DNA from: Escherichia coli
Lineage (GTDB): Bacteria > Pseudomonadota > Gammaproteobacteria > Enterobacterales > Enterobacteriaceae
Reading direction: 5' to 3' (one strand)
Assembly (NCBI RefSeq): GCF_011045215.1
Contig: NZ_CP049201.1
DNA: 64,000 bases
Shown here: piece after piece, positions 1 to 64,000 of the stretch
Numbering within the stretch: position 1 is the stretch's first letter
How the letters are laid out: each line of letters begins with the position of its first letter
Program-made: the position numbers and the translations under genes
Notes under the pieces: model-generated
The model's database searches: none
Seen by the model: the letters and a program-made list of their open reading frames with translations, nothing else
Told to the model about the DNA's origin: nothing

Positions 1-687
1 ACTGCCACCTCCAGACTGGAGCTGATTGAACCTCTCATGGGGGAAATTTACGGCAACCCGCAGGCTACCCAGAAAATGCTGGACGATGCCTTCTTCAACG
101 TGGAGGCCTGGATCAACAGCGAGCTGGCAACCGAATTTGCCGAACAGGAAGAAATTGCCTTTACCTCAGGCGATGGCACCAAGAAGCCGAAAGGGTTCCT
201 GGCGTATGAATCCACTGATGAAACCGATAAGGTTCGTGCGTTCGGTAAACTTCAGCATATTGTATCCGGTGAAGCGACGACGGTGACCGCAGACGCCATT
301 ATCAAACTGATTTACACGCTGCGTAAGGCACACCGCACTGGCGCGAAGTTCATGATGAACAACAACAGCCTGTTTGCCATCCGTCTGCTGAAAGACAGCG
401 AGGGTAACTATCTGTGGCGTCCGGGGCTGGAACTGGGGCAGCTGTCCTCTCTGGCGGGTTACGGTATCGCTGAAAACGAACAGATGCCGGATATCGCTGC
501 TGATGCGAAAGCCATTGCATTTGGTAACTTCAAACGGGGTTACACCATCGTTGACCGTATCGGCACCCGCATTCTGCGTGACCCGTACACCAATAAACCG
601 TTTGTCGGTTTTTATACCACCAAGCGCACCGGCGGGATGCTGGTCGATTCGCAGGCCATCAAACTGCTGAAGATTGCAGCGGCGTAA
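1..687 (+). CDS. phage major capsid protein, C-terminal part (5' end lies upstream of the window)
   Basis: Frame is open from nt 1 with no stop before 685-687; the 216-aa tail reads like a phage major capsid protein; sits immediately upstream of connector and tail genes. Confidence 0.75.
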   Translation, partial: TATSRLELIEPLMGEIYGNPQATQKMLDDAFFNVEAWINSELATEFAEQEEIAFTSGDGTKKPKGFLAYESTDETDKVRAFGKLQHIVSGEATTVTADAIIKLIYTLRKAHRTGAKFMMNNNSLFAIRLLKDSEGNYLWRPGLELGQLSSLAGYGIAENEQMPDIAADAKAIAFGNFKRGYTIVDRIGTRILRDPYTNKPFVGFYTTKRTGGMLVDSQAIKLLKIAAA

Positions 688-694
688 TCACTCA

Positions 695-714
695 GGGGCG
701 CGGAACCGCGCCCC
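695..714 (+). terminator. GC-rich stem-loop after the capsid gene (possible terminator or RNA-stabilising hairpin)
   Basis: ggggcgcgg / ccgcgcccc inverted repeat directly after the capsid stop codon; no strong T-run follows. Confidence 0.35.
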
Positions 715-736
715 CTGTTCTGACGGGTGAAGAATC

Positions 737-937
737 ATGATCCTGAAACAAGATCTGAAATGGTCACCGGACGGTATGCGTGTTGAGGTCATTCGGGCCG
801 GTGAGTATGACGACGGGGCGCTTCCTGCCCGGGTGCAGGAGATTGCACTTCAGGCCGGGTTAGCAGAGCGCGGAATCAGTGCAAAAAGCAGTAAAGCGGC
901 AAAAGAGAAAAAAGCCACGACCAGTAAAGAGGGCTGA
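737..937 (+). CDS. hypothetical small phage head-region protein (66 aa)
   Basis: ORF between capsid and connector genes on the same strand; Lys/Ala-rich C-terminus; no recognisable motif. Confidence 0.4.
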   Translation: MILKQDLKWSPDGMRVEVIRAGEYDDGALPARVQEIALQAGLAERGISAKSSKAAKEKKATTSKEG

Positions 938-939
938 GT

Positions 940-1263
940 ATGCTTCTGACAATGGAAGAGATTAAAGCCCAACTCCGGCTGGATGAGGATTTCGATACTG
1001 ATGACCGCCATCTGCAACTGCTGGCCTGTGCGGCACAAAAGCGGACGGAAACGTATCTGAACCGGAAGCTCTATGCACCGGATGAAACCATTCCGGACAG
1101 CGATCCGGACGGGCTGCACCTGCCGGATGATATTCGTCTGGGGATGCTGATGCTTATCAGCCATTTTTACGAAAACCGCTCGTCGGTTACTGAAGTGGAG
1201 AAACTCGACATGCCGCAGAGTTTTGGCTGGCTTGTCGGCCCGTACAGGTACTTTCCGCAATGA
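940..1263 (+). CDS. phage head-tail connector protein (gp6-like)
   Basis: 107 aa; position and sequence character fit the gp6-like connector family; 4-nt overlap with the next gene. Confidence 0.65.
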   Translation: MLLTMEEIKAQLRLDEDFDTDDRHLQLLACAAQKRTETYLNRKLYAPDETIPDSDPDGLHLPDDIRLGMLMLISHFYENRSSVTEVEKLDMPQSFGWLVGPYRYFPQ

Positions 1264-1670
1264 AAATTCGTCAGGCGCAGACCAGCGCAACCTACATTCT
1301 GCCGGACCCCGGTGAACTGAATAAACGCGTCCTGATCCGCCAGCGGGTGGATATGCCCGCGGATAACTTTGGCGTGGAGCCTCAATACCCGGTTACGTTC
1401 CGGACATGGGCGAAGGTTATCCAGACCAGTGCCACCACCTGGCAGGAAACCGCGCAGACCGGGGACGCCATCACCCATTACATCACCATTCGTTACCGCC
1501 GGGGGATCACTGCTGATTATGAGGTGGTCTGTGATGACAGTGTGTACCGGGTGAAACGTCAGCGTGATCTGAACGGGGCGCGGCGCTTTCTGCTGCTGGA
1601 GTGTACGGAGCTGGGCGAATGTAGGCAGAGTCACGGAGGCAGCAATGGCGACTCCCTTTTTTCACGTTGA
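1260..1670 (+). CDS. phage head closure / head-tail adaptor protein
   Basis: 136 aa, translationally coupled after the connector; typical position in a head-completion cluster. Confidence 0.6.
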   Translation: MKIRQAQTSATYILPDPGELNKRVLIRQRVDMPADNFGVEPQYPVTFRTWAKVIQTSATTWQETAQTGDAITHYITIRYRRGITADYEVVCDDSVYRVKRQRDLNGARRFLLLECTELGECRQSHGGSNGDSLFSR

Positions 1671-2151
1671 TGTTCAGCAGCCCGCCGAGATGCGCTTTAA
1701 CCGCGCCCGTGTCCGGCGGGCGTTTGTCACGATTGGGCAGCGTCATATGCGTGATGCCCGTCGGCTGGTGATGCGCCGTGCGCGGTCGGTACCAGGTGAA
1801 AACCCCGGTTATCAGACCGGACGCCTGGCTCGTTCGATTGGTTATATGGTGCCGAGAGCCAGTAAAAAGCGAGCCGGTTTTATGACACGCATTGCCCCTA
1901 ACCAGCGCAACGGGAAGGGGAACCGGATGATCTCTGGTGACTTCTATCCGGCATTTCTGTTTTTTGGTGTCCGGGGAGGAGCAAAACGTCGTCGTAGTCA
2001 TCATCGTGGTGCATCCGGTGGCAGCGGCTGGCGACTGGCTCCACGTAATAACTTCATGGTGGAAACTCTTGAAAAGAACCGCAGCTGGACACGCTATTTT
2101 CTGGCGCGGGAATTGCGTAAATCACTGAAGCCGGAGCGACGACACAGATGA
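1645..2151 (+). CDS. HK97 gp10-like tail-completion protein
   Basis: 168 aa basic protein; position between head-completion and tail genes. Confidence 0.55.
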   Translation: MATPFFHVDVQQPAEMRFNRARVRRAFVTIGQRHMRDARRLVMRRARSVPGENPGYQTGRLARSIGYMVPRASKKRAGFMTRIAPNQRNGKGNRMISGDFYPAFLFFGVRGGAKRRRSHHRGASGGSGWRLAPRNNFMVETLEKNRSWTRYFLARELRKSLKPERRHR

Positions 2152-2708
2152 AACTGACGCCTGTTATTGCTGCACTGCGTGCCCGCTGTCCGTATTTTGA
2201 AAACCGGGTTGCAGGCGCGGCCCAGTTCAAAAATCTGCCGGAGGTCGGAAAGCTGAAACTCCCGGCGGCATATGTTGTACCGGGTGATGATTCTCCGGGA
2301 GAAAACAAAAGCCAGACCGACTACTGGCAGGAGCTGAAAGAGGGTTTCTCCGTGGTTGTCATACTGAGTAACGGGCGTGATGAGCGCGGTCAGTTTGCCT
2401 CGTATGATGTGGTGGACGATGTCCGGCAGATGCTCTTTAAGGCTCTGCTGGGCTGGAACCCGGAGGCGTGCGGTAACCCGATTACCTATGACGGCGGCAC
2501 GCTGCTGGATCTGAATCGTCATGAGCTGATTTATCAGTTCGATTTTTCGGTCATCAGCGAGCTGACTGAAGACGATACCCGCCAGCAGGATGACCTGAAC
2601 AGTCTGGATGAACTGCGAACGCTGGCGATTGATGTTGATTATCTCGATCCCGGTAACGGGCCTGACGGCGATATCGAACATCACACCGAAATAACCCTTC
2701 CTTCCTGA
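2148..2708 (+). CDS. phage tail terminator-like protein (DUF1834 / Mu gp37-like)
   Basis: 186 aa; overlapping start with the previous gene; position just upstream of the sheath gene. Confidence 0.55.
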   Translation: MKLTPVIAALRARCPYFENRVAGAAQFKNLPEVGKLKLPAAYVVPGDDSPGENKSQTDYWQELKEGFSVVVILSNGRDERGQFASYDVVDDVRQMLFKALLGWNPEACGNPITYDGGTLLDLNRHELIYQFDFSVISELTEDDTRQQDDLNSLDELRTLAIDVDYLDPGNGPDGDIEHHTEITLPS

Positions 2709-2716
2709 GAATCTTC

Positions 2717-2887
2717 ATGTTTGTGAAACCTGTTAAAGGGCGGTCAGTTCCTGACCCTGCCCGCGGCGACCTTTTGCCCGCCGAAGGGCGAAATGTTGAC
2801 GAGAACAACTACTGGCTGCGCCGTGAAGCAGCGGGTGATATCCGGCGCGTGAATAAAAAGGTGAATACCGATGACGATAAGCTTTAA
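2717..2887 (+). CDS. small conserved Mu-like phage protein (DUF2635-like, 56 aa)
   Basis: ATG at 2717; MFVKPVKGRSVPDPARGDLLPAEGRNVDENNYWLRR...; overlaps the sheath start; absent from the ORF track because it is under 60 aa. Confidence 0.45.
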   Translation: MFVKPVKGRSVPDPARGDLLPAEGRNVDENNYWLRREAAGDIRRVNKKVNTDDDKL

Positions 2888-4367
2888 CACCATTCCGTCG
2901 AATACGCTGGTTCCGTTGTTTTATGCGGAAATGGATAACTCGGCGGCGAATACTGCACAGGACAGCGGAGCATCGCTGCTGATTGGTCATGCCAATAACG
3001 GTGCAGAGATTGTTGCCAACAGTCTGGTACTGATGCCGTCGGCAGACTATGCACGCCAGATTTGTGGTGCGGGAAGTCAGCTGGCGCGTATGGTCGAGGC
3101 TTATCGCCAGACCGACCCGTTTGGTGAGCTGTATGTGATTGCCGTTCCTGAATCCACAGGCGCGGCGGCAACGGTTACGCTGACGGTGACCGGGGCGGCA
3201 ACCGAAACCGGCACGGTGAATGTCTATGTGGGACGTACCCGCGTGCAGGCTCCGGTGACCAACGGCGATAACGTCACGACGATTGCCAGCAGTATCAAAG
3301 ATGCCATCAATGCCGTTCCGGCCCTGCCGTTTACGGCTTCATCTTCGGCAGGCGTGGTCACACTGACCGCGCGTCATAAGGGGCTTTGCGGGAATGAAAT
3401 TCCTGTCAGCCTCAATTACTACGGCTTTGGTGGGGGCGAAGTGCTGCCAGCGGGCGTACAGATTGCCGTGGCGACGGGTACCGCCGGAACGGGTGCTCCG
3501 GTTCTCACCGGCGCGGTGGCTGCAATGGCGGATGAGCCGTTTGATTATATCGGCCTGCCGTTCAACGACACGGCCTCCGTTAACACGCTGATGACCGAGA
3601 TGAACGATACCAGCGGTCGCTGGAGCTATGCGCGTCAGCTGTATGGTCATGTGTATACGGCAAAGATCGGCACGCTGTCAGAACTGGTGACCGCAGGTGA
3701 CCAGTTTAACCAGCAGCACATTACCCTGGCGGGGTACGAAAAAGAGACCCAGACGCCTGCCGACGAACTGGCGGCAAGCCGTACCGCCCGCGCAGCGGTG
3801 TTTATTCGCAACGATCCGGCACGTCCCACGCAGACCGGTGAGCTGGTGGGTATGCTGCCTGCGCCGAAGGGGAAACGGTTCACGATGACCGAACAACAGA
3901 CCCTGCTGTCTCATGGCGTGGCAACGGCGTATGTCGAAAGCGGGGTACTGCGCATTCAGCGTGATGTCACCACGTACAGGAAAAACGCTTACGGGGTTGC
4001 GGATAACAGCTACCTAGACAGTGAGACTCTGCATACCAGCGCGTATGTACTGCGCAAACTGAAATCCGTCATTACCAGTAAGTACGGGCGTCACAAGCTT
4101 GCCAGTGACGGTACCCGCTTTGGTCCCGGTCAGGCGATTGTCACCCCGGCGGTGATCAAAGGGGAACTGCTGGCAACCTACCGTCAGCTTGAGCGTGCGG
4201 GGATCGTGGAAAACTACGCACTGTTTAAGCAGTACCTAGTTGTGGAGCGTGATGCCAGCGATCCGAACCGCCTGAACACGCTGTTCCCGCCTGACTATGT
4301 TAACCAGTTGCGTGTCTTTGCCGTGGTTAACCAGTTCCGTCTTCAGTATTCAGAGGAGTCCGCATAA
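2871..4367 (+). CDS. phage contractile tail sheath protein
   Basis: 498 aa; size and sequence character typical of Mu/P2-type sheath proteins; followed by tube and chaperone genes. Confidence 0.9.
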   Translation: MTISFNTIPSNTLVPLFYAEMDNSAANTAQDSGASLLIGHANNGAEIVANSLVLMPSADYARQICGAGSQLARMVEAYRQTDPFGELYVIAVPESTGAAATVTLTVTGAATETGTVNVYVGRTRVQAPVTNGDNVTTIASSIKDAINAVPALPFTASSSAGVVTLTARHKGLCGNEIPVSLNYYGFGGGEVLPAGVQIAVATGTAGTGAPVLTGAVAAMADEPFDYIGLPFNDTASVNTLMTEMNDTSGRWSYARQLYGHVYTAKIGTLSELVTAGDQFNQQHITLAGYEKETQTPADELAASRTARAAVFIRNDPARPTQTGELVGMLPAPKGKRFTMTEQQTLLSHGVATAYVESGVLRIQRDVTTYRKNAYGVADNSYLDSETLHTSAYVLRKLKSVITSKYGRHKLASDGTRFGPGQAIVTPAVIKGELLATYRQLERAGIVENYALFKQYLVVERDASDPNRLNTLFPPDYVNQLRVFAVVNQFRLQYSEESA

Positions 4368-4723
4368 TGGCCCGTATCGGGGGAACCTGTTATTTCAAAA
4401 TTGACGGTCAGCAGCTATCGCTGACCGGCGGCATTGAGGTGCCCATGAACAGGACGGTCAATGATGACATCATCGGCCTGGACGGTTCAGTGGACCGCAA
4501 GGAAACTCACCGTGCGCCTTATGTCAAAGGGACCTTCAAGGTGCCGAAGAATTTTCCGGTGAGCAAAATCACCTCGTCTGATGAGATGACCATCACTGCC
4601 GAGCTGGCGAACGGTCAGGTCTATGTACTGTCGTCTGCCTGGCTGCACGGCGAAGCGAACCATAATGCCGAAGAAGGCACGGTCGATCTTGAGTTCCACG
4701 GTGAAGAAGGGGATTACCAGTGA
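4367..4723 (+). CDS. phage tail tube protein
   Basis: 118 aa, coupled to the sheath gene by overlapping stop/start. Confidence 0.8.
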   Translation: MARIGGTCYFKIDGQQLSLTGGIEVPMNRTVNDDIIGLDGSVDRKETHRAPYVKGTFKVPKNFPVSKITSSDEMTITAELANGQVYVLSSAWLHGEANHNAEEGTVDLEFHGEEGDYQ

Positions 4724-5043
4724 TTGAGCTTGTACTTAAAAAACCGATCATCGCCCACAAAGAAACACTGCATGTGCTGGAAATACGTGAGCCTACGTAT
4801 GACGAGATTGAGGCGCTGGGGTTCCCTTTCTCTGTTTCGCCTGATGGTGGTATGAAAATGGACAGTCAGGTGGCGCTGAAATATATCCCGCTTCTGGCCG
4901 GGATCCCGCGCTCGTCTGCAGCGCAGATGACGAAGCTGGATATTTTCAAGGCAGGCATGATTGTAATGCGTTTTTTTACCGGCTTGGAGACGGAAGAGAC
5001 CTCCGGAAGCGATTCTACAATGTCGCGTGGTTCTGGAAATTAA
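4720..5043 (+). CDS. phage tail assembly chaperone
   Basis: 107 aa located between the tube and tape-measure genes. Confidence 0.6.
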   Translation: MIELVLKKPIIAHKETLHVLEIREPTYDEIEALGFPFSVSPDGGMKMDSQVALKYIPLLAGIPRSSAAQMTKLDIFKAGMIVMRFFTGLETEETSGSDSTMSRGSGN

Positions 5044-5127
5044 ACCCCCTTGAACTTCGCCGGACGGCTATTTCCCACTTTGCTGATCTGGAGGCAGAGG
5101 CCGTCCGTATAAATGAGGAGATGAAGC

Positions 5128-7035
5128 ATGGCTGATAATTTTCAGCTGAAAGCCATCATCACCGCCGTTGACAGGCTATCCGGCCCGCTTAAAGGTATGC
5201 AGCGTCAGCTTAAGGGATTTCAGAAAGAAGTCTCCAGCCTTGCTCTGGGCGCTGCCGGGGCGGGTACTGCAATAATGGGGGCACTGGTACTCCCTGTAAA
5301 ATCAGCCATCACCCTTGAATCGAAGATGGCTGATGTCCGCAAAGTGGTGGACGGTCTGGATACGCCGGATGCGTTTAAGGCCATGACGGAGCAGGTGCGT
5401 GACCTGTCAACCGAACTGCCTATGTCGGCGGAAGGTATCGCTGAAATCGTGGCGGCGGGTGGTCAGGCCGGGATTGCACGTGATGAACTGATGCAGTTTG
5501 CCACTGATGCGGTGAAGATGGGCGTGGCCTTTGATACCACGGCTGAAGAGTCCGGGCAGATGATGGCCCAGTGGCGTACTGCGTTTAATATGACGCAGGA
5601 TGAAGTGGCCGGGCTGGCTGACAAAATCAACTACCTTGGTAATACCGGCCCGGCGAACGCGAAGAAAATCTCCGATATTGTTACGCGTATTGGTCCTTTA
5701 GGTGGTGTTGCAGGTGTGGCTTCCGGCGAAATCGCGGCAATGGGGGCAACCATTGCCGGGATGGGCGTGGAGTCAGAAATTGCCGCCACAGGGATCAAGA
5801 ACTTCATGCTTTCCCTGACCGCGGGAAATTCTGCGACAAAATCGCAGAAACAGGCATTGCGTTTTCTGCGGATCAATCCGAAGAAATTAGCTGCTGATAT
5901 GCAGAAAGATGCCCGGGGCACCATGCTATCTGTACTGGATGCGATGGCTAAAGTGCCTAAAGAAAAACGGGCAGCTGTGCTGAATGCCCTGTTCGGGAAA
6001 GAGTCTCTGGGCGCGATAGCACCTCTGCTGACTAACCTTGATTTGTTGCGTACCAACTTCAGGCGGGTTGCGGATTCCCAGCAGTATGGCAGTTCGATGC
6101 AGAAGGAATATGCTTCGAGGGCAGCGACGACGGAAAACCAGCTTTTACTTCTGCAAAATCAACTTGATGCCATTTCTTCCACGCTGGGGGAAACGTTTCT
6201 TCCTGAGGTTAATGATGGTCTTGAAGCGGTAAAACCGCTCCTTGAGGAAGTGAGAACGTTTGTCCGTGAAAACCCGGAGCTCGTTAAGACCATTGCTAAA
6301 ATCGGTCTGGCCTTACTGACGGTGGGAGCCGCTGCAGGCTCTTTGTCCAGAATTATGAAAGTTCTCGGCGGTGTGATGAATATGACGCCTGCTAAGGGGC
6401 TGATTGCTCTTCTGGTTGGTGGCGCTTACCTCATTATTGATAACTGGGAAACCGTAGGTCCTGTCATAAAAAAAGTCTGGCACGTGATGGATGAAACGGC
6501 GCAGGCGATGGGGGGATGGGAAACTGTTCTGAAAGCGATTGCCCTGTTTATGGCAACCAAATGGGTTGCTGACGTTACCAAATCCATTACCGCAGTGACC
6601 AGAGAGATGCGTACGCTGGGGAAGGTATCGGCAGAAACGGGATTGATGGGGAAAGGCCGCGGCTTTATCGGGAAGGCCGGGGTATATGGTTTTCTGGGAA
6701 CCCTGATGTATGAGCCGGTTAAAGATACTCTGGAAAGTGTTGTTCCTGAAGATACGGTTAACTGGCTGGATAATAAAGGGCTGTTTCTGGCTTCAGACTG
6801 GACGCCTTTTTTTGATCGTAAAGAGTACGAGCAATATCAGGCCAGCCTGAGTCAGTACAAACCCAATGTTCCGCTGTTGAATCCATCTTCTTCCATGACA
6901 CAGCACAGCGAGCTGAAAGTCACGTTCGAGAATGCTCCGCCAGGTATGAAGATAATTGATGTACCGGACAAAGCCGATCCCCTGATGAAAATCACGCACG
7001 ATGTGGGGTATTCCCCTTTTCGTTTTCCACGATAA
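5128..7035 (+). CDS. phage tail tape measure protein
   Basis: 635 aa, Ala/Gly-rich with a hydrophobic central segment; canonical position. Confidence 0.85.
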   Translation: MADNFQLKAIITAVDRLSGPLKGMQRQLKGFQKEVSSLALGAAGAGTAIMGALVLPVKSAITLESKMADVRKVVDGLDTPDAFKAMTEQVRDLSTELPMSAEGIAEIVAAGGQAGIARDELMQFATDAVKMGVAFDTTAEESGQMMAQWRTAFNMTQDEVAGLADKINYLGNTGPANAKKISDIVTRIGPLGGVAGVASGEIAAMGATIAGMGVESEIAATGIKNFMLSLTAGNSATKSQKQALRFLRINPKKLAADMQKDARGTMLSVLDAMAKVPKEKRAAVLNALFGKESLGAIAPLLTNLDLLRTNFRRVADSQQYGSSMQKEYASRAATTENQLLLLQNQLDAISSTLGETFLPEVNDGLEAVKPLLEEVRTFVRENPELVKTIAKIGLALLTVGAAAGSLSRIMKVLGGVMNMTPAKGLIALLVGGAYLIIDNWETVGPVIKKVWHVMDETAQAMGGWETVLKAIALFMATKWVADVTKSITAVTREMRTLGKVSAETGLMGKGRGFIGKAGVYGFLGTLMYEPVKDTLESVVPEDTVNWLDNKGLFLASDWTPFFDRKEYEQYQASLSQYKPNVPLLNPSSSMTQHSELKVTFENAPPGMKIIDVPDKADPLMKITHDVGYSPFRFPR

Positions 7036-7059
7036 CGCAGTCCTTTTTGAGGTCAGTCT

Positions 7060-8436
7060 ATGGATTTATCCTCATTTCCCACCCGACCTTCATTACTTTC
7101 GTCGTCTTCAGGCTGGCGTGACAGACTTCAGGACGCGTCATTTCGCGGCGTATCGTTTAAGGTTGAAGAAGAAAGTGCGGGAACCGGTCGCCGTGTGGAA
7201 ACACACGAATACCCGAACCGCGACAAGCCCTATACCGAAGATCTGGGAAAAGTTACTTTCCGCCCGTCCATCACGGCTTATGTGGTGGGAGATGACTGCT
7301 TTGACCAGCGCGATCGCCTGATTGATGCGCTGAATAAACCCGGTCCCGGCACGCTTGTCCATCCGACATACGGTGAGCTGAAAGTCTGTGTTGACGGGGA
7401 AGTTCGGGTCAGCACATCGAAAAGTGAAGGGCGTATTGTCCGCTTTGACCTGAAGTTTGTCGAAGCGGGAGAACTCTCTTACCCCACATCAGGTGCGGCG
7501 ACGGCGCAGACGCTGATGTCATCCTGTTCTGCACTGGATGACTGCATCAGTGACAGTTTCAGTGGTTTCAGTATCGATGGCGTGGCGGATTTTGTGCAGA
7601 ACGACGTCGTCGGTAATGCCAGCACAATGCTGGGGTATGTTTCTGATGCGATGAAAGTGGTGGATTCTGCCGTATCGGATGCTGCCAGGCTGTTGCAGGG
7701 GGATATCTCGGTACTTCTGCCGCCGCCATCGTCAGGAAAAAATTTCGTTGAGCAGGTGCAGAAAATGTGGCGTACCGGGAAACGCCTTTATGGTAACGCC
7801 AGCGACCTGGTCACCATGATCAAAACGCTTTCCGGTGTCAGCCTCGGCAGCGATCTGCAACCGCGCGGCGTCTGGAAAACGGACAGTAAAACCACCGCCA
7901 CGGCGACGCAGCAGCGTAACGTGGTTGCCAGCATCCTTCGTACGACCGCAATCAGCGAAGCGGCGTATGCCGTCACCCGATTGCCTGCGCCAACAACTTC
8001 TGCGGTGATGCAGAATGCCGCAGTGGGGCAGTCAACAACACCCGCGCAGAGCTCCGGCTGGCCTTCCGTCACGCATCCGGCACTGAACAATGCACCGGCG
8101 GTGAAAAACACGGTTGACCTGCCAACGTGGGAAGAACTGACCGACATTCGCGACACACTGAATACGGCAATTGATAAGGAGTTGTCCCGTACAACCAGTG
8201 ATGCGCTGTTTCTGGCGCTGCGCCGGGTGAAAGCAGATCTGAATGCGGATATCAACACGCGCCTTGAACAGTCTGCTCGGATCATTCAGCGCACACCGGA
8301 TGAGGTTTTACCCGCGCTGGTGCTGGCGGCGACCTGGTTTGATAACGCGGCGCGTGACGCGGACATTATCCGGCGTAATGCCATTACGCATCCCGGCTTT
8401 GTGCCGGTGATCCCTCTGAAGGTGCCAGTGCAATGA
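7060..8436 (+). CDS. DNA circularization protein (Mu N-like)
   Basis: 458 aa; position after the tape measure, as in Mu-like tail modules. Confidence 0.65.
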   Translation: MDLSSFPTRPSLLSSSSGWRDRLQDASFRGVSFKVEEESAGTGRRVETHEYPNRDKPYTEDLGKVTFRPSITAYVVGDDCFDQRDRLIDALNKPGPGTLVHPTYGELKVCVDGEVRVSTSKSEGRIVRFDLKFVEAGELSYPTSGAATAQTLMSSCSALDDCISDSFSGFSIDGVADFVQNDVVGNASTMLGYVSDAMKVVDSAVSDAARLLQGDISVLLPPPSSGKNFVEQVQKMWRTGKRLYGNASDLVTMIKTLSGVSLGSDLQPRGVWKTDSKTTATATQQRNVVASILRTTAISEAAYAVTRLPAPTTSAVMQNAAVGQSTTPAQSSGWPSVTHPALNNAPAVKNTVDLPTWEELTDIRDTLNTAIDKELSRTTSDALFLALRRVKADLNADINTRLEQSARIIQRTPDEVLPALVLAATWFDNAARDADIIRRNAITHPGFVPVIPLKVPVQ

Positions 8437-9512
8437 ACGACAATGTCACGCTACGGGTAAATGGCCGGGAGTGGAATGGCTGGACATCGGTGCGCATCGG
8501 TGCCGGTATTGAACGGCTGGCGCGGGATTTCAGTGTGGAGATCACCCGCCAGTGGCCGGGTGATGAGGGTATCACCACGCTTCAGCCGCGCATTAAAAAC
8601 GGTTCAAAAGTGGAGGTGCTGATTGGTGATGAGCTGGTGATCACCGGCTGGGTGGAGGCGACGCCCGTTCGTTACGATGCCCGTTCGGTCAGCACCGGTA
8701 TTGCCGGACGTAGTCTGACGGCTGACCTGATTGACTGTGCAGCCGAACCGACACAGTTTAACGGACGCTCGCTGGTGCAGATTGCGCAGGCGCTTGCTGC
8801 GCCTTTCGGCATTGAGGTGGTGAACAGCGGTGCGCCGTCGGGTGTTATTCCTGATGTTCAGCCTGATCACGGTGAAACGGTGATTGAGGTAATCAACAAA
8901 ATACTCGGTCAGCAGCAGGCACTGGCTTACGACGATCCGCACGGCAGGCTGGTGATTGGCGGTATTGGCTCAACGCGGGCACATACCGCGCTGGTACTTG
9001 GGGAAAACATCCTTTCCTGCGATACGGAGAAGAGTATCCGGGAGCGGTTTTCAGTTTACCAGGTGGCGGGGCAGCGTGCCGGAAACGACGATGATTTCGG
9101 TGAGGCCACCACCACCGCGCTGCGGGCCCGCACAGAGGACGCATTTATTGCCCGTTACCGTCCGATGTATATCAGGCAGACAGGGCAGGCCACGGGGGCT
9201 GGCTGTATTGCGCGTGCTGACTTTGAAGCCCGGCAACGGGCGGCGCGGACGGATGAAACCACCTATGTGGTGCAGGGCTGGCGACAGGGTAACGGTACGC
9301 TGTGGCAGCCCAACCAGCGGGTGATTGTCTTTGATCCGGTCTGTGGTTTTGACAATACCGAACTGCTTGTTTCGGAAGTCACGTTTACTCAGGACCAGAA
9401 CGGCACCCTGACGGAAATCCGTGTCGGCCCGCCTGATGCTTATCTGCCTGAACCCGATGCCCCCGGCGCGCAGAAAAAGAAAAAAGCCAGAGTACAGGAG
9501 GACCCGTTCTGA
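8433..9512 (+). CDS. baseplate hub / tail protein (Mu P/gp44-like, P2 gpD-like)
   Basis: 359 aa; overlapping-start gene chain within the baseplate module. Confidence 0.7.
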   Translation: MNDNVTLRVNGREWNGWTSVRIGAGIERLARDFSVEITRQWPGDEGITTLQPRIKNGSKVEVLIGDELVITGWVEATPVRYDARSVSTGIAGRSLTADLIDCAAEPTQFNGRSLVQIAQALAAPFGIEVVNSGAPSGVIPDVQPDHGETVIEVINKILGQQQALAYDDPHGRLVIGGIGSTRAHTALVLGENILSCDTEKSIRERFSVYQVAGQRAGNDDDFGEATTTALRARTEDAFIARYRPMYIRQTGQATGAGCIARADFEARQRAARTDETTYVVQGWRQGNGTLWQPNQRVIVFDPVCGFDNTELLVSEVTFTQDQNGTLTEIRVGPPDAYLPEPDAPGAQKKKKARVQEDPF

Positions 9513-10060
9513 TGAGGACGATTGAAGCCATGCAGCGACAACTTCTCGGCCTGATTGGGCGGGCAGTGGTGAAAAGTATCAGCGCCGCCACGAAATGTCA
9601 GACCGTGGATGTGTCCCTGATTGCCGGTGAACCCAAAGCCGGGGTTGAACATCTTGAACCCTACGGTTTTACCGCAAGGGCAAACAGCGGTGCGGAAGCG
9701 GTGGTGTTGTTTCCGGATGGCGACCGTTCTCATGCGGTGGTTGTTACGGTGTCGGACCGGCGCTACCGCCTGAAAGGGCTGCAGACGGGTGAGGTGGCTG
9801 TCTATGACGATCAGGGGCAGTCTGTGACGCTGACCCGGGAGGGGATCGTGGTGGACGGTGCAGGTAAAACGATCACGTTTCGCAATGCGCCCAGAGCACG
9901 TTTTGAAATGGACCTTGAAGTGACCGGACAGGTGAAAGACCTGTGCGACTCCGGCGGCACTACCATGTCAGCGATGCGGCTTGCCTATAACGGGCATCGT
10001 CACAGAGAGAACGGTCAGGGCAGTAACACCGACAAACCTGATAAAGCGATGGAGGCATGA
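9512..10060 (+). CDS. baseplate assembly protein V (spike, Mu gp45-like)
   Basis: 182 aa; position between the hub and gp46-like genes. Confidence 0.7.
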   Translation: MRTIEAMQRQLLGLIGRAVVKSISAATKCQTVDVSLIAGEPKAGVEHLEPYGFTARANSGAEAVVLFPDGDRSHAVVVTVSDRRYRLKGLQTGEVAVYDDQGQSVTLTREGIVVDGAGKTITFRNAPRARFEMDLEVTGQVKDLCDSGGTTMSAMRLAYNGHRHRENGQGSNTDKPDKAMEA

Positions 10061-10485
10061 TGGAACTGTGGCTGACGGTGAACGGTAAACGCACCTGCGC
10101 CAGCGCACCGCTGGATCCGCTGACCCGCGCCGTGGTGATTTCCATGTTTACCTGGCGGCGGGCGGAGCCTGATGACAACGCCGACGTCCCGATGGGATGG
10201 TGGGGGGATACCTGGCCTGCGGTACAGAATGACCGTTACGGCTCCCGACTGTGGCTGCTTCAGCGCAGCAAACTGACCAATCAGCTGGTGCAGACGGTAA
10301 GGGGGTATATCCGCGAATGCCTGCAATGGATGATTGATGACGGCGTGGTGTCCCGTATTGATCTGGATATCCGCCGCACCGGGATTAATGAGCTGGGTAA
10401 CAGTATCACCCTCTGGCGTCGTGACGGACCGATAATGATTTCTTTTGATGATCTGTGGAGTGCGATAACGCATGGCGGACAGTGA
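10057..10485 (+). CDS. phage GP46 family baseplate protein
   Basis: 142 aa; baseplate module position. Confidence 0.7.
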   Translation: MMELWLTVNGKRTCASAPLDPLTRAVVISMFTWRRAEPDDNADVPMGWWGDTWPAVQNDRYGSRLWLLQRSKLTNQLVQTVRGYIRECLQWMIDDGVVSRIDLDIRRTGINELGNSITLWRRDGPIMISFDDLWSAITHGGQ

Positions 10486-11530
10486 ATTTCAGCGCCCGAC
10501 GCTGGCAGAAAATATCAGTATGCTCCGTAACGATTTATTCGCCAGGCTGGACGTCAGCGACACGCTCCGGCGCATGGATGAAGACGTGCGGGCAAAGGTG
10601 TATGCGGCGGCGCTGCATACGGTTTACGGTTACATCGATTATCTGGCAATGAACATGCTGCCTGACCTGTGCGATGAGTCCTGGCTGGCGCGACATGCTG
10701 CGATGAAACGGTGTCCGCGCAAGGGGGCCACGGCTGCCAGCGGGTATATGCGCTGGGAAGGTGTCAGCGATGGCCTGAAGGTGACCGCCGGGAGCGTGAT
10801 TCAGCGCGCTGACCTGGTTCAGTACACGGCAACTGCTGATGCAACCAGCTCCGGTGGTGTCCTGCGCGTGCCGATCACTTGCTCAAGTGCAGGCGCGGTC
10901 GGTAACGCTGACGACGGTACGGCATTAATCCTGGTCACGCCGGTGAATGGTCTGCCGTCTTCCGGTGTTGCAGATACCCTGACTGGCGGATTCGATACTG
11001 AAGATCTGGAAACGTGGCGCGCCCGCGTCATTGAGCGGTATTACTGGACGCCTCAGGGCGGGGCTGACGGGGACTATGTCGTCTGGGCTAAAGAAGTGCC
11101 CGGCATTACCCGCGCATGGACATACCGTCACTGGATGGGAACGGGAACTGTCGGTGTGATGATTGCCAGCAGTGACCTGATTAATCCCATTCCGGAAGAA
11201 TCAACGGAAACGGCGGCAAGACAACATATCGGGCCACTGGCCCCGGTGGCAGGCTCTGATTTGTATGTGTTCAGGCCGGTGGCACATACGGTGGATTTTC
11301 ATATCCGCGTGACGCCGGACACACCGGAAATACGGGCTGCCATCACCGCGGAGTTGCGTTCGTTCCTGCTGCGTGATGGTTATCCGCAGGGAGAACTGAA
11401 GGTATCGCGTATCAGTGAGGCGATTTCCGGTGCGAACGGGGAATACAGCCATCAGTTGCTTGCACCGGCAGACAATATCTCCATTGCAAAAAATGAACTG
11501 GCGGTTCTGGGGACGATTTCATGGACGTGA
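10472..11530 (+). CDS. baseplate J-like protein (Mu gp47 / e14 JayE-like)
   Basis: 352 aa; size and sequence character of the baseplate J family. Confidence 0.85.
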
Positions 11531-12105
11531 CAAACGATGATTACATCCGTCTGTTGTCGGCACTGTTGCCCCCCGGTCCGGCGTGGTCAGCCAGCGATCC
11601 GGCGATTGCCGGTGCGGCACCGTCATTAACCCGTGTTCATCAGCGTGCGGATGCCCTGATGCGGGAGCTGGATCCGCGCACAACCACCGAACTGATAAAC
11701 CGCTGGGAGCGTCTGTGCGGCCTGCCGGATGAATGTATTCCGGCAGGGACGCAGACCCTTCGCCAGCGTCAGCAACGGCTGGATGCGAAGGTTAATCTGG
11801 CGGGCGGCATCAATGAGGATTTTTACCTTGCACAGCTTGCTGCCCTGGGCAGACCAGACGCCACCATCACGCGATACGACAAAAGCACGTTCACCTGCTC
11901 ATCTGCCTGTACTGACGCGGTGAATGCGCCGGAATGGCGGTATTACTGGCAGGTCAACATGCCAGCCGCCACCAACACCACCTGGATGACATGTGGCGAT
12001 CCCTGTGATTCCGCACTGCGTATCTGGGGCGACACCGTAGTCGAGTGTGTGCTTAACAAACTCTGCCCGTCGCATACCTACGTAATTTTTAAATATCCGG
12101 AGTAA
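11521..12105 (+). CDS. YmfQ-like tail protein (DUF2313, Mu gp48-like)
   Basis: 194 aa with a Cys-rich C-terminus; position directly upstream of the tail fibre gene, as in e14. Confidence 0.75.
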
Positions 12106-12108
12106 TCC

Positions 12109-12642
12109 ATGCATCGTATAGACACGAAAACCGCGCAGAAGGATAAGTTCGGCGCGGGTAAGAACGGTTTTACCCGTGGTAACCCCCAGACCGGCACACC
12201 TGCCACCGATCTGGATGATGACTACTTTGACATGTTGCAGGAGGAGCTTTGCAGCGTGGTGGAGGCATCCGGTACCAGCCTGGAGAAGGGGAGGCATGAC
12301 CAGTTGCTTACCGCACTTCGCGCGCTGCTGTTAAGCCGCAAGAATCCGTTTGGCGATATCAAATCGGACGGCACGGTGAAAACGGCTCTCGAAAACCTTG
12401 GTTTGGGAGAAGCGGCAAAACGGGATGTGGGGACAGGGGAAAATCAGATACCGGACATGGCCTCTTTTGCCAGTGGTGATGGATGGATGAAATTACCCAA
12501 CGGGAAAATCCTGCAATATGGTCGTGGTGCGGTTACGCCGACATTATCGACGCAAACAATGAGAATTACATTCAGCATCCCTTTTCCTAAAAAGTGGACT
12601 GCGCCATGCTTACTCATTCTGGTGATGGTGGTGCGCCTTTAG
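12109..12642 (+). CDS. tail fibre protein: constant N-terminal part fused to the currently selected short variable C-terminal part
   Basis: 177 aa; contains the left crossover site encoding ...ENLGLGE...; the variable part may carry a frameshift near 12585-12600 (alternative frame reads ...[26 protein letters not shown]). Confidence 0.7.
12386..12411. repeat. left crossover site of the Pin-type invertible segment
   Basis: CTCTCGAAAACCTTGGTTTGGGAGAA: fits the Gin/Hin/Pin site form (TTNTCNNAAACC-NN-GGTTT...); inverted copy of the site at 14288-14313 (17/18 identical in the shared half). Confidence 0.7.
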
Positions 12643-12791
12643 GTGCTGGGCGGGGATTCGTGATGACCGCAGAAGGCCCAACATTAACCTGTTTTTAATT
12701 CCGCTTACAGAACTGCATCAACCAGTTCCACAGTATCGATGAATTACAGTTGGTGGGCTGTTGGTGAGTAATTTTATTCAGGGTGATTTAT

Positions 12792-13235
12792 ATGAACGAA
12801 TATGTTTATAGCGCAAGGAATAATGCTTTTTCCCTGTGGATATGATTGATAAATATAAATCAGAGGGATGGGATTTATCAGATGCAAAGGAGGTGAATCA
12901 AAATATTATCAGTGAGTTTATGGCTGAACCGCCACAAGGAAAAATCCGTATTGCCGGAGATGATGGGATGCCTGCGTGGGCAGATATTCCTCCACCCACG
13001 CATGAAGAGCTTATTGAAATTACTGAATCAGAAAGACAGCTACTAATTAACCGGGCCAACGAATACATGAACAGTAAATCTGTGGCCCGGTAAAGCCGCT
13101 ATTGGTCGTCTGAAAGATGATGAACTGGCGCAATATAATTTGTGGCTGGATTATCTGGACGCACTGGAGCTGATCGATACTTCCGGTGCGCCAGATATTG
13201 AATGGCCTACGCCTCCGGCAGTTCAGGCCAGATGA
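12792..13235 (+). pseudogene. tail fibre assembly protein (Tfa) disrupted by two frameshifts
   Basis: N-terminus MNEYVYSARNNAFSLWI* (12792-12845), middle segment in ORF 12836-13093, C-terminus ...AAIGRLKDDELAQYNLWLDYLDALELIDTSGAPDIEWPTPPA in a third frame ending at 13233-13235. Confidence 0.55.
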
Positions 13236-13809
13236 CATCCGGCGCGGTGCTGGTATCTGTTGCCGTCACCGCGTCAATGTAATCCAGCACAGCGTTAAGG
13301 CGGGTTGTTTCTGCCTGCGTCAGATTCCGTCCGGCCTGTAATTTCAGTTGAATCAGACTGATGGAGGCCATTGCAGTATGAATCAGCGACTGGCGCAGTG
13401 CTTCTGCTGCATCTACTGCTGCGCCGTGCTGTGCCTCGGTATCTGTCACCCATTTCTCACCATTCCATTTATCGTATGGCGTTAACGGGGCGATAGTGGT
13501 TGTATTTTCAGGATAATCACCCGGAGCTGTGATTTTTTCGATTCTCCTGTTTCGGTGCTATAGACGATTTCACCACGATGATCTGGCACATATTCCCATG
13601 AATTTAAATCTACAGAGCGACAGATTGCATAACCAGCTTTATGTGTAATAAGCATCCAAACAAGAACATGCCGGGATACCGACGCCGACAGCGAGATATT
13701 CAGTTGATGTAGAAATATATTCACGCGTTTCACCATCATAATTATAAATGATAATGTCTCCCGCTTTTATGGCAATGAGTTCACTATTTAATACAGCTTT
13801 ATTCATCAT
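13207..13809 (-). pseudogene. second tail fibre assembly protein (Tfa') disrupted by two frameshifts
   Basis: Starts ATG at 13809 overlapping the fibre stop (ATGA); frame switches near 13640-13660 and inside the T6/A6 tract at 13533-13538; C-terminus ...RLNAVLDYIDAVTATDTSTAPDVIWPELPEA. Confidence 0.55.
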
Positions 13810-14313
13810 GCAGCCCTCACAATATAATTAAAGGCGATGTTACGTGGACGATTTTCATTTGCTGTTGGAACAACATTTGCCGCCGAGAAGTGAACATCTT
13901 GTCGGATTTTTCGGTCATTAGCGTATGTCATAGACACATTGATGTTATTCCGGACTGAGGTACCTCCGTAAAAGCCCCACTCACACTTTGAACATCGACA
14001 ATTGCATTAATTTCGCTGTTTACGCGCAACTGACCAAAACCGCCAGTAATGTTTCGAATAGCATCTCCTTGCGATGAAAGCAGAGTTCGCCCACTATCCA
14101 CACCACGTTCATCATCCCATCCACGAATAAATTCACCGCGTAAATCAGGCAATTTATTTGTCGGGTAAGCCTTTGCCAGTTCCGGGTATTCTTCAGCAGA
14201 AAAAGCCGCACCATTGCATTTCAGCCAGCCTGTTGGCGGAGTGGCTGAAGGCCACGGAACAGGCACCCCAACCCCACATGCTGAGCCTTCTCCCAAACCA
14301 ACGTTTATGAAAA
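13806..14313 (-). pseudogene. alternative tail-fibre variable C-terminal segment (promoterless; joins the constant part after inversion), frameshifted
   Basis: Begins in frame at the right crossover site (...FINVGLGE...); main frame stops at 13928-13930, while the conserved fibre terminus ...EWGFYGGTSVRNNINVSMTYANDRKIRQDVHFSAANVVPTANENRPRNIAFNYIVRAA lies in another frame ending at 13806-13808. Confidence 0.55.
14288..14313. repeat. right crossover site of the Pin-type invertible segment
   Basis: TTCTCCCAAACCAACGTTTATGAAAA; inverted relative to 12386-12411; 55 bp upstream of the invertase start. Confidence 0.7.
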
Positions 14314-14367
14314 TGCAGAAATAACGAGCAAATGGCATCATTCCTGCTTTTGTCAGGGAGATCTACC

Positions 14368-15850
<1,483 letters not shown>

Positions 15851-15930
15851 CTAACCCTTTGAATTTACATAGCGCAAAAAGATACCTTTCCTCATAATGT
15901 GAGCTAATTTTATGTTTCGTTTGATGATCG

Positions 15931-15993
15931 GGTCGGTCTCGAAAACCGGAGTAGGGGCAACTCTACCGGGGTTCAAATCCCCCTCTCTCGCCA
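15931..15993 (+). tRNA. partial tRNA-Ser 3' fragment (serU-like anticodon/T-arm/acceptor 3' strand; pseudo-tRNA, probable prophage att core)
   Basis: GGTCTCGAAAACCGGAGTAGGGGCAACTCTACCGGGGTTCAAATCCCCCTCTCTCGCCA matches the 3' two-thirds of tRNA-Ser as recalled; the 5' acceptor/D-arm is absent. Confidence 0.6.
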
Positions 15994-16571
15994 CTTTATC
16001 AATGACTTATCTCCCGACTTCCCGTCTTGCTTTTCCTAAACAGAACAATCGTAGAATATTCTTGAAGGGTTAGATCGTCACTGTTTTCTGTTCGATACTG
16101 TGACATTCAGCACTTGATTCGCTATGGATCTGACAGGAAGGTTTTGAGCGAAAATCTGCAGTTATTCAGTCGTTTTCTTATCGGTCACCATTATTCTTTT
16201 AGACATTGATCCTACAAAGCTGCCGCAAAGTTGGTGGTGGGAACTGAAGTTGCGTAGAGAAGGGGTCAATACCCGGAGGCAAACATGGGCTGGCAAAAGT
16301 GTAGCGGTATTAGGCGCAGCTATTTAGCCTAGTTATGTTTTATGAAAACTTGATATCATATAAGTGTCTTACTTATTGGCTGTAAATAAGTTTTTCTAAG
16401 GAATTGTTTCTTGAGTATCATTTGTAACTGTAACGGAATTTATAATCCTTTGCTTTATTGTTACGGTATTTTTATCACACCCTATTTTTAGTGGTTTTTA
16501 TACTGAAGTTTGGCAAAGTGAACTTTATATACATATACTTCATCCTGTTTCAGTTAAATTGGGTGGATGAT

Positions 16572-17315
16572 ATGGCAACTACATGTTCAGTTATATTGAT
16601 TTTGGAGTCCTTTGATGTTTATTTCGGAAAAGAGAGTGTGTTTCTGGAGAGAGGTTCATCTGTACTTGTCGACTCTAGCTCTAGAGATTTTTTCCTGACA
16701 TATCCTGAAAGAGTGATAGTGGCGGATTTTGGCGCTGAGTTTATTAGTCGCTATTTGAAAGCTAATAACTTAAGGGATATTTCTGATTGTAGGGAATATC
16801 CATCTTATTTAAAAATAAACTTTGCTGACTTCAGTTTAATTAAAGGATTAATTAGTTGGGCTAATCACTGTGCTGAATACATAGAAATTTTTGATGAGTC
16901 TATTGCTTTTACATGTCTCTCTGCATTTTCTTCTGAAAAACAATTTGGAGTATTTCTGTTTGGATGTTTGAAAAGCACAGGGGCTAAAGTTAAAACGATT
17001 ATTCATACGGATTTATCTGCACCATGGCGTCTTAAGGATATATCATCAAGATTATATCTCAGCGAAAGTTTACTAAAGAGGAAATTGAAAGAAGAGGGGG
17101 TATCATTCAGTAAGATCATACTTGATGAGAGGATGCAAATGGCTGAATATTTACTCAGCACTCGTTGTTATCCTATTAGTAAAGTAGCTAAGGTCTGTGG
17201 TTATGCCAGTGTCTCATACTTTACTTATGTATTTAGACGTTATTTTGGTGTTTCTCCAAGTCAATACTCTCAGAGGAGTTCAGAAAGTAAAATTCTTACT
17301 CACCAGGGAATCTGA
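16572..17315 (+). CDS. AraC-family transcriptional regulator (AppY/EnvY/Rns-like)
   Basis: C-terminal HTH ...ISKVAKVCGYASVSYFTYVFRRYFGVSPSQY; N-terminus MATTCSVILILESFD aligns with the AppY start MDYVCSVVFICQSFD; AT-rich gene; the first 38 codons of track ORF 16458 are rejected. Confidence 0.8.
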   Translation: MATTCSVILILESFDVYFGKESVFLERGSSVLVDSSSRDFFLTYPERVIVADFGAEFISRYLKANNLRDISDCREYPSYLKINFADFSLIKGLISWANHCAEYIEIFDESIAFTCLSAFSSEKQFGVFLFGCLKSTGAKVKTIIHTDLSAPWRLKDISSRLYLSESLLKRKLKEEGVSFSKIILDERMQMAEYLLSTRCYPISKVAKVCGYASVSYFTYVFRRYFGVSPSQYSQRSSESKILTHQGI

Positions 17316-17321
17316 TCATTG

Positions 17322-17790
17322 TTCTTGCCCCCTTATTTCCAGACAGGGGGTGTATCTTAAGTTAACGTTACCCGCTGACGTCGATATTCTCGCGGAGAGC
17401 GATAACCCAACGCACTGTGCGGATGGTTTTCATTGTAATGTTCGATCGCCACTGCAAGATTATGCAATGCCGTTCTTACATTCGGTTTCGGCATGAACGC
17501 GATGTAGTCTTCCTTCATCGTTTTCACGAACCTTTCTGCAATTCCATTACTCTGAGGACTGCTGATTGCCGTTGTGCAGGGCTCCAGATTCAACTCTCTG
17601 GCGAACTGCCGTGTTTCATGCGCTCTATACGCTGAACCGTTATCTGTCAGCCACTGGATGGACTGTTCCGGTACTTTATCGCCAAAGCGTTTTTCTATCG
17701 CTCCTAACATGACATCCTGCACTGTCGCTTTATCGTAACCTCCCGTGCTTGCGGCCCAGTCTATGGCTTCACGATCGCAACAGTCCAGGG
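17322..17790 (-). mobile_element. IS2 remnant (terminal inverted repeat plus 3' part of the transposase gene; truncated)
   Basis: TTGCCCCCTTATTTCCAGACA end sequence at about 17326-17350; ORF 17357-17722 encodes an IS3-family integrase-core C-terminus (...[17 protein letters not shown]...); only about 0.45 kb of a 1.3-kb element is present. Right boundary is approximate. Confidence 0.55.
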
Positions 17791-18069
17791 CGATTCATCT
17801 GGGCCAATCCTCGCTCATAACAGGCATTCACTTCAGTCATGGCAGAAAGGTATGCATGCTGGAGAAGTCGTGAAAGAAAAGAAGACTGCTGCGCCGTTTG
17901 TCGTCACGTTTATCTTCATTGGCTATGCAAGTCGTAATACAAGGTGGGACAAAACTGAGACACATAAGGCCTCGCAATGGCTTGCAAGGCTTTACATGTT
18001 TTGATGTGGTGGGACGTGTGAGCGCAGTGTTGATGGGGTAATGCTTTGAATTAGAAGCGGATTCTTATA

Positions 18070-18115
18070 ATTCGTAATGCGAAGGTCGTAGGTTCGACTC
18101 CTATTATCGGCACCA
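18070..18115 (+). tRNA. partial tRNA-Thr (thrW) 3' fragment (pseudo-tRNA / att core)
   Basis: ATTCGTAATGCGAAGGTCGTAGGTTCGACTCCTATTATCGGCACCA equals the 3' 46 nt of thrW as recalled; the 5' half is replaced by unrelated sequence. Confidence 0.7.
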
Positions 18116-18280
18116 TTTCAACGTCTTTTCCCGTCTATTAAAATCCAAAAAACCCGCATATACTCTAGCTTTGAGCGCCCCCGATAGTGTTTTAACGTCT
18201 ATCAATATCTCCTAAAATCCACGTCTTTTGGGGGTATATTCGGGGGTATATGCTGTGTGGGCTACTGGAGATACCCCCAA

Positions 18281-19471
18281 ATGAAACTAAATGCCCGTCA
18301 GGTCGATACGGCCAAACCGAAAGAAAAACCCTATAAACTGGCCGATGGTGGTGGGCTTTATCTGCTTGTTAATCCCAATGGTTCCCGGTACTGGCGTTTA
18401 AAGTACCGGGTAGCCGGAAAAGAAAAGCTGTTGGCGCTGGGGGTATATCCCGATGTAACCCTGGCTGATGCCAGGGCGAAACGAGATGAGGCCAAAAGGG
18501 GTATGGCTGGGGGGATCGACCCGAACGAAGCGAAGCGGGAAGAAAAATTGAACCGCGAAGCGCAAATCAAAAACACCTTCGAAGAAATCGCCAGAGAGTG
18601 GCATACAGAACGGCAGAAGAAATGGTCTGAGGGGTACGCCTCGGACATTCTGGAAGCATTCAGTAAAGACATATTCCCTTGGATTGGAAAACGCCCCATC
18701 ACGGAAATAAAGCCCCTTGATTTGCTGAATACGCTTAAACGCATCGAGAATAGGGGAGCGACTGAAAAGGCCCGTAAGGTTCGCCAGTGGTGCGGGGAGG
18801 TCTGGAAGTATGCGATCGTTACCGCCCGCGCAGAATATAACCCCGCCCCTGATCTATCTGTGGCTATGGAAGGACACGAAGGGGAGCACTTCCCCCATCT
18901 GGAAGCCGAAGAGTTACCCGAATTTTTCCAGACGCTGGCGACGGCAAAAAGTAACGTTCAGGTTATTTTGGGGCTGCGTCTGCTTATTCTTGTGGGGTTA
19001 CGTCCGGTTGAATTACGCGCGGCCCCGTGGTCAGAGATTGATTTTGATAATGCCTTGTGGGAGATCCCCAAAGAGCGAATGAAGAAAAGACGTCCGCACG
19101 TTGTCCCGCTTTCTCGCCAGGCTATGGTTATTCTCGGGCAATTAAAAGAGTTGTCGGGCCGCAATCCTTTCATTTTTCCGGGCCGGAACGACCCGCGAAA
19201 GCCAATGAGTGAAGGAGCAATTAATCAGCTAATAAAGCGACTCGGGTATAAGGGCAAAGCTTGCGGGCATGGTTTCCGACATACCATGAGCACAATTTTG
19301 TATGAGAAAGGGTATAACACCGAATGGATCGAAACCCAGCTTGCACATGTTGATAAAAATACCATCCGTGGCACATATAATCATGCCCGCTATCTGGATG
19401 GACGCCGGGAAATGCTTCAATGGTATGCCGACTATATGGAATCGCTGGCGAGTGGCAGGGTAAAAGATTAG
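18281..19471 (+). CDS. P4-type tyrosine integrase
   Basis: MKLNARQVDTAKPKEKPYKLADGGGLYLLVNPNGSRYWRLKYR... is the canonical P4/CP4 integrase N-terminus; C-terminal HxxR...Y catalytic region present; lies 165 bp after the thrW fragment. Confidence 0.9.
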   Translation: MKLNARQVDTAKPKEKPYKLADGGGLYLLVNPNGSRYWRLKYRVAGKEKLLALGVYPDVTLADARAKRDEAKRGMAGGIDPNEAKREEKLNREAQIKNTFEEIAREWHTERQKKWSEGYASDILEAFSKDIFPWIGKRPITEIKPLDLLNTLKRIENRGATEKARKVRQWCGEVWKYAIVTARAEYNPAPDLSVAMEGHEGEHFPHLEAEELPEFFQTLATAKSNVQVILGLRLLILVGLRPVELRAAPWSEIDFDNALWEIPKERMKKRRPHVVPLSRQAMVILGQLKELSGRNPFIFPGRNDPRKPMSEGAINQLIKRLGYKGKACGHGFRHTMSTILYEKGYNTEWIETQLAHVDKNTIRGTYNHARYLDGRREMLQWYADYMESLASGRVKD

Positions 19472-19511
19472 AGAAGGTCTAAGACGGGAATACCGCTAAA
19501 TTAGATGTTAG

Positions 19512-19547
19512 GCGTGGACACTCAGCATCCACGCTTAAACTTTTTAT
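19512..19547 (+). terminator. rho-independent terminator of the integrase gene
   Basis: GCGTGGA-(9 nt)-TCCACGC hairpin followed by a T-rich tract (TTAAACTTTTTATT). Confidence 0.6.
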
Positions 19548-20041
19548 TATCATTTTCAATGAATTATGATTTTGGAAATTTTATAAAAAACACCAAGATT
19601 ACTAATCTATTGATTAATATGAAATATTTCTTTTTTTGATTATTAATTGTGCTCTTGATTGTTGTTTTTATGGTGTTAATTTATAAAAATCTTATTTATA
19701 GGAATTAACATTATATAGTTGGCACTTTTTGCTAAAATCTGTTTTTATTGTGTTTTATTTTTATTTCATTTTTGTTGTTGTTTGTTTGATTTTTAGTGTC
19801 TTTATATCTGGCTAATTGATTTCACTCAAACCATAAATCCTTTCAGAGGCTTCTAGAGTCTTCCTGAGGCTTAAATTGACTTAACTAAAAGTCAAGCCCC
19901 ACATCCCACATACATCTTTTTGACATGCACTTATGGCGTGAATAACAATGACTTCATCCAATCTACAGGCATCCTATAAAGTCAATGTCTGTATATAGAA
20001 AGATATTACATAACGTTTGAATGTTAATAGCGGGTGTGAAT

Positions 20042-20260
20042 ATGAGAAATGATGCAATGCAGCTTTTAAACCAGGGAAAAAGATTGATCCGCCTGCCTGA
20101 AGTTATGATGCTTACGGGGCGGTGTCGCGCCAGTATTTATAAAGATATCAATGCAAATGTCTTTCCAAAGCCGATTAAAACCGGCCCGCGTTCTGTCGCA
20201 TGGGTTGAGGGTGAGATCAGCGACTGGATCGACAACAAAATCAAAGAGCGCAAAGTGTAA
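20042..20260 (+). CDS. alpA: AlpA-family phage regulatory protein (excisionase-like)
   Basis: ...RLIRLPEVMMLTGRCRASIYKDINANVFPKPIKTGPRSVAWVEGEISDWI... matches the AlpA pattern; start is ambiguous (20042 or 20057). Confidence 0.75.
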   Translation: MRNDAMQLLNQGKRLIRLPEVMMLTGRCRASIYKDINANVFPKPIKTGPRSVAWVEGEISDWIDNKIKERKV

Positions 20261-20459
20261 ATCTGATTTTATTCAGAGATGAATATGATTTATTTGAATG
20301 CTAAGGATTTTGTGTATTCTTTTTGTTGTAAATACTCGTAGCATGGGGAGTTGGCAGTATTTATTCAGTATTAGGTTAAGTAGTGATAAAATACCAGGTA
20401 ATGCCGGTTTATGCAGTGTTTAATATATTTGTTGCTGGCGAAAATTTACGGAAAATTAA

Positions 20460-21332
20460 ATGAACATTACTGATATTATCAGCCATCGCGTATATCGTGA
20501 TGCGGATCTTGCTGTCATTAATAACACGGCATTTATTCAGCCTTATGACGGTTGTCACCGTGGGTTGTATGAAATGCGCGTTATTGAACTTTATCGCCTG
20601 AATAAAATGATGCACCTTACCCACGAATATAAATCTATTTCCGGGGAAAGCGTAGGCATTCCGGCGACTAAAGAGGAACTGTTTACACTGGTTAATAAAG
20701 GGCATGAACTTTGCCAGTCTGAACGGGAAAAGCTGGCGGCACTTGAAGCAGAATTGCAGCGTCTGCCAAGCCCGGCTGTAATTCCTGCGCCGCAGACGAT
20801 TAAAGAAGCACAGCAGGCCCGTAAATCACTAGAAGATGAAAGATACAGACTGCATCACGCAGCAATTAAAAATCAAGTCAAAGCACAGCAGGAAGAGTTA
20901 TCCATCAGACAAAACATTCTGGAATTGCTCGCGCCGGTTATTGATGTGTTGTTGGCCGTGGAAGATGTGGAACTGCTCGATCTGCGCCGTTCCCTGCCTA
21001 AGTCATCCCTCGATGCTAAGGCATTCAAAAAGGCGATTTCTGAAATTGAGTGTGCTGACCTTGCCTGGCAGAAAATGGATAAACTGGAGATTGCCCTTAA
21101 CAAGGTGGTGAACAACTGCACATATCGCCCGGAAGGAAGCATTAATCCCCGTTTTGTTAACCCTCTTAATGAAGATAAGCGGGAACGCGCCGAAATATCA
21201 CGCGATTATTACAGCTCTGAAATGGCCTTTATTCATACGGTGATGAGTGCAGATGAATATTTAAATTATATGTTGCCGATCCGTCACCAGCAGCGCGCGC
21301 AACGACTCACATTAGAAAGAAATATCAACTAA
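20460..21332 (+). CDS. hypothetical coiled-coil protein (possible capsid scaffold / size-determination factor)
   Basis: 290 aa with a long Gln/Glu/Leu-rich heptad-like central region; immediately upstream of, and on the same strand as, the capsid-like gene. Confidence 0.45.
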   Translation: MNITDIISHRVYRDADLAVINNTAFIQPYDGCHRGLYEMRVIELYRLNKMMHLTHEYKSISGESVGIPATKEELFTLVNKGHELCQSEREKLAALEAELQRLPSPAVIPAPQTIKEAQQARKSLEDERYRLHHAAIKNQVKAQQEELSIRQNILELLAPVIDVLLAVEDVELLDLRRSLPKSSLDAKAFKKAISEIECADLAWQKMDKLEIALNKVVNNCTYRPEGSINPRFVNPLNEDKRERAEISRDYYSSEMAFIHTVMSADEYLNYMLPIRHQQRAQRLTLERNIN

Positions 21333-21341
21333 GGAAGAATT

Positions 21342-22349
21342 ATGTCTTATGTAACACCAGATTATTTAACGCAGTATCACGAAAACCTGATTAAGTCTTT
21401 TAATATTAAATATAAAAACGAAGATACGGGGTATTTCACCATATCACAGCCGGAAAAAGCATCTCCGGATGCATGGGGATGTTCCACGCTTGATGTTAAA
21501 GGCTCGTCCTGGCTGATTGATAATATTTCATTACTGGACATTATCGGTGCGGATGGCACGACGATCACCATCGGTGATGGTTCCCTTTATACAGGCCGTG
21601 CAAAGGAAGGTCGCTTTCATAAGAAACTAAAAACCAACGGAACACCTTTTTTATTATCAGAAACGGATTCCTGCGCCTCATTGACTTATGAAGAAATGGC
21701 GGTAATGGCAAACGCGAAAAATTTCAGTAATGAAATGATCATTTTTTTCAAGAAGGCCGTGGTGCGGGATATGCTCCGTATTGGATTTAACGGCAAGATG
21801 ATTGCCGAAAATACCAACCCGGAACAATATAAAAACGGCGAAGATATCAATATTGGCTGGCACTCGCTGGCAAAAACATTCAATAACGGTTCACAAATTA
21901 TTTCTGATGCTTTCGCACTGGGGAAAGGCGGTGATTTTGCCGATGTTCACGATCTGGCTGATTGCCTCATCACGTCAAAAATCCCCGAAGGTCAGCGCGA
22001 AGATCCGGGCCTTGTGGTGATGGTTGGCGCGCAACTTGCCGCCCGCGAACGACTGAAACTGTTCAACATGGCCGATCAACCACTGACGCTGACGGCGGGG
22101 GATATGCTGACAAGCAGTGTCGCCGGTCGCTTTGCTTTTATCCCGCCGTTTATGCCGGGTAAGCGCCTGGCTGTTACGACGCTGAAAAATTTGCAGATCC
22201 TGACGCTGAAACACAGCCAACGCTACCGCGCGGAGGATATCCCGCAACGAGGTGTTTATGAGCATGGCTATTTACGTGAGGAAGGTTACGCGCTGGGGGA
22301 TGGCTATCTTTACGCGGCCAGCGATGAGAACGCCGTAACGCTGGTTTAA
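21342..22349 (+). CDS. P2 GpN-family major capsid protein homologue
   Basis: Segment LGKGGDFADVHDLADCLITSKIPEGQREDPGLVVMVGAQLAA parallels P2 gpN VGKGGDYASLDALVMDATNNLIEPWYQEDPDLVVIVGRQLLA (recalled from memory); FNGKM... also parallels gpN FNGVK... Confidence 0.6.
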   Translation: MSYVTPDYLTQYHENLIKSFNIKYKNEDTGYFTISQPEKASPDAWGCSTLDVKGSSWLIDNISLLDIIGADGTTITIGDGSLYTGRAKEGRFHKKLKTNGTPFLLSETDSCASLTYEEMAVMANAKNFSNEMIIFFKKAVVRDMLRIGFNGKMIAENTNPEQYKNGEDINIGWHSLAKTFNNGSQIISDAFALGKGGDFADVHDLADCLITSKIPEGQREDPGLVVMVGAQLAARERLKLFNMADQPLTLTAGDMLTSSVAGRFAFIPPFMPGKRLAVTTLKNLQILTLKHSQRYRAEDIPQRGVYEHGYLREEGYALGDGYLYAASDENAVTLV

Positions 22350-22561
22350 GTATCGAGTACAGCCAGCTTTGACAGTGATGGCCAGATAAAAGAAAACCCT
22401 CTCACCGGAACGAACAAGAAACGATAAGAGGGTTTATCAGGAAGATGATTCTACGTGATGAATTATACCGAGAAACAACCGATGCTTACCAGCAAAAACG
22501 CGTCACTGTTTGTGCAGCTGGCACCGTCCGATCTGACGGTGTTTTCCGGAATGGTAAGGAG

Positions 22562-22753
22562 CTATTCCTTTGCCTTTTTGCGCTGTTCTGCTTTCAGCTT
22601 GCGCCCGCAGGCATCCAGCACCCAAGCGGAAAAACTTGAACCCGGATTATCGACTTTTTCGCGTTCTACGCAGGCATCAATTTCTGCGATCATTTCATGC
22701 GGGAAGCGTATTCCCTTGTATGTTGTTTTGCTGTTTATGTGGTTTTTAGTCAT
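22562..22753 (-). CDS. putative small DNA-binding regulator (ribbon-helix-helix-like), about 63 aa
   Basis: MTKNHINSKTTYKGIRFPHEMIAEIDACVEREKV... has RHH-like strand-helix character; divergent from the downstream operon with operators between; start codon uncertain (M15/M24/M33 of the track ORF). Confidence 0.45.
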   Translation of the reverse strand: MTKNHINSKTTYKGIRFPHEMIAEIDACVEREKVDNPGSSFSAWVLDACGRKLKAEQRKKAKE

Positions 22754-22769
22754 GCTGGAAACTCTTAAG

Positions 22770-22870
22770 TGTTTAAACATCAGTAAAGATACAGTAAAGC
22801 CGGACATAACAAAACTGTTTAAACAAAATCTGTTGACTTGTTTAAACACTCAGCATAATGTGTTTAAACA
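22770..22870. promoter_or_regulatory. operator array: four copies of the palindrome TGTTTAAACA within divergent promoters
   Basis: Exact copies at 22770-22779, 22816-22825, 22839-22848 and 22861-22870; TTGACT (22833-22838) and CATAAT (22854-22859) hexamers interleave with the right-hand pair. Confidence 0.6.
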
Positions 22871-22960
22871 GTTTGCTACGTTGCAAACTGAAAAAACGAA
22901 GCCCGGCAGTGTTGACGCACTAACCGGGCCTCTGACCAACACGTTATTAGGAGTAACGCT

Positions 22961-23164
22961 ATGGCTAGCCATCAGTGTAACCAAACTCGCCCTAAAAATC
23001 GCCTATTTCTCTTTCTCGCGGTATCACGGGCCGACATGCAGGACAAACCACACCGCGAACAAATCACCGCGTACAGCGAACAGGAAGCCCGTTCCATGCT
23101 GGCCGGTCGCTTTATCCTCTGCTTTGCTGGCCGTCTGCCGGTTCAGGAGGTGCACCATGTTTAA
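22961..23164 (+). CDS. hypothetical protein (67 aa), first gene of the coupled operon
   Basis: AGGAG 7-8 nt upstream of the ATG; stop overlaps the next start (ATGTTTAA). Confidence 0.4.
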   Translation: MASHQCNQTRPKNRLFLFLAVSRADMQDKPHREQITAYSEQEARSMLAGRFILCFAGRLPVQEVHHV

Positions 23165-23405
23165 CCCACTGGACAACCGCAAAGCGGCGGCGCTTAACCC
23201 GTTCCACGATGACTGTTACGATCCGCCAGCCTTTATTAAACCGGGTTCAAAAGTAGTGGTTGAAATTGATTCCCGGGAAATGGAGGTCGCTATTCTAGCC
23301 GCTTATGACTACGGACTGGACGCGCTGAACGACGATGGCCGGGAAGAGCTTAACCGCTTAATTGCTGACCTGAAAGACAAGATAACGGAGGCGCGGTATG
23401 CATAA
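23158..23405 (+). CDS. hypothetical protein (82 aa)
   Basis: Strong SD (caGGAGGtg) before the ATG at 23158; acidic protein; the rest of track ORF 22455-23405 is rejected. Confidence 0.55.
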
Positions 23406-23823
23406 TCTGCTTAATTCACCGTTGCCAGTGTCTATGGATCTCTTTCAGGCTGGCGAGATGTGCGGGCATTTTGTCGCGCGGTTAACGGATGAAAGTTGTG
23501 TTGACGAGACTGAACGCGTCGCACTTTGCGGACGTCTGGCTTTTGCCCTGCGTTCTCTTTCATCTCTTTGTGATACAGACTATCCATCGCATATCCAGGC
23601 GCAATTAACCGCGACTGCTATTCCTGCTCCCTGCGTACCTGATGAGTGGATCGACGCGACGATCATGACGGGCTATTGCACCGCCTTAAATGATGCGCTG
23701 CTTAGTCGCTCCCTTCGTATGGACGTTGAAACACAATTACGCTGGCTTTTGCATGACATGATTAATTTACTTGTCAGATATCTGAAACAGCCTTGTATTA
23801 AGGCGGGAGTAGATCATGTCTGA
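23398..23823 (+). CDS. hypothetical protein (141 aa)
   Basis: Start overlaps the previous stop by 8 nt; Cys-containing; no known motif. Confidence 0.55.
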   Translation: MHNLLNSPLPVSMDLFQAGEMCGHFVARLTDESCVDETERVALCGRLAFALRSLSSLCDTDYPSHIQAQLTATAIPAPCVPDEWIDATIMTGYCTALNDALLSRSLRMDVETQLRWLLHDMINLLVRYLKQPCIKAGVDHV

Positions 23824-24214
23824 AATTATGCTCACACCGTTTCACGTTGACCGCCATTTTTACGATCTGGTTTACGGTGCTTCATTTTTTGCGGATGCAT
23901 TACCTGCAATGAATGATATCAAGCAGCAGCGGCTTTATTGTCGATTATTGCAATTAAATCTGGTTGTTTTATTTGAAAAACGGTCGCGGGATATTCCCCC
24001 AATTCAGTCGAGTAAAATAAAAATCGCTGATGAGGTTATATTTCTTAATGTCGATAATATTTATCATGCGCTTTCCCTGACTGCCGGGCTGATAAGTCAG
24101 GATATCAGTAAGGGGATGGAAAAAGAACTGGCTGAATATATCAGGGATATTATTAGTATTATTTTTAATGAAATGCGAATGCAGATGGTTGATTATGATC
24201 CATATGAAATGTGA
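23816..24214 (+). CDS. hypothetical protein (132 aa), AT-rich gene
   Basis: Start overlaps the previous stop by 8 nt; composition shifts to AT-rich. Confidence 0.5.
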   Translation: MSEIMLTPFHVDRHFYDLVYGASFFADALPAMNDIKQQRLYCRLLQLNLVVLFEKRSRDIPPIQSSKIKIADEVIFLNVDNIYHALSLTAGLISQDISKGMEKELAEYIRDIISIIFNEMRMQMVDYDPYEM

Positions 24215-24310
24215 GACGAATAAAACAATAATCGATTTATAAGAACTGAAAAATATTTAATTATAACCGTATTTTAACGGGGGATAATTACGCCCCTGTA
24301 AGGAAAATAT

Positions 24311-24580
24311 ATGTCTGATTTGAATACCATTGCTGTTAATAGTGCTGAAAAATATCTTAGCCTTGAGTGCTTCCATAAACTCAACCGCGCAAGGAATGTT
24401 TCATTCCAGATGCATTTACAGATCCGTCAGTGTGAGATAAACGGCCTGCCACTTTTATGGATTCCAGATATTTTCAGCTATATCAGCGAAGACATATCCG
24501 CCGTTCTGGAAGAAGCCAAAGTACTTGGCCTTTGCGATAAGTTCACAGGCGAAGCCCGGATCGGTCAGGTCAGTCTTTAA
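24311..24580 (+). CDS. hypothetical protein (89 aa)
   Basis: Same strand, between the coupled operon and the primase gene. Confidence 0.45.
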   Translation: MSDLNTIAVNSAEKYLSLECFHKLNRARNVSFQMHLQIRQCEINGLPLLWIPDIFSYISEDISAVLEEAKVLGLCDKFTGEARIGQVSL

Positions 24581-24643
24581 TTTTTTGTATTCCGCGCCGC
24601 CCGCTGCGGCGCATTGTCTTACCCATTAATAAAGGTCATACCG

Positions 24644-27376
24644 ATGCAAGGTAAAAAAGTTTCACAGACAGCAGGACGCGCGGCGGGCCAGTGGGAAAAT
24701 ATTCTTGAACACCTGGGGATTACTGTTCCTGCGGGTGGTCTTCATGGCCCCTGCCCGATCTGCGGCGGTAAAGATCGTTTTCGCTTTGATAATAAAAAAG
24801 GGCGTGGAACCTGGTTCTGCAACCAGTGCGGCCACGGTGACGGGCTGGATCTGGTCAAACTGGCGCTTTCGCTGGACACCGGGCCAGCCGCTGATCGAGT
24901 TGCTGAATTACTTCCGGCCCTTCCTCCGCCTGCGGTCATGCAGCCTGCCAGAAAAGAAGCCAGTGACGAAGGTCGCCCACATGACTACTGGCAACGCCTC
25001 TTTGCCCGTACTCAGCCGGGGGAAAGCCCTTACCTTACGGCGCGGGGGCTGACAGGTTTTGAACTGCCGCTGACCGTTCAGGAGATGAAAACCGCTGGCG
25101 GTGTTTTTCCGGCTGGTTCGCTTTTATTACCGATCACGGACACCGAAGGACGGATGACCGGTGCACAGCTTATCGGCCCGGACAAGGTAAAAGGCTTATG
25201 TGCTGGCACCAGGAAAAAAGGGCGTTTTATCTCTGTCGGGCCGTTCCCGGAGAAAATGCCCGCGCGGATCATTATCTCGGAAGGCTTTGCCACTGCGTTA
25301 AGCGCATCCCTGCTTTCAGAGGGCTGGAGTATTGCGGCGCTGGATAAAGGCAACCTGAAAGACGTTGCGGAGCAAATCCGCCAGAAATGGCCGGACGTGC
25401 AGATCGTTATTGCCGGTGATAATGACTTTTCTGACGGTAAACCCAATCAGGGGAAAGAGTCTGCGATCAAAGCTGCACTGGCCGTTAAGGGATGGATGAC
25501 CATTCCTCCCGGACGGATCAAAGTTGACTGGGATGATTACCGCCGTGAATTTGGCCTCCAGCGCGCCCGTGACGCATTCGCGGAAGAACTGCTTAACCCG
25601 GCAGACACCGAAACGCGTTTACCGCATGGTTTCCGCCTGACGAAGGATTATCTTTGGTTTGATCGCCCGCTCAGTGACGGTAGCGAAAGCGGCCAGACTC
25701 GCCAGGTGAAGATATGTAGCCCGCTCAAAGTGACGGCCATCACCAGCGACGGCGAAGGCGGTAAATTCGGGCGTCTGCTTGAGTGGGAAGACTCCAGCGG
25801 ATTACGGCATGAATGGGCGATGCCAATGACAGTGCTTGCCGGAAGCGGTCAGGAGCTGCGGGAGGTTCTGCTTGATAACGGAATGCACTTTATCAGCGTG
25901 AACGGCGCGGCGCGTAGCTATCTGATGGAATACATTTCTAACTGTCGCCCGGTTCGCCGCGTCACCTGCGTTGAAAAAACAGGCTGGTTTAGCGGTGCGT
26001 ATGTTCTCCAGGATGAGGTGATCGGCAGCGATGCCGGATCGGTCATCCTCCAGTCTGCTATGTCGTCTAAAAATGACTTCCGGGTGAGCGGAACGGTGGC
26101 GGAATGGGCGCAACACGTCGGGCGCTATTGTGCCGGAAATTCCCGCCTGGTGTTCTGCGTCAGTCTGGCGCTGGCCGCGCCGTTACTGAATATTATTGGT
26201 GTTGGCGGCGGCGGTTATCACCTTAAGGGCGAATCCACGGACGGCAAGACAACCACAATGAAGGTAGCGGCGTCTGTCTGCGGCGGGCCTGATTTCTGGA
26301 AAACGTGGCGGGCAACCGGAAACGCGCTGGAAGGTATTGCGCTACGCCGTAATGATGCCGCCCTGATGCTGGATGAAATCAGCGAAGTTGACGGCAGAGA
26401 GGCTAGCCGGATCGCCTATATGCTGGGGAACGGGCAGGGCAAAGCAAGGGGGCGCGTTGATGGCAGCGTCCGCGATCCGGTGACCTGGACATTGCTTTAC
26501 CTGTCCACCGGGGAAATCTCTATTGCGGAACATGCCGCCGAAGCCGGAGAAAAGCGAACCGGCGCGGGTGTCGGTGTGCGTATGGTGCAAATCCCCAGCG
26601 ATACCGGAAAACATGGCGCTTTCGAAAATCTCCACGGCATGGAAGGCGGTAAAGCGTTTGCGGAATACCTTGAACAGACCTGTAAACAATATTACGGCGC
26701 GCCGTTCCGCGAATGGTTGCGCTGGCTGGCGGCAAATCTGACGGAAACCGCGAACCGGGCGCGGGCAATGAAAAAAGAGTATGAACGGACATTATTACCC
26801 GAAGATTCCGGCAAGCAGGTTGGGCGCATTGTGGATCGCTTTGCACTGTTGGCCGTTGCGGGGGAACTGGCGAGTGAAGCGGGGATCACAGGCTGGCAAC
26901 CAGGAGAAGCGTATAACGCTGCAAGAAGCTGTCTGGCGGCATGGCTTAACGATCGTGGACATGCGGCCAACCAGGAAGAAGCCGACGCGCTGGAGAAGGT
27001 GCGGCGCTTTATTACGGCCAATCAGTACACACGCTTTGCTGACTGGTATGACGAGAAAAACCGCCCGTCAAATATGGTTGGCTTTCGCCGGGTGGAGAAA
27101 GGCGGGAACGGTATTGGCATGAGCAAAAAGGAGAACAGCGGCGATACTGTTAAAGACGGGGACGCCACTAAAGAGCCGGAAACCACATTTTATATCCTGC
27201 CCAGCGGATGGAAGGAAATTTGCGGGACGTCGGACAGCGTTAAAACGGCGAGACTATGCGACGAGGCTGGATGGCTTGTAAAGGATGAAGATCGCCAGCG
27301 CCTACAACGTACAGTAAGACTACCGGAAATTGGCTTAAAGAAAGTGTATGTGTTCAGCGGCGAAGTGATCGGATAA
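24644..27376 (+). CDS. P4 alpha-type DNA primase/helicase (zinc-binding, Toprim and P-loop helicase domains)
   Basis: CPICGGKDRFRF...WFCNQCGHGDG zinc motif; Toprim-like IISEGFATALSA...IAGDNDF; Walker-type region further downstream; true start ATG 24644 (the track ORF begins at a TTG). Confidence 0.9.
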   Translation: MQGKKVSQTAGRAAGQWENILEHLGITVPAGGLHGPCPICGGKDRFRFDNKKGRGTWFCNQCGHGDGLDLVKLALSLDTGPAADRVAELLPALPPPAVMQPARKEASDEGRPHDYWQRLFARTQPGESPYLTARGLTGFELPLTVQEMKTAGGVFPAGSLLLPITDTEGRMTGAQLIGPDKVKGLCAGTRKKGRFISVGPFPEKMPARIIISEGFATALSASLLSEGWSIAALDKGNLKDVAEQIRQKWPDVQIVIAGDNDFSDGKPNQGKESAIKAALAVKGWMTIPPGRIKVDWDDYRREFGLQRARDAFAEELLNPADTETRLPHGFRLTKDYLWFDRPLSDGSESGQTRQVKICSPLKVTAITSDGEGGKFGRLLEWEDSSGLRHEWAMPMTVLAGSGQELREVLLDNGMHFISVNGAARSYLMEYISNCRPVRRVTCVEKTGWFSGAYVLQDEVIGSDAGSVILQSAMSSKNDFRVSGTVAEWAQHVGRYCAGNSRLVFCVSLALAAPLLNIIGVGGGGYHLKGESTDGKTTTMKVAASVCGGPDFWKTWRATGNALEGIALRRNDAALMLDEISEVDGREASRIAYMLGNGQGKARGRVDGSVRDPVTWTLLYLSTGEISIAEHAAEAGEKRTGAGVGVRMVQIPSDTGKHGAFENLHGMEGGKAFAEYLEQTCKQYYGAPFREWLRWLAANLTETANRARAMKKEYERTLLPEDSGKQVGRIVDRFALLAVAGELASEAGITGWQPGEAYNAARSCLAAWLNDRGHAANQEEADALEKVRRFITANQYTRFADWYDEKNRPSNMVGFRRVEKGGNGIGMSKKENSGDTVKDGDATKEPETTFYILPSGWKEICGTSDSVKTARLCDEAGWLVKDEDRQRLQRTVRLPEIGLKKVYVFSGEVIG

Positions 27377-27419
27377 GACCTGCTGACACCGCTATAACTA
27401 ACGGTGTTGGCCAGCTTCC

Positions 27420-27700
27420 GGCCCTGGAAACATAGCCAGCCAGGAAGAAGTGATCGCACGTATCATATTTTTTAGTGGAAACAGTGGGAACATAGGGAAC
27501 AGACTTGATTTATAAAGGTTTTATTTGTTCCCAATTACTGTTCCCATATGGTAACAGGTGGTAATGTATTTTAAATCATATGGTTATGTTGATATGCAAA
27601 GCGTTGTTCCCAGTTGTAAAAGAGAGATGGGAACAGGAAAAAGGTATAAATATCAACACTGTTACCATTGTTCCCACTGTTTCCACCATTTTTGACAATA
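27420..27700. repeat. iteron cluster (GGGAACA / TGTTCCC heptamers), putative replication origin or cis replication region
   Basis: At least 7 exact copies in both orientations plus variants (GGAAACA, TGTTACC, TGTTTCC) within about 280 bp directly after the primase gene; resembles P4 ori/crr TGTTCACC iterons. Confidence 0.55.
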
Positions 27701-27724
27701 ACAATATTTAATTTCGGGGAAAAT

Positions 27725-27741
27725 GCTTTTCCCTGGCTGGC
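27725..27741. repeat. 17-bp direct repeat, left copy (GCTTTTCCCTGGCTGGC)
   Basis: Exact copy of 30005-30021; lies 20 bp upstream of the P2-like integrase start. Confidence 0.5.
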
Positions 27742-27760
27742 TAACATCAAAGGTAAAGAA

Positions 27761-28726
27761 ATGAGCATTAAGAAACGTCCTGATGGAAAATGGCTGGTAG
27801 ATATGCGGCCCGCAGGTCGTAAAGGAAAACGTATTCGCAGGGTTTTTAACAGGAAATCGGAGGCCCTGGCATTTGAGATGTATTACCTGGTCCGTTCTCA
27901 ATCGCCGGAATGGGCAACGAACTTCACAGACCGCAGATTATTAAGCGATTTGCGTAAAACATGGTGGGACCTGTTTGGACACGCCAGAAATAACGCAGAA
28001 ACTGAAAAGCGCCAGCTTGATAAAACCATCCGGCAGATGGGAGATCCACCAGTTAACCGGCTTACAATCCGCTTCATTCTGGAATTCAGAGCAGGCCGTG
28101 TTTCAGGGAAATTAAAGGCATCCACGATAAATCGCGATATGTACCGGTTATCAGGCATGTTTACCGAATTAATTAAAGCAGGTGAGTGTAAAAATAATCC
28201 GTTCCGTAGTCTTGAACCGTTAAAGGAAGAACCTTCCGCAGTAACGTTTCTGACCCACGAAGAAATTAGCATGTTACTGGAAAAACTGGAGGGAGATTCG
28301 CGTAAGCTGGCGTTACTGTGTCTTAATACTGGGGCGCGTTTCAGTGAAGCCGCGAATCTAACGGCTGAAATGGTTAACAACCGTCGTGTAACGTTTATTA
28401 AGACAAAGAACGGGAAGCAGCGGACAATACCCATTTCATCTGAACTCGAAAAGGAAATAAAAACAAAAAATTCAGGTCAACTTTTCACGGTGGATTATAA
28501 ATGGTTTTCCCGCAGGTTGAAGGCAATCAAACCGGATTTACCGGATGGACAGGCAACGCATGTATTACGACATACTTTCGCCAGTCATTTCATTATGAAT
28601 GGGGGAAATATTGTTGTATTAAAAGAGATTCTTGGACATGCCAATATTCAGCAAACTATGATTTATGCACACTTTGCGCCTGAATTTCTGGCGCAGGCTG
28701 TAACATTGAATCCATTTAGTAAGTAA
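27761..28726 (+). CDS. P2-like tyrosine integrase
   Basis: MSIKKRPDGKWLVDMRPAGRKGKRIRRVFNRKSEALAFE... parallels P2 Int MAIKKLDDGRYEVDIRPTGRNGKRIRRKFDKKSEAVAFE (from memory); C-terminal HxLRHTFASHF...Y region present. Confidence 0.85.
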   Translation: MSIKKRPDGKWLVDMRPAGRKGKRIRRVFNRKSEALAFEMYYLVRSQSPEWATNFTDRRLLSDLRKTWWDLFGHARNNAETEKRQLDKTIRQMGDPPVNRLTIRFILEFRAGRVSGKLKASTINRDMYRLSGMFTELIKAGECKNNPFRSLEPLKEEPSAVTFLTHEEISMLLEKLEGDSRKLALLCLNTGARFSEAANLTAEMVNNRRVTFIKTKNGKQRTIPISSELEKEIKTKNSGQLFTVDYKWFSRRLKAIKPDLPDGQATHVLRHTFASHFIMNGGNIVVLKEILGHANIQQTMIYAHFAPEFLAQAVTLNPFSK

Positions 28727-28754
28727 CTGCGGATTTTCTTTTGAATGTACAAAA

Positions 28755-29012
28755 CTAACGTTGAAGTAATTCTTTCATGACCGTTTTTTGTTCCGGCGTC
28801 ATCATGTCAATCATTGTTTTTACTGCTTTATCCCCAGTCAGAGCGCTGGGGCTTAGCGTATGGGAGAACGTCATATTCATAACGAAGGTATGCCCACATT
28901 CAACATTATTACAGGCACAATACATATCAGACAGGTGGGGATGCTTGCGCACTGTCTTTTTTGTTGTTGAATTACTTCCACACTCAGGACAAACAATTTT
29001 ATGGCTGCGCAT
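28755..29012 (-). CDS. Ogr/Delta-family zinc-finger transcriptional activator
   Basis: CPECGSNSTTKKTVRKHPHLSDMYCACNNVECGHTF: a CxxC...CxxxxC zinc finger typical of P2 Ogr / P4 Delta; convergent with the integrase, 28 bp apart. Confidence 0.8.
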   Translation of the reverse strand: MRSHKIVCPECGSNSTTKKTVRKHPHLSDMYCACNNVECGHTFVMNMTFSHTLSPSALTGDKAVKTMIDMMTPEQKTVMKELLQR

Positions 29013-29430
29013 AATAATCACCACTCGTAAAAGGCGCATTATTATACCACTATTTGCATTAAACAAAAAAAAGAAATTGATATAAATTATCAATAATATC
29101 ATCGTGTTATGTCATTCCATTCTTTCTTTGCTTTTAACTTAGTGTCACGCAATTTGATTTTTTTTGTTTTAATTTTCATATGGTTACGTTATTTTGATTA
29201 AAGATTGAATTTTACGATGACTGTAATTATTGAAATCCTTTTCAACTGATTGCATTTTTTTCAGTCTCAAATTTCATGTAAAACCCCGTTTAACGCCTGT
29301 TCTGGCGCTTCTTTCCTGCAATTTTCCAAACTGAAAAAATTCTCACTACGTAAACACCGTGGGCGTGCGGGTGAGCGCGGTTTTGGTCCCGCTGGCGTTT
29401 GCGTCGTAACAAGTCAGAAACATACAACCA

Positions 29431-29452
29431 CATGTACAACTAGCTGTACATA
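29431..29452. promoter_or_regulatory. putative YefM-type operator (paired TGTACA hexamers)
   Basis: caTGTACAactagcTGTACAta lies 45 bp upstream of the antitoxin start. Confidence 0.45.
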
Positions 29453-29495
29453 TGCAATACTTACGACGTAATAACTTGGCGGACGGAAAAACACT

Positions 29496-29741
29496 ATGCA
29501 ACACGTAAACTATACCGATGCTCGACAGCATTTAGCTGACCTGATGCAGCAGGCTAATGATGATCGTGCGCCAATCCTGGTTACGCGTAAGGGTGCTAAA
29601 AGCGTAGTAATGATCGATGCGGAAGAGTTCGCATCGATTCAGGAAACGTTACACCTGTTCAGTAACCCGGCGAACGCCGCACACATTGAAGCCAGCCTTG
29701 CATCGCTCGAACGCGGCGATTATGAGGAACTGGACATTTAA
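29496..29741 (+). CDS. type II antitoxin, Phd/YefM family
   Basis: 81 aa; ...RAPILVTRKGAKSVVMIDAEEFASIQETLHLFSNPANAAHI... matches the YefM pattern; 1-nt overlap with the toxin gene. Confidence 0.85.
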   Translation: MQHVNYTDARQHLADLMQQANDDRAPILVTRKGAKSVVMIDAEEFASIQETLHLFSNPANAAHIEASLASLERGDYEELDI

Positions 29742-30001
29742 TGAAAGTCAGGATATCCCCGCAGGCAAAAGGCGATCTTCAGTACTGGGCTGAGAATGAC
29801 CCAAAGACGTATAACAAGGTAATGGAGCTAATCAAATCGGCTAAGGAAAGCCCCTTCAAGGGGATAGGGAAGCCGGAGGCGCTAAAGCATCGTAAGCCGC
29901 TTTGGTCACGTCGAATCACGAAAGAACATCGCCTGGTGTATTACGTTGAGCAAGGCGATCTGTACATTGTTGCGTGTCGCTATCACTACACCACGATTTA
30001 A
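29741..30001 (+). CDS. type II toxin, YoeB/Txe family mRNA interferase
   Basis: 86 aa; ...GIGKPEALKHRKPLWSRRITKEHRLVYYVEQGDLYIVACRYHY is the conserved YoeB C-terminus. Confidence 0.85.
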   Translation: MKVRISPQAKGDLQYWAENDPKTYNKVMELIKSAKESPFKGIGKPEALKHRKPLWSRRITKEHRLVYYVEQGDLYIVACRYHYTTI

Positions 30002-30004
30002 ACA

Positions 30005-30021
30005 GCTTTTCCCTGGCTGGC
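30005..30021. repeat. 17-bp direct repeat, right copy (GCTTTTCCCTGGCTGGC)
   Basis: Exact copy of 27725-27741; begins 4 bp after the yoeB-like stop. Confidence 0.5.
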
Positions 30022-30320
30022 GGGTTTACCTTAACTTTGCCAGCACTGTTTAAACGCCCGCCGCTCTCTCCCAAATACAGTATAAAAAGCAATCAATTAT
30101 TGTGGACGTAAAAGCGCATGGGGGTACAATTGGGGGTACGTTGGTTATCCATTATGTAATAAATTCATAATAAACATGGTGTTATATTGCATGTTTAACT
30201 CTTATTATCTACCCCATATTCAAATACACCACGTTTCCTCCTGTGCCGTATTTATGCCATTGTAACCCTGGCAATTAATCAAAATACTGTTCTGACATCA
30301 GGCAATGCAGGTGCAGACAT

Positions 30321-31220
30321 TTAAGCCAATTGCTGCCGCCATTCCTTAACGTGGTCAATCAGAGCGCGGAGCTTTGGTGCAATATTGCGACGCTGTGGGA
30401 AATACAGATAGAAGCCCGGAAATTGTGGAAGAAAGTCATCAAGCAGAGATACAAGCTTACCGCTTTCAATATATGGCCTGAAAGTTTCCTGAGTGGCAAT
30501 TGTTATTCCTCCGCCGGCAAGAGCCAGCCTCAACATCAGACGCAGATCATTAGTCGTAATCTGTGGTTCAATCGCAAGGTCGAAAGCTCTCCCGTTTTCT
30601 TCAAATGGCCAGCGATAAGGCGCAACATCCGGGGATTGACGCCAGCCGATACACTTATGATTCACAAGTTCACGCGGATGAACAGGTGTGCTGTTGGCTG
30701 CGAGATAGGAGGGAGAGGCAACGACCATTTCACGCTGACTGCCGGTAAGGGGCACAGCAATCATGTCTTTTTCAATGACCTCTCCGAGCCTTACGCCAGC
30801 ATCGTAACCTGCGGCCACGATATCGAATTCCTCATCCGTGACAACAATATCAAGCGTAACGGCTGGATTGGCTGCTGCAAACGAAGCGATTAGCGGACCT
30901 GAAAGAAATTCTTCAGCTATTGACGTCACTGCGATTCTGAGAAGTCCACGTGGTACATGATCAGAAACCATCTCTTCGAACGCTGTCTCAATACCGGATA
31001 AAGGTAATGACAGCGATTTATGCAGCCGTTCTCCTGCTTCTGTCAAATTAACTGAGCGCGTGGTCCGCATTACAAGCATTGTCCCGAATGCATCTTCAAG
31101 GCGTCTTATTCCCTGACTGACCGCTGAACGGGTAACGCCCAGCCGTGCGGCGGCTTTACTGAAATTACTCTCTTCTGCTACCGCGATAAAAATGGGTAAA
31201 AGATTAAGATCGATTTTCAT
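30321..31220 (-). CDS. LysR-family transcriptional regulator
   Basis: 299 aa; N-terminal HTH (...FSKAAARLGVTRSAVSQGIRRLE...) and LysR substrate-binding region; divergent from the SDR gene. Confidence 0.85.
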   Translation of the reverse strand: MKIDLNLLPIFIAVAEESNFSKAAARLGVTRSAVSQGIRRLEDAFGTMLVMRTTRSVNLTEAGERLHKSLSLPLSGIETAFEEMVSDHVPRGLLRIAVTSIAEEFLSGPLIASFAAANPAVTLDIVVTDEEFDIVAAGYDAGVRLGEVIEKDMIAVPLTGSQREMVVASPSYLAANSTPVHPRELVNHKCIGWRQSPDVAPYRWPFEENGRAFDLAIEPQITTNDLRLMLRLALAGGGITIATQETFRPYIESGKLVSLLDDFLPQFPGFYLYFPQRRNIAPKLRALIDHVKEWRQQLA

Positions 31221-31318
31221 TGTTTAATGCCGCTAACCACTGAGTACATTGAAAGCAGGATACTGGAACCAATCATAAAGTTCTATTCTCTCTCCGAACA
31301 CATTTGAAGGAGAACGTA

Positions 31319-32041
31319 ATGGATAAGGTCATATTAATTACCGGCGCATCAAGTGGTATTGGGGAAGGTATTGCCAGAGAGCTTGGACCGACAGGTGCAA
31401 AGGTTTTACTGGGAGCACGCAGAGTTGAGCGTATCGAAGCCATTGCAACCGAAATTTGCCGCGCAGGAGGAATTGCTAAAGCGCGGGAGTTGGATGTCAC
31501 AGACCGACAGTCCATGGCAGATTTCGTGCAAGTAGCGCTGGATAGCTGGGGGCGAGTTGATGTTCTTATCAATAATGCGGGCGTTATGCCGCTTTCACCG
31601 CTTGCAGCAGGAAAACAGGATGAATGGGAGCTCACTATTGACGTGAATATCAAAGGTGTACTGTGGGGAATTGGCGCTGTACTTCCGGTGATGGAAGCAC
31701 AGGGTTCCGGTCAGATAATCAATCTTGGTTCTATTGGTGCCCTTTCTGTTGTGCCCACAGGCGCAGTCTATTGTGCATCAAAATTTGCAGTACGGGCTAT
31801 TTCTGATGGCTTACGGCAGGAAAGCTCGAAAATCCGTGTGACCTGCGTAAATCCTGGCGTTGTCGAAAGTGAACTGGCTTCAACCATTACCCATGTGGAA
31901 ACCATGAAGGCAATGGACGCCTACCGTTCTGTTGCACTTCAACCTGCGGATATTGCCCGTGCGGTAAGGCATATTATTGAATCTCCCGAAAGCGTTGATA
32001 CAACCGAAATTACCATCAGACCCACTGCATCTGCAAACTGA
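31319..32041 (+). CDS. SDR-family oxidoreductase
   Basis: TGASSGIG Rossmann motif and YxxxK active-site spacing; AAGGAG SD before the ATG at 31319 (the track ORF begins at a TTG). Confidence 0.85.
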   Translation: MDKVILITGASSGIGEGIARELGPTGAKVLLGARRVERIEAIATEICRAGGIAKARELDVTDRQSMADFVQVALDSWGRVDVLINNAGVMPLSPLAAGKQDEWELTIDVNIKGVLWGIGAVLPVMEAQGSGQIINLGSIGALSVVPTGAVYCASKFAVRAISDGLRQESSKIRVTCVNPGVVESELASTITHVETMKAMDAYRSVALQPADIARAVRHIIESPESVDTTEITIRPTASAN

Positions 32042-32254
32042 AGAATAACTTTTACATTCACGTTTTATTAAATAGGTCAGAAGGAAGATTTATATATCCC
32101 TGTGTTTTTCATAGCAAGATGCATTATGTATTGCTCACCCCGAAGGAGATGAAGGTTTAATTACAGAAAGATTATTTTCACAGGAAGTAAACATGACTCA
32201 TGTTTAATGCCTTTATATATAAAACTCATCCTCTCAATTGTCAGGAGAATTAGC

Positions 32255-32485
32255 ATGAATACTATCTGTTCTTTAATTGTTGTGGTTACACTGTCTTTAT
32301 TATCATTCAGTAGCGTCGCCAAAACGATTACTGCCGTCGGTTCAACCATTGACAGCACTGAAAAAGAAATTTCTTTACAGGCAGAAAAACAAGGGAAATC
32401 ATATAAAATTCTGGGCGCGTTTTTTAAGAACAGAGTTTATATGATAGCAAAGTTAACACCAGTCAGTAAAAATGATGCTTCATAA
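32255..32485 (+). CDS. DUF1471 (YdgH/BhsA/McbA-like) small secreted protein
   Basis: Signal peptide MNTICSLIVVVTLSLLSFSSVA, about 76 aa; CAGGAG SD 8 nt upstream. Confidence 0.55.
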   Translation: MNTICSLIVVVTLSLLSFSSVAKTITAVGSTIDSTEKEISLQAEKQGKSYKILGAFFKNRVYMIAKLTPVSKNDAS

Positions 32486-32769
32486 GGCTCATGGTATAAT
32501 TTTAAGACATGATCAAGAAGCACGTCTATTGATTCAAAATTATCATTATGATGGAAATGGAATGCCCGACAAATGACGCTACACCCACCTTCTGTACCAG
32601 TCGTTCTGCTAATTCTACCGATGCTTCGGTCTGGAGTAGTAAAGTAATATTGGACACAGTTTTATTTTCTCTCTTTTTCGAGGGCTGTATATCAACAGGA
32701 AGAATACATCCCTAAGCGGTTAATGCTGGCGTAATCAATAGACCAGCATTAATCACAGATGATTACCAA

Positions 32770-32842
32770 TCAGACAGAAATGGTTAAATCGTCGAATTCA
32801 TATTTAATACGTTTTCTTACGCCGCTGAACAGCTTGAAAAGG
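32770..32842 (-). pseudogene. remnant of an rpmJ-paralog (ykgO-like) 3' end
   Basis: Closely similar to the ykgO 3' end and its downstream flank at 51391-51470 (encodes ...AVQRRKKTY* versus ...AVQGRKKKR*); the upstream coding sequence is missing. Confidence 0.45.
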
Positions 32843-32908
32843 ATGCATATTTTAAATATCAGTGAAATGAACAGTTTATTGCCGTTATTAATAGAAATGG
32901 AGGGATAA
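32843..32908 (+). CDS. putative 21-codon small ORF (MHILNISEMNSLLPLLIEMEG), copy A
   Basis: AAAAGG-ATG; conserved with copy B at 52160-52225 inside a 120-bp repeat of about 90% identity. Confidence 0.3.
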   Translation: MHILNISEMNSLLPLLIEMEG

Positions 32909-33185
32909 ATACGCGTATTCTACTGTTGCAACAAAAACAACGATATTGATCGGTTTTCATAATGAAGTAACCTGACAGATATAAAAATGTTGATTGAGGC
33001 TAAATTCCCGGATGAAGGTTGTTGAGGGAGCCAGGTAGTTTTTTCTTTTGGGTGATCTCCATTGCTGGATAGTCCCCTTGTACAGATAAGTCCGCTCTTT
33101 CTCGCTCAAAGCGGCCCCTGGAATTGAACGCAGAGTGACTACCTGACACAATATTGCACAGTGAAGAGTCGGTCGTTGTTAACGT

Positions 33186-34070
33186 TCAGATTTTCAATGT
33201 ATCAATGACCATCCGCAGAGCGGGGGAGACGTTGCGATGAGGGTAATAGAGAAACAATCCCTCCAATCGCAGGCTGTAACGCTGCAACACTCTGATAAGC
33301 TTACCGTGTTCTAAATCATCCGCGACCAGTTCAACAGGAACATAGGCCAACCCGAGGCCCAGCCGGGCTGCTTCTGCTTCCATATAGCTGTCGGATAGGG
33401 CCCATTGCCCTTCAGGGCGATGAGTGATTTTTTTATCATCCTGATTGAGTTCCCACTGGTATACGCTGCCGTCGGCAAACTGATAGGCGATACAGGGATG
33501 CGCCTTTAAATCCGCCGGAGTTTGCGGAAAACCATAGCGACGAAAATGTTCCGGAGTCCCCACAATTGCCATCTCCATATCGGGCGTGATGCGTACCGCG
33601 ACCATACCCTGGCCGACTTCAGGCCCCAGGCGGACACCTGCATCGAATCTTTCCTCGATGATATCGACGAACCGGCTCTCATTTATCAGTTCAAGCCGGA
33701 TATCAGGATATCGCTGTTTAAATACCGCCAGCTTTGGCAGCAGGCATTTATCAATCGCATGCTGGCTGGCATTGATGCGCACCGTGCCGGAGGGCGTCTC
33801 TCGATAGTGCGCCAGCGTGGCAAGCCCAAGATCTAACATTTCAAATCCAGATGCCGTCTTCTGGTAGAGCTGCTCGCCTGCTTGCGTCAGAGACAGTTTA
33901 CGCGTGGTGCGCACCAGCAGCTGGACGCCCAGCCTTTCTTCAAGCTCGCGAACAGAACGGCTGACTCCTGACTGCGCAAGACCCAGCCGTTTAGCCGCTG
34001 CGGTAAAACTGCCTTCTTGCACCACCTGCATAAACAGGTACAGCTCGTTGTAGTTCTCCCTTTTCGCCAT
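33186..34070 (-). CDS. LysR-family transcriptional regulator
   Basis: 294 aa; HTH ...FTAAAKRLGLAQSGVSRSVRELE...; divergent from the hydrolase/MFS genes. Confidence 0.85.
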   Translation of the reverse strand: MAKRENYNELYLFMQVVQEGSFTAAAKRLGLAQSGVSRSVRELEERLGVQLLVRTTRKLSLTQAGEQLYQKTASGFEMLDLGLATLAHYRETPSGTVRINASQHAIDKCLLPKLAVFKQRYPDIRLELINESRFVDIIEERFDAGVRLGPEVGQGMVAVRITPDMEMAIVGTPEHFRRYGFPQTPADLKAHPCIAYQFADGSVYQWELNQDDKKITHRPEGQWALSDSYMEAEAARLGLGLAYVPVELVADDLEHGKLIRVLQRYSLRLEGLFLYYPHRNVSPALRMVIDTLKI

Positions 34071-34235
34071 TGAAACATCCCCCCTTCATGCCGGCAATCT
34101 TCGCATTAATTTATAACAATATGGTATTAATCTTAGCATTAATCGCCCCCTAATCAGCACTAATTCTGCTCACTATAATGACCCCATCAAAGTAAAGCAC
34201 CGCAGCGTTGTCCGTCGGAAACCTGTATCTCTCTG

Positions 34236-35393
34236 TTGTTTTTTATGGGGATTTTTATGAAAGCCTTCACCCGAACGCTAAAAACCGCGATGCCGGCCAT
34301 GCTGCTTTTCGCATCATTAAGTGGAGTCACGACAATGAGTTATGCTGATTCAACCAATCCTAATGCCCCTGTGTCCATGACAGATAAATGGGATAAAACG
34401 TTCGCCGAGAGCCAGAAAGTCGATCATCGTAAAGTATCGTTCCCGAACCGATATGGCATCACCTTAGTGGGCGATCTTTACCTGCCTAAAGACCGTGGCG
34501 ATCGCAAGCTGGCGGCGATTGCGGTCAGTGGGCCATTTGGCGCGGTGAAAGAGCAATCCAGCGGCTTGTATGCGCAGACGCTGGCGGAACGAGGGTTTGT
34601 TACCCTGGCGTTCGATCCTTCTTACACCGGGGAAAGCGGCGGCTATCCGCGAAACGTCGCCTCACCGGATATCAACACTGAAGATTTCAGCGCGGCGGTG
34701 GATTTCTTAGGGCTGCAAAAAGAGGTAGATCGCAACCGTATCGGGCTGCTCGGTATTTGTGGCTGGGGTGGCATGGCGCTGAACGACGCGGCGATGGATA
34801 CCCGCGTTAAAGCGGTTGCTACCAGCGTGATGTATGACATGAGCCGGGCGATGGGCCATGGTGTGGGGGATGGCGAAGACCGTTATTCTACCGCCGACCG
34901 TCGTGCTGTTCTGCAATATCTGAATGAACAGCGCTGGAAGGATGCGCAGAGCGGAACGTTCGCTCACGGTGGTCATGATATTAATGTCGATAGCAACGGC
35001 AAGGTCAGTGCGGGCGAGCGCATTCTGCCAGAAACGCTGCCGGCAAATCCTCATCCGGTACTGAAAGAGTTCTTTGACTACTATCGCATGCCGCGCGGCT
35101 TCCACGAACGTTCCGTTAACTCTACCGGGGCGTGGACGGCAACGATGCCGCTGTCATTTATGAATATGCCGCTGTTGAGCTACGCCAGTGAAATAACCAT
35201 TCCGACGCTGATTGTGACCGGTGAGAAAGCACATTCACGCTATTTTGCTGAAGATGCTTACAAGGCGGTTGGCAGTAAAGACAAAGAGTTGGTGGTGGTA
35301 CCAGGAGCAAATCACGTGGACCTGTACGATAACGTGGCCGGAAAAATACCTTTCGCGAAGTTCGAACAATTTTTCCAGACCAAACTGAAATAA
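34236..35393 (+). CDS. secreted alpha/beta-hydrolase-fold protein
   Basis: Signal peptide (MKAFTRTLKTAMPAMLLFASLSGVTTMSYA) and GxCGWGG nucleophile-elbow-like motif; start may be 34257. Confidence 0.7.
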   Translation: MFFMGIFMKAFTRTLKTAMPAMLLFASLSGVTTMSYADSTNPNAPVSMTDKWDKTFAESQKVDHRKVSFPNRYGITLVGDLYLPKDRGDRKLAAIAVSGPFGAVKEQSSGLYAQTLAERGFVTLAFDPSYTGESGGYPRNVASPDINTEDFSAAVDFLGLQKEVDRNRIGLLGICGWGGMALNDAAMDTRVKAVATSVMYDMSRAMGHGVGDGEDRYSTADRRAVLQYLNEQRWKDAQSGTFAHGGHDINVDSNGKVSAGERILPETLPANPHPVLKEFFDYYRMPRGFHERSVNSTGAWTATMPLSFMNMPLLSYASEITIPTLIVTGEKAHSRYFAEDAYKAVGSKDKELVVVPGANHVDLYDNVAGKIPFAKFEQFFQTKLK

Positions 35394-35468
35394 AACCTCT
35401 CCTGAATTGATGCAAAGCCACCGGTCTATGGCCGGTGGCTTTTATCCTGATCTTTGTGAAATTTCACT

Positions 35469-36662
35469 ATGTCGACACTAAGCCAAACACCATCACCTCA
35501 TCATCAGCACGCATACTGGGGCGGTATTTTTGCCATGACCCTGTGCGTGTTTGTGCTGATTGCTTCTGAATTTATGCCCGTCAGCCTGCTCACGCCGATT
35601 GCCCGTGACCTGGGCGTGACGGAGGGGCTGGCAGGGCGGGGGATTGCTATCTCCGGTGCGCTGGCGGTTCTGACCAGCCTGACGCTTTCAACGCTAGCTG
35701 GAAAGATGAATCGTAAGTTCCTGCTGCTGGGGATGACGGTTCTGATGGCCGTATCGGGGCTTATTATTGCGCTGGCTACCAGTTATCTGATGTATATGGT
35801 CGGTCGTGCGATGATTGGTGTGGCCATTGGCGGATTCTGGTCGATGTCAGCGGCAACGGCGATTCGTCTGGTGCCGCAGCATCAGGTCACGCGTGCGCTG
35901 GCGATTTTCAACGCCGGTAATGCGCTGGCGACGGTCGTGGCCGCGCCGCTGGGAAGCTATCTGGGGGCTACGGTCGGATGGCGAGGCGCTTTCTTGTGCC
36001 TTGTGCCCATGGCGGTTGTCGCCTTTATCTGGCAGTGCATTAGTCTGCCCAGCATGGATGCGAATAAAAGCCACACGTCATGTGGCGCGGTATTCCGCTT
36101 ATTTAGCCGCCGCATGGTTGTGCTCGGCATGATAGCTTGTGGCCTGTTTTTCATGGGGCAGTTTGCGCTATTCACCTATGTGCGCCCGTTTCTGGAGTCG
36201 GTGACACGGGTTAATTCCTTAGGCTTGTCGTTGATTTTGCTGATTATCGGCGTGGCCGGTTTTATTGGCACGCTGGTTGTTTCGACATTTCTCAACAGAA
36301 AATTCTACCCCACGCTGATGGCCATACCCGGACTGATGGCCGTCATTGCCATCGGTCTGATGCTTACCGGGCATCACGTCTGGACGGTCTCGCTGCTGTT
36401 AGGACTCTGGGGCATGCTGGCCACCGCCGCGCCAACCGGATGGTGGACATGGATTGCGCGTACGTTGCCTGACAACGCCGAAGCCGGAGGCGGGCTCATG
36501 GTCGCGGTGATTCAGCTCGCCATCGCCCTTGGATCAACGGCAGGAGGCATCGTGTTTGACCGCCTTGGCTGGCAGAGTACGTTTGCCATGAGTAGTGTGC
36601 TGCTCCTTTGCGCGGGCGTACTGACCTTTGTTACCGCACGCCAGAAGGCCGGTGCGCTTTAG
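35469..36662 (+). CDS. MFS transporter
   Basis: 397 aa with about 12 hydrophobic segments. Confidence 0.85.
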   Translation: MSTLSQTPSPHHQHAYWGGIFAMTLCVFVLIASEFMPVSLLTPIARDLGVTEGLAGRGIAISGALAVLTSLTLSTLAGKMNRKFLLLGMTVLMAVSGLIIALATSYLMYMVGRAMIGVAIGGFWSMSAATAIRLVPQHQVTRALAIFNAGNALATVVAAPLGSYLGATVGWRGAFLCLVPMAVVAFIWQCISLPSMDANKSHTSCGAVFRLFSRRMVVLGMIACGLFFMGQFALFTYVRPFLESVTRVNSLGLSLILLIIGVAGFIGTLVVSTFLNRKFYPTLMAIPGLMAVIAIGLMLTGHHVWTVSLLLGLWGMLATAAPTGWWTWIARTLPDNAEAGGGLMVAVIQLAIALGSTAGGIVFDRLGWQSTFAMSSVLLLCAGVLTFVTARQKAGAL

Positions 36663-36840
36663 TCCGGCGAGGGCGCGCGTTGCTGAATAAGTTACACAAG
36701 GCGATGAGCACCCACTATGGGTAGGGCGCTCTTTTAAACGATTTAGGTGATTTTCTAAAACGGCTACTGCAGATTTTTCTCTTAATTTATGATATTTCCC
36801 CCGGAGGTGAGAAAGCGCTTCCCACGCCCGGCCGCAAGGA

Positions 36841-37797
36841 TCAGGACGACGGGGGCAGGTATGAATCCTCCTCCTGATGGAGACGTACAGAGGCGACTTC
36901 TGCCAGCACGGAGAGGGCCAGTGTATGCGCATCCCGGGCTTTGGGAAATATCCCGACGGGTGCCCGGATTTGCGCTGTCTCCTCCCTGGACCATCCCAGC
37001 TCGTGGAGCTTTTGCAGACGTAAAGTGTGGGTTCGATAGCTGCCCAATGCGCCGAGATAAAAGGGTTTTGCTTCTCGCGCGGCCTGCAACACTGGCAGCT
37101 CCCGGTTGAGATCATGGCACAGCAAAATGACCGCCGTATCGGTATCGATCTGAGCGCTGGCTGAGGCCGGAAAAAGATCGAAGATATGGCTGTCATAGCC
37201 TGTGGCTGCTGCAAGACTCGCGGCTGCCTGCGCCTCAAGAGAACGTCCGTAAATCATCAGCCTGACGCATGGCCTGAACCCCACCTCAAAGCCATTGAGA
37301 TTCCAGCCCGTTCGGGTTTGCGTGGGCAGGCACACCAACGATTGTGCTTGCGGATCGTAGCGCAGCCCCGCCGGTTTTCTCTGTTCCAGGCGGTTCAGCA
37401 CGGCGAGCAGAGGCTGTGCCGAGCGTAGTTTATGGAGCGTCAGCGTGATCCCACCGCCGCAGGGCAGAACGATGTCAAACCACGGCGAACCTTCGCCATA
37501 GCGAATTTCGCGATCGCAGCCTGAGCCCATCATCTCCAGCGCTTCAAAAGCGGCAGCGGCCTCCACGCAGCCGCCAGAGACAAAACCGCAGTAACGACCA
37601 TCTTCGCGCACCACCATCTGCGCCCCGAGCGGGCGCGCCGCGCCGCCGCGTATCTCCACCAGCGTCACCAGCACCGCTCCTTTACCGGACATTAGCGCCT
37701 CTACGGCGAAGCGCAGAATGGTCCGGTGGTCATCGGTGAGAAACGCCTGCTCTGGCTTATGCCAGTGTTCGTCTTTATCAAAAAGCGGGTATGACAT
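36841..37797 (-). CDS. paoD: XdhC-family molybdenum cofactor insertion chaperone PaoD
   Basis: 318 aa; directly downstream of paoC on the same strand, in the conserved yagQRST order. Confidence 0.8.
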   Translation of the reverse strand: MSYPLFDKDEHWHKPEQAFLTDDHRTILRFAVEALMSGKGAVLVTLVEIRGGAARPLGAQMVVREDGRYCGFVSGGCVEAAAAFEALEMMGSGCDREIRYGEGSPWFDIVLPCGGGITLTLHKLRSAQPLLAVLNRLEQRKPAGLRYDPQAQSLVCLPTQTRTGWNLNGFEVGFRPCVRLMIYGRSLEAQAAASLAAATGYDSHIFDLFPASASAQIDTDTAVILLCHDLNRELPVLQAAREAKPFYLGALGSYRTHTLRLQKLHELGWSREETAQIRAPVGIFPKARDAHTLALSVLAEVASVRLHQEEDSYLPPSS

Positions 37798-37806
37798 TGT
37801 TCCTCC

Positions 37807-40005
37807 TTAAACCACATCCGGCAGCTTATCGAGCAGCTTATCCAGAGTGATGGGATAATCGCGTACCCGAATACCGGTGGCGTTATACACCGCGTTGGCG
37901 ATAGCCGCGCTCACGCCGCACAGGCCCAGCTCACCGACACCTTTGGCCTTCATCGGGGAGGATATGGGGTCGGTATCATCCAGGAAAATCACTTCCTGTT
38001 TTGGGATATCCGCATGGACCGGCACCTCATACCCCGCCATATCGTGATTAACGAAGTAACCCAAACGGTCATCCACCGCCAGCTCCTCCATCAGTGCCGC
38101 GCCCATGCCCATAGTCATTGCGCCAATGACCTGGCTGCGTGCAGTTTTCGGATTCAGGATGCGTCCTGCAGCACACACAGCGAGCATACGCCGGACCCGA
38201 ACTTCTCCCGTCGCTCTATGCACGCCGACCTCCACAAAATGCCCGGCAAAGGTCGACTGCTGGTACTCCTTGCTCAGTGTTCCGAATTCAATGCTCTCTT
38301 CCGCTGTCAGTCTGCCGCCTGCGGTGGCCTCATGTAGCATGGCGCTTCGGGTACCGTTGGTAATCTTGCCGTCGGCAAACTGCGACTGCTCAGGATCAAA
38401 CCCGACTGCCGAGGCAATCATTTCGCGAAGCTTCACACAGGCGGCGTAAACGCCGGAGGTGGAGGTATTCGCGCCCCATTGTCCACCAGAACCCGCAGAA
38501 ACCGGGAAACTGGAATCGCCGAGGTGAACCGCAACCTGCTCCAGCGGTACGCCAAGCATTTCCGCTGCCGTCTGGGCCAGAATGGTGTAGCTGCCGGTGC
38601 CAATGTCGGTCATGTCCGTTTCCACGGTAACGGTGCCGTTTGGTTCGAGGTGAACCCGAGCCCCCGATTTTTCCAGCAGATTATTGCGAAAGCCCGCCGC
38701 GACGCCGTGGCCGACTAGCCACTCTCCGTCGCGTACCTGTCCGGGTGTGGCGTTGCGCTGCTTCCAGCCAAATTTATCCGCTCCGGTGCGCAAGCACTCG
38801 ATAAGCTGACGGCGAGAGAAGCGGCGCGTCGGGTCGGCGGGGTCAACCTGAGTGTCATTCAGGATGCGAAACTCGACGGGATCGATGCCCGCTTTTTCCG
38901 CCAGTTCGTCGATCGCGATTTCGAGCGCCATCAGACCGGGGGCTTCGCCGGGCGCACGCATGGCGTTCCCTTCTGGCAAATCAAGCGTGGCGAGCCGCAG
39001 GCCGGTATGACGGTTTGCCCCGGCGTAGAGTAATTCGCTTTGCTGTACCGCCGTTTCCGGCGTGCCGCCGGGCAGGTTTCCGGACCAGCTTTCATGTGAG
39101 ATAGCGGTGATTTTCCCGCTCTGGTCGGCACCGATACGCAAGTGCTGAAGGGTGGCGGGGCGGTGCGTGGTGTTATTGGGAATAGAGGGGCGGGGGAGCA
39201 TCACTTTAACCGGACGTTTCACCGCTCGGGCGGCGAGGGCCGCCAGCAGCGCATCGCTTCTCAGGAACAGCTTGCCGCCAAACCCTCCGCCGATATACGG
39301 GGAGATAATACGCACATTCTCCACGGGCACTTTTAGCGTTTTTGCCAGATCGGTGCGGCACCAGTCAATCATCTGATTTGAGGTCCAGAGAGTAAGCTTA
39401 TTTCCATCCCAGACGGCCATCGAGGCATGCGGCTCCATCGCCATATGGCTCTGGTCCGGGGTCGTGTAGGTAGCATCAATCTTCACCGCAGCGGAGGTGA
39501 AAGCCCCGTCAAAGTCACCGACGTTTTTGTCGGGCGTGTCTTCCGGCGGCTGACTGACGGCCTGTTTTTCGTCCGCCAGGGAGTAAGCTCCTTTATTACG
39601 GCGATAGTGCGCCTGCACCAGCGAGGCCGCCGCTCGCGCCTGTTCGAAGGTCTCGGCCACTACCAGCGCAATGGCCTGATGATAGTGCTCAATAGTGGGA
39701 CCGCCTAACAGCCTGGCGGTGTTTTTGTCGCCTTTGCCGAGTGCCCCGGCGTTACTGGCGGTAATGACAGCCAGTACGCCCGGCGCTTTTTGCGCGGCGT
39801 CCGTATCAAGGGCGGTGAGGCGTCCTTTGGCAATGGCGGAACCGACGATATAGCCATAGGCGGCGTTGGGGGATTCTTCATGCCATTCGTAGGCGTAGCG
39901 TGCCGTGCCGGTAGTTTTCAGCGGTCCGTCGATGCGGTCATAGGGACGACCGACAACCTTCAGCTGATCGATCGGGTTTTCCCCTGCGGGTTTATCAAAT
40001 TTCAT
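37807..40005 (-). CDS. paoC: periplasmic aldehyde oxidoreductase, molybdopterin-binding subunit PaoC
   Basis: 732 aa with xanthine-dehydrogenase-family molybdopterin-subunit character; operon context. Confidence 0.9.
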
Positions 40006-40958
40006 GCTTGTGCCCTCGCTTCAGCCAGTACGGAGGCAAGCGTTCGCTTCGCCAACAGGAGTTTAAAGGTGTTTTCAGCGGTGGGATGGGCGCTGGCGAA
40101 CAGCGCGTCATATACGGCCTGCGCCCCCTGGGATAGCTGAGCATCCGCAGCCTCAATGCGCCAGGGCTTATGTGCTACTCCGCCCAGCGCGACGCGCCCG
40201 CTGCCGTCAGGCTGAATAATCGCCGCGACCGATACCAGGGCAAAGGCGTAGGAGGCGCGATCGCGCACCTTACGGTAGATATGTTTTCCGCCGAGCGGCG
40301 GAGGTAACGTCACCGCAATGATAAGCTCACCGGGAAGCAGGGCGGTTTCAATGTGCGGCGTTTTCCCCGGTGGGTGATAAAAATCAGCCAGTGTGATACT
40401 GCGAGTCTTTCCCTCCGGCGTGATGGTTTCCACCACCGCATCCAGCAACCGCATTGCGACCGCCATATCGCTCGGATGGGTGGCAATGCAGGCTTCGCTT
40501 ACGCCTACCACCGCGTGCTGACGGCTAAAGCCTTCAAGCGCCGCGCAGCCGCTCCCGGGCAGGCGCTTATTGCAGGGCTGATTGGTGTCGTAAAAATAGG
40601 GGCAGCGCGTGCGCTGGAGCAGATTACCTGCGGTGGTTGCCTGATTGCGTAACTGACCAGACGCGCCAGCGAGCAGGGCGCGGGAGAGTACCGCGTAATC
40701 ACGACGCACGCGCTCGTGAGCCGCCAGGTCGGTGTTCCGTACCAGTGCGCCGATGCGCAGCCCACCCGCGTCGGTCACTTCGATCTTATCGAGCCCGAGG
40801 CCGTTCACATCGATAAGGTGGGTGGGCGTTTCAATTTCCAGCTTCATCAGGTCCAGCAGATTGGTCCCGCCCGCGATAAATTTTGCGCCGGGTACGCGCT
40901 GAGCGCTAAGTGCCGCCTCGGCTGGGGTGTTCACTCGTTCATAGGTAAACGCCTTCAT
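40002..40958 (-). CDS. paoB: aldehyde oxidoreductase FAD-binding subunit PaoB
   Basis: 318 aa; overlapping-start operon with paoA and paoC. Confidence 0.9.
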
Positions 40959-41644
40959 GATTTTATCTCCCCCGCAGCGTCTTCAATGGCGGCAAGGATG
41001 TTAGCGTATGCACCACAGCGACAGATGTTGCCGCTCATACGTTCACGGATCTCATCGGCAGTTGTTTCTGGAGGGGAAACCAAATCGACCGTGACGTGAC
41101 TGGGAATGCCGTCCTGAATCTCTTTTAGCACCGCTACTGATGAGCAAATTTGCCCGGAAGTGCAGTAGCCGCACTGGAAGCCATCATGCTTGATAAAGGC
41201 CGCCTGCATGGGGTGAAGATTATCTGGTGAACCCAGGCCTTCAATGGTGGTGATCTCGGCCCCCTGATGCATGACTGCCAGCGTCAGGCAGGCATTAAGC
41301 CTGCGACCATTGACCAGCACGGTACAGGCTCCGCACTGTCCGTGATCGCAACCTTTCTTGGTACCGATCAGATGCAGATTTTCACGCAAAGCGTCCAGTA
41401 GCGTGGTTCGGGTATCCACCTCAAGCTGCTCGGTTTTGCCGTTCACCTTAAGTGTCAGGGGCATTATCTCTGGCGCGGGTGTAGCTGCCGGAACGCTTGC
41501 CGCAAGCGTAGAATGAGGATAAACCACGGCGGTCGCCGCCGTTGCGGCGCTCACTTTAATCAGATCGCGACGGGTCAAACTAAAATCGTGCGGCTCGTGC
41601 TTCCCAACCCGATTATCTTCGGGGTATTCGCCTTGGTTGCTCAT
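40955..41644 (-). CDS. paoA: aldehyde oxidoreductase iron-sulfur subunit PaoA (Tat-exported)
   Basis: Twin-arginine signal ([19 protein letters not shown]) and 2Fe-2S cysteine motifs ([11 protein letters not shown]; CGYC...C). Confidence 0.9.
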
Positions 41645-42060
41645 ACCAGGCCTCCGGTATTCTAAAGGGGAAAATAAGAGTGCGTTGTGAGAGTGCTGAT
41701 GCTTTTTTAAACGTTAAGCATAGTCGGCGACAGCAGGAGGATTATTCTTAAAACGCGAATGCAGCTATGAGCCCGGCTAATAAATTCATGTTCGCCGGGA
41801 TGTTGATGAGGATGGGAGCTGGTTTATTGCTTTAGTTGTACGATGCAAAACCGATAAGGAAACCTGTGATTGTCAGCTCTGCATCACCCTGCAAATCTTT
41901 GTCACTTCTAATATAAAAATATGGAGAAATGATGGTGCTTATATTCATTGGCGATTAGGCAACCATCATTTTATACAAAACAATACAGTTCTTTACATTT
42001 GCCTTGTTTTATGAATACTCCTAAAGAGGTGTATAACATAATGGTACAAGCAGGGTAGAT

Positions 42061-42675
42061 ATGAATATATTTGAACAAACTCCTCCGAACCGCAGACGTT
42101 ATGGTCTTGCTGCATTCATTGGGCTGATTGCTGGCGTTGTTTCCGCATTTGTGAAGTGGGGGGCTGAAGTTCCATTGCCGCCACGTAGCCCGGTGGATAT
42201 GTTTAATGCAGCGTGTGGCCCGGAATCATTAATCAGGGCTGCTGGGCAAATTGATTGCTCGCGTAATTTTCTCAATCCTCCGTATATTTTTCTTCGAGAC
42301 TGGCTGGGGCTGACAGATCCCAATGCGGCTGTTTATACCTTTGCCGGGCATGTCTTTAACTGGGTTGGTGTTACGCACATTATCTTTTCGATAGTGTTTG
42401 CTGTCGGTTATTGTGTGGTCGCTGAAGTATTTCCAAAAATTAAACTCTGGCAGGGCTTACTGGCAGGTGCTTTAGCCCAACTTTTTGTTCATATGATTTC
42501 ATTCCCTCTCATGGGACTGACACCACCTCTGTTTGATCTCCCGTGGTATGAGAATGTTTCTGAAATTTTTGGACATTTAGTCTGGTTCTGGTCCATTGAA
42601 ATTATTCGCAGAGATTTACGAAACAGAATTACTCATGAGCCAGACCCTGAGATCCCTTTAGGCTCAAACAGATAA
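42061..42675 (+). CDS. yagU: inner-membrane protein YagU (DUF1440)
   Basis: 204 aa, multiple TM segments; conserved position between pao and ykgJ. Confidence 0.8.
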
Positions 42676-42689
42676 TGCATTGAATGATA

Positions 42690-42718
42690 AAAATGGCGCA
42701 AATACAGCGCCATTTTTA
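42690..42718 (+). terminator. rho-independent terminator of yagU
   Basis: AAAATGGCGC-loop-GCGCCATTTTT hairpin with a T-run, 15 bp after the stop. Confidence 0.7.
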
Positions 42719-42863
42719 TAGGTTAAAAACATTGCTTTTTATATTCTGATGCAGATAGCCAGTGAGTATATCGTGCCACTTCAGGATGATGTAGATCCGA
42801 AGAACGCTACAGAAGAGAGGCATTGTTGCTGGCAAATACAAGAAGTATCGGGTTTTGTTGCCC

Positions 42864-42899
42864 CTAAAAACGAAGCCCCGCTATTACAGTAGGCGGGGC
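42864..42899 (-). terminator. rho-independent terminator of ykgJ
   Basis: GCCCCGC-(11 nt)-GCGGGGC hairpin followed on the minus strand by TTTTT. Confidence 0.6.
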
Positions 42900-42917
42900 A
42901 GTGCAATTAATTTATGT

Positions 42918-43247
42918 TTATAACGGTGTCAGCCCGTATTTAGCCCTTGCACGATTGCAAGCCTCATTGACGACTCCGTTCTCACCAGACATGGCGAATT
43001 CTCTGCATGTGGACGATCGATTTTTATATATCGTGCAGCAGGCATTTTTGCCCGGGGTTCCTGCAAGGGCAATACATCGGGGGTTTTTCTGATTGGTACC
43101 GCTCATGCATCGGTGAAAAGGGGATATTTGTTCAGTGAGCCTGGCGGGAATAGTGCCGCCAGCATCGTCGGCTTCGGCCCAGTAGAAAGAGACGCGGAAA
43201 AATGCACAACAGGCACCACACGTCATGCATGGATTCAGATTGCTCAT
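42918..43247 (-). CDS. ykgJ: YkgJ family cysteine-cluster protein
   Basis: 109 aa; CMTCGACC...C cluster; conserved position upstream of the ecp operon. Confidence 0.8.
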
Positions 43248-43559
43248 AATTCACCAGTACAGCTATAAATCGTAAAGAGAACAGCGGTACATCGTATGTA
43301 AGAACGTACCGCGGTTGGCTGGTGTACTTTCGATAGTGTGAGTATTGAATGATTTCCAGCCGTTACCGATTTTACGTACTAATTCGTGAATAAACCACTC
43401 GTTAGCAGGCAGCCTGATACCTTTCCGTGTCTCCTGAACACTATGGTGTGCATATGGGAAAGCCCATCGTTACAGGTGATATTGACGATCGCTTCCACAT
43501 CATTTAAACGATTTTTGAGTCTCTGAGGTGGAATTCTTCCCTCGACCGATGGATAAGTA

Positions 43560-44270
43560 TCAGTCCGCCGAAGGGGGCTTAGCCGGACAGGAATCGCTAA
43601 TCTTAATGAATTTGTCGTTATAGACCAAATAATGATTCCCCGGCTGACGTAACTCAGGCTGATGAACCACGTCTCCCGGACGTAGATACCAGGCATCGCC
43701 TTCCTCTTCGGTCGAATCACATCCTGGTTTAATCAATAGCTTAAACCACGTGTTGCCGATGTTACTTACCGTTCCTGTCACCTGGTCGAAGGACCATTTA
43801 AACTGGACCTGACGTGGTCGTACTACCAGAATGGTATCCATCACCACCACCGGCTCCGTGCTGACCTCGCCGCCGGTTGGGCTGCGTCTTGTCTGGTTAC
43901 GAGTGGGGACCTCGCGAAATGAGACCCGGTAGTAGCGCTCGCGGTTATCCTGTGGACCATGATAGTAAAATTTAAAATACTCGCTCTCACCAGCCTGCAA
44001 CGCCAGCTGGCGGGGGGCGAAAAGCAGTTCACCATCCACCGGTCGGGTGCGCAATTCACTGCTGCCCGGGCTATCAATAGCACTGATGGCAATACGGTAT
44101 ATCCGTGCGCTTTTGTTGTTATTCACTACACGTTTGCTGACAAAGTCAGTCTCGGACGGCAGTGAAAAAGTCAGATTGCCGACCGAAATCGCCTGTGTCA
44201 AAGGTGCCGCCAGCATACAGACCGCTGTCAGCAGGGCCTTAGTTAATGTTACGCCACGTCGCCTGAACAT
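43560..44270 (-). CDS. ecpE: E. coli common pilus chaperone EcpE
   Basis: Signal peptide starting [27 protein letters not shown]; last gene of the ecp operon; start taken at the internal Met of the track ORF. Confidence 0.8.
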
Positions 44271-45882
44271 GAATTTCTCCTGAAGCGCTGACTTCGCCAA
44301 ACCAGCCGTTATCATCTACCGTACGCAGCGAAATGGCGTTATCCATTGGAATCGAAAATTTGACTGTGGTCTTATCCATCTGCCCCACTTCGCCAGAGAT
44401 ATCAGTCCACGGTGTGGTCAGCCACAGCGCATCGGTCATATCCCGCCAGCTATCATCGCACCCGGCATCGTAGGTTTTTGTAGCTCCGTTGCGAGTAATA
44501 AAGGAAAGCGTCGCCGGGAACGGTACTTTCGCCTTACCGTCATCGGAGCTGAAGACACAATAGGAGCGCCCGCCAATCACCTGCGCGGGTCCGGTCACCT
44601 TGATCAGCACTTCGTCGGCAGCTGTTTTACCGCTGGTGGTTACGATATAGCCGAAATCGAGTGCCGACTCGCCGCTGCCGACATATCCCTCCCGCGACGG
44701 TGTCTGAGTATATTCATCGGAGATAATACTGATGCTGAAATCACGGGGTTTGATAAGCAGCGTGTTGGAGGTAGAAAATTCATACCAGCCAGACTCCGGT
44801 GATGTGGTGTTCTGAAAGCGAAAGTTGAATAGATCTTTGGTGTTGATATCGCTGATCCCGAGGTTCACCATCTGCTTAAAGAAGTTGCTCGAGAAGAAAA
44901 CATAGATCGAGTCTGCGCTCTTCATCTCGTTGAAGGTGTAGTAATAGGCAGTATTGCTCACCGGTTTCCATGAACTGCCATTCAGACTGAACTGCATATC
45001 GTACGCCCCGACGGCCGAGGCTAATGATGAGTTGGCGATCGCCGGGAATATATGGATTGAGATGTTGCTGAGTCCGTTTGTTTGCAGGGTGTAGTTGACC
45101 ATCTTACAACTTAATCCTGAAAGGCTGCCGATGGTTTGCGTCCGGCAGTCGGCGTTCCCTTCGCCCAGAGTCGGTACTCCGTCGCTGTTGATAAATACCT
45201 CCGCCAGCGAGTGGGTATTTATTAACCGCAGATTTGCTGCTTTCGTATGGGTGACATTGCGAACATACCAGTTTCCGGAGGCCTGATCCTTACAACGCGC
45301 GCCGCTGCTGGCGTCATAGTTCACAGAGGTCTGACAGGTATTGATGGTCATTGTAAAGCTGCTGCCGACGGGCATTTGTTGCATATACTGGTAAAACGCG
45401 TCTGACAACATGCCGTGCATCCATTTCGCGCCGCCGCTGGTCACCGTCGCGCCATAAAATCCACTGGCGTCGGTGGTTTGCGGCAGGATAAGACTGGTGG
45501 TCATATTACACCCTGCGTACCAGTTGATGCAGCGTAAGCCAGTTAAAGGAGATGAAACCGGCGAATTTTCCAGCCACATATCAAACTTCCAGTTGGTATA
45601 GAGGCCGGTGTTGTAACCGTTATCAATGTAGCCGAGGCTTTGTTGATAAATGGTTCCTGAGCCAGTGTATTTTAAACCGGTCCAGCGGTTGGCACCGGTC
45701 AGGCGCGGATCCAGCGCCCCGCCAGGCGTGACGAAAAAGTTGTCGTCTGAGTTGTTTTCGACAAACACAAACTCGCTTGCCGGTGCATCCGCCCAGGTTG
45801 TTTTGCTCACTGCCGCTCTGAGCGCAGTTACTGGCCAGATTAGCGCGAAAATTATCATCGTTATTAGTAGGTTAACTCTCAT
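44239..45882 (-). CDS. ecpD: E. coli common pilus tip adhesin EcpD
   Basis: 547 aa with signal peptide; operon position. Confidence 0.85.
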
Positions 45883-48397
45883 TCTCTTCTCCTGTCTGCG
45901 TCACCGCCGCCCACGATGAGAGGCCGCTGCAGACCACATCACCGACCCAGACGGCACCGCGCGCCTGGTTGAGTTCCAGAGCCACTTCGCAGGTTTTATT
46001 GCCACTGTAGCGAAAATCGATAGTGGGGTATTTCTTATCCACGTCCATGACAAACTCGCCGTTTTCATCGGTTCGGGTTCGGCCGATATGGTTGTTAATC
46101 CGTGCGTTAGCCAGCAGTGTGCCGTCTTCCGCACGGATACGACCGGAGACGGTAACCATCTGCTTCACCTCTGGCTCAATGACAGCGACATTGCCTGGAT
46201 AGAGAGTCAGATGACTTTTGCGGCCGCTGACGATATCGTAACTGTCGAGTGAGTTTTTGCTGTTCTGTAACTCCACCTCATATCTTCCATAGGGAGAGAG
46301 CGGGAGATAGTTACGCTTGCCGTGAAGCGGGAAAATCCGCCCGTTGATTTTGGCGCTGATCTGACCGTCGTCCTCCAGCCCGGTGTTGAATATCACCCCA
46401 GCGTTGCCATCAGTCCGCCCGCTGGCAGCAATGTTTTTACCCTGCCAGCCGACGCTGCCATTGGCGGTTAAATTGGTATTGACGTAGCCGTCCGCCGCGC
46501 TATTGACGTTCAGCGTTCCGCTGGCGTAGCGAGCGTCGAACTGTGCATACGCCCCACCACTGAGAGTTTTGTCATCACCTGTATCGCCGGAGATGGCTCG
46601 TGACAGATTGGCACCAACAGTGCGAATGGTCCCTTCATCAAACTGCTTGCATGCTGACAGGTTTGCCATGGTGTAGCCGTTTTGATGAGTCATCCCTGCG
46701 CTAAACCAGTTGCCCAGTGGTAGCGAGAGATCGAGAGCGATATATTTCCCTGTATTGGCGTTGCTGTCGCCGTTGTTATAGCGCTGAATACCGGCCCGCA
46801 GGCCAAGCGAACCAAAGGGACCGCTGTAGACATTTTGATAGTAATCTGCCGTGTAATAATGGCTGTTGTAACGGCGGTCATCATTGTAGCTGATGCTGAA
46901 TGTGCCCAGCTTCGACCACAGTGAGTTCAGGTTGAGTGTGCCGCCGATTGCACGGTTGTCGGCATCGCTACGTCGCAATTGATTGCCAATGCGGGTTTTT
47001 TCCTGGTTAACCCACAGCGAACTAAAGCCTCCCGGTAGAGTGGCGCTGATGCTGGCGATGTTGCTCCATGAGCTGTCACTGGCCAGCATATTTTGCAGGT
47101 TAACGTTGATCGCTCCCCCAAGCGGCAGCGTCAGACGGGTTTCACCCACCGCCTGATTATCGTATCCATATCCCGTTGCCGCCCAGCTAAGCGTACTCAG
47201 TGAGCCGGAGGTCGAGGCACCTGCCAGCCAACTCTCTTTAGCTGGTCGCGTCTTTTTCCCGTTTTCCGACCAGCGATCCATATGAAAGCTACCGCCCCAT
47301 ATCTGCCACGCCAGTGGTGCACCGACGCCGCGCCCCCGGCTAAACAGCTTATTGACCCGCTGGGTGCGTTTGCTGATCACGCGACCGTTAACGATCACCT
47401 CAACTTCCACATCGTAAATACCGTACGGTAGACCCCGGGTATCCACTTCATGATTGCCCATAGTGAAGTTCTGAACGCTTAGTAGCCGCCCATCACGGGT
47501 GAGATGTACTTCACCCGCCGCCGGTAAAAAGGCGATCACTGGCGTGGCTGACTGGCTGCTGTCGAAGATGGTGGAGCTGGCCTGGTTTCCCCAGGAAAGG
47601 CCGTAAATCTTCCCTGCTGAAATGGCGGTCATCGGCCCTAAGGACTGCAAGTTCCAGGTGTCGAGCATTCCACCGGCAAATCGGTGACCGGCAAAATCGC
47701 GTTCATACATCGCTTTATATAATTCACTGTCCTGTTGACCGCTACCGATCCCGTACAGCGAGCCGTCGAGCACCACATGATGTTCGCGCAGTGCAGTAAC
47801 GTTATTCAGCGACAGATAGCTGGATGTGTTGCTCCCGCCGTTACGCAACTGGTTGTTATAGATGCCGAAGTTATAGCTCAGATTACTGCTGAGGGTGTTA
47901 ACACTGGACTGCCCGATGTCTTCGCTACGTGAGCGTAGTACAGTGCCCAGCGCTTCGCGCTTGACCACCAGCTGCAGCAGCAGTTGGCGCAAGCTGAGAT
48001 CCAGCTGCGCGTTGTCAGTCAGGGGGATGGTAAGGGCCTCATTGAACGGGGCGTTCGCCAGAGCCATCAGCTGCTGTCGAGTTTGTTCGCTGACACTGGC
48101 GTTATCTTCACTCTCTTCCAGCTGTATTTTCCGGATGCGTAGCTGTCCATCATCCAGCCAGATAAAAGCGCTGCCGATTCGCTGATCGTCCTGGCGACCC
48201 TGGCTACCGGCGAGATGAATATAAAGCGGGACGCTCATGCCGTCCTGGAGCGCCTGACTGAAGGCCTGCGGAATAATCACCCCACCTATTTGCTGCGCAC
48301 TTATGTCAGCAGCGCTGGCATCGGGCTGAACGAACAAAAAGACCATGCCGAAGGCAAACTGGGCTTTCAGTCCTGGGGAGAACAGTCGTAAAGGCAT
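45872..48397 (-). CDS. ecpC: E. coli common pilus usher EcpC
   Basis: 841-aa outer-membrane usher-sized protein; operon position. Confidence 0.85.
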
Positions 48398-48422
48398 TGT
48401 CGTTATCCATCTGCACAGCTAT

Positions 48423-49091
48423 CTATTTCACGGGAATGAACTTATCACCCTGCCAAAGTGCAACCCGTCCTTTGTTATCCGCAGTGTCCACGCGGGTAAA
48501 ACGACGCGACTTGCCCGGCATCAGGTAGTAATTCTCTTTACACTCCTTACCGTTGGCGGCTTTCAGGCAAGGGCCGTAGGCGAGGATCCGCAGCGTCGCA
48601 TTTCCTGTATTTGTCAGGGAGCCGTTGGCGTACTGAAAGTGGTAGTTCGCCTGGCGAGGGGCGACGACCAGAATGGTGCCGATGCGGGCGGAAGCAGTGG
48701 CCACAGCGCTGCGGTTGGCATTATCGCGCTGCGCATCACTGAGGGCCTGATCAAACCAGACAATGCGGTAGTAGCGCTCTTTTTCATCTGCGGGTCCCTT
48801 ATAGAAGAAGCGGATCACTTCGCTGGCTTGGGCGGGTAGCAGCAAGCTGGCGGGAGTGAGTAGCAACTCATCCGGCTTGTCCATTGAGATAACCTGCCCG
48901 TCGTCAAGCGGTGAAGAGAGCCGTTCGAGACGGATATTGATAAGGCGACCACTGTCGGTACTGTTTTTGATCGTTTTGCTCAGCGTGCTGCTGTCACTGT
49001 TCATAAACGATGATATATCGCCGACATCCAGCGCCTGGGCCGGAGATATTCCGGAAAACAGCAGAGCGAGAGGCAGAAGGTGCTTTTTCAT
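48423..49091 (-). CDS. ecpB: E. coli common pilus chaperone EcpB
   Basis: 222 aa with signal peptide; operon position. Confidence 0.85.
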
Positions 49092-49148
49092 AACAATTCC
49101 GTCCAGGAATAAAGCAGGGGGGCTACCCCTGCTGGTACATCAGAGAGA

Positions 49149-49736
49149 TTAACTGGTCCAGGTCGCGTCGAACTGTACGCTAACGTCGCCGCTCCAGATG
49201 CCTTCCGGTAGAGTGCTGTAGTCGGTTACTGCGGTGGTACCATTGGTGGTGCCGCTGATGATGGTGAAGGTGAAACCATCCTGTGCAGTGGTACGATTGC
49301 TGGCATTGTAACCGTTAGCCAGCGGGCTAAGGTTGCCGCCCAGTACGCCGTTGGCGGTATCGATCATCACGGTATCGCCAGTTTTTTCGACTGCCGCGCC
49401 GTTATAATCCACGCCCACATTCAGTGTGGAACCTGAGGTATCCAACTGGGTTAATGTGTTGGTGATAAGACGTGAGGTCAGTTTAAAGGCGGTAGCCGTT
49501 GAGTCACCTTCGATAGCCACGTCAAATAGACCTTTCTGTGAGTTAAAACCTTTAATGCCTTCGGCATACTGGAACGCCAGGCTACCGAGTGGCGTCACAA
49601 CCAGCTTACTGGTGGTGTCTTTTTTGGCTGTTGCCGACCAGGTCGCTACAGCCTGAGCTGTTACGTCAGCAGCCTGCGCCACACCCATGCCGGTAAACAC
49701 CGTTACCAGAGCTATTGCCAGAACCTTTTTTTTCAT
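49149..49736 (-). CDS. ecpA: E. coli common pilus major pilin EcpA (MatB)
   Basis: 195 aa, signal peptide [22 protein letters not shown], Thr/Ser-rich pilin. Confidence 0.9.
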
Positions 49737-49810
49737 TGCATTTCTTCCCGAGTTGAATTGAGGACGTGATGTCCCAGTGAGTCATTTTTTAAAACTAACT
49801 TGCCTGGAGT

Positions 49811-50422
<612 letters not shown>

Positions 50423-51176
50423 TTACAGGTGCATTCAGTTTCCTTAGTAAACCGGAAGTAAATAAGATACGTAGTACATATCAATAAAGGTTAAACGAGA
50501 TTAAGTTTAATTATTTTCGATTGGGCTTAAATTTATGTTTTTTTCCCGATGAGTGTCAATATGTGAACGAAAAAGGAATTCAATGGTTAAGTCAATATTT
50601 AGAAAAAACTGAAAATATTGCTTTTTTGATAAGAAGAAAAAGACATTTAGTTTCATAAGGTTATTGGCAATATAACGTTCATTTCTTACTTGCATTTTAT
50701 ATTGGTCAGGAACTTTGCCCTGAAGTGTTAGGAATAGTCTTAATGCGCTGTGTGATGGACTAGTAAAAAAACAAGTTTTAACGGTAAGGGATAGAATATA
50801 AAACTATGATGAGCTGTCATTGAAGATGATTTGCCAATCAGTAAGATATTTTAATGGATTAACATGCCGCACAAAATGGTTACAGGTGTTCATTCCAATA
50901 AGTGATGGAAAATTGAATGGGCGTATGTACGTCATCTGTTCGGTAAGCCCCCAAGAGCCAGATTAAGTGAAGTTAAACGAAGGCTGCCAGCTGTCACAGG
51001 AACGATGGCCTCTTTGTCAGGGCACTGAGTGCAGTTATCTGTGCGCCTTACTCTAACTGGCACTCGAACGTCGGCGACGGGGGTACCGGTGGATCAGACT
51101 GTTCCTGTGGCGTAAACGTTTTTATGTTAGTACCAACAGATTTACCACATTTATCATCTTAACAGTTTGAGTGAAA

Positions 51177-51404
51177 ATGCAGGCTGCGCCGCAAAGGGAG
51201 GAGACTGAGTGGCGTGTTCAGTCTAAAAGAGAGTTGATGCCAGCATACAGGGGCGAAGCTGGTCAACAAGTCAACATTAAGATAATGGAATATTCGGAGA
51301 GAAACGTCAGGCAGTTGGCCTCAAATGAACAGGAAGAATATATCCGCAGGAAAATTAATGTTGGTGTTATAAACACACCAACATTAAACCGATCTGATTA
51401 TTAA
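51177..51404 (+). CDS. hypothetical small protein (ykgL-position ORF)
   Basis: ORF between ecpR and ykgO; first ATG at 51177 (track ORF begins with GTG 51171); no motif recognised. Confidence 0.3.
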   Translation: MQAAPQREETEWRVQSKRELMPAYRGEAGQQVNIKIMEYSERNVRQLASNEQEEYIRRKINVGVINTPTLNRSDY

Positions 51405-51438
51405 TCAGACAAATATCGTTAATTCGTCGAATTTTAAA

Positions 51439-51579
51439 TCAACGTTTTTTCTTACGACCCTGAACGGCCTTAAAACGTGGATTAGATTTACAAATCACAT
51501 ATAGCCGTCCTTTTCGCTTCACAATCTGACAGTCTGGATGGCGTTCTTTTGCGGTACGAAGAGAGTTAAGAACTTTCAT
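51439..51579 (-). CDS. ykgO: ribosomal protein L36 paralogue (zinc-independent type), YkgO/RpmJ2
   Basis: 46 aa [46 protein letters not shown]; ATG overlaps the ykgM stop (ATGA); below the ORF-track size cut-off. Confidence 0.85.
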
Positions 51580-51842
51580 CACGCCCCCTTTTTCGTGCTA
51601 ACAAAACGACCAAAACGTTGGGTGAATCGTGCAACATTTCCTTCTGATGCCACTGTTCTCAGCTTCCCTGTATAGAACGGGTGCGATTTAGAAGAGACAT
51701 CAATTGTCACGTATGGATACGTTACGCCATCCAGCTCAATCTCACGGTCTGTTTTGATAGTCGAGCCGATTTTAAAGTACTCATCAACACTGGTGTCGTG
51801 GAACACCACAGTACGATACTCAGGATGGATATTGGGTTTCAT
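51579..51842 (-). CDS. ykgM: ribosomal protein L31 paralogue type B, YkgM/RpmE2
   Basis: [59 protein letters not shown]...; start taken at the ATG for MKPNIH. Confidence 0.85.
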
Positions 51843-51853
51843 CATTTTCACCT

Positions 51854-51871
51854 GTTATGTTATAACATAAC
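51854..51871. promoter_or_regulatory. Zur box upstream of ykgM-ykgO
   Basis: Perfect 18-bp palindrome GTTATGTTATAACATAAC, 12 bp upstream of ykgM; matches the Zur operator form and the known Zur control of this operon. Confidence 0.7.
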
Positions 51872-52159
51872 CGTAAAGATACATGCTCATCCGGATCATT
51901 TCAACACCCAATCCCTGTGACCCTTTGTGGATGTGGAATTTCCGCAACGGGGAACTCTGGCATTGTTAGCAGCCGTTGGCGACGCTCCCATAAACGCCTG
52001 GATGAGTGATTGATGATGGTTTTGCTGAGAGTATGGATTTTTCGAGAATGGAGGTTATCTCCACTTTACTGGCCGATGATTTATCGCAGTATGATTGATT
52101 ACCTGACAGCGTGTATTCCTCTCCCACGGATATAATAATTACTTACAAAAAGGGAGAGG

Positions 52160-52225
52160 ATGCATATTTTAAATATCACTGAAGTGAACAGTTTATTGCC
52201 GTTATTAATAGAAATGGAGAAATAA
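52160..52225 (+). CDS. putative 21-codon small ORF (MHILNITEVNSLLPLLIEMEK), copy B
   Basis: GGGAGAGG-ATG; the peptide is conserved with copy A despite nucleotide substitutions. Confidence 0.3.
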   Translation: MHILNITEVNSLLPLLIEMEK

Positions 52226-52779
52226 ATAGGCGTATTCTACAATTGCGACAAAAACAACGATATTAATCAGTTTATGACTGATTTGTTGTACTTTATTCTC
52301 TTTCATTGGTACTTCCTCGCTTTAAAAAAGAGCGCACTTCGTAAGTGCCCTTATATAAATAACGAGTTTGGTCAACCAATTTTTTGACATGTATCACAAA
52401 TTTGAATAGATGTATTACATCGGCTATCTTTTATTGCACCAACGTCATTGATATATGTCGCCTGAAGTCAGTTCCGGGAATGAGTCTGATCTCAAGACTG
52501 GCCCAGTCCTGGCGTTGATTGGCGCTGAGGAGCATATCGCATCTCATTATAATGTCGTATCTCCTGGGGTGTTATACAAGATATCGTTGTTGGTAACCTG
52601 GGCGAGGAATTGAGCTCTATTAAACCGTCAACTATGCCGGATACATACTGGATTACACTGAAGGCACGCCTTATGAGAGAACGTGCCGCAGTGACGGGTT
52701 AATTATCTGAAAGAATTTGTGAGGCTGTATCGGTTACTCATTGATTTGATAGTTTTACTCTCGGGAGAGTAATAGATAT

Positions 52780-53922
52780 TTAATCCATTAACGGAAACCA
52801 GCCAGTTCCTTTCGATGCCTGAATTTGATCCCATAGTTTATCCGGAATGGTTAATTCAGGAACAAGTTGTGGATTAAGGGTTGTTTGAATTTCATGGCCT
52901 CTACCTGATTCAGCTAAAGTCACCCATTCTGGATTTATCACCAGCCCTTTACCGATCGCAACAAGTGGCAGGCCAGTGGAAATTGCTTCTTGAGCCTGAG
53001 ACGGTGTGCGTATTTTACCTGCAGCGATTACCGGCACTCTGCCTGCAATATGATTTAAAATCAATTCAATAGTTCGGGGGCCATTTGGCGACTCAACAGG
53101 GTAGCTATCGTTAATACTGACCAGCGAGGTATGTATATACGAAATACCGGATGAAATGAGCCGATCAAGGAGTTTATAAGTATCCTCTATCCGCAGCCCC
53201 CCTGTTGCAGATTCTTCAGGAGATATTCTGTAACCGATGGCAAAGGGCTTTGTCGCATATTCATAGACTACATTTTTTACTTCCTGTAATACGGCCAGCG
53301 GGAAGCGCATACGTCCTTCGAGATCTCCTCCCCATCGGTCATTACGCTGGTTAAATAGAGGGGAGAAGAAATTCTGTAGAAGGAATCCGTGCGCACCATG
53401 AAGTTCAATGCCATCAAAACCTGCTTTAATCGCCCTTTTTGTGACATCTCCGAATGCTCTAATGGTTTCCTGAATTTCGTTTTCAGTCATTTCCCTGCTT
53501 TGTACCACTCTCTTCATAAAGTCACCAGATTTTACGCTTGATGCGCTGGCACTAATAACATCGTTATTTGGTACAAGCTCCGGGATGGCTTTATTACCGG
53601 CGTGGAAAATCTGCAAAATAGCCGGAGCACCCCCACTTTTGGCTGCCGCTGCTAACTTTTCAAGGCTGTTAATGAAACGGTCGTCATACGCGGCAAATTC
53701 ATGAGTAAACCCAATGCCGCTTGGCGTGACATAGGTACATCCTGTTATTACTAAACCAACATTTTGTGAGCGGCGTTTATAAAATTCGAGTTCTTGCTCA
53801 GAGATGGTTCCATCAGGATTCGCTGACCAGGTCGTCATAGGAGCCATAACGATACGATTACGTAGCTTTATTTTTTCTGTCAGCATAAAAGGAGAAAACA
53901 ATGATGGGTGTTTATTTGTCAT
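52780..53922 (-). CDS. Old Yellow Enzyme family NADH:flavin oxidoreductase
   Basis: 380 aa; sequence character of the OYE/NemA-like TIM-barrel flavoenzymes. Confidence 0.8.
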   Translation of the reverse strand: MTNKHPSLFSPFMLTEKIKLRNRIVMAPMTTWSANPDGTISEQELEFYKRRSQNVGLVITGCTYVTPSGIGFTHEFAAYDDRFINSLEKLAAAAKSGGAPAILQIFHAGNKAIPELVPNNDVISASASSVKSGDFMKRVVQSREMTENEIQETIRAFGDVTKRAIKAGFDGIELHGAHGFLLQNFFSPLFNQRNDRWGGDLEGRMRFPLAVLQEVKNVVYEYATKPFAIGYRISPEESATGGLRIEDTYKLLDRLISSGISYIHTSLVSINDSYPVESPNGPRTIELILNHIAGRVPVIAAGKIRTPSQAQEAISTGLPLVAIGKGLVINPEWVTLAESGRGHEIQTTLNPQLVPELTIPDKLWDQIQASKGTGWFPLMD

Positions 53923-54156
53923 AACAATACCTCAAATGTTTATCTGATTTTGATGCGTATGTTTTAACTGGTTAGTTGTTGCCAGCTTTGGAACCAAGAG
54001 TTCTGGCTTTATTTATAATCCCTTTAAAGGGTTTCTAATAATTGAGTTGCTGCTTTTTTGTTTTTTAATGAAATTTCTTTTTGAGTAATTTTATTATTGT
54101 TGTGTAGTCAATAAAGGATAAATGTCAGGGAGATAAGGAATCTCCCTGTAAAATTA

Positions 54157-55077
54157 TTACAAATGTGTTTTATAAAAAGGAATTAATTTATCGAGTGCCT
54201 GTTTTACAGGTTCTGGCTTATCATACAGGTCGTAATGTGAATAACCTTCAACCACGACCAGCTCTTTATGTTTTGAAGCAGCGCGGCCAATAATTTCGCA
54301 GCCGTCACGGTAGGCACCAAATGCGCCCACTCTATCGCCCACCACAACCATTATTGGTTGAGTTAACAGGACTTCTGCAAGATGAAATGCATCCCAACCC
54401 ACGGCAACAGTCTGATGTGAGAATAGCGAACGATTTACCCCATTAGGTGCATAGCCTCGTGGCGAACGATAATATTCTGTGGCTTCAAAAAGGTCTATTT
54501 CTGTTAATCCCGCTTCAAGAGCTGCATCCGGAGAAGAGGGGAGTAAATCATCTACGCGAAGTTTTGCGCCGTTAGCTTCGTCTGTTCTTTGTTGCGCCAT
54601 TGCTTCGAGTGCTCCGATAGGATTAAACGCTGTAAATCCCTCACGCATAAGACGCCCGTAGTTTGCACCCGTGACAGTACCAATAGCTTTAATTCGACGT
54701 TCTGTCATTGCGGCATTAATGGCATATCCACCTCCACCACAAATACCCAGTACACCAATACGCCCGGCATCAACGTAAGGTAAGCTGGTAAGGTAATCAA
54801 CGACAATGCTGAAGTCTTTTACTCGCATTGTTGGATCTTCCAGATAACGCGGTTCCCCACCGCTGCTTCCCTGAAAACTGGCATCAAAAGCAATGACGAT
54901 AAAGCCAGCTTTTGCCAGGGCGGCACCATACACACTACCCGATGTCTGTTCTTTGCAGCTTCCAATTGGATGGGCGCTGATAATGGCAGGATACTTTTTT
55001 TCACTATTAAAATCGTCAGGGAAATAGATATCAGCAGCTATATCCCAGTAAGTGTGTTTTATCGAAACAGTTTTCAT
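54157..55077 (-). CDS. alpha/beta-hydrolase-fold protein (dienelactone-hydrolase-like)
   Basis: 306 aa; GICGGGG nucleophile-elbow-like motif; paralogous in pattern to 34236-35393 but lacks a signal peptide. Confidence 0.7.
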   Translation of the reverse strand: MKTVSIKHTYWDIAADIYFPDDFNSEKKYPAIISAHPIGSCKEQTSGSVYGAALAKAGFIVIAFDASFQGSSGGEPRYLEDPTMRVKDFSIVVDYLTSLPYVDAGRIGVLGICGGGGYAINAAMTERRIKAIGTVTGANYGRLMREGFTAFNPIGALEAMAQQRTDEANGAKLRVDDLLPSSPDAALEAGLTEIDLFEATEYYRSPRGYAPNGVNRSLFSHQTVAVGWDAFHLAEVLLTQPIMVVVGDRVGAFGAYRDGCEIIGRAASKHKELVVVEGYSHYDLYDKPEPVKQALDKLIPFYKTHL

Positions 55078-55233
55078 TTCAAGCTCCGGGGATTTGCCTA
55101 AACAGATTTAAATATCATTTCTATTATCCGCAACTGGCATTTGTGTTCATATCGAGAACGGCGTAATAGTATGACTTGTATTGGTTATCATCAATGGTCT
55201 AATATCTATCACAGTGTTAAGTTAAGGTTTACA

Positions 55234-56160
55234 ATGATGAAAATAGAGCCTTCAATTTTGCCTTCTCTTGCCTGGTTTGCGCTTATTGTTCGTGCCGGCA
55301 GTTTTTCCAGAGCCGCTTCTGAAATGGGTATTACGCGGGCCGCATTGTCCCAGAATTTAAAATCTCTTGAGGAACGTCTTAACACCAAGCTGATATACCG
55401 TACGACCCGCAATATGTCGCTTACTGAGGAAGGACAGCGTCTGTATGAAGTGCTGGTGTCGGCTTTGGGGCAAATTGATGATGCTTTGAAAGATGTTGGT
55501 GATACCCAACTTGAACCTACAGGCCTGTTGAGAATAAATTCCTCCCGTGTTGCAGCACGGATGCTTGTTGAGCCTCATATTGGCGAGTTTCTTACTCGTT
55601 ACCCCAAAACAAAGATAGAACTCATTATGGATGACGGTTTATCTAACATTATTGCGGACGGCTGTGATGTGGGCATACGTCTTGAGCAAGGACTGGATGA
55701 GCATATGACTGCCGTTCCTGTTGCTCCGCTTATTAAACTGGTTACTGTGGCATCGCCAGATTATTTAAAAGAACACGGTATTCCTGAAACGCCTCAGGAA
55801 CTGAGTAACCATAATTGCCTTCGGTTGCGGCATAAAAGTAGCGGTGCACTCTCTGCATGGGAGTTTTCTAATGTTGCGGGCGGGAATGAAGAGTTCGAAA
55901 TAGAGGTTTCAGGTAAGTATATTTCTAATGATGACGAAAGCATGATACGAATGGCGCTGAATGGAACGGGTATCATTCAACATCTGGATTTTGCAATCGC
56001 TGAACATATCAATGCGGGCAAGTTACAGCCGATTCTTGAGGATTGGGCTGTTTCATTTCCTGGATTTTATATTTATGTTTCATCACGGGTGAGAATGCCC
56101 TCTAAAGTTCGTGCTTTTATTGATTTTATGGTGGAGAAAAGAGTAAAACTCGAAAATTGA
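55234..56160 (+). CDS. LysR-family transcriptional regulator
   Basis: HTH ...FSRAASEMGITRAALSQNLKSLE...; start taken at the ATG for MMKIEPS. Confidence 0.8.
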   Translation: MMKIEPSILPSLAWFALIVRAGSFSRAASEMGITRAALSQNLKSLEERLNTKLIYRTTRNMSLTEEGQRLYEVLVSALGQIDDALKDVGDTQLEPTGLLRINSSRVAARMLVEPHIGEFLTRYPKTKIELIMDDGLSNIIADGCDVGIRLEQGLDEHMTAVPVAPLIKLVTVASPDYLKEHGIPETPQELSNHNCLRLRHKSSGALSAWEFSNVAGGNEEFEIEVSGKYISNDDESMIRMALNGTGIIQHLDFAIAEHINAGKLQPILEDWAVSFPGFYIYVSSRVRMPSKVRAFIDFMVEKRVKLEN

Positions 56161-56300
56161 TGATATGTGTCAGAATATCGGTAAGAAGAATGGCGCAATC
56201 GTGAGGATACGTTTATTCATAATAAATCTCCTGAAAGTTTAGAATTATTTTCGATACAGCCAGATTATCATTGTTACTAATAATGTGGCTAAAATAATAG

Positions 56301-59167
<2,867 letters not shown>

Positions 59168-59717
59168 TTATCGTTCATGAGAAGCATAACGTAAAGAGAA
59201 GAGCTCGATTAGACGGCAGGATTTGTCAGGGGTTATGAACGAAATTCATAAATCTGTTTGAGTGTTGCGATGGGTAGTGCAAGTTCGATATCTCCGCAAT
59301 TTACAGTCCGATAAAGGAAAATTAATATCCATAAAAAATATATCGGTTTATCCTGGCGTATATACCTACTTCGACGTATTTCTAATAGTTGCTAATTAAA
59401 GGCAGGTCATTATTATTCACTCTGAATAATGAATTATTCACTGTCCGCAGAGTAAGAAATATAACTTAAGTATCTATTTAATGACTTGCACAAAAAGCTA
59501 AATTTTCACCCATAAATAAAAATATAATCCCGCGCCCAACCACCTGATGAGTGGCTACAGGCACTGGATATATTAGGTGGCGGTGTACTTTCTTACATAA
59601 AGGTATTTCCTTTTCTGCGGAAAAGGAAACCGGGAAATCCCCGGTTTTTCTGACAAGCAGACGCCATTATTTGTGTCTGCCTATGTTCGTTAATTCGTTC
59701 ATCAGGAAATTATCTCA

Positions 59718-62700
59718 ATGTCACGTTATAAAACAGGTCATAAACAACCACGATTTCGTTATTCAGTTCTGGCCCGCTGCGTGGCGTGGGCAAATATCTC
59801 TGTTCAGGTTCTTTTTCCACTCGCTGTCACCTTTACCCCAGTAATGGCGGCACGTGCGCAGCATGCGGTTCAGCCACGGTTGAGCATGGGAAATACTACG
59901 GTAACTGCTGATAATAATGTGGAGAAAAATGTCGCGTCGTTTGCCGCAAATGCCGGGACATTTTTAAGCAGTCAGCCAGATAGCGATGCGACACGTAACT
60001 TTATTACCGGAATGGCCACAGCTAAAGCTAACCAGGAAATACAGGAGTGGCTCGGGAAATACGGTACTGCGCGCGTCAAACTGAATGTCGATAAAGATTT
60101 CTCGCTGAAGGATTCTTCGCTGGAAATGCTTTATCCGATTTATGATACGCCGACAAATATGTTGTTCACTCAGGGGGCAATACATCGTACAGACGATCGT
60201 ACTCAGTCAAATATTGGTTTTGGCTGGCGTCATTTTTCAGGAAATGACTGGATGGCGGGGGTGAACACCTTTATCGACCATGATTTATCCCGTAGTCATA
60301 CCCGCATTGGTGTTGGTGCGGAATACTGGCGCGATTATCTGAAACTGAGCGCCAATGGTTATATTCGGGCTTCTGGCTGGAAAAAATCGCCGGATATTGA
60401 GGATTATCAGGAACGCCCGGCGAATGGTTGGGATATCCGCGCAGAGGGCTATTTACCTGCCTGGCCGCAGCTTGGCGCAAGCCTGATGTATGAACAGTAT
60501 TATGGCGATGAAGTCGGGCTGTTTGGTAAAGATAAGCGCCAGAAAGACCCGCATGCTATTTCTGCCGAGGTGACCTATACGCCAGTGCCTCTTCTGACAC
60601 TGAGCGCCGGGCATAAGCAGGGCAAGAGCGGTGAGAATGACACTCGCTTTGGCCTGGAAGTTAACTACCGAATTGGCGAACCTTTGGCGAAACAACTCGA
60701 TACGGATAGCATTCGCGAGCGTCGGGTACTGGCAGGCAGCCGCTATGACCTGGTTGAGCGTAATAACAACATCGTTCTTGAGTACCGCAAATCTGAAGTG
60801 ATCCGTATTGCTCTGCCTGAGCGTATTGAAGGTAAGGGCGGTCAGACACTTTCCCTGAGGCTTGTGGTCAGCAAAGCAACTCACGGACTGAAAAATGTGC
60901 AGTGGGAAGCGCCGTCATTACTGGCTGAAGGTGGCAAAATTACCGGTCAGGGTAGTCAGTGGCAAGTAACGCTCCCTGCTTATCGTCCAGGCAAAGACAA
61001 TTATTATGCGATTTCTGCGGTTGCCTACGATAACAAAGGCAATGCCTCAAAACGCGTGCAGACAGAGGTGGTCATTACCGGAGCAGGTATGAGCGCCGAT
61101 CGCACGGCGTTAACGCTTGACGGTCAGAGCCGTATTCAAATGCTTGCTAACGGTAATGAGCAAAAACCGCTGGTGCTGTCTCTGCGCGACGCCGAGGGCC
61201 AGCCAGTCACGGGCATGAAAGATCAGATCAAGACTGAACTAGCCTTCAAACCGGCTGGAAATATTGTGACTCGTTCCCTGAAGGCCGCTAAATCACAGGC
61301 AAAGCCAACACTGGGTGAGTTCACCGAAACTGAAGCAGGGGTGTATCAGTCTGTCTTTACTACCGGAACGCAGTCAGGTGAGGCAACGATTACTGTTAGC
61401 GTTGATGGCATGAGCAAAACCGTCACTGCAGAACTGCGGGCCACGATGATGGATGTGGCAAACTCCACCCTGAGCGCTAACGAGCCGTCAGGTGACGTGG
61501 TTGCTGATGGTCAGCAAGCCTATACGTTGACGTTGACTGCGGTGGACTCCGAGGGTAATCCGGTGACGGGAGAAGCCAGCCGCTTGCGATTTGTTCCGCA
61601 AGACACTAATGGTGTAACCGTTGGTGCCATTTCGGAAATAAAACCAGGCGTTTACAGCGCCACGGTTTCTTCGACCCGTGCCGGAAACGTTGTTGTGCGT
61701 GCTTTCAGCGAGCAGTATCAGCTGGGCACATTACAACAAACGCTGAAGTTTGTTGCCGGGCCGCTTGATGCAGCACATTCGTCCATCACCCTGAATCCTG
61801 ATAAACCGGTGGTTGGGGGGACAGTTACGGCAATCTGGACGGTAAAAGATGCCTATGACAACCCTGTGACCAGCCTCACGCCGGAAGCGCCGTCATTAGC
61901 GGGTGCCGCTGCTGTAGGTTCTACGGCATCGGGCTGGACAAATAATGGTGATGGGACGTGGACTGCGCAGATTACTCTCGGCTCTACGGCGGGTGAATTA
62001 GAAGTTATGCCGAAGCTAAATGGACAGGATGCGGCAGCAAATGCGGCAAAAGTAACCGTGGTGGCTGATGCGTTATCTTCAAACCAGTCGAAAGTCTCTG
62101 TCGCAGAAGATCACGTAAAAGCCGGCGAAAGCACAACCGTGACGCTTATTGCAAAAGATGCACATGGCAACGCTATCAGTGGTCTTTCGTTGTCGGCAAG
62201 TTTGACGGGGACCGCCTCTGAAGGGGCGACCGTTTCCAGTTGGACCGAAAAAGGTGACGGTTCCTATGTTGCTACGTTGACTACAGGCGGAAAGACGGGC
62301 GAGCTTCGTGTCATGCCGCTCTTCAACGGCCAGCCAGCCGCCACCGAAGCCGCGCAGTTGACGGTCATCGCCGGAGAGATGTCATCAGCGAACTCTACGC
62401 TTGTTGCGGACAATAAGGCTCCGACCGTCAAAACGACGACGGAACTCACCTTCACCGTGAAGGATGCGTACGGGAACCCGGTCACCGGGCTGAAGCCAGA
62501 TGCACCAGTGTTTAGCGGTGCCGCCAGCACGGGGAGTGAGCGTCCTTCAGCAGGAAACTGGACAGAGAAAGGTAATGGGGTCTACGTGGCGACCTTAACG
62601 CTGGGATCTGCCGCGGGTCAGTTGTCTGTGATGCCGCGAGTGAACGGCCAAAATGCCGTTGCTCAGCCACTGGTGCTGAACGTTGCAGGTGACGCATCTA

Positions 62701-63971
62701 AGGCTGAGATTCGTGATATGACAGTGAAGGTTAATAACCAACTGGCTAATGGACAGTCTGCTAACCAGATAACCCTGACCGTTGTGGACAGCTATGGTAA
62801 CCCGTTGCAGGGGCAAGAAGTTACGCTGACTTTACCGCAGGGTGTGACCAGCAAGACGGGGAATACAGTAACAACCAATGCGGCAGGGAAAGTGGACATT
62901 GAGCTTATGTCAACGGTTGCGGGAGAACACAATATTTCCGCTTCGGTGAATGGTGCTCAGAAGACGGTCACGGTGAAATTCAACGCGGATGCCAGCACCG
63001 GTCAGGCAAACCTGCAGGTAGACACCGCCGTTCAAAAAGTGGCAAACGGCAAAGATGCCTTTACGCTGACGGCGACCGTTGAGGATAAAAATGGTAACCC
63101 TGTTCCAGGGAGCCTGGTGACCTTTAATCTGCCCCGGGGTGTCAAGCCGCTTATAGGCGATAATGTCTGGGTGAAAGCCAACGATGAGGGGAAAGCCGAG
63201 TTGCAGGTGGTTTCAGTGACTGCCGGAACGTATGAGATCACGGCATCGGCAGGGAATAGCCAGCCTTCGGATACGCAGACTATAACGTTTGTAGCCGATA
63301 AGGCTACCGCAACCGTCTCCGGTATTGAGGTGATGGGCAACTATGCGCTGGCGGACGGCAAAGCCAAACAAACGTATAAAGTTACGGTGACTGATGCCAA
63401 TAACAATTTGGTGAAAGATAGCGACGTGACGCTAACTGCCAGCCCGGCTTCGTTAAACCTGGAACCGAATGGCACTGCGACAACGAATGAGCAAGGGCAG
63501 GCTATTTTCACCGCCACCACTACTGTTGCGGCGACATATAAACTCACGGCGCAAGTGAGTCAGACCAACGGTCAGGTATCAACGAAAACTGCCGAATCTA
63601 AATTCGTCGCGGATGATAAAAACGCGGTGCTCACCGCATCATCTGATATGCAATCTCTGGTGGCGGATGGGAAATCGACTGCGAAGCTGGAGGTGACCCT
63701 GATGTCGGCAAATAACCCCGTTGGCGGGAATATGTGGGTCGACATTCAGACGCCGGAAGGGGTGACGGAGGAGGATTATCAGTTCCTGCCGTCGAAAAAT
63801 GACCATTTCGTGAGCGGAAAAATCACGCGTACATTTAGTACCAGCAAGCCTGGTGTCTATACATTCACATTTAACGCCCTGACCTATGGCGGGTACGAAA
63901 TGAAGCCAGTGACGGTGACCATTACCGCGGTGGATGCCAATACGGCAACGGGCGAGGAGGCGATGAAATAA
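59718..63971 (+). CDS. fdeC: intimin/invasin-like inverse autotransporter adhesin FdeC (EaeH), apparently intact
   Basis: 1417 aa; N-terminal beta-barrel region followed by many repeated Ig-like segments (...TLTAVDSEGNPVTG..., ...TVKDAYGNPVTGL...); conserved position after ykgM. Confidence 0.85.
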   Translation: MSRYKTGHKQPRFRYSVLARCVAWANISVQVLFPLAVTFTPVMAARAQHAVQPRLSMGNTTVTADNNVEKNVASFAANAGTFLSSQPDSDATRNFITGMATAKANQEIQEWLGKYGTARVKLNVDKDFSLKDSSLEMLYPIYDTPTNMLFTQGAIHRTDDRTQSNIGFGWRHFSGNDWMAGVNTFIDHDLSRSHTRIGVGAEYWRDYLKLSANGYIRASGWKKSPDIEDYQERPANGWDIRAEGYLPAWPQLGASLMYEQYYGDEVGLFGKDKRQKDPHAISAEVTYTPVPLLTLSAGHKQGKSGENDTRFGLEVNYRIGEPLAKQLDTDSIRERRVLAGSRYDLVERNNNIVLEYRKSEVIRIALPERIEGKGGQTLSLRLVVSKATHGLKNVQWEAPSLLAEGGKITGQGSQWQVTLPAYRPGKDNYYAISAVAYDNKGNASKRVQTEVVITGAGMSADRTALTLDGQSRIQMLANGNEQKPLVLSLRDAEGQPVTGMKDQIKTELAFKPAGNIVTRSLKAAKSQAKPTLGEFTETEAGVYQSVFTTGTQSGEATITVSVDGMSKTVTAELRATMMDVANSTLSANEPSGDVVADGQQAYTLTLTAVDSEGNPVTGEASRLRFVPQDTNGVTVGAISEIKPGVYSATVSSTRAGNVVVRAFSEQYQLGTLQQTLKFVAGPLDAAHSSITLNPDKPVVGGTVTAIWTVKDAYDNPVTSLTPEAPSLAGAAAVGSTASGWTNNGDGTWTAQITLGSTAGELEVMPKLNGQDAAANAAKVTVVADALSSNQSKVSVAEDHVKAGESTTVTLIAKDAHGNAISGLSLSASLTGTASEGATVSSWTEKGDGSYVATLTTGGKTGELRVMPLFNGQPAATEAAQLTVIAGEMSSANSTLVADNKAPTVKTTTELTFTVKDAYGNPVTGLKPDAPVFSGAASTGSERPSAGNWTEKGNGVYVATLTLGSAAGQLSVMPRVNGQNAVAQPLVLNVAGDASKAEIRDMTVKVNNQLANGQSANQITLTVVDSYGNPLQGQEVTLTLPQGVTSKTGNTVTTNAAGKVDIELMSTVAGEHNISASVNGAQKTVTVKFNADASTGQANLQVDTAVQKVANGKDAFTLTATVEDKNGNPVPGSLVTFNLPRGVKPLIGDNVWVKANDEGKAELQVVSVTAGTYEITASAGNSQPSDTQTITFVADKATATVSGIEVMGNYALADGKAKQTYKVTVTDANNNLVKDSDVTLTASPASLNLEPNGTATTNEQGQAIFTATTTVAATYKLTAQVSQTNGQVSTKTAESKFVADDKNAVLTASSDMQSLVADGKSTAKLEVTLMSANNPVGGNMWVDIQTPEGVTEEDYQFLPSKNDHFVSGKITRTFSTSKPGVYTFTFNALTYGGYEMKPVTVTITAVDANTATGEEAMK

Positions 63972-64000
63972 TATTAAGAGTATGAAAGTAACATTCTAAT

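Follow-up and report, generated by a model that had tools for sequence, protein, structure and literature searches.

A P4-related satellite of Escherichia coli carries a divergent P2-family major capsid protein gene

Introduction

P4 is the textbook satellite without a structural gene of its own, and its Sid protein shrinks the helper capsid from outside. It has been described as having no structural genes for capsid and tail (PMC9122126), and the set of components that defines P4-like satellites in SatelliteFinder consists of Int, AlpA, epsilon, alpha, Delta, Sid and Psu (PMC10085698). Capsid homologues in satellites have precedents. The nearest worked example is Ccm of SaPIbov5, in whose T=4 procapsid shells the pentamers are made of this capsid-protein homologue (PMC8569155). 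A lone capsid gene is common in Gram-negative PICIs, being present in 21 of 29 reference elements (PMC10111431; PMC6092414). Of these islands, EcCICFT073 relies on the lambdoid phage lambda for its mobilisation and has a relative, 11capE, with a lambda-E-family capsid gene, and PmCI172 has a Mu-like helper (PMC6092414, PMC10111431). The cf-PICIs encode a whole head module, with a portal, a large terminase and a head-tail connector and adaptor, so that tails are all they steal (PMC10085698).

Here we analyse a 64,000-nucleotide stretch of E. coli DNA (assembly GCF_011045215.1, contig NZ_CP049201.1), which we call the window. We find that the gene at 21342-22349 is an intact, full-length, strongly diverged P2-family major capsid protein (MCP) gene, and that its host is a ~12.1-kb P4-related satellite of E. 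coli at 18118-30223. Like P4, the element has an integrase, AlpA/ORF88, epsilon, alpha and an Ogr/Delta-type activator, is integrated at a tRNA 3' end, has an iteron origin adjoining alpha and is ~12 kb in size; P4 carries the cos of its helper and needs a Peduoviridae helper, and the window element has a cos-type site and probably depends on such a helper. P4 differs in that it has Sid and Psu, of which the window element has neither, and in that it has no capsid or tail structural gene, whereas the window element encodes an MCP and a conserved partner, orf290. P4 has divergent operons while in the window most genes between alpA and alpha share one orientation; its Delta has 166 aa, compared to 85 aa for the single-domain Ogr of the window; and its helper is P2, whereas the cos-type site and Ogr of the window point to ESSI-2-like helpers. 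With five of the seven SatelliteFinder components present (integrase, AlpA, epsilon, alpha and a Delta/Ogr-type activator) and Sid and Psu missing, the element is at best a 'Type C' P4-like satellite.

SaPIbov5 resembles the window element as a cos satellite without portal or terminase that encodes a diverged HK97-fold homologue of the helper capsid protein, and it is about a third of the size of its helper. However, it has a Gram-positive host and a prolate-headed helper, and the similarity between Ccm and the window MCP is at the level of the fold only, with no specific sequence relationship (Foldseek 7rwz, E 3e-8, 11-13% identity). Furthermore, the function of Ccm has been demonstrated, whereas we infer that of the window MCP. 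Gram-negative PICIs such as EcCICFT073, with its capsid homologue c1499, and PmCI172 share with the element the layout of int, alpA, primase and iteron origin, mostly one-way transcription and a size of 10-20 kb. By the criteria for this layout (PMC6092414), the window element has its iterons 3' of the primase and a size of 12.1 kb, with ylcI and ogr on the opposite strand; in contrast, epsilon, Ogr genes and P2-family capsid proteins have not been reported for these islands. The cf-PICIs also have their own HK97-fold capsid protein, and the EcCI2 capsid 9gyi is a fold match to the window protein (E ~1e-10 to 1e-11), but they encode a portal and a large terminase, and the window element has no homologue of either.

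Results

The capsid gene lies in a satellite with P4-type modules

The features of the element and its ends are as follows.

18070..18117, plus strand: 3' 48 nt of a tRNA-Thr gene (thrW-type), an attL remnant, 100% identical to annotated E. coli tRNA-Thr genes
18257..19471, plus strand: P4-type tyrosine integrase, 404 aa, 44% identical to P4 Int; PGAP 'tyrosine-type recombinase/integrase'
20021..20260, plus strand: AlpA/Vis-type regulator or excisionase; phrog_2790, phrog_66; 39% identical to P4 ORF88
20460..21332, plus strand: orf290, conserved all-alpha partner of the capsid gene, 290 aa; the capsid gene starts 9 nt after its stop codon
21342..22349, plus strand: divergent P2-family (gpN-like) MCP, 335 aa; PF05125, phrog_70, predicted HK97 fold
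22562..22849, minus strand (opposite to most of the element): YlcI/YnfO-family small protein; NF041551 6e-13, phrog_949
22961..23164, plus strand: Icd-like inhibitor of host cell division, 67 aa; in E. coli JNEC-KY203 the annotation of the orthologous CDS reads 'host cell division inhibitor Icd-like protein'
24311..24580, plus strand: epsilon (derepression) protein, 45% identical to P4 epsilon; PGAP 'derepression protein'; phrog_10016
24614..27376, plus strand: alpha-type primase/helicase (zinc ribbon, Toprim, DUF927), 36% identical to P4 alpha over 325 aa; PGAP 'DUF927 domain-containing protein'
27425..27685, no strand assigned: putative replication origin, ~11 iterons TGGGAACA / TGTTCCCA in two opposed sets around an AT-rich stretch
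27668..28726, plus strand: second tyrosine integrase, int2; phrog_1 2e-72; 39% identity with the integrase encoded on L007, an ESSI-2-like phage contig
28755..29012, minus strand: Ogr/Delta zinc-finger late-gene activator, 85 aa; phrog_603 7e-32; PGAP 'Ogr/Delta-like zinc finger protein'
29205..29416, plus strand: cos-type packaging element with its core at 29328-29388; E 1.4e-10 in an nhmmer search with the satellite cos model
29496..30001, plus strand: Phd/YefM-YoeB toxin-antitoxin pair, accessory cargo; PGAP annotation of identical proteins
30193..30223, plus strand: putative degenerate attR, matching the tRNA-Thr 3' end at 24/30 positions

The P4 hallmarks that the first-pass annotation had reported were all recovered by identities to P4 proteins, PGAP annotation and repeat search, namely a P4-type integrase, AlpA, alpha primase, iterons and Ogr/Delta, and epsilon is present as well. 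Orthologues of the alpha primase bear PF08273, PF13362 and PF06048, and the iterons, found by repeat search and by reading the sequence, lie directly 3' of alpha. A PGAP annotation of the capsid gene already exists. The integrase had also been placed at a tRNA, and this holds for the tRNA-Thr sequence that adjoins it but not for a complete tRNA. A full tRNA beside the integrase could be ruled out, since ARAGORN (0 hits) and Rfam (none) detected no complete tRNA in the window and only the 48-nt 3' fragment is present. At the other end, the putative attR has an alignment score of 32, which equals the highest score of the shuffled sequences (mean 22, sd 3, max 32); this weakly supported site would give the element a size of ~12.1 kb. 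Compared to other satellites, ogr is inverted in the window, and int2, which has no counterpart at the same position in them, was probably captured from a helper-type phage.

The 335-aa protein is a divergent P2-family capsid protein

Profile searches gave a significant P2-family capsid match, as the first reading would predict. Pfam Phage_cap_P2 (PF05125) matched with E 1.2e-54, residues 10-327 covering model positions 3-324 of 327, and phrog_70 ('major head protein') matched with E 3.7e-72. The NCBIfam model TIGR01551 scored 157.3 bits (E 5e-46), which is under its curated equivalog cut-off of 219.65 bits; by NCBI's threshold the protein is thus a divergent homologue and no equivalog of phage gpN. 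A capsid-family profile found the P2 gpN chain 7jw1_A with E 2.5e-97. In BLASTP, P2 gpN and the 335-aa protein are 24% identical (E 6e-18), and the alignment pairs 'LGKGGDFADV...REDPGLVVMVGAQLAA' of the window with 'VGKGGDYASL...QEDPDLVVIVGRQLLA' of gpN, so that the motifs quoted earlier are real.

An AlphaFold2 model of the protein (pLDDT 81, pTM 0.81) had two top PDB matches in Foldseek, 7oz4, which is the capsid of phiRSA1, and 7jw1, in which gpN of P2 forms a P4 procapsid (E ~1e-20, TM 0.6-0.75); other HK97-fold capsids came next. The predicted fold is therefore HK97-like, of the class with N-arm, E-loop, P-domain and A-domain, as had been anticipated. The nearest phage MCPs are those of ESSI-2-like and HP1-like Peduoviridae (34-49% identity; 38-49% for the ESSI-2-like phages). 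Thus the label 'GpN-like' was right as to family, with the refinement that the protein is no close copy of GpN, given the 24% identity to P2 gpN, the ESSI-2-like and HP1-like nearest phages and the placement of the protein in a clade found only in satellites.

The element has no other head genes of the P2 type

We found no homologues of portal, terminase, gpO, gpM, gpL or sheath proteins in window positions 8001-34000, which hold the whole element, and the other ORFs of the element could be assigned other functions or are small unknowns. Together with a marker survey of 80 related loci, this search bears out the earlier remark that no portal or terminase is visible in the element. Neither a portal nor a large terminase homologue was found in the window element or in ~20 related satellites, and BLASTP detected no homologue of Sid or Psu in the window or in any related satellite.

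Related satellites form one lineage in which the capsid gene is under selection

A locus search seeded with the capsid alignment recovered ~20 such satellites in at least 15 genera of Enterobacterales. Their common gene order is alpA, orf290, MCP, in some cases a gpO N-terminal fragment (GPO_N), alpha and ogr, and the genera with the order alpA-orf290-MCP include Escherichia, Salmonella, Citrobacter, Pectobacterium, Pantoea, Proteus, Morganella, Buttiauxella and Kosakonia. The synteny of orf290 and the MCP gene is strict in all ~20. The satellite MCPs are monophyletic in 100 of 100 bootstraps, in a clade that holds no phage copy and leaves the ESSI-2-like MCPs outside. Within this clade the MCP has a dN/dS of 0.05-0.14, which means purifying selection, and orf290 one of 0.08-0.22. 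The monophyly, the strict synteny with orf290 and the intact reading frames with low dN/dS together argue for long-term selection for a function inside satellites, rather than repeated recent capture. The satellites are one lineage and apparently undescribed: in the literature searched we found no satellite lineage with the order alpA-orf290-MCP-alpha-ogr, and a full-text search turned up no account of a P4-like satellite with a P2-family capsid gene, although absence there is no proof.

These data bear on two simpler accounts of the gene. One is that it belongs to a degraded P2-like prophage that lies by chance beside P4-like genes, outside any functional satellite. The island is indeed composite: a tail-module prophage lies alongside, there are IS fragments, the integrase is not the only one, and ogr is inverted. 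However, the same compact architecture without other head or tail genes recurs in the at least 15 genera, the MCP clade contains no phage copy, the core ORFs are all intact and the cos element and origin are kept; furthermore, the neighbouring prophage is of a different kind, with a Mu-like tail module and no P2-type markers. We give this account almost no credence.

The other is that the gene is a captured late gene of the helper with no required role in the satellite life cycle, a dispensable passenger. The monophyly, strict synteny and low dN/dS make this distinctly unlikely, although two observations fit it. Deletion of the EcCICFT073 capsid homologue c1499 did not relieve the interference of that island with lambda (PMC6092414), and the same capsid gene, unlike what we expect here, is dispensable in that it was not required for transfer, as cited by a later paper (PMC10111431). 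Because that homologue neither explains the interference nor is needed for transfer, a satellite capsid gene need not be essential. In addition, no late promoter could be recognised upstream of the capsid gene. We considered an Ogr-type late promoter driving orf290 and the MCP gene, and rejected it: there is no P2/P4-type TGT-N12-ACA site upstream of this pair. The intergenic regions between terminase and gpO in five related phages yielded an ESSI-2-type dyad, TTCGG-N13/14-CCGAA, which neither the window nor most of the satellites contain.

A cos-type element and Ogr point to ESSI-2-like helpers

All-against-all blastn exposed a conserved element of ~200 nt downstream of ogr in those satellite loci that reach past ogr. 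In nhmmer, the satellite cos model matches both ends of the linear ESSI-2 genome record (137 bits), and these ends share a 15-nt terminal redundancy. On the basis of the deposited ends of this one phage record, we read the element as the putative cos site of ESSI-2. In the window element the ESSI-2 terminal sequence is present in a variant form, GGGCGTGCGGGTGAGCGCGG. A 19-nt core of the cos-type element occurs in more than 120 viral contigs, mostly of 28-35 kb, and the exact 20-nt variant core of the window occurs in two viral contigs of ~32.5 kb, which match the window at 81-88% identity along 74-89 nt; one of the two, L092, has an ESSI-2-like tail module. In phages the cos-type element sits after the last tail gene. 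A location downstream of portal-ogr, as in P2, was rejected, as that region contains a terminator and a LexA-box-like site and has no similarity to the satellites.

The Ogr of the window is 60% identical to ESSI-2 Ogr and 74% identical to the Ogr of an E. coli ESSI-2-like prophage, whereas its MCP is only 38-41% identical to the MCPs of these candidate helpers. The ESSI-2-like Peduoviridae (Seongnamvirus; Cronobacter phage ESSI-2 and Escherichia phages ESSI2_ev*) thus share with the window element the nearest phage MCPs (41-49% identity), a similar Ogr and the cos-type terminal element. They differ from it in being whole phages of 29-33 kb, which have tail genes as well as portal, terminase, gpO, gpM and gpL. 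These three likenesses suggest that the helpers are likely ESSI-2-like phages and not P2. A satellite and an ESSI-2-like prophage occur in the same genome in two cases, Buttiauxella sp. A111 and Ca. Erwinia dacicola; in the three complete E. coli genomes that bear the satellite, no ESSI-2-like prophage was detectable at the sensitivity of megablast. The neighbouring prophage at 37-14341 was rejected as helper because its tail module is Mu-like in order and positions 8001-34000, which include its baseplate and fibre end, hold no P2-type head or packaging markers. By our own arithmetic, the ratio of the 12.1-kb element to the 28.8-32.9-kb candidate helpers is ~0.4, compared to 0.35 for P4/P2 and an expectation of ~0.43 from T=4/T=7 volumes.

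The partner gene and the capsid signature residues suggest a different scaffold

No relation of orf290 to Sid, Psu, gpO or solved structures was detectable (hhalign probability of the orf290 profile against Sid/Psu <1%). From its position and conservation, we propose that orf290 may be a scaffold or size determinant. The N-arm of the satellite MCP (residues 1-30) has no consensus in common with the helper MCPs. Seven of the 14 signature residues of the satellite clade lie at residues 194-241 of the window MCP, which align with P2 gpN 202-249; three of these seven (P2 202, 213 and 215) fall inside the gpN 'sir loop' 183-224, which controls size redirection (PMC7552001), and the other four lie just after it. 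Satellites of four genera have in addition a protease-only gpO fragment that is missing the C-terminal scaffolding domain. The fragment retains the residue that is mutated in gpO S107A, a protease-deficient mutant (PMC7552001). These features of the sequences hint that the satellite MCP may use a different scaffold from the helper MCP.

Discussion

The first-pass annotation had guessed that the element supplies an altered capsid subunit while it continues to depend on a helper for packaging. This fits all the evidence, and we infer it as the preferred mechanism. In more specific form, the satellite MCP and orf290 would build or reshape small capsids on the portal, terminase and tails of the helper, which on balance we think probable. 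When an ESSI-2-like helper infects or is induced, the satellite would excise through Int and AlpA, derepress or exploit the helper by means of epsilon and Ogr, replicate from its iterons with alpha, and express orf290 and its own MCP. In this scheme orf290 would chaperone or scaffold the satellite MCP, which may co-assemble with the helper MCP or replace it, with the shell assembling on the helper portal with the helper gpO protease. The product would be small shells, probably T=4, with room for 12 kb and too small for a helper genome of 29-33 kb. Finally, the helper terminase would cut and package the satellite at cos, and head-completion proteins and tails of the helper would finish the particle. 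Three observations speak against this scheme: no Ogr-type late promoter could be recognised upstream of orf290 and the MCP gene, the three complete E. coli genomes with the satellite have no detectable ESSI-2-like prophage, and the capsid homologue of EcCICFT073 did not explain that island's interference with its helper.

A rival to this scheme is that the protein serves interference only. As a poison subunit, the MCP together with orf290 would enter or cap helper procapsid assembly and block the helper, and the satellite would be packaged as multimers in helper-sized heads. Capsid homologues in satellites have been linked to helper interference in the case of Ccm (PMC5052747, PMC8569155), and EcCICFT073 is packaged in full-sized heads despite its capsid gene (PMC6092414); the 38-49% identity to helper MCPs and the altered N-arm could equally mean a defective co-assembler. 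However, a subunit of this kind has no obvious need for every structural element of the fold to be kept at dN/dS ~0.1 in at least 15 genera, nor for a protease-only gpO in some lineages, and the size of ~12 kb, ~0.4 of the helper genome, is that expected for a dedicated small capsid. PADLOC, moreover, gave no match to a known defence system. We therefore consider interference alone rather unlikely, and retain the assembly of small capsids with helper packaging functions as our working model.

An extension of the small-capsid model would place these satellites in a third strategy of capsid piracy, between that of P4, in which Sid reshapes helper subunits, and that of the cf-PICIs, with their whole head module. 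Long ago, a lineage related to P4 would have swapped Sid and Psu for a private MCP paralogue and the all-alpha scaffold orf290, with a protease-only gpO in some genera. It would thereby make its own small T=4 shell and take from ESSI-2-like phages no more than their portal, terminase, tails and head-completion proteins. We put this forward tentatively, as a possibility that falls short of being probable. If it is true, the T number would be set by the sequence of the MCP and its scaffold and not by an external cage.

The finding adds to the P4 family a widespread sister lineage in which Sid and Psu are absent and an own capsid paralogue with its partner is kept under selection. It would extend the 'capsid homologue' strategy known from Ccm to the P2/P4 system, where high-resolution structures of gpN and Sid exist, and the MCPs of helper and satellite would form a natural, comparable pair of P2-family proteins for testing how sequence or a new scaffold sets the T number. 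It may also provide an evolutionary link among P4-like, PICI and cf-PICI architectures. Because two of the seven P4 markers are missing, marker-based satellite finders may under-call such elements, and prophage predictors may mistake them for defective P2-like prophages on account of the capsid gene. Finally, the satellite cos model predicts which phages should mobilise these satellites.

A P2-family capsid protein with an HK97-like fold

The first-pass annotation had proposed that the open reading frame at 21342-22349 encodes a GpN-like capsid protein (MCP). Indeed, profile matches span nearly its full length: Pfam PF05125 matched at E 1.2e-54 over model positions 3-324 of 327, phrog_70 ('major head protein') matched at E 3.7e-72, and NCBIfam TIGR01551 scored 157 bits, under its 219.65-bit equivalog cut-off. 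BLASTP with P2 gpN (from AF063097) gave 24% identity (E 6e-18), and the alignment reproduced the two motifs named at first pass, (L/V)GKGGD and EDP(G/D)LVV(M/I)VG. AlphaFold2, run on 32 aligned sequences, predicted an HK97-like fold (pLDDT 81, pTM 0.81). Two P2-family capsids, that of phiRSA1 (7oz4) and gpN from a P4 procapsid structure (7jw1), were the best PDB matches to the model, at E about 1e-20, with further matches to other HK97-fold capsids, including those of the cf-PICI EcCI2, SaPI1 and SaPIbov5. Because the GpN-family similarity is significant and the predicted fold is HK97-like, the original observation stands.

A P4-related element in the thrW region

The element that holds MCP sits in the thrW region, adjoining yagP and the pao genes, a region of the window that we take to be CP4-6; paoC, at 99.5% identity, marks the host as E. 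coli. Its features, from left to right, are:

18070-18117, 3' 48 nt of tRNA-Thr (by tRNA comparison), left attachment-site remnant
P4-type integrase, first gene after the tRNA remnant, 44% to P4 Int
AlpA, after the integrase, 39% to P4 ORF88
20460-21332 (+), orf290, between AlpA and MCP, its stop codon 9 nt ahead of the MCP start
21342-22349 (+), MCP, P2-family major capsid protein, 335 aa
ylcI (-), after MCP
icd-like gene, after ylcI
three small unknown ORFs between the icd-like gene and epsilon, the second being orf141 and the third orf132
epsilon, ahead of alpha, 45% to P4 epsilon
alpha primase, after epsilon, 36% to P4 alpha
27668-28726 (+), second integrase (int2), between alpha and ogr
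ogr (-), late-gene activator, after int2
400-bp non-coding stretch between ogr and phd-yoeB
phd-yoeB, last genes of the element

About 11 iterons (TGGGAACA/TGTTCCCA) flank an AT-rich segment immediately 3' of alpha, and the hallmarks first listed for a P4-type island (P4-type integrase, AlpA, alpha, iterons and Ogr) were all recovered. The integrase had been placed at a tRNA; the integrase is there, and the tRNA is reduced to its 3' 48 nt, with no complete tRNA in the window. A degenerate copy of this tRNA end at 30193-30223 is a candidate attR, with weak statistical support, and gives an element of ~12.1 kb. No homologues of portal, terminase, gpO, gpM, gpL, sheath, Sid or Psu were found in the element, in line with the absence of portal and terminase claimed at first pass. 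The element is carried by 3 of 5,426 complete E. coli genomes.

Five of the seven components that SatelliteFinder uses for P4-like elements are present, which makes the gene content P4-related; the two that are lacking are Sid and Psu. Its layout is similar to that of Gram-negative PICIs. In contrast to cf-PICIs, it has no genes resembling head-tail connectors, and because it lacks portal and terminase it is not a cf-PICI.

Several smaller features were seen in the element. Four copies of TGTTTAAACA, partly as inverted repeats, lie at 22767-22870 between the divergent ylcI and icd-like genes and may be an operator array. Motifs of the form TGGGGGTA(N4)GGGGGTA are paired near both ends (18229-18248 and 30119-30138) and could be arm-type integrase binding sites. 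The Phd/YefM-YoeB toxin-antitoxin pair occupies 29496-30001, between cos and attR, and is preceded by a palindrome, TGTACA-N6-TGTACA, at 29433-29450.

An IS3-type transposase fragment (17357-17722, -) lies immediately left of the tRNA remnant, and well to the right of the element, at 42681-42879 (+), the sequence matches the Rfam IS009 RNA at 189 bits. Just upstream of the satellite, 37-14922 holds a myovirus tail module:

2871-4367, sheath
5128-7035, tape measure
7060-8436, hub/DNA-circulation protein
9512-12105, baseplate genes
12109-14341, tail-fibre genes on both strands, adjoining the DNA invertase
14332-14922, DNA invertase

The arrangement of the fibre genes and the abutting invertase suggests an invertible host-range segment. 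The gene order of this prophage is Mu-like, and we rejected it as the satellite's helper type. Two adjacent ORFs on the minus strand, 15383-15805 and 14868-15386, match positions 1-120 and 122-244 of the phrog_5356 profile, and look like one gene split by a frameshift or stop codon.

The capsid gene is an old resident of a satellite lineage

MCP has hundreds of relatives of ~330 aa across Enterobacterales at 45-57% identity, and their genomic contexts split cleanly into two classes. Islands in Pectobacterium and Salmonella carry AlpA, a 285-290-aa unknown protein, MCP, alpha primase, Ogr, defence cargo and an integrase, whereas an E. coli relative at 46% identity is located in a complete P2-like phage. 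A scan of a single genome for each species gave 118 confirmed loci, of which the best 80 were scored for marker proteins. About 20 of these 80 are satellites with MCP, orf290, alpha and Ogr, in which marker scoring found no packaging or tail genes and no head genes other than MCP. Their hosts belong to Escherichia, Salmonella, Citrobacter, Pectobacterium, Pantoea, Proteus, Morganella, Buttiauxella, Intestinirhabdus, Atlantibacter, Franconibacter, Siccibacter, Kosakonia, Phytobacter and Ca. Erwinia. Two loci, L080 and L083, hold short and partial copies of a satellite. The remaining 58 loci are ESSI-2-like or HP1-like Peduoviridae, which have portal, terminase, gpO, gpM, gpL and sheath wherever the locus reaches, a few being truncated or incomplete.

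All satellites share the order alpA, orf290, MCP, (N-terminal gpO fragment), alpha, ogr. The window copy alone has an extra integrase and an ogr inverted relative to that of every other satellite. Its int2 shares 39% identity with the integrase on an ESSI-2-like phage contig, and int2 and the inverted ogr together (27668-29012) look as if they had been acquired as one module from a phage of the helper type.

In a neighbour-joining tree of 84 sequences the satellite MCPs form a single clade (100 of 100 bootstraps), and a small group of phages from E. coli, E. albertii and Edwardsiella is sister to it. Between satellite pairs, Nei-Gojobori dN/dS was 0.05-0.14 for MCP and 0.08-0.22 for orf290. 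The single clade and the low MCP ratios thus mark the capsid gene as an old, selected satellite resident; on these sequence comparisons it was not captured recently, nor is it the remnant of a gene in decay. That MCP was left behind by a prophage is, in our estimate, very improbable.

A P2-like prophage locus in Citrobacter sp. R56 (NZ_CP069159.1; L072, 9977-11516) has an ORF that fuses the N-terminal ~287 capsid residues to a gpM-like C-terminus. This is followed by an inverted satellite-type cos element (167 bits), and gpL and tail genes are missing; the locus may have arisen by recombination between a phage and a satellite, or may mark where a deletion ended.

A cos-type element and Ogr point to ESSI-2-like helpers

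The closest true phages to MCP are Cronobacter phage ESSI-2 and relatives (41-49% identity). Comparing each satellite with each phage locus by blastn, we found a conserved non-coding block 3' of the satellite ogr, with the invariant core GCAGGCGGGTGCGGTGTAG. An nhmmer model of it scored 143-196 bits in all 17 satellite loci reaching past ogr; in the window the match is:

29205-29416, cos-type block (40 bits, E 1.4e-10)

The linear GenBank record of ESSI-2 ends in '...CTTGCAGGCGGGTGCGGTGTAG' and starts with 'GCGGGTGCGGTGTAGTGCCG...', with a terminal redundancy of 15 nt, and the model scores 137 bits at its right end, from where the match runs on into the left end. From these deposited ends of one phage record and from the conservation, we read the block as a cos site. 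AGGCGGG is common to the core and the P2/P4 cohesive end GGCGAGGCGGGGAAAGCAC. The core 19-mer occurs in >120 IMG/VR contigs, mostly of 28-35 kb, and follows the last tail gene in the phages examined.

The window core is a variant, GGGCGTGCGGGTGAGCGCGG, whose exact 20-mer was found in four viral contigs. L091 is the same satellite and L090 a short 5.8-kb contig; L089 and L092 are ~32.5 kb, the latter with an ESSI-2-like tail module. Over 74-89 nt, the window shares 81-88% identity with L089, L090 and L092. Furthermore, the window Ogr shares 60% identity with ESSI-2 Ogr and 74% with that of an E. coli ESSI-2-like prophage, although the MCP of this prophage has only 38% identity to the window MCP. 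Satellite and ESSI-2-like prophage occur together in two surveyed genomes, Buttiauxella sp. A111 and Ca. Erwinia dacicola IL. No such prophage was detectable in the three satellite-bearing E. coli genomes, which counts against the helper assignment; few E. coli genomes have one at all (about 8 of 5,426).

Two stretches of the candidate helper phage contig L092 (IMGVR_UViG_3300011584_000016; 4327-4364 and 4571-4609) occur at 97% identity as spacers in annotated CRISPR arrays of about 190 complete E. coli genomes, against only about 8 that have this phage type as a prophage. In 46 aligned ESSI-2-like phages (e.g. L008, L049) a LexA-box-like CTGTATATATATACAGTA is kept after the ogr terminator, ~200 nt downstream of ogr, which suggests an SOS-controlled gene there.

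orf290 and a scaffold-less gpO fragment

Pfam, PHROGs, NCBIfam and PADLOC gave no match to orf290. In a full HMMER scan, 1.84 billion representative proteins yielded 55 relatives, mostly of 276-308 aa with some short fragments; satellite copies share just 14-26% identity, with homology still clear. The protein is predicted with confidence to fold as an all-alpha bundle (pLDDT 88.5), and its profile showed no similarity to Sid, Psu or ESSI-2 gpO. Its fixed position ahead of MCP and its conservation are the whole basis of the role we propose for it.

In satellites of Pectobacterium, Morganella, Proteus and Pantoea, a gpO fragment of ~170 aa (125 aa in Pantoea) directly follows the capsid gene, with equivalents in L010, L016, L017, L020 and L059 of:

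L005 3563-4072, gpO fragment gene

The window satellite has no such gene. The fragment keeps D19, H48 and S107 of P2 gpO, of which Asp19 and His48 presumably form the rest of the catalytic triad, and has no C-terminal scaffolding domain. In P2 gpO this domain is residues 195-284, and the S107A mutant is protease-deficient (PMC7552001). A scaffold-less protease beside helical orf290 and MCP would be expected if orf290 had replaced the scaffolding function.

Precedents and a model for capsid redirection

Part of this is known already: in E. coli genomes carrying the element, the routine PGAP label is 'P2 family phage major capsid protein', and it is well established that satellites can carry a capsid homologue on its own (Ccm, Gram-negative PICIs, PmCI172). 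Both points count against strong novelty. Surveys of P4-like elements (PMC8628076, PMC10085698) and a 2026 preprint on P2/P4 hotspots make no mention of capsid genes in them, and our full-text literature search found no description of this lineage.

The functions of MCP and orf290 are ones that we infer, and we lean towards a capsid-building or capsid-reshaping role for MCP. SaPIbov5 is a direct precedent, as its capsid homologue Ccm fills pentamers of T=4 procapsids (PMC8569155). Three hints support such a role. In length the 12.1-kb satellite is about 0.4 of its helper, against 0.35 for P4/P2 and a T=4/T=7 volume ratio of about 0.43; the N-arm has no consensus common to satellite and helper MCPs; and 7 of 14 clade-signature residues fall at window MCP residues 194-241, aligned to gpN 202-249. 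The first three of these (gpN 202, 213 and 215) lie within the sir loop and the other four just beyond; this loop, gpN 183-224 at the A-domain apex, is where mutations block Sid-mediated size redirection (PMC7552001). Counter-precedents come from EcCICFT073, which is packaged in full-sized heads, against a capsid-building role, and in which deletion of the capsid gene c1499 did not relieve interference with lambda (PMC6092414). That MCP acts by interference only is an unlikely alternative, and a dispensable passenger, set against the low dN/dS, seems less probable again.

The comparisons show a cos satellite with a complete, selected HK97-fold MCP paralogue and a conserved partner, whose cos and Ogr are common to ESSI-2-like phages; no satellite promoter was identified. 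We hypothesize that, upon infection or induction of an ESSI-2-like helper, satellite MCP and orf290 would co-assemble with or replace helper MCP on the helper portal to give small shells, into which the satellite would be packaged from its own cos site by helper terminase, with helper tails completing the particle.

Follow-up and report, generated by a model that had tools for sequence, protein, structure and literature searches.

A YlcI/YnfO-family ribbon-helix-helix protein as a candidate repressor of the early promoter of a P4-like phage satellite in Escherichia coli

A satellite island of Escherichia coli, contained in a 64-kb stretch of DNA that was analysed as a whole (the window), carries four exact copies of the palindrome TGTTTAAACA next to a gene for a 63-aa ribbon-helix-helix (RHH) protein of the YlcI/YnfO family (DUF3950). 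Comparison with related loci suggests, with a probability of roughly 0.7, that this protein is an autoregulated repressor of the satellite early/replication promoter. Phage satellites of Gram-negative bacteria were not known to possess a repressor, and the protein probably fills this gap. A switch composed of an RHH repressor and its operators is of a known kind, and the comparison supports a role for an uncharacterised family that would be new.

The island spans about 12 kb (roughly 18229-30138) and is a P4-like/PICI-like phage satellite, the backbone of which is present in 3 of 5426 complete E. coli genomes. Its left part contains the integrase gene (18257-19471), and a gene for AlpA (20021-20260, + strand) lies upstream of the controlled operon in the same orientation and is separated from it by the RHH gene, which is encoded on the opposite strand. 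The operon (22961-27376, +) was delineated from the open reading frames, the annotation of an E. coli relative, PHROGs, and Pfam matches in relatives; it starts with an icd-like gene (22961-23164, +), which is followed by three small ORFs, an epsilon-like ‘derepression’ gene (24311-24580, +) and a gene for a DUF927 primase (24614-27376, +). The right part of the island contains a second recombinase, Ogr/Delta and YefM/YoeB. A blastn search against phages gave as best hit a Klebsiella satellite-like record, vB_KppS-Ant, and no match to P4. For comparison, about 35 homologue loci from many Enterobacterales were assembled from a scan of representative genomes (13 loci), exact-protein look-ups (14), three E. 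coli relatives, three viral contigs and the satellite EcCICFT073. In all loci examined the regulator gene diverges from an operon with a primase or replicase gene further along, and this module is kept although the downstream replication protein varies by locus (DUF927 primase, D5_N/DUF5906 or a protein with a DnaG-type zinc ribbon).

The divergent promoter region and the leader of the operon

The four exact copies of TGTTTAAACA occupy positions 22770-22779 (O1), 22816-22825 (O2), 22839-22848 (O3) and 22861-22870 (O4), between the leftward 63-aa gene (22562-22753) and the rightward gene starting at 22961. Their successive spacings of 46, 23 and 22 bp, which the initial annotation had reported and an exact-match search confirmed, place the whole set inside 101 bp, and the 64-kb window has no further exact copy. 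Allowing up to one mismatch raises the count in the window to seven (mean 2.4 and maximum 6 in 100 shuffles), the three inexact ones being scattered at 4222, 30047 and 33715. The near-copy that had been described as a fifth site at 30046-30055 is one of these three; it reads TGTTTAAACG, actually lies at 30047-30056, and was rejected as part of the system because one-mismatch copies are expected by chance at such a frequency (2.4).

For the rightward promoter, the -35 hexamer TTGACT (22833-22838, +) has counterparts in almost every related locus, where TTGA(C/T/A)N is followed by the repeat at offset 0. The proposed -10, TAATGT (22856-22861, +), is weak and leaves a 17-bp spacer; it is placed from its positional counterparts, TAATCT/CATACT in the TGTGCGCACA loci, and an alternative -10, CATAAT (22854-22859, +), would leave a spacer of 15 bp. 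The leftward promoter has no recognisable -35, and its proposed -10, TATCTT (22786-22791, − strand), corresponds to a conserved TG-TAT(A/T/C)(G/T)T block at that place in the relatives. O1 starts 6 nt downstream of this hexamer, at about +1, and next come a Shine-Dalgarno-like AAGAG (22762-22766, −), read from the sequence and matched by a purine-rich block at its position in all relatives, and, 8 nt further, the ATG of the regulator gene. A consensus promoter scan of 22300-23100 called no sigma-70-like site at its thresholds, so that the promoters proposed on both strands are placed by conservation only.

The layout of the intergenic region recurs across the loci. TTGA(C/T)N is followed by a 10-12-bp dyad at offset 0 and by a second copy at +22 to +26, and in nearly all loci, but not in L026/L027, a third dyad is found on the opposite side, at a distance of about 47 bp (or 69 bp). 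In the window the first of these is O3, which occupies the first 10 bp of the promoter spacer, and the second is O4, which lies over the -10/+1 of the rightward promoter; both positions are present in all loci. The third is equivalent to O1, the proposed autoregulation site at about +1 to +10 of the leftward promoter, and adjoins the conserved TG-TATNNT -10 block just upstream of the ribosome-binding site of the regulator gene in nearly all relatives examined, again with the exception of L026/L027. O2, 7 bp upstream of the rightward -35, is an additional copy found only in the loci in which residue 12 of the regulator is tyrosine (the Tyr12 or TGTTTAAACA group), and has an offset of -23/-24 in the window, L001, L024 and L026/L027. 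In the related loci the repeats are perfect dyads at fixed offsets from the promoter hexamers. The palindromes had previously been said to interleave with promoter hexamers, which is borne out at TTGACT (22833-22838) and CATAAT/TAATGT (22854-22861), and the proposal of a switch at divergent promoters fits the conserved repeat positions relative to the -35 and both -10 regions.

The palindrome alone is not diagnostic of this arrangement, since low-GC phages use TGTTTAAACA without the RHH gene. In a scan of viral contigs for paired copies, 3 of 32 loci were enterobacterial satellites with a Tyr12-type RHH gene, and the majority of the remaining loci (about 20) were low-GC phages in which the palindrome lies at a different promoter and this gene is absent. 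These phage contigs (L037-L039, L043-L047, L055, L056 and L059-L064, the IMG/VR contigs within L037-L047 and L055-L064 having about 35% GC) carry TGTTTAAACA pairs with 24-bp spacing that flank a TTGACA / TATAAT promoter, and a motif search found no YlcI/YnfO-type gene in them. It looks as though a different repressor has adopted this operator sequence independently.

For the satellite regulator, it is proposed that one dimer would bind each 10-bp palindrome through its paired N-terminal strands, with residues 12, 14 and 16 as the predicted base contacts, and since neighbouring sites are separated by 22-23 bp or by double this distance, bound dimers would share one face of the DNA. Dimers on O3 in the spacer and O4 over the -10/+1, helped by O2, would block RNA polymerase at the rightward promoter, and the icd-like / epsilon-like / primase operon would stay silent in the integrated satellite. 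By binding at O1, where the leftward transcript starts, the regulator would limit its own synthesis. We infer both the binding and the sign of the regulation from sequence comparison. As for derepression, our best guess, which is speculative, is that AlpA-activated upstream transcription would run antisense through the regulator gene into the operon and override the repressor; a helper-phage anti-repressor would be an equally possible route. In P4, the upstream late promoter overrides immunity.

The rightward transcript would begin with a structured leader (22869-22958, +; fold z = -4.55) that contains three hairpins, at 22869-22890, 22898-22932 and, beside the ribosome-binding site, 22942-22958. 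Across 22 loci, compensatory changes in 7 of 13 pairs preserve hairpins 2 and 3. The stem of hairpin 2 is nearly invariant and its loop of 5-7 nt varies, reading UUGACG in the window versus the reverse complement CGUCAA in L017/L010. The leader matches no Rfam family: searches gave no hit, including P4 CI, P1 C4 and IsrK, at E <= 1 in 18000-31000, and none to C4 or isrK at E <= 10 in 22780-23060 when lax filters were applied; the sole matches were to microRNA models and were rejected as spurious, being caused by the palindromes. The leader is possibly a new immunity or attenuator RNA, and by analogy with P4 it could carry the real immunity function, adding a further level of control or even providing the principal one.

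It is conceivable, though rather unlikely, that the RHH protein binds the palindromes as a fine-tuner or dual regulator and not as a lysogeny-type repressor, and that the integrated state is held by the leader RNA together with the absence of AlpA. Such a protein could provide CopG-like copy-number or feedback control after induction, or could act like Mnt, repressing one promoter and activating its own. The conserved structured leader after the promoter would suit this role, as would the location of O2 between the two promoters, from where an activating contact is possible, and the lack of a site at the regulator’s own promoter in L026/L027. Furthermore, overproduction of AlpA alone induces EcCICFT073 and starts its replication, and helper phages turn on alpA (PMC6092414), so that the regulator, if it is a repressor, would not be the sole gatekeeper and its repression can be overridden. 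By contrast, the sites in the spacer and over the -10/+1 are invariant in all loci, which is the classical geometry of repression, and the leader matches no known immunity RNA family; both points favour the autoregulated repressor.

The regulator and the exchange of its sites between satellites

The regulator gene (22562-22753, −) runs from an ATG at 22753 to a stop at 22562. A 95-aa version starting from a GTG at 22849 (P0001) is given in the ORF list and at NCBI (Salmonella annotation), but its 32 extra N-terminal residues would be read across the operators and are absent from the homologues, all of which begin at M1 of the 63-aa form. The gene is real and under purifying selection: in the cross-genus comparison non-synonymous differences amount to 12-24%, while 51-88% of synonymous sites differ (dN/dS 0.05-0.22). 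The protein scores 49.4 bits against the NCBIfam model for YlcI/YnfO (NF041551), above the curated cutoff of 30, and matches Pfam DUF3950 (PF13132, E = 3.5e-5) and phrog_949, a family without known function; its closest protein match is from Salmonella, and the E. coli copy is labelled YlcI/YnfO in RefSeq. A blastn search with the RHH gene across E. coli genomes finds the identical copy only, the remaining E. coli cassettes being too diverged at the DNA level to be detected in this way.

The RHH character that had been ascribed to the leftward protein agrees with these family matches and with its predicted structure. AlphaFold models the monomer, with moderate confidence (pLDDT 72), as a strand (residues 16-18) followed by two helices (19-33 and 41-62), a predicted strand-helix-helix unit of about 45 residues that is typical of the RHH superfamily and matches RHH proteins only; a model of the dimer, made from two copies joined by a linker, is of low confidence (pLDDT 49). 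Sequence profiles show no similarity to recognised RHH families, Pfam giving DUF3950 only, and a profile search against PDB sequences found no relative below E = 0.7. The hhalign alignment to Arc is not significant (4.5% probability) and was used for the register only; it places residues 12, 14 and 16 of the regulator, which in the window form the pattern Tyr-x-Gly-x-Arg, on Q9, N11 and R13 of Arc. These are the base-contacting residues of Arc.

The sequence of the repeat differs by locus and tracks the strand residues that immediately precede the invariant I-R-F-P, among them the predicted DNA contacts 12 and 14. Y-K-G is found with TGTTTAAACA in the window, in E. coli L001, Klebsiella L024 and Dickeya L026/L027 and in the viral contigs L034, L051 and L054, and with the near variant TGTGTAAACA/TGTATAAACA, i.e. 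TGT(G/A)TAAACA, in Serratia L010. K-K-(N/H/Y/G) goes with TGTGCGCACA (L005, L006, L009, L017, L018, L023 and L030), T-K-G with GTGCAYATACAC, Q-K-K with GTGCACCCCCAC, T-K-K with GTGCGGCCACAC, K-K-A with GTGTGCGACCAC and L-K-N with GTGTGTAGACA. In the strand R16 is conserved, and in the sites the outer GT...AC. Together with the tracking of the operator sequence by residues 12 and 14, this gives indirect support for the binding mode of the RHH superfamily, in which obligate dimers insert paired N-terminal strands into the major groove. Neighbouring elements that are inherited together may co-vary without touching, so such co-variation is no proof of direct contact on its own; still, the earlier guess that the palindromes are the operators of the small protein gains support from the comparison, since the repeats change with the RHH strand residues and are swapped together with the gene.

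This exchange is apparent from satellites in which regulator and backbone have different histories. L017, L018 and L028 resemble the window in the capsid-like protein (91-95% identity) and the Icd-like protein (85-88%), and L017 and L028 also in the primase (91-92%; no match in L018), yet all three have other strand residues and other dyads. Conversely, the replicases of L024, L026, L034, L051 and L054 are unrelated or only 36-44% identical to that of the window, yet these loci carry the dyad of the window. The overall similarity of the regulator is not what the sites follow, as the regulator of L054 is 61% identical to that of the window and has the same dyad, versus 71% identity and another dyad for L017. 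The clearest case is E. coli JNEC-KY203 (L065), in which int, alpA, orf290, capsid, orf82, epsilon, yefM and yoeB are 100% identical to the island in the window, orf141 and orf132 99%, the primase 98%, Ogr/Delta 96% and the Icd-like protein 88%, while the regulator has no significant similarity to that of the window (E = 1.2) and the dyads are of the TGTATTTCAC type. In comparison with E. coli L031/L032, nucleotide identity is 90-100% on either side of the segment from about 22566 to 22880 and <=50% within it. The low-identity segment spans the regulator gene and the sites together, which indicates that both were exchanged as one unit, a cassette at 22566-22880. Matched regulator-operator cassettes swapped in this way would give the satellites different, immunity-like types of specificity.

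The repeats thus follow the regulator and not the backbone, and none of the island's other DNA-binding proteins varies along with them. It is very improbable that the palindromes are sites for another protein (iterons of the primase or an initiator, or sites for AlpA, Ogr/Delta, an integrase or a host factor), with the small ORF as a mere neighbour. The repeats do lie just upstream of the replication operon, and the P4 alpha protein binds short repeated sites in ori and crr (annotation of X51522). The cassette swap, however, rules out binding by AlpA, Ogr/Delta, the integrases or the primase, given that the integrase and AlpA of L065 are identical to those of the window and its Ogr/Delta and primase nearly so, yet its repeats differ; the perfect dyads with fixed offsets from the promoter hexamers, with which the RHH gene alone changes, likewise speak for the regulator. 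Iterons of a replication origin were rejected specifically, because the repeats do not follow the initiator: nearly identical primases go with different repeats, and unrelated replicases with identical ones.

The transcript of the regulator gene is likely monocistronic and ended by a terminator-like 14-bp stem followed by a U tract (22396-22436, −; from the fold), and 22350-22561 contains no non-overlapping ORF of >=40 aa on the minus strand downstream of the gene. The least probable reading, that of a ParG/omega-like partition protein or a type II antitoxin with the repeats as centromere or autoregulation site, was rejected, since neither the ORFs nor the annotated genes in the island and in its E. 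coli relatives include a ParA-type ATPase, the regulator is followed on its strand by the hairpin instead of an adjacent toxin gene, YefM/YoeB of the island is a separate and complete toxin-antitoxin module, and in every locus the repeats fall on the promoter of the divergent operon.

Relation to known repressors and satellites

By sequence, the regulator is a member of the YlcI/YnfO/DUF3950 family and not of the Mnt/Arc, CopG/omega or Stl families. YlcI and YnfO of E. coli K-12, which are encoded in the DLP12 and Qin prophages and belong to the same family by the curated HMM, have no known function. A literature search on YlcI/YnfO function found no functional study, and in the literature covered (journals outside subscription) neither DUF3950/YlcI/YnfO nor an RHH protein was linked with satellites.

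In logic, the nearest counterparts of the proposed switch are the immI region of phage P22 and the CopG/omega proteins. P22 immI encodes the RHH repressors Mnt and Arc, which act at operators on back-to-back promoters, and its operon ends in an anti-repressor. The satellite regulator is likewise small, has its putative operators on divergent promoters and is transcribed away from an operon which, comparable to the anti-repressor-type function at the end of the P22 operon, includes the epsilon-like ‘derepression’ gene; moreover, the weak hhalign comparison brings its strand into the same register as that of Arc. CopG (pMV158) and omega (inc18) repress promoters of replication or maintenance genes in plasmids via repeated short sites, and their fold matches the one predicted for the regulator. 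They differ in arrangement, since CopG, the gene of which shares a transcript with repB, recognises a single 13-bp element, and omega binds adjacent 7-bp heptads, whereas the satellite has isolated dyads two helical turns apart and its regulator gene is divergent and monocistronic.

In role, the closest counterparts are Stl/Rpr, the master repressors of the Gram-positive phage-inducible chromosomal islands (SaPIs), which are also divergent from the excision/replication operon of the satellite and are expected to silence it until a helper acts (PMC6092414). The regulator shares the divergent gene position of a PICI master repressor but not its helix-turn-helix, CI-like domain, the predicted fold being RHH; Stl is a larger helix-turn-helix protein that is inactivated by binding a helper-phage protein, as opposed to the 63-aa RHH protein here. 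For Gram-negative islands, induction has been reported to proceed via the activator AlpA (PMC6092414). P4 (PLE, CI RNA) and P1 immI (c4 RNA-icd-ant) resemble the island in element type and in the order of promoter, structured leader, icd-like gene, epsilon and primase, and P4 also has an AlpA/Vis-like gene upstream in the same orientation. However, P4 has no RHH gene beside PLE, its immunity factor is an RNA and its leader is dissimilar, whereas the island has a candidate protein/operator pair on the promoter.

The model satellite EcCICFT073 (L067; E. coli CFT073, NC_004431.1) has the same divergent pair of YlcI/YnfO and Icd-like genes (474-1053, i.e. 1380473-1381052 of the record), with TGGGCCACAC directly after TTGACG and again 23 bp downstream. 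The locus tags of the regulator (C_RS30120) and of the Icd-like gene (C_RS30125) are out of series between C_RS06940 and C_RS06960, from which we infer that both were added at re-annotation and were absent from the gene set of 2018, so that they were easy to overlook. Tentatively, and with clearly less confidence than we place in the repressor of this one island, the YlcI/YnfO (DUF3950) proteins may be the missing master repressors of Gram-negative satellites in general, both PICIs, including EcCICFT073, and P4-like elements. Each would act on its own operators as part of an exchangeable cassette, the cassettes would define hetero-immune groups through a two-residue code in the RHH strand, and induction by helpers would occur by override, either through AlpA-driven antisense transcription or through an anti-repressor.

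SaPIs are understood through their master repressor Stl, and the module provides a concrete, testable repressor candidate for Gram-negative satellites that is present in a laboratory model, EcCICFT073. If the repressor reading is true, it would assign a function to a DUF that is common in enterobacterial prophages and satellites, would provide a natural set of orthogonal small repressor/operator pairs with at least eight specificities seen and an apparent recognition code, and would account for the mosaic “immunity-type” exchange between otherwise identical satellites.

Further features of the island

Between alpA and the regulator gene, the region 20460-22349 (+) encodes a 290-aa protein with no Pfam or PHROG match and, following it, a 335-aa homologue of the P2-family major capsid protein (phrog_70, E = 3.7e-72; PF05125 in relatives). 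No sid or psu gene is found in the island. For a P4-like element, supplying a gpN-like capsid protein of its own in place of a size determinant of the Sid type looks unusual. The second tyrosine recombinase (352 aa; 27668-28726, +) follows the primase gene and precedes that for Ogr/Delta. The occupant of this slot seems to vary, since L066 has a 98% identical gene there, and L001 and L065 hold a different gene with 55% identity, extending in L065 over half of its length. The YefM/YoeB pair (29496-30001, +) at the right end of the island is complete and 100% identical in the E. coli relatives.

ARAGORN predicted no tRNA across the window, and a tRNA-like 3' fragment (...GGTTCGACTCCTATTATCGGCACCA) is present to the left of the integrase gene (18055-18118). 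The E. coli relatives adjoin tRNA-Thr, and imperfect direct repeats, TGGGGGTATATTCGGGGGTA and TGGGGGTACAATTGGGGGTA, flank the island at 18229-18248 and 30119-30138. In the window, a spurious long ORF (22455-23405, +) runs across the divergent region. The vB_KppS-Ant record (L015, LR881103.1), a 16.5-kb ‘induced prophage’ with its own capsid, portal and terminase genes, has 77% identity to the RHH gene and the leader at 9001-9400, and the single 975-bp ‘hypothetical protein’ annotated there on the other strand across the region is probably a mis-call.

Follow-up and report, generated by a model that had tools for sequence, protein, structure and literature searches.

Replication origins of phage satellites and pathogenicity islands

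The closest described counterparts of the locus considered here are the Rep-ori systems of SaPIs, especially that of SaPIbov1 (Ubeda et al., 2007, 2012, as cited in PMC9371898 and PMC7581432). SaPI origins comprise 6-12 iterons located directly 3′ of rep, with an AT-rich centre and at least two iterons per side in opposite directions, and the iterons are read by the C-terminal winged helix of Rep (PMC9371898). DUF927 helicases, including Cch, are related to SaPIbov1 Rep (PMC7581432), and Cch2, a related self-loading helicase, binds repeats in the intergenic region just after its own gene (Mir-Sanchis, 2016; Bebel, 2020, PMC7581432). In Gram-negative PICIs, two iteron sets flank an AT-rich region directly after rep, and a pri-rep-ori segment of EcCICFT073 was found to replicate a plasmid (Fillol-Salom et al., 2018, PMC6092414). 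The principle of such origins is well established; no published description of the origins of DUF927-type P4-like satellites was found.

The present locus lies in a 64 kb stretch of Escherichia coli DNA, referred to below as the window, in which an array of short repeats follows a primase-helicase gene. The array very probably represents the single vegetative replication origin of a P4-like satellite of ∼12 kb, bound by the product of the upstream gene, and most likely constitutes a further origin of the SaPI/PICI type and not a new kind of origin.

The host satellite

The satellite occupies ∼18.1-30.2 kb of the window and is integrated at a fragment of the thrW tRNA gene, with a chromosomal flank that is 98.5% identical to E. 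coli (Table 1). Positions 18075-18120 presumably represent the 3′ fragment of tRNA-Thr thrW, and no intact tRNA was detected in the window by ARAGORN. At the left end the thrW fragment is followed by a tandem GGGGGTATA pair adjoining the P4-type integrase gene, and at the right end a GGGGGTAC pair precedes a degenerate copy of the last 18 nt of the tRNA, near 30199-30216. Tandem GGGGGTAYA pairs with 12-bp spacing (18227-18250 and 30119-30140) thus mark the two satellite ends. In P4, the annotated attP arm repeats, GGGGGCA pairs, are spaced identically relative to the core, and the GGGGGTAYA pairs are therefore taken as the real arm sites of the satellite integrase. An Rfam scan of the whole element gave no match.

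The satellite also carries a gene for a full-length P2-family major capsid protein homologue (PHROG 70, E = 4e-72; TIGR01551 below cut-off), which is likewise present in the related loci L001 and L003. Classical P4, to our knowledge, has no capsid gene, and the satellite may supply or remodel its own capsid. The cargo end is occupied by a YefM/YoeB toxin-antitoxin pair, the position of which is taken in relatives by other cargo, namely an St85 retron in L002 and sce7725/sce7726 in L003.

Table 1. Positions in the window of satellite genes, array components and flanking motifs.
Feature	Position	Strand	Remarks
P4-type integrase	18257-19471		
AlpA-like regulator	20021-20260		
P2-family capsid homologue	21342-22349		
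Epsilon-like "derepression" gene	24311-24580		Annotation of L001 places an Icd-like gene upstream of the epsilon-like gene
Primase-helicase (candidate initiator)	24614/24644-27376	+	From 24644: Zn-ribbon and Toprim primase (P4-alpha-like), DUF927 helicase, C-terminal domain
Predicted C-terminal winged-helix coding region	27179-27373	+	About the last 65 aa, FYILPSGWKEIC...VRLPEIG..VYVF; proposed iteron reader
Hairpin (ACACCGCTA/TAACGGTGT)	27386-27407	+	Inverted repeat just 3′ of the primase stop codon; lacks a T-run
Iteron array	27425/27476-27685		
Outlying iteron variant TGGAAACA	27425-27432	+	Within the 85-nt segment missing from relatives
Outer inverted copy of TTTTCCCTGGCTGGC motif	27433-27450	-	Pairs with 27726-27743; 18 nt, 89% complementary, 12-nt perfect core
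Left iteron set	27476-27566		27476, 27485, 27494 (+); 27526, 27539 (-); 27549 (+); degenerate 27559 (+); aligned position by position with L008 and L007
Exact GGGAACA heptamers	27486, 27495, 27629	+	Exact match
Exact GGGAACA heptamers	27526, 27539, 27605, 27669	-	Exact match
AT-rich dyad centre	27567-27604		G+C 0.30-0.32 (60-nt windows) vs 0.45-0.58 in flanking genes; centre of inverted repeat
Right iteron set	27605-27685		27605 (-); 27628 (+); 27660, 27669, 27678 (-, head-to-tail, 9-bp spacing)
Conserved motif AAAATGCTTTTCCCTGGCTGGC	27720-27743	+	Downstream of the array; repeated at 30000-30021
Second integrase (int2)	27761-28726		
ogr/delta-like gene	28755-29015	-	
yefM/yoeB	29496-30001		

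The primase-helicase

The longest open reading frame of the primase-helicase gene begins with TTG at 24614, and RefSeq relatives start at an ATG equivalent to 24644; the annotated homologue in L001 spans 9268-12000. The protein contains the Pfam domains Zn_Ribbon_Prim, Toprim_3 and DUF927 and matches PHROG 1139 (DNA primase). Its similarity to P4 alpha (37% identity by BLASTP) is confined to residues 15-332, and no significant BLASTP similarity to alpha can be detected beyond residue ∼330. In a PDB sequence search, the rest of the protein instead matches 5DGK, the SCCmec Cch helicase, and 8TCH, SaPIbov1 Rep, the latter match (E = 1e-12) being limited to the ATPase core and of low identity. An NCBIfam match to the SCCmec Cch1 helicase falls below cut-off.

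An AlphaFold2 model of the last 175 aa, built on 32 homologues and of moderate confidence (mean pLDDT 73), ends in a strand-helix-helix-hairpin unit. The best Foldseek matches of this model are SaPIbov1 Rep (8TCH), followed by the winged helix-turn-helix protein TcpK bound to oriT DNA (5VFX), with weak E-values (4e-3) though a reported probability of 1.0. The putative winged-helix region varies more between lineages than any other part of the protein. Judged from sequence comparison and the model, the primase-helicase is a chimera in which a P4-type primase is joined to an initiator helicase of the pathogenicity-island type with a predicted C-terminal winged helix.

Anatomy of the iteron array

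The stop codon of the primase-helicase gene (27376) and the ATG of int2 (27761) are separated by 384 bp, in which the array proper extends from 27476 to 27685. Exact copies of GGGAACA/TGTTCCC are unremarkable in total number in the window (10 versus 8.2 expected), with seven of the ten clustered in the 190 bp between 27486 and 27675, where ∼0.02 would be expected at the window-wide density. The original prediction had counted at least seven exact heptamers in both orientations, and this count proved accurate, with three on the plus and four on the minus strand. When one mismatch to the 8-mer TGGGAACA is allowed, 12 sites are found at 27425-27685, the repeat unit being 8-9 nt, (G)TGGGAACA; a degenerate thirteenth site, TGGTAATG (27559-27566), aligns to good iterons in relatives. 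The outlying site begins 49 nt, and the first iteron of the aligned array 100 nt, beyond the stop codon. With seven of its 12 sites exact, the array is more degenerate than that of L008.

The array forms an imperfect dyad, the 82-nt arms of which (27475-27556 and 27605-27686) are 71% complementary. Its outermost iterons comprise three head-to-tail copies per edge with 9-bp spacing, and both sets point inwards. The spacers TTGATTTATAA(A)GG (27503-27525, left) and AAATATCAA (27640-27658, right) mirror each other and are kept in the window, L007 and L008 despite the differing iteron. They may bind a host factor or form part of a wider contact surface for the initiator; inspection by eye revealed no exact match to the IHF consensus in either spacer.

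No second TGGGAACA cluster is present in the window, every other 300-bp stretch holding fewer than three sites with one mismatch allowed. In 450-nt windows, a comparable 7-mer count was reached at just one other place, ∼22.8 kb, where it is due to four copies of an unrelated palindrome, TGTTTAAACA. These copies (22767-22870, spacings of 46, 23 and 22 bp) sit between a leftward YlcI/YnfO-like open reading frame and the Icd-like early genes, which run rightward, and they resemble operators of the satellite switch region. Half-sites of TGTTTAAACA also flank a motif at 29997-30055.

Related loci and repeat specificity

A DNA search of 5426 complete E. coli genomes detected related genes in 917, with ∼67% identity in the helicase part. 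The similarity to these relatives does not extend into the final ∼270 nt of the gene or the intergenic region, and the intergenic DNA that carries the array is present in just 2 of the 5426 genomes and has no match in the phage and plasmid collections searched. A scan of viral contigs supplied 60 further loci, and 45 distinct downstream regions were compared. In ∼40 of these, 5-12 copies of one 7-mer occur within 450 nt of the stop codon, and in nearly all related loci the rest of the locus contains 0-2 copies of the same 7-mer. Of 3084 control windows, only 13 reached six copies. Four distant relatives, with 34-38% identity, showed no clear array. The lineage-specific repeat types number at least eight, including GGTGGAACA in L002, GGTAACA in L003 and GTGGTACA/GTGGGACA in L004, where the array is followed by psu, ogr/delta and an unrelated gene, respectively. 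The layout ">>> < < > | < > <<<" over ∼200 bp nevertheless recurs in most lineages examined, and relatives have an AT-rich gap at the place of the dyad centre. The original prediction that the array is an origin or cis-acting replication region bound by the primase protein gains support from the presence of an array after the homologous gene in ∼40 of 45 relatives, from repeats that change in concert with the protein lineage, and from the predicted winged helix of the SaPIbov1 Rep type.

The window array can be aligned with those of L008 and L007 over the whole length, with conserved spacers, and the repeat core differs between L007 (T) and L008 (G) at 12 of 12 sites; in the window, G is found at seven of 12 sites and variants (GGAAACA, GGTAACA) at the rest. 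L033 and L034 use the repeats GTGGAACA and GTGTAACA, respectively, although they share 98% identity in the helicase core and 92.5% over the final 68 aa. Such concerted change of all copies, together with protein change concentrated at the C terminus, is consistent with what would be predicted for a specific pairing of protein and site. Repeat type also associates with winged-helix sequence, an association that serves as support only, because it is confounded by shared ancestry: the helicase core, too, is more similar within a repeat type.

The same alignments bear on the suggestion that the array is a transcriptional control region, with operators or activator sites for the downstream genes such as the TGT-N12-ACA sites of Ogr/Delta at P2/P4 late promoters. 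The convergent repeat pair TGTTCCCATATGGTAACA (27539-27556) fits TGT-N12-ACA, L002 and L007 have late-promoter-type TGT-N12-ACA sites between the array and psu, and P4 ori lies just upstream of Psid. The fit of TGTTCCCATATGGTAACA is lost at the aligned position in L007 and L008, however, and an Ogr/Delta reading of this one pair was rejected as not conserved. The late-promoter sites of relatives are located outside the array, 3′ of the CCTGGCTGGC motif. No promoter of the sigma-70 type directed downstream was detected, and a 12-site dyad around an AT-rich centre far exceeds the needs of a promoter. A primary role in transcriptional control therefore appears extremely unlikely.

Motifs flanking the array

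The hairpin just 3′ of the primase-helicase gene may act as a transcription stop. A terminator scan 3′ of the gene returned none by the rule of the tool, which this hairpin fails; at the corresponding place in L007, a clear GC hairpin precedes a T-run. The 10-nt sequence GAAGTGATCG is present as a direct repeat, at 27362, where the primase gene ends, and 85 nt further on at 27447, so spanning 27362-27456. The segment that it brackets includes the hairpin, an additional iteron and the CCAGCCAGG motif in inverted orientation and is missing from L002, L003 and L004, which suggests that DNA was inserted, or that recombination left a scar, between the gene and the leader of the origin.

Past the array, the AAAATGCTTTTCCCTGGCTGGC motif marks the limit of homology with relatives that lack the integrase, and is also found 3′ of the L002 and L007 arrays. 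P4 has a similar motif, ttttCCTGGCTTGCC, ∼50 nt past its ori iterons, and CCTGGCT(G/T)GC after the repeats is common to P4 ori, L002, L007 and the window. The motif recurs as a 22-nt direct repeat, AAAnnGCTTTTCCCTGGCTGGC (27720-27741 and 30000-30021, 91% identical), which brackets the int2-ogr-yefM/yoeB block; in L002 and L035 it brackets psu-delta. It may represent a module boundary or a regulatory site. Since CTGGCTGGC alone is a common E. coli 9-mer, with 49 near-matches in the window, only the extended motif of 17-22 nt was treated as meaningful.

The inverted copies of the TTTTCCCTGGCTGGC motif on either side of the array also raised the idea of an invertible switch, in which a recombinase would flip the segment between the 18-nt inverted repeats. 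This was rejected: the orientation is identical in three close relatives, and L007, which lacks the integrase, carries an equivalent flanking inverted repeat.

The adjacent P2-type integrase

The original prediction had also offered the alternative that the array contains attP arm-type sites for the neighbouring P2-family integrase, so that it would assemble an intasome and not a replisome. This was a reasonable proposal, because Int2 is P2-like (53% identity to P2 Int) and P2-type arm sites are short tgTGGaCa repeats, loosely iteron-like (PMC3448106; P2 sequence). Furthermore, TGGGAACA is used by two lineages, the window group and L008, and in both of them, and in no other lineage, a P2-type integrase gene touches the array. 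The repeats do not otherwise accompany an integrase: ∼38 relatives have an array of the same layout 3′ of the primase gene, followed by psu, ogr/delta or other genes, with no integrase nearby, which speaks against the arm-site alternative. In L008 the homologous TGGGAACA array is separated from the primase gene by the integrase gene, which is thus on its opposite side. From about codon 30 onwards, L001 and L006 carry a different integrase allele, which ends at 183 aa without a catalytic domain, and yet their array is still 99.5% identical to that of the window.

The arrangement of the repeats points in the same direction. P2 arm sites are same-orientation direct-repeat pairs on both arms around a core, and arm-type repeats are split between the ends of an integrated element, whereas the array is internal to the integrated satellite (∼9 kb from its left and 2.5 kb from its right end), and the end positions are occupied by the GGGGGTAYA pairs. 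No crossover core or attB match was found at the array, and the gap between int2 and ogr, where attP would lie in P2 style, is 28 nt here versus ∼273 nt in P2. It is thus highly improbable that the array serves as arm sites for Int2, and a function as the satellite origin is preferred.

The int2 gene is convergent with the ogr-like gene (27761-29015), exactly as in P2 (L068), where the order is int → attP ← ogr, and int2-ogr looks like a captured fragment of a helper phage with the attachment site lost. The body of int2 is mosaic, with homology to L001 and L006 breaking at 27848 and resuming at 28761. An ogr/delta gene normally follows the origin, as in L003, and recombination with the ogr-attP-int region of a helper could have brought the integrase in.

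The integrases that touch the array in the two TGGGAACA lineages, downstream in the window but upstream in L008, share 48% identity. That they are functionally tied to the origin, rather than passengers, is unlikely. They might, for instance, supply a recombinase for the TTTTCCCTGGCTGGC motifs on either side of the origin (27433-27450/27726-27743, inverted) and of the int-ogr-toxin block (27720-27741/30000-30021, direct); such an enzyme could serve to resolve multimers of the replicon or to exchange the neighbouring module.

A model for initiation

The sequence-level features of a SaPI origin can all be recognized at this locus. The array lies directly 3′ of the putative initiator gene, as it does in ∼40 of 45 relatives, and contains 12 short iterons and one degenerate copy, of 8-9 nt as against the 5-6 nt quoted for SaPIs. 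Between the iterons is an AT-rich centre (27567-27604), and three plus-strand iterons at 27476-27501 oppose three minus-strand iterons at 27660-27685. A self-loading helicase with a C-terminal winged helix is also predicted, from DUF927, the PDB matches and the moderate-confidence model. An origin mechanism is proposed on this basis, in which we infer binding, melting, helicase loading and origin firing from the characterized SaPI Rep-ori systems.

The primase-helicase would recognize the TGGGAACA repeats via its C-terminal winged helix, and the inward-pointing repeat sets would place two hexamers in head-to-head orientation on either side of the AT-rich centre, which would melt and provide the first strand opening. 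The MCM-like DUF927 helicase could then load itself, and synthesis would be primed by the Toprim primase at the N terminus of the same polypeptide. As satellite lineages differ in their repeat sequence, an initiator would be expected to fire its own origin and no other.

Such a model would locate the replication start of the satellite and the protein most likely to fire it. It also implies that a large group of P4-like satellites departs from the textbook P4 arrangement of ori/crr and alpha helicase, the DUF927 satellites probably using an initiator and origin of the pathogenicity-island type fused to a P4-type primase. For annotation, the origin of a DUF927 satellite would be expected just 3′ of the DUF927 gene. 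The natural repeat specificities, at least eight in number and some of them one base apart at every site with few protein changes, provide material for working out how a winged helix reads DNA, and could predict cross-activation or incompatibility of co-resident satellites.

Comparison with known systems

Like P4, the element is a satellite of P2-like helpers, with short repeats in both orientations that begin TGTTC (P4 TGTTCACC, here TGTTCCCA), a CCTGGCT(T/G)GC motif past the repeats, and a primase whose first ∼320 aa are 37% identical to alpha. In P4, ori is located at 9.1-9.8 kb and crr at 4.3-4.6 kb. The array is placed right after the primase gene, as crr is after alpha, and this position, together with the P4-alpha-like N-terminal primase domain, would suit a crr-like helper region that binds the initiator and stimulates replication in cis while synthesis starts at a separate origin. 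Four features of P4 set it apart from the present locus. The P4 type I iteron, as read from the P4 sequence, is TGTTCACC, in contrast to TGTTCCCA(C) in the present array. In P4, the repeats form two clusters several kilobases apart (ori and crr are 4.5 kb apart), whereas there is one cluster in the 64 kb window, and in related loci the top 7-mers hardly occur elsewhere. P4 crr consists of two 120-bp direct repeats, in contrast to an imperfect inverted repeat with an AT-rich centre and no long direct repeat. Finally, the helicase and DNA-binding parts of the primase-helicase are not homologous to those of alpha. The resemblance to P4 ori and crr is positional only, and a crr-like role with a separate origin is very unlikely. 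The P4 model of ori plus crr, on which the original prediction drew, consequently gives way to a single origin of the SaPI/PICI type, which fits better because only the N-terminal third of the protein is alpha-like, the repeats form one cluster and their layout is a dyad.

SCCmec Cch resembles the putative initiator in that its DUF927 helicase is the best PDB and NCBIfam sequence match. The SCCmec systems differ in that the Cch2 site has just three direct repeats, SCCmec replication is only putative and these elements are not phage satellites.

The EcCICFT073 origin comes from the same host species and has the same iteron and AT-rich layout 3′ of rep, with CTGTCTACC/GGTAGAC repeats in opposed sets (L067, E. 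coli CFT073, 12005-12240). Its iteron is unrelated, and its Rep has no significant BLASTP match to the primase-helicase, so that this system is regarded as an analogue and not a relative. Unlike EcCICFT073, moreover, the present satellite has a P4-type integrase with its arm sites, epsilon-like and Icd-like genes, and ogr/delta.

The SaPIbov1 Rep-ori system shares with the proposed origin described here a location directly 3′ of the initiator-helicase gene, 6-12 iterons in two opposed sets around an AT-rich centre, lineage-specific iterons, and a self-loading helicase of the DUF927 type (SF6/MCM-like) with a C-terminal winged helix, the last being predicted here. It differs in the length of the iteron (5-6 nt versus 8-9 nt), whereas the present system resides in a P4-like satellite of a Gram-negative host and has its helicase fused to a Zn-ribbon/Toprim primase of the P4-alpha type.

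Follow-up and report, generated by a model that had tools for sequence, protein, structure and literature searches.

A short motif at fixed positions of a P4-like satellite probably accounts for a 17-bp direct repeat around integrase, Ogr/Delta and YefM-YoeB genes in Escherichia coli

The satellite P4 has the layout alpha, crr, attP and int, with the late operon Psid-sid-delta-psu adjoining ori, and a cos site. P4-like satellites also possess accessory and defence hotspots, at which variable cargo occupies a fixed position of the backbone (Rousset et al. 2022, PMC9122126; bioRxiv 10.64898/2026.02.27.708500). The hotspot described for P4 is placed around cos, between int and psu, in ref. 9 of PMC8628076. 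At the int-attP-ogr junction of P2 and Wphi, a P2-type integrase gene is convergent with an Ogr-family gene, and the chromosomal YefM-YoeB pair of E. coli is encoded by overlapping genes with an upstream TGTACA palindrome. Features of these systems occur together at positions 27725-30021 of a 64-kb stretch of E. coli DNA, which was analysed as a whole and is referred to here as the window. The first-pass annotation had read this segment either as a minimal integrative or addiction cassette, bracketed by 17-bp direct repeats, or as a satellite's Delta gene with a captured integrase. Our analysis suggests that the segment is probably the right-hand arm of the surrounding satellite and not a nested element, with the two 17-mers representing the left (L) and right (R) copies of a backbone motif, YTTYTTYCCTGGCNGGC.

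A 12-kb P4-like satellite, integrated at thrW in tandem behind an upstream myovirus prophage, encloses the segment (Table 1). As in P4, a tyrosine integrase is encoded at a tRNA gene and accompanied by GGGGG-type arm repeats: int1 is located beside the thrW 3' fragment, and arm repeats are present at both ends of the island. ARAGORN detected no complete tRNA at attL, and homology to the E. coli core genome begins at 30210. Also as in P4, the primase-helicase gene alpha is directly followed by an iteron cluster beside attP, which corresponds to the crr position. The island's alpha is of the DUF927 type and comprises 910 aa, which sets it apart from that of P4; a 100% identical E. coli protein exists (P0189), and public genomes contain DUF927-type alpha genes on hundreds of contigs. 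Orthologues of three further genes match PF04606, PF25738 and PF05930, representing a Delta/Ogr activator, an epsilon-like derepression protein and an AlpA/Vis-type regulator, all of which have counterparts in P4. Other parts of the P4 plan are different. The island lacks sid and psu, and their place is taken by a homologue of the P2-family major capsid protein and a 290-aa protein without a family; no match to the Psu family was obtained in the satellite lineage of the window. An Rfam scan of positions 17000-31000 (E<=1) yielded neither the C4/CI immunity RNA of P4 nor any other known RNA. Finally, the stretch from the iterons to attP contains the island's Delta gene, accompanied by a second integrase gene and a toxin-antitoxin (TA) pair. 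Variable cargo at a fixed backbone position, here with the TA pair, is shared with the hotspots of P4-like satellites; in contrast to the P4 hotspot, the variable region of the island is situated between the post-alpha iterons and attP, with a short repeated motif on either side.

Table 1 Positions of satellite features in the window
Feature	Position	Strand	Basis or remark
attL, partial thrW 3' segment	about 18070-18115	+	25 nt at 18091-18115 identical to the thrW 3' end
Arm-type repeats TGGGGGTATATTCGGGGGTA ahead of int1	18229-18248		repeat family also at 30119-30138
int1, P4-type integrase, 404 aa	18257-19471	+	NCBIfam NF007246, phrog_1
alpha-type primase-helicase (Zn-ribbon primase, Toprim, DUF927)	24644-27376	+	ORF; Pfam families on identical or near-identical proteins
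Motif copy inside alpha, CTTCTTTTCTGGCAGGC	24943-24959	-	codes for PARKEA on the + strand, with arginine as AGA
Motif copy I, inverted, imperfect	27433-27450	-	59 nt past the alpha stop
Iteron cluster, six TGGGAACA units in an 82-nt inverted repeat	27460-27700		6 of the 7 TGGGAACA matches in the window
Motif copy L (left 17-mer)	27725-27741	+	right arm of the inverted repeat flanking the iterons
int2, P2-type tyrosine integrase, 321 aa	27761-28726	+	53-60% full-length identity to Int of P2, Wphi and SEN5
ogr, Ogr/Delta zinc-finger late-gene activator, 85 aa	28755-29012	-	phrog_603; PF04606 on orthologues
Candidate cos, GGGCGTGCGGGTGAGCGCGGTTTT	about 29355-29385		sequence resemblance
TGTACA-N6-TGTACA palindrome, putative operator	29433-29450		upstream of yefM
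yefM, antitoxin, 81 aa	29496-29741	+	TIGR01552, 47.9 bits (cutoff 20.8)
yoeB, toxin, 86 aa	29741-30001	+	TIGR02116, 94 bits (cutoff 51.8)
Motif copy R (right 17-mer)	30005-30021	+	175 bp inside the attR core
int1 arm-type repeats TGGGGGTACAATTGGGGGTA, attR side	30119-30138	+	also present in L001
attR core, degenerate thrW 3'-end copy ACTCTTATTATCTACCCCA	about 30197-30215	+	sequence inspection

The 17-mer GCTTTTCCCTGGCTGGC occurs in exactly two exact copies in the window, as the first-pass annotation had stated, and these bracket the integrase, Ogr/Delta and YefM-YoeB genes. The left copy ends 19 nt ahead of the int2 ATG and the right copy begins 3 nt past the yoeB stop; the identity between them stretches to 22 nt with 2 mismatches. 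A wider recurrence of the 17-mer, raised earlier as a possible objection, was not seen, as the 64-kb window contains no third site even when up to 2 mismatches are allowed. Taken alone, the pair is only weakly significant: an exact 17-mer direct pair of any sequence arises in 12% of mononucleotide-shuffled 64-kb windows, and the window also contains two 16-mer pairs without apparent meaning. We nevertheless judge the pair to be real because the same two positions repeat it in relatives, with orthologous occurrences in E. coli, Salmonella, Intestinirhabdus and the read-archive contig L059. Moreover, the 17-mer is one instance of YTTYTTYCCTGGCNGGC, which is found at fixed positions in related satellites. 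The islands compared form a small sample of about ten distinct lineages. In the lineage of the window and in relatives with an alpha at least 71% identical, each island has 3-4 copies of the motif, all at orthologous positions, where shuffles predict fewer than 0.15 (0.04-0.14). That two unrelated 17-mers coincided by chance is therefore barely conceivable.

The earlier count of two exact copies is correct for the 17-mer; it overlooked two additional copies of the motif, copy I and the one inside alpha. The alpha-internal copy is found at the same place in all scanned relatives with this type of alpha. The AGA codon that it includes is rare in enterobacteria. Within the satellite clade, copy R follows the variable cassette, in which the Delta/Ogr gene is always present, and lies 100-190 bp inside attR; it was not detected in satellites whose alpha is 54-60% identical. 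In P4 as well, an I-like and an L-like copy flank the ori iterons, ahead of Psid. The L-like copy of P4 also appears to resemble the seqB region of the P4 CI RNA. Several roles for the motif were considered and rejected. Pairing between I and L, as RNA or cruciform, does not explain the constraint, as the central N bases of the two copies do not complement each other in about half of the islands; this variable base, without co-variation between the inverted copies, argues against base pairing. Folding revealed no common RNA structure around I, L and R. The spacing is unsuitable for a sigma-54 or sigma-70 promoter, and the intrinsic terminator that precedes copy R in L058 and L059 has no counterpart in the window. 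Most likely, the motif is a cis element that binds a protein and belongs to the replication and late-control region. A limited literature search met no earlier description of YTTYTTYCCTGGCNGGC as a cis element of the P4 family.

The label of int2 as a P2-like integrase is borne out by its identity to phage integrases (Table 1) and by the alignment, in which the catalytic residues R-K-H-R-H-Y are intact; PF24624 (Int_N) and PF00589 (catalytic) match members of the int2 cluster. The gene is under purifying selection, with a dN/dS of 0.07-0.18. The closest phage relatives of int2 bear TGTCCAC arm repeats 3' of int, whereas neither a P2-type attP nor repeated arm-like words were found near int2. 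As the attP is lost and the gene is yet kept by purifying selection, int2 should have a function for which no attP next to the gene is required. Int2 may be active on some site within 27725-30021. The ogr gene is convergent with int2 at a distance of 28 bp from its stop, as had been annotated, and the orientation is that of the P2/Wphi junction. The likeness to the P2 int-attP-ogr arrangement, however, is superficial: the gap is 28 bp instead of the 273 bp in Wphi, arm-type repeats and a core are missing, and the closest phage homologues of Ogr come from P2-like phages that carry ogr beside the portal gene and not beside int. The nearest non-satellite relatives of int2 (73%) and ogr (75%) belong to one P2-like prophage lineage. 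The ogr gene is the sole Ogr/Delta homologue of the island, and in related satellites, too, the cassette downstream of alpha and its iterons includes a Delta gene. These findings agree with the second option of the first-pass annotation, that is, the satellite's own Delta with a captured integrase.

The TA genes resemble chromosomal YefM-YoeB of E. coli in that both exceed the cutoffs of their family models, the yoeB start overlaps the yefM stop at 29741, and a TGTACA palindrome lies upstream, which we take to be of the known YefM-YoeB operator type. With the YefM equivalog model, the score of 69.9 bits stays below the cutoff of 121, so that the protein is a divergent member of the family; the pair further differs from the chromosomal one by being satellite-borne beside attR. 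Relatives have other toxin genes at the same position, namely YafO and Hok/Sok. The element at about 29355-29385 is a probable cos packaging site, as judged from its sequence. By blastn-short, it appears to be homologous to a noncoding element that many related satellites conserve on the downstream side of delta, and at the equivalent position two other relatives have a cos that is clearly of the P2/P4 type; a search for P2 cos gave no match within 3 mismatches.

An exact direct repeat that hugs a group of genes with an intact integrase among them, the purifying selection on int2, and the break in homology to L001, which falls no more than 15 bp from the left copy, would all be expected if int2, ogr and yefM-yoeB had entered jointly by Int2-mediated site-specific recombination, with the 17-mers as attL and attR. 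The related islands make such a nested cassette highly improbable, since the repeat pair also surrounds other cargo, with neither int2 nor yefM-yoeB in between. L015 shows an L-R identity of 21/21 around a two-domain delta alone, and this island has a 22-bp att repeat of its own at its boundaries and a P2-type int at the opposite end; in L059, L and R agree at 14/14 positions around a psu-like gene and ogr. A diverged R copy closes a sid/psu/ogr cargo in L039/L058 and delta with the YafO toxin in L060 (Psu-family genes are present in L058 and L059). Conversely, in L001 a module 95% identical to that of the window adjoins another alpha and other iterons, with the R copy only. L006 and L007 keep L and R identical at 17/17 positions, as in the window, despite a truncated int2. 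The left copy forms one arm of the inverted repeat around the iterons, with a similar copy at the same place in P4, and it lies at the 5' end of int2, while the attP of P2-type integrases is found 3' of the gene. The segment harbours the only Delta of the satellite and the probable cos, and it was found in every sampled island of the lineage, so that islands free of the module, proposed earlier as a check, were not among them. Neither an empty site nor a circle junction turned up in the sampled islands or in two collection scans; among viral and metagenome contigs, a degenerate junction pattern matched no sites other than those of the L and R types, and the whole segment, used as a query against phage and plasmid collections, returned nothing beyond similarity of the integrase gene. 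Also, the module has not diverged as one unit: silent-site divergence is discordant among int2, ogr, the TA genes and alpha, with dS values between the window and L008 of 0.19 for int2 and 0.84 for ogr, and between the window and L010 of 0.74 for int2 and 0.19 for yefM.

The variation of the cargo could alternatively mean that L and R are sites or scars of a repeated swapping of Delta and accessory cassettes between satellites, a cargo bay, and that the identity of the two copies stems from such events or from gene conversion. The L-R cargo indeed varies by lineage (delta only; sid/psu/delta; int2/delta/TA; delta/YafO), and the L position marks the end of the swapped replication module in L001. 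The identity between L and R is specific to the individual island, and in L015 the flanks resemble the R flank and not the orthologous L flank of L060. Within islands, this identity (17/17 and 21/21, in L015 extending into the flanks) exceeds what a shared consensus alone predicts, a hint that the two copies have exchanged sequence by recombination or gene conversion, or that insertions have occurred repeatedly at the L site. Rapid local swapping by undefined recombination has been described at P4 hotspots (bioRxiv 10.64898/2026.02.27.708500). However, the mosaic breakpoints between close relatives fall inside the cassette and not at the motif, 17-21 bp are, by general knowledge, short for RecA-dependent exchange, and a motif-specific recombinase was not identified. 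Exchange would also leave copy I and the alpha-internal copy without a role, and we consider it unlikely that L and R owe their presence to it.

If the segment is the right-hand arm of the satellite, the cassette between L and R would hold the satellite's Delta, the probable cos, YefM-YoeB and int2. From what is known of P4 and P2, Delta would switch on the late promoters of both helper and satellite, and an autoregulated YefM-YoeB would stabilise the island or its plasmid form. Int2 would have been acquired from a P2-like phage lineage and would then have lost its own attP. In this layout, the motif would form an inverted pair around the iterons, close the Delta/late cassette with a third copy and be embedded once in alpha. 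It is possible, though doubtful as a combination, that YTTYTTYCCTGGCNGGC is a cis element that couples replication to late-gene control by looping, or else marks the cargo bay, and that int2 at the same time acts in trans on the helper prophage. Int2 might then, for instance, provide a derepressed P2-like prophage with the Int that it is missing.

Taken together, the island is a sharply defined variant of the plan seen in P4-like satellites, with two integrases from different families, a TA pair beside attR and a capsid-gene homologue that replaces sid and psu. If the motif is functional, it would provide a handle on satellite replication, late transcription and the turnover of cargo. The P2-type integrase, orphan but selected, leads to the testable idea that the satellite may manipulate the integration state of its helper.

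The 27725-30021 segment sits within a P4-like satellite. Fragments of thrW and arm-type repeats of int1, the satellite's own P4-type integrase, were found at both ends: one set of arm repeats (TGGGGGTA..GGGGGTA) is located at 18229 and a second at 30119, and a degenerate copy of the thrW 3' end lies at 30197-30215, with E. coli core homology from 30210. The satellite thus spans about 18070-30215, and the segment forms its right-hand end. Int1 is followed by genes for an AlpA-type regulator, a 290-aa protein, a P2-family major capsid homologue, a derepression protein and the primase-helicase alpha; an E. coli protein matches the latter at 100% identity. The iterons after alpha occupy the same position as crr in P4. 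In contrast, classical P4 has sid/psu instead of the capsid homologue (335 aa) and the preceding 290-aa protein, which has no PHROG match (20460-22349); in the related islands L058 and L059, Psu-family genes are present, but sited after the iterons. A 45-bp segment lying between the capsid homologue and a YlcI-like gene (22506-22550) matches, at 93% identity, an intergenic stretch (8897-8941) of a Citrobacter P2-like prophage remnant (L012/L013). The region 17000-31000 gave no match to the C4/CI immunity RNA (RF01695) even with E<=1 allowed; P4 and the relatives L057 and L061 have one apiece that exceeds the gathering score. Directly upstream, a contractile-tailed prophage (1-18070; tail sheath, tape measure and baseplate genes) ends at a partial thrW copy, so the satellite is the second of two thrW-targeting elements integrated in tandem. 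In the chromosomal portion of the window there is a direct repeat of about 110 bp (32840-32950 and 52157-52265, 19.3 kb apart; exact runs of 22, 35 and 17 nt).

Features of the satellite and its relatives (window coordinates unless a relative is named; L and R, left and right 17-mer; I, inverted motif copy)
Feature	Position	Strand	Size or identity	Remarks
thrW 3' fragment	ends at 18115		46 nt
int1	18257-19471			P4-type integrase
alpha	24644-27376		910 aa	primase-helicase
Iterons	27460-27700			six TGGGAACA units inside 82-nt inverted repeat, after alpha gene
int2	27761-28726	+	321 aa
Ogr/Delta gene	28755-29012	-	85 aa	28 bp from int2 stop
Candidate cos	~29355-29385			noncoding; similar to a ~30-nt element that is conserved 3' of delta across many relatives
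yefM	29496-29741
yoeB	29741-30001
cos-like element, L015	11005-11040
cos-like element, L044	7008-7042
cos-like element, L058	12345-12375
Motif copy in alpha	24943-24959			~2.4 kb ahead of alpha gene end
Copy I	~50-60 nt past alpha stop			inverted
Copy L	~340-350 nt past alpha stop
Copy R	1.7-3.0 kb past alpha stop			several lineages
L-R, window, L006, L007			17/17 exact	int2 (or remnant), ogr, yefM-yoeB
L-R, L015 (Intestinirhabdus; alpha 75%)			21/21 exact	two-domain delta, noncoding DNA
L-R, L059			14/14 exact	Psu-family gene, ogr
L-R, L039/L058 (Buttiauxella)			R diverged	two Psu-family genes, 70-aa ORF, ogr
L-R, L060			R diverged	delta genes, YafO toxin pair

As the first-pass annotation had described, the 17-mer GCTTTTCCCTGGCTGGC brackets int2, a convergent ogr and yefM-yoeB. 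Exactly two copies occur in the window (27725-27741 and 30005-30021), ending 19 nt before the int2 start and beginning 3 nt after the yoeB stop, and no further site was found with up to two mismatches allowed. The assignment of int2 as a P2-like integrase was likewise borne out: it belongs to the phage integrase family phrog_1, shares 53-60% full-length identity with the integrases of P2, Wphi, SEN5 and phiT5282H, and keeps all catalytic residues (R-K-H-R-H-Y). The window ogr falls into phrog_603 and its orthologues into PF04606, the NCBIfam scores of YoeB and of the Phd/YefM antitoxin exceed the cutoffs, and yefM is preceded by a TGTACA-N6-TGTACA palindrome.

The segment had been proposed to be a nested integrative or addiction cassette, bracketed by the repeats and inserted next to the satellite's replication region. 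Since an exact 17-mer pair was present in 12% of shuffled windows, the exact pair alone is weak evidence; a chance origin of the pair is ruled out by the comparative data from related islands. Three E. coli genomes, all complete, and several contigs from Salmonella harbour the same satellite family at thrW, and all of these relatives share the order alpha - iterons - int2 - ogr - yefM - yoeB. In one of them, L001 (Eco_24-2013), the module is 95% identical, the primase gene is unrelated, the iterons differ (GGTTACA), and the right 17-mer is present without the left one. L006 and L007, 97-98% identical to the window in alpha and iterons, have both 17-mers exact, and of int2 they retain a diverged N-terminal part of 182 aa that lacks the catalytic domain. 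In Salmonella the right copy is exact and the left one has two changed positions, not the same changes in two lineages. These patterns indicate that the left 17-mer tracks the replication module and not the integrase, and integrase state does not predict repeat state. Between L001 (16753-20000) and the window (24600-27760), satellites otherwise 95-99% identical, the whole replication module of primase gene and iterons is swapped, with the right junction at the int2 start. Nor are the genes between the 17-mers one unit, as silent-site divergence is discordant among neighbours (window vs the related island L008: dS 0.19 for int2 and 0.84 for ogr; vs L010: int2 0.74, ogr 1.00, yefM 0.19, alpha 0.27). 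None of the islands sampled contained an empty site or a circle junction, and a degenerate pattern for all four possible junction types found no junction in viral and metagenome collections. The nested-cassette interpretation is not supported by these checks, and relatives carry the repeat pair around other cargo.

Across the relatives, the L-R pair surrounds a variable cassette that always includes Delta. In L015 a separate 22-bp att repeat (the ppiD terminator) marks the island limits, and the opposite end is occupied by a P2-type integrase. In L058 and L059 TGT-N12-ACA late-promoter sites lie just past L. P4 has an inverted motif copy at 8725 and a direct one at 9457, flanking the ori iterons just before Psid. 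The differing cargo together with the P4 copies argues that the repeat pair is a feature of the satellite backbone. Identity between L and R is strikingly high inside individual islands and in L015 extends into the flanks; the two copies may have undergone recombination or gene conversion with each other, or served for cassette exchange, as a secondary process compatible with a backbone origin. The position between delta and the island end is a recurrent site of addiction/defence cargo, with a YafO-family toxin in L060 (10725-11728) and Hok with sok RNA in L061 (10613-10905).

The second suggestion, that the segment holds the satellite's Delta together with a captured integrase, is supported by our data: the island has no Ogr/Delta homologue besides the window ogr, and in relatives a Delta gene likewise lies in the cassette after alpha and the iterons. 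L058 and L059 have a clear P2/P4-type cos (GGCGAGGCGGGG, GGCGTGGCGGGG) at the position corresponding to the candidate cos, and this together with the resemblance to the conserved element suggests that the segment probably contains the satellite's packaging site. One read-archive contig, L057, terminates within the cos-like element. Directly past cos in L058 (12523-15780) and L059 (8749-11833), a TGT-N12-ACA late-promoter site precedes P2-type genes for a tail assembly chaperone and a tape measure, which may be part of the satellite or of a neighbouring prophage remnant.

The nearest non-satellite relatives of int2 (73%) and the nearest phage-type Ogr (75%) reside in the same Citrobacter P2-like remnant, so both genes plausibly derive from one helper-like lineage. 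The supposed P2 int-attP-ogr arrangement holds for the convergent genes, but not for attP. Wphi has an attP with arm repeats 3' of int in a 273-bp gap, and L012 and L013 have one with TGTCCAC arm repeats, whereas in the window the gap measures 28 bp, no arm-like repeats occur near int2, and int2 has no attP beside it. L057 (alpha 86%, intact attP1) shows the order alpha - iterons - int2 - ~650 bp - ogr - attP1 - int1 without the TA pair, which may be the older state. Int2 is under purifying selection: its dN/dS is 0.07-0.18 across dS values reaching 0.74, as is also the case for alpha. This and its occurrence in more than 200 contigs indicate that it is functional. An integrase beside alpha is reported for <1% of P4-like elements (PMC8628076).

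L and I (27433-27450) also form the right and left arms of an imperfect inverted repeat around the iterons. A search of about fifteen islands for TGGC-N-[GT]GC preceded by a run of pyrimidines gave 3-4 matches per island in the window lineage and in relatives with alpha at least 71% identical, and 1-2 in more distant islands and in L001 with its replaced replication module (0.04-0.14 expected from shuffles), all at orthologous positions. The copy inside alpha encodes PARKEA, and all alpha genes scanned use AGA/AGG arginine codons there, which suggests a nucleotide-level constraint within the gene. In roughly half of the islands the central N bases of I and L are not complementary, and no RNA fold common to the motif copies was found; we favour a putative protein-binding cis element. 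The L-like copy of P4 (9457-9475, CCTCCGGGCTGGCCGGT) resembles part of the CI RNA gene (8460-8485, TTTCCTGGCTTGCCGGT), which could be coincidence or shared ancestry.

By analogy with P4 and P2, Delta would activate late promoters of both helper and satellite, the TA pair would stabilise the island, and the cos-like element would serve as packaging site. The satellite is a variant of the known P4-like plan, its two points of note being the conserved motif and an orphan yet selected P2-type integrase.

Follow-up and report, generated by a model that had tools for sequence, protein, structure and literature searches.

The window analysed here, a 64,000-nt stretch of DNA, is part of an Escherichia coli chromosome; from position 30210 onward, the right flank (LysR, SDR, ykgR) shares 98% identity with many E. 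coli genomes. [quoted passage not shown] The TAA stop codon of the antitoxin (29739-41) and the ATG start codon of the toxin (29741-43) have one base in common, giving TAATG at 29739-29743 within the junction sequence ATTTAATGAAAG, and this is the 1-nt overlap that a preliminary description of the locus had claimed. The antitoxin matches the Pfam model PF02604 (PhdYeFM_antitox) end to end (79 bits, cutoff 29.8) and passes the NCBIfam Phd subfamily model TIGR01552 (47.9 bits, cutoff 20.8), while the toxin scores 99.9 bits against PF06769 (YoeB_toxin; cutoff 27) and 94 bits against TIGR02116, the NCBIfam Txe/YoeB equivalog (cutoff 51.8). The top solved structures are E. coli YefM for the antitoxin (2a6q_A, E 5e-15) and E. 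coli YoeB for the toxin (2a6q_E, E 6.5e-23), followed for both proteins by the S. aureus, M. tuberculosis (RelJK) and other YefM-YoeB complexes. These Pfam, NCBIfam and structural matches establish for both proteins the complete YefM-YoeB-type pair that had been proposed. The pair already carries RefSeq annotation (WP_052932205.1 and WP_112886714.1), and we found no mention of either accession in the literature; as one more automatically annotated paralogue of a well-known kind, it adds little in itself.

Table 1. Coordinates, in the window, of the toxin-antitoxin cassette and of the landmarks of its carrier.
Feature	Position	Strand	Evidence or remark
attL: copy of the 3' 46 nt of tRNA-Thr (thrW)	18070..18115	+	exact match to the tRNA-Thr of L011
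P4-type integrase, adjoining attL	18281..19471	+	RefSeq annotation of near-identical loci; 100% tblastn match in L034
Primase-helicase, P4 alpha-like	24701..27376	+	Pfam zinc ribbon, Toprim, DUF927
Second small tyrosine recombinase (int2), variable gene	27761..28726	+	Pfam Int_N and Phage_integrase; phrog_1
Ogr/Delta-like zinc-finger activator, neighbour of the cassette	28755..29012	-	PF04606; phrog_603; RefSeq, homologous locus
Operator: two TGTACA hexamers	29433-29438 and 29445-29450		12 bp centre to centre
Putative extended -10 (TGcAATACT)	29453..29461	+	conservation only
Antitoxin gene, Phd/YefM family	29496..29741	+	81 aa; PF02604; identical to WP_052932205.1
Toxin gene, Txe/YoeB family	29741..30001	+	86 aa; PF06769, TIGR02116
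Stem-loop right after the toxin stop	29997..30054	+	-18.9 kcal/mol, z -2.65
Degenerate attR remnant TCTTATTATC	30200..30216	+	~21 nt missing relative to L001 and L011

Among the closest known systems, YefM-YoeB of E. coli K-12 (b2017/b4539; PDB 2A6Q; sequences verified against the MG1655 record) belongs to the same Pfam families and has the same antitoxin-toxin order, equivalent catalytic residues, the DNA-binding residues Arg10 and Arg31 that are also present in the pair described here, and a matching operator core of two TGTACA boxes placed 12 bp apart on the 5' side of the antitoxin. The two systems differ, however, in sequence (52% identity between the toxins and 41% between the antitoxins), in the α2-β2 loop of the toxin, which is one residue shorter in our pair, in the three-residue C-terminal tail of the toxin (TTI), in the overlap between the genes (1 nt, TAATG, against 4 nt, GTGA, in K-12) and in location, since our pair sits at thrW and the K-12 locus next to the his operon (hisL). 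The preliminary description had regarded the pair as a paralogue rather than the chromosomal yefM-yoeB, and this view is borne out by the low identities, by the thrW location away from hisL and by the score of the antitoxin against the NCBIfam K-12 YefM equivalog NF008499, which at 69.9 bits falls short of the cutoff of 121 and places the pair outside orthology with the K-12 locus. Closer relatives of the toxin are found in a subclade of 86-residue YoeB proteins (Kosakonia, Ewingella, Scandinavium and a Rahnella plasmid) that share its length, its shortened loop and a T-x-(I/L) tail at 57-65% identity, and that have a TGTACA-type pair upstream when one mismatch is allowed. Unlike our pair, these members of the subclade are not carried by satellites and are either stand-alone chromosomal systems in non-mobile surroundings, as in Kosakonia and Ewingella, or plasmid-borne, the others being located on the Rahnella plasmid and on plasmid-like or phage-plasmid-like contigs.

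In the structure of YoeB on the ribosome, Glu46 and His83 act as general base and general acid, respectively, Arg65 and Tyr84 stabilize the transition state, and Arg59 and Glu63 contact the mRNA (PMC3814384). An alignment of 12 toxin sequences, comprising K-12 YoeB and relatives at 53-95% identity, shows that all six catalytic and mRNA-contact residues are invariant, with K-12 Glu46, Arg59, Glu63, Arg65, His83 and Tyr84 corresponding to Glu46, Arg58, Glu62, Arg64, His82 and Tyr83 of our toxin (the numbers are shifted by one after Glu46 because of the one-residue deletion in the loop). The C-terminal catalytic residues, whose loss would have contradicted the preliminary description by its own account, are thus kept: His82 and Tyr83 are both present and are followed by the tail of three residues, which is a trait common to the 86-residue Enterobacterales subclade and not a defect. 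[quoted passage not shown] Four E. coli copies, among them those of the window, JNEC-KY203 and Eco_24-2013, encode exactly the same two proteins. Compared with two Salmonella copies, the antitoxin gene shows 0-1 nonsynonymous against 4-6 synonymous changes (dN/dS 0-0.04) and the toxin gene 4 against 11-15 (dN/dS 0.06-0.09). Both genes are under purifying selection, with dN/dS below 0.1 relative to Salmonella, and these low ratios, together with the identity of the proteins across E. coli, argue against a decaying remnant.

We next consider the control region. The yefM-yoeB operator defined by Kedzierska et al. consists of two palindromes with a TGTACA core, 12 bp apart from centre to centre, and such pairs occur no more than 80 bp from the start of yefM in many genomes (PMC1802561). 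The hexamers of our cassette, 63 and 51 nt 5' of the antitoxin ATG, fall within this 80-bp limit and have the same spacing, and the composite pattern TGTACA-N6-TGTACA is found at this one place in the 64 kb, where dinucleotide-preserving shuffles predict 0.01 occurrences; the YefM-type hexamer pair reported earlier is therefore genuine in spacing and distance and unique in the window. A single TGTACA is not enriched (5 found, 11 expected), so that the non-random feature is the pairing of the hexamers and not the hexamer itself. Both are enclosed in a near-perfect 26-bp palindrome at 29429-29454, which in the Salmonella operator becomes a perfect one (CATATGTACAACTAGTTGTACATATG), and diverged copies of the cassette (Salmonella and others) keep the hexamer pair while their 5' untranslated region and far-upstream sequence vary freely. 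All diverged copies also keep the motif TGn(C/A)AT(A/G)(C/A)T, located 2 nt 3' of the second hexamer and present in the variants TGcAATACT, TGaCATACT and TGaCATAAT. From this pattern we infer that TGcAATACT is an extended -10 element and that the first TGTACA (29433-38) doubles as a -35 element with four of six matches, at a spacer of 17 bp; a simple consensus scan with a threshold of 9 of 12 matches called no sigma-70 promoter over the operator.

In such an arrangement, a repressor seated on the paired hexamers would block the -35 element and the spacer of the cassette's own promoter. The geometry differs in K-12, where the operator covers the -10 element (the long repeat overlaps it, according to PMC4803016), is composed of one long and one short repeat instead of a symmetric 26-bp palindrome, and lies at -33/-21 instead of -63/-51, that is, 30 nt closer to the ATG. 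As a naturally occurring variant of the YefM operator, ours could serve in tests of how geometry sets the level of repression. At the other end of the cassette, the stem-loop that follows the toxin stop may act as a terminator, though no T-run lies behind it, and it marks the end of the sequence common to the Salmonella satellites. Further upstream, a block of 44 nt at 29349-29392 is invariant, and an exact-pattern scan of viral contigs with this block retrieved nothing but a further copy of this satellite. Rfam models had no match anywhere in the satellite.

Judged by its gene content and flanking repeats, the carrier of the pair is a whole phage satellite of P4-like type that has inserted at thrW, a tRNA gene. 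Its genes, called from Pfam, PHROG and the RefSeq annotation of homologous loci, encode in order a P4-type integrase, an AlpA-like regulator, a 290-residue protein of unknown function, a P2-family major capsid protein, an Icd-like protein, a derepression (epsilon-like) protein and the primase, followed by seven TGTTCCC iterons 3' of the primase gene that recall the crr repeats of P4, a second small integrase (int2), an Ogr/Delta activator on the minus strand and finally the toxin-antitoxin pair. The element thus contains the P4-like set of integrase, AlpA, epsilon-like protein, alpha-type primase and delta/Ogr between att repeats. The open reading frame of the Ogr/Delta-like gene, when delimited mechanically, extends to 29102. 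Neither psu nor sid is annotated in the near-identical satellite loci, and both are present in a neighbouring type of satellite (L002). A search for the P2/P4 cos site found no copy of the P4 cos 19-mer at up to three mismatches, a blast of the P4 ends gave no homology, and the intergenic region between ogr and yefM, blasted against phages, had no match. In Eco_24-2013, the same element comes immediately after an intact tRNA-Thr gene, after proBA. Since another prophage lies further to the left, the window itself has no complete tRNA gene. The copy in the window may be locked in place and no longer excise, given that its attR is truncated by about 21 nt.

The satellite is not confined to E. 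coli. Copies in Salmonella have a body that is 85-89% identical and adjoin an omptin gene; they carry a different integrase and also end with ogr-YefM-YoeB. The succession of int, AlpA, capsid, derepression protein, primase, ogr, YefM and YoeB is the same at thrW in E. coli and at another site in Salmonella. Homology to one of the Salmonella copies (L003) ends at 30044 and E. coli core sequence restarts at 30210, which places the pair at the end of the island, as had been stated. The family assignment, gene order, overlap, operator type, island-end position and paralogue status given in the preliminary description are therefore all supported. The adjacent integrase module, for which it had suggested an addiction or stabilisation role of the pair, is on the other hand not the unit with which the pair travels: one Salmonella locus (L005) has lost int2 and E. 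coli JNEC-KY203 (L001) has an altered copy, yet the pair persists in both, and the working integrase of the satellite lies at the end opposite to the pair. A nested mini-element formed by int2, ogr and the toxin-antitoxin genes and bounded by a 17-nt repeat (27725 and 30005) was also considered and not adopted: int2 is missing from L005 although ogr and the pair are retained there, the upstream repeat is absent from L011 in spite of its int2, and in L002 a single copy of the repeat lies behind delta.

Among 5426 complete E. coli genomes, the pair occurs in three, the same number in which a 12-kb query retrieves the whole satellite, and every one of these satellites contains the pair; the K-12-type yefM-yoeB next to hisL, by comparison, is present in 4218 (78%). 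Toxins at 93-94% identity are also found on contigs that are not satellites. On one of them, a plasmid-like contig (L035) in which the pair comes after PsiA, a Zeta toxin, a methylase fragment and YjaZ, the DNA is 85% identical to the window from 29430, 3 nt before the first hexamer, to 30097. This occurrence outside satellites shows that the cassette moves on its own, and the limits of the match define the mobile unit, which is made up of the operator, the promoter, the two genes and a short tail of about 100 nt past the stop codon. The unit has approximately the same span as the segment originally marked in the preliminary description (29431-30001). The YoeB family as a whole is common on plasmids, with 800 matching plasmid records. 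No plasmid or phage matched the locus in a megablast search, and tblastn retrieved plasmid homologues at no more than 58% identity and eight phage records, all below 47%. The locus is a clean natural example of a complete toxin-antitoxin cassette (~620 bp) moving among a satellite, a plasmid-like element and other backgrounds.

Within the satellite, the pair fills the end slot, after ogr/delta and before attR. This slot is a variable cargo site rich in genes of the toxin-antitoxin and defence type, as its content in other elements shows. The classical P4-like satellite at thrW in E. coli GPT24-02, which has a primase, a sid-like gene, psu and delta, ends with genes for a DprA-like protein and a phosphoribosyltransferase that match the ShosA and ShosT models; ShosTA is among the hotspot cargo of P4-like and P2-like elements whose defence function has been validated, and the cargo of P4's own hotspot, gop-beta-cII, is toxin-antitoxin-like and defends against lambda and P1 (Rousset et al. 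2022, PMC9122126). Among capsid-primase-ogr relatives, whose loci were fetched via the primase, the genes that follow ogr code for a HEPN_LA2681 protein and an unknown protein in Proteus terrae (L018), for a DUF3800 protein (the PADLOC candidate PDC-M04A) and a HipA-like kinase with an HTH partner in Proteus vulgaris (L019), and for small unknown proteins in Intestinirhabdus alba (L014). All 20 primase-related loci from other species lack YefM-YoeB. The cargo of P4-like hotspots (gop-beta-cII, ShosTA/DprA-PRTase and PARIS, among others; Rousset et al. 2022) occupies the same end slot after the late-gene activator, but our satellite differs from the elements that carry it in being without psu and sid, in having a P2-family capsid gene and in that no cos was located.

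Taken at the level of its sequence, the cassette is complete, selected and competent for autoregulation. On balance, we think it probable that it is an autorepressed addiction cassette built on a ribosome-dependent mRNase and selected to penalize loss of the element that carries it. By analogy with characterized members of the family, a dimer of the antitoxin would bind and neutralize the toxin and, with the toxin as co-repressor, would occupy both TGTACA sites and switch the operon off. Should synthesis stop, either because the element is lost or because host transcription is shut off, the labile antitoxin would be degraded and the freed toxin would cleave mRNA in the ribosomal A site, with Glu46 acting as the general base and His82 as the general acid, and would thereby arrest translation. 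Addiction of this kind would favour retention of the satellite in either its integrated or its plasmid state. We favour this role because the cassette is constant in the satellite lineage, because it enters plasmid-like backbones as a selfish unit and because the family includes plasmid pairs such as Axe-Txe. [quoted passage not shown] Several observations weigh against this reading. The antitoxin falls below the K-12 YefM equivalog cutoff, the operator is set farther from the ATG than in K-12 and would cover other promoter elements, and the simple consensus scan called no promoter at this place. The truncation of attR, if excision has indeed been lost, may have removed the current selection for it in the window's copy, and the presence of defence genes, validated or candidate, in the same slot of related satellites points to another role.

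The same machinery could have been selected for anti-phage defence or for competition between mobile elements, as the payload of a satellite hotspot, and we regard this as a serious rival account of its main role, though a less probable one. A phage that shuts off host transcription would deplete the antitoxin and free the mRNase, and the infection would be aborted before progeny are made. The position of the pair suits such a payload as well as it suits addiction, lying by attR in the slot that in another thrW satellite holds ShosTA, in Proteus relatives the HEPN_LA2681 protein or the DUF3800 and HipA-like genes, and in P4 the phage-directed gop-beta-cII; the lack of YefM-YoeB from all of the primase-related loci of other species implies that the slot turns over. 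Set against this, our search of the literature found no published case of anti-phage defence by YefM-YoeB, neither protein matches a PADLOC model, and neither YoeB nor YefM was found in the accessible part of the hotspot tables of PMC9122126. Within its own lineage, moreover, the pair is constant, being present in the three complete E. coli genomes and in all of the Salmonella loci, and on the plasmid-like contig the same cassette lies beside PsiA and a Zeta toxin, in surroundings where maintenance genes are typically found. A more specific version, which we put forward with greater reserve and consider doubtful, is that the satellite represents a hitherto undescribed branch of the P4-like group, without psu and sid and with a P2-family capsid gene of its own, and that the pair is its payload for abortive infection, the antitoxin perhaps cross-talking with the resident yefM-yoeB. 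If this is true, no YefM-YoeB pair before it would have been shown to defend a cell. The locus offers a test case of whether classical mRNase toxin-antitoxin pairs in the cargo slots of satellites are defence or addiction modules. The addiction and anti-phage roles are in any case compatible and not mutually exclusive.

It is also conceivable, though we judge it very improbable, that the antitoxin mainly acts in trans on the chromosomal yefM-yoeB, or the reverse, as an anti-addiction or cross-regulating partner. Cross-talk with the resident system is possible because the two operators have the same TGTACA-N6-TGTACA core; YefM and Axe each recognize the operator of the other with similar specificity (PMC7730913), and the prevalence of the K-12-type locus among complete E. 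coli genomes implies that two pairs probably often coexist in one cell. The satellite and K-12 antitoxins are, however, just 41% identical, and cross-talk of this sort would supplement an autonomous toxin-antitoxin function and not replace it. Slightly less probable still is that the pair is a decaying or silent remnant in an immobilized satellite: the shortened attR, the variable or truncated int2 of relatives and the lack of a canonical sigma-70 promoter call would agree with decay, but both reading frames are intact, the proteins do not vary across the four E. coli copies, synonymous changes far outnumber nonsynonymous ones relative to Salmonella in both genes, and the catalytic and DNA-binding residues are all kept, as are the operator and the putative -10 element.

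The satellite integrated at thrW carries its own gene for a major capsid protein of the P2 family (PF05125, phrog_70), preceded by a gene for a 290-aa protein that found no match in either Pfam or PHROG. Because classical P4 takes its capsid protein from the helper, whereas this element encodes one itself, it may represent a distinct branch among the P4-like satellites. Relatives were found in Salmonella, Intestinirhabdus, Citrobacter and Proteus, and neither sid nor psu is annotated in the loci that are near-identical to it.

Features of the satellite and its ends
Feature	Window position	Description
attL	18070-18115	46-nt 3' fragment of tRNA-Thr (thrW)
Tandem TGGGGGTAnAnTnGGGGGTA motifs	18229-18248; 30119-30138	just within each satellite end
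Capsid gene and preceding gene	20460-22349	P2-family major capsid protein (PF05125, phrog_70); 290-aa protein
Seven iterons	27486-27675	TGTTCCC/GGGAACA, both orientations, directly 3' of the primase gene
17-nt repeat GCTTTTCCCTGGCTGGC	27725-27741; 30005-30021	flanks the block of second recombinase, ogr and toxin-antitoxin genes on both sides
44-nt block CGTAAACACCGTGGGCGTGCGGGTGAGCGCGGTTTTGGTCCCGC	29349-29392	identical in E. coli and Salmonella copies
attR	30200-30216	~21 nt shorter than in two other E. coli copies

Several candidate cis-acting sites accompany these genes. The iterons resemble the type-1 repeats of P4 crr/ori (TGTTCACC) and probably form the cis-region for satellite replication. 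The tandem motifs at the two ends probably serve as arm-type binding sites for the P4-type integrase; in the Salmonella copies, where the integrase is different, CGGGTA-type repeats take their place. No whole tRNA gene lies within the 64-kb window, and therefore at least two elements must be arranged in tandem at thrW. Since attR of this copy lacks ~21 nt, excision of the satellite may no longer be possible.

Upstream of the toxin-antitoxin operator, the 44-nt block stays unchanged between E. coli and Salmonella while the sequence flanking it diverges. It contains a weak terminator-like hairpin, and a similar GGCGTGCGGGG motif is located between delta and the cargo in the ShosTA-bearing satellite of E. 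coli GPT24-02. The block may act either as a terminator or in packaging, as a cos site. The same GPT24-02 satellite has a single copy of the 17-nt repeat, positioned after delta, and the downstream copy in the window belongs to a hairpin 3' of the toxin stop codon. The operator itself varies among cassettes: in several copies, including that of E. coli Eco_24-2013 (12940-12960 of its locus) and the upstream regions of L035, a plasmid-like contig, and of a further cassette copy, L036, the second hexamer reads TGTACG instead of TGTACA, a natural one-base variant that could change repression.

To the left of the satellite (window about 9500-17800) lies a portion of another prophage, with baseplate, tail-fibre and tail-fibre-assembly genes. 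The near-identical locus of E. coli JNEC-KY203 additionally holds a DUF262 (GmrSD-like) gene.
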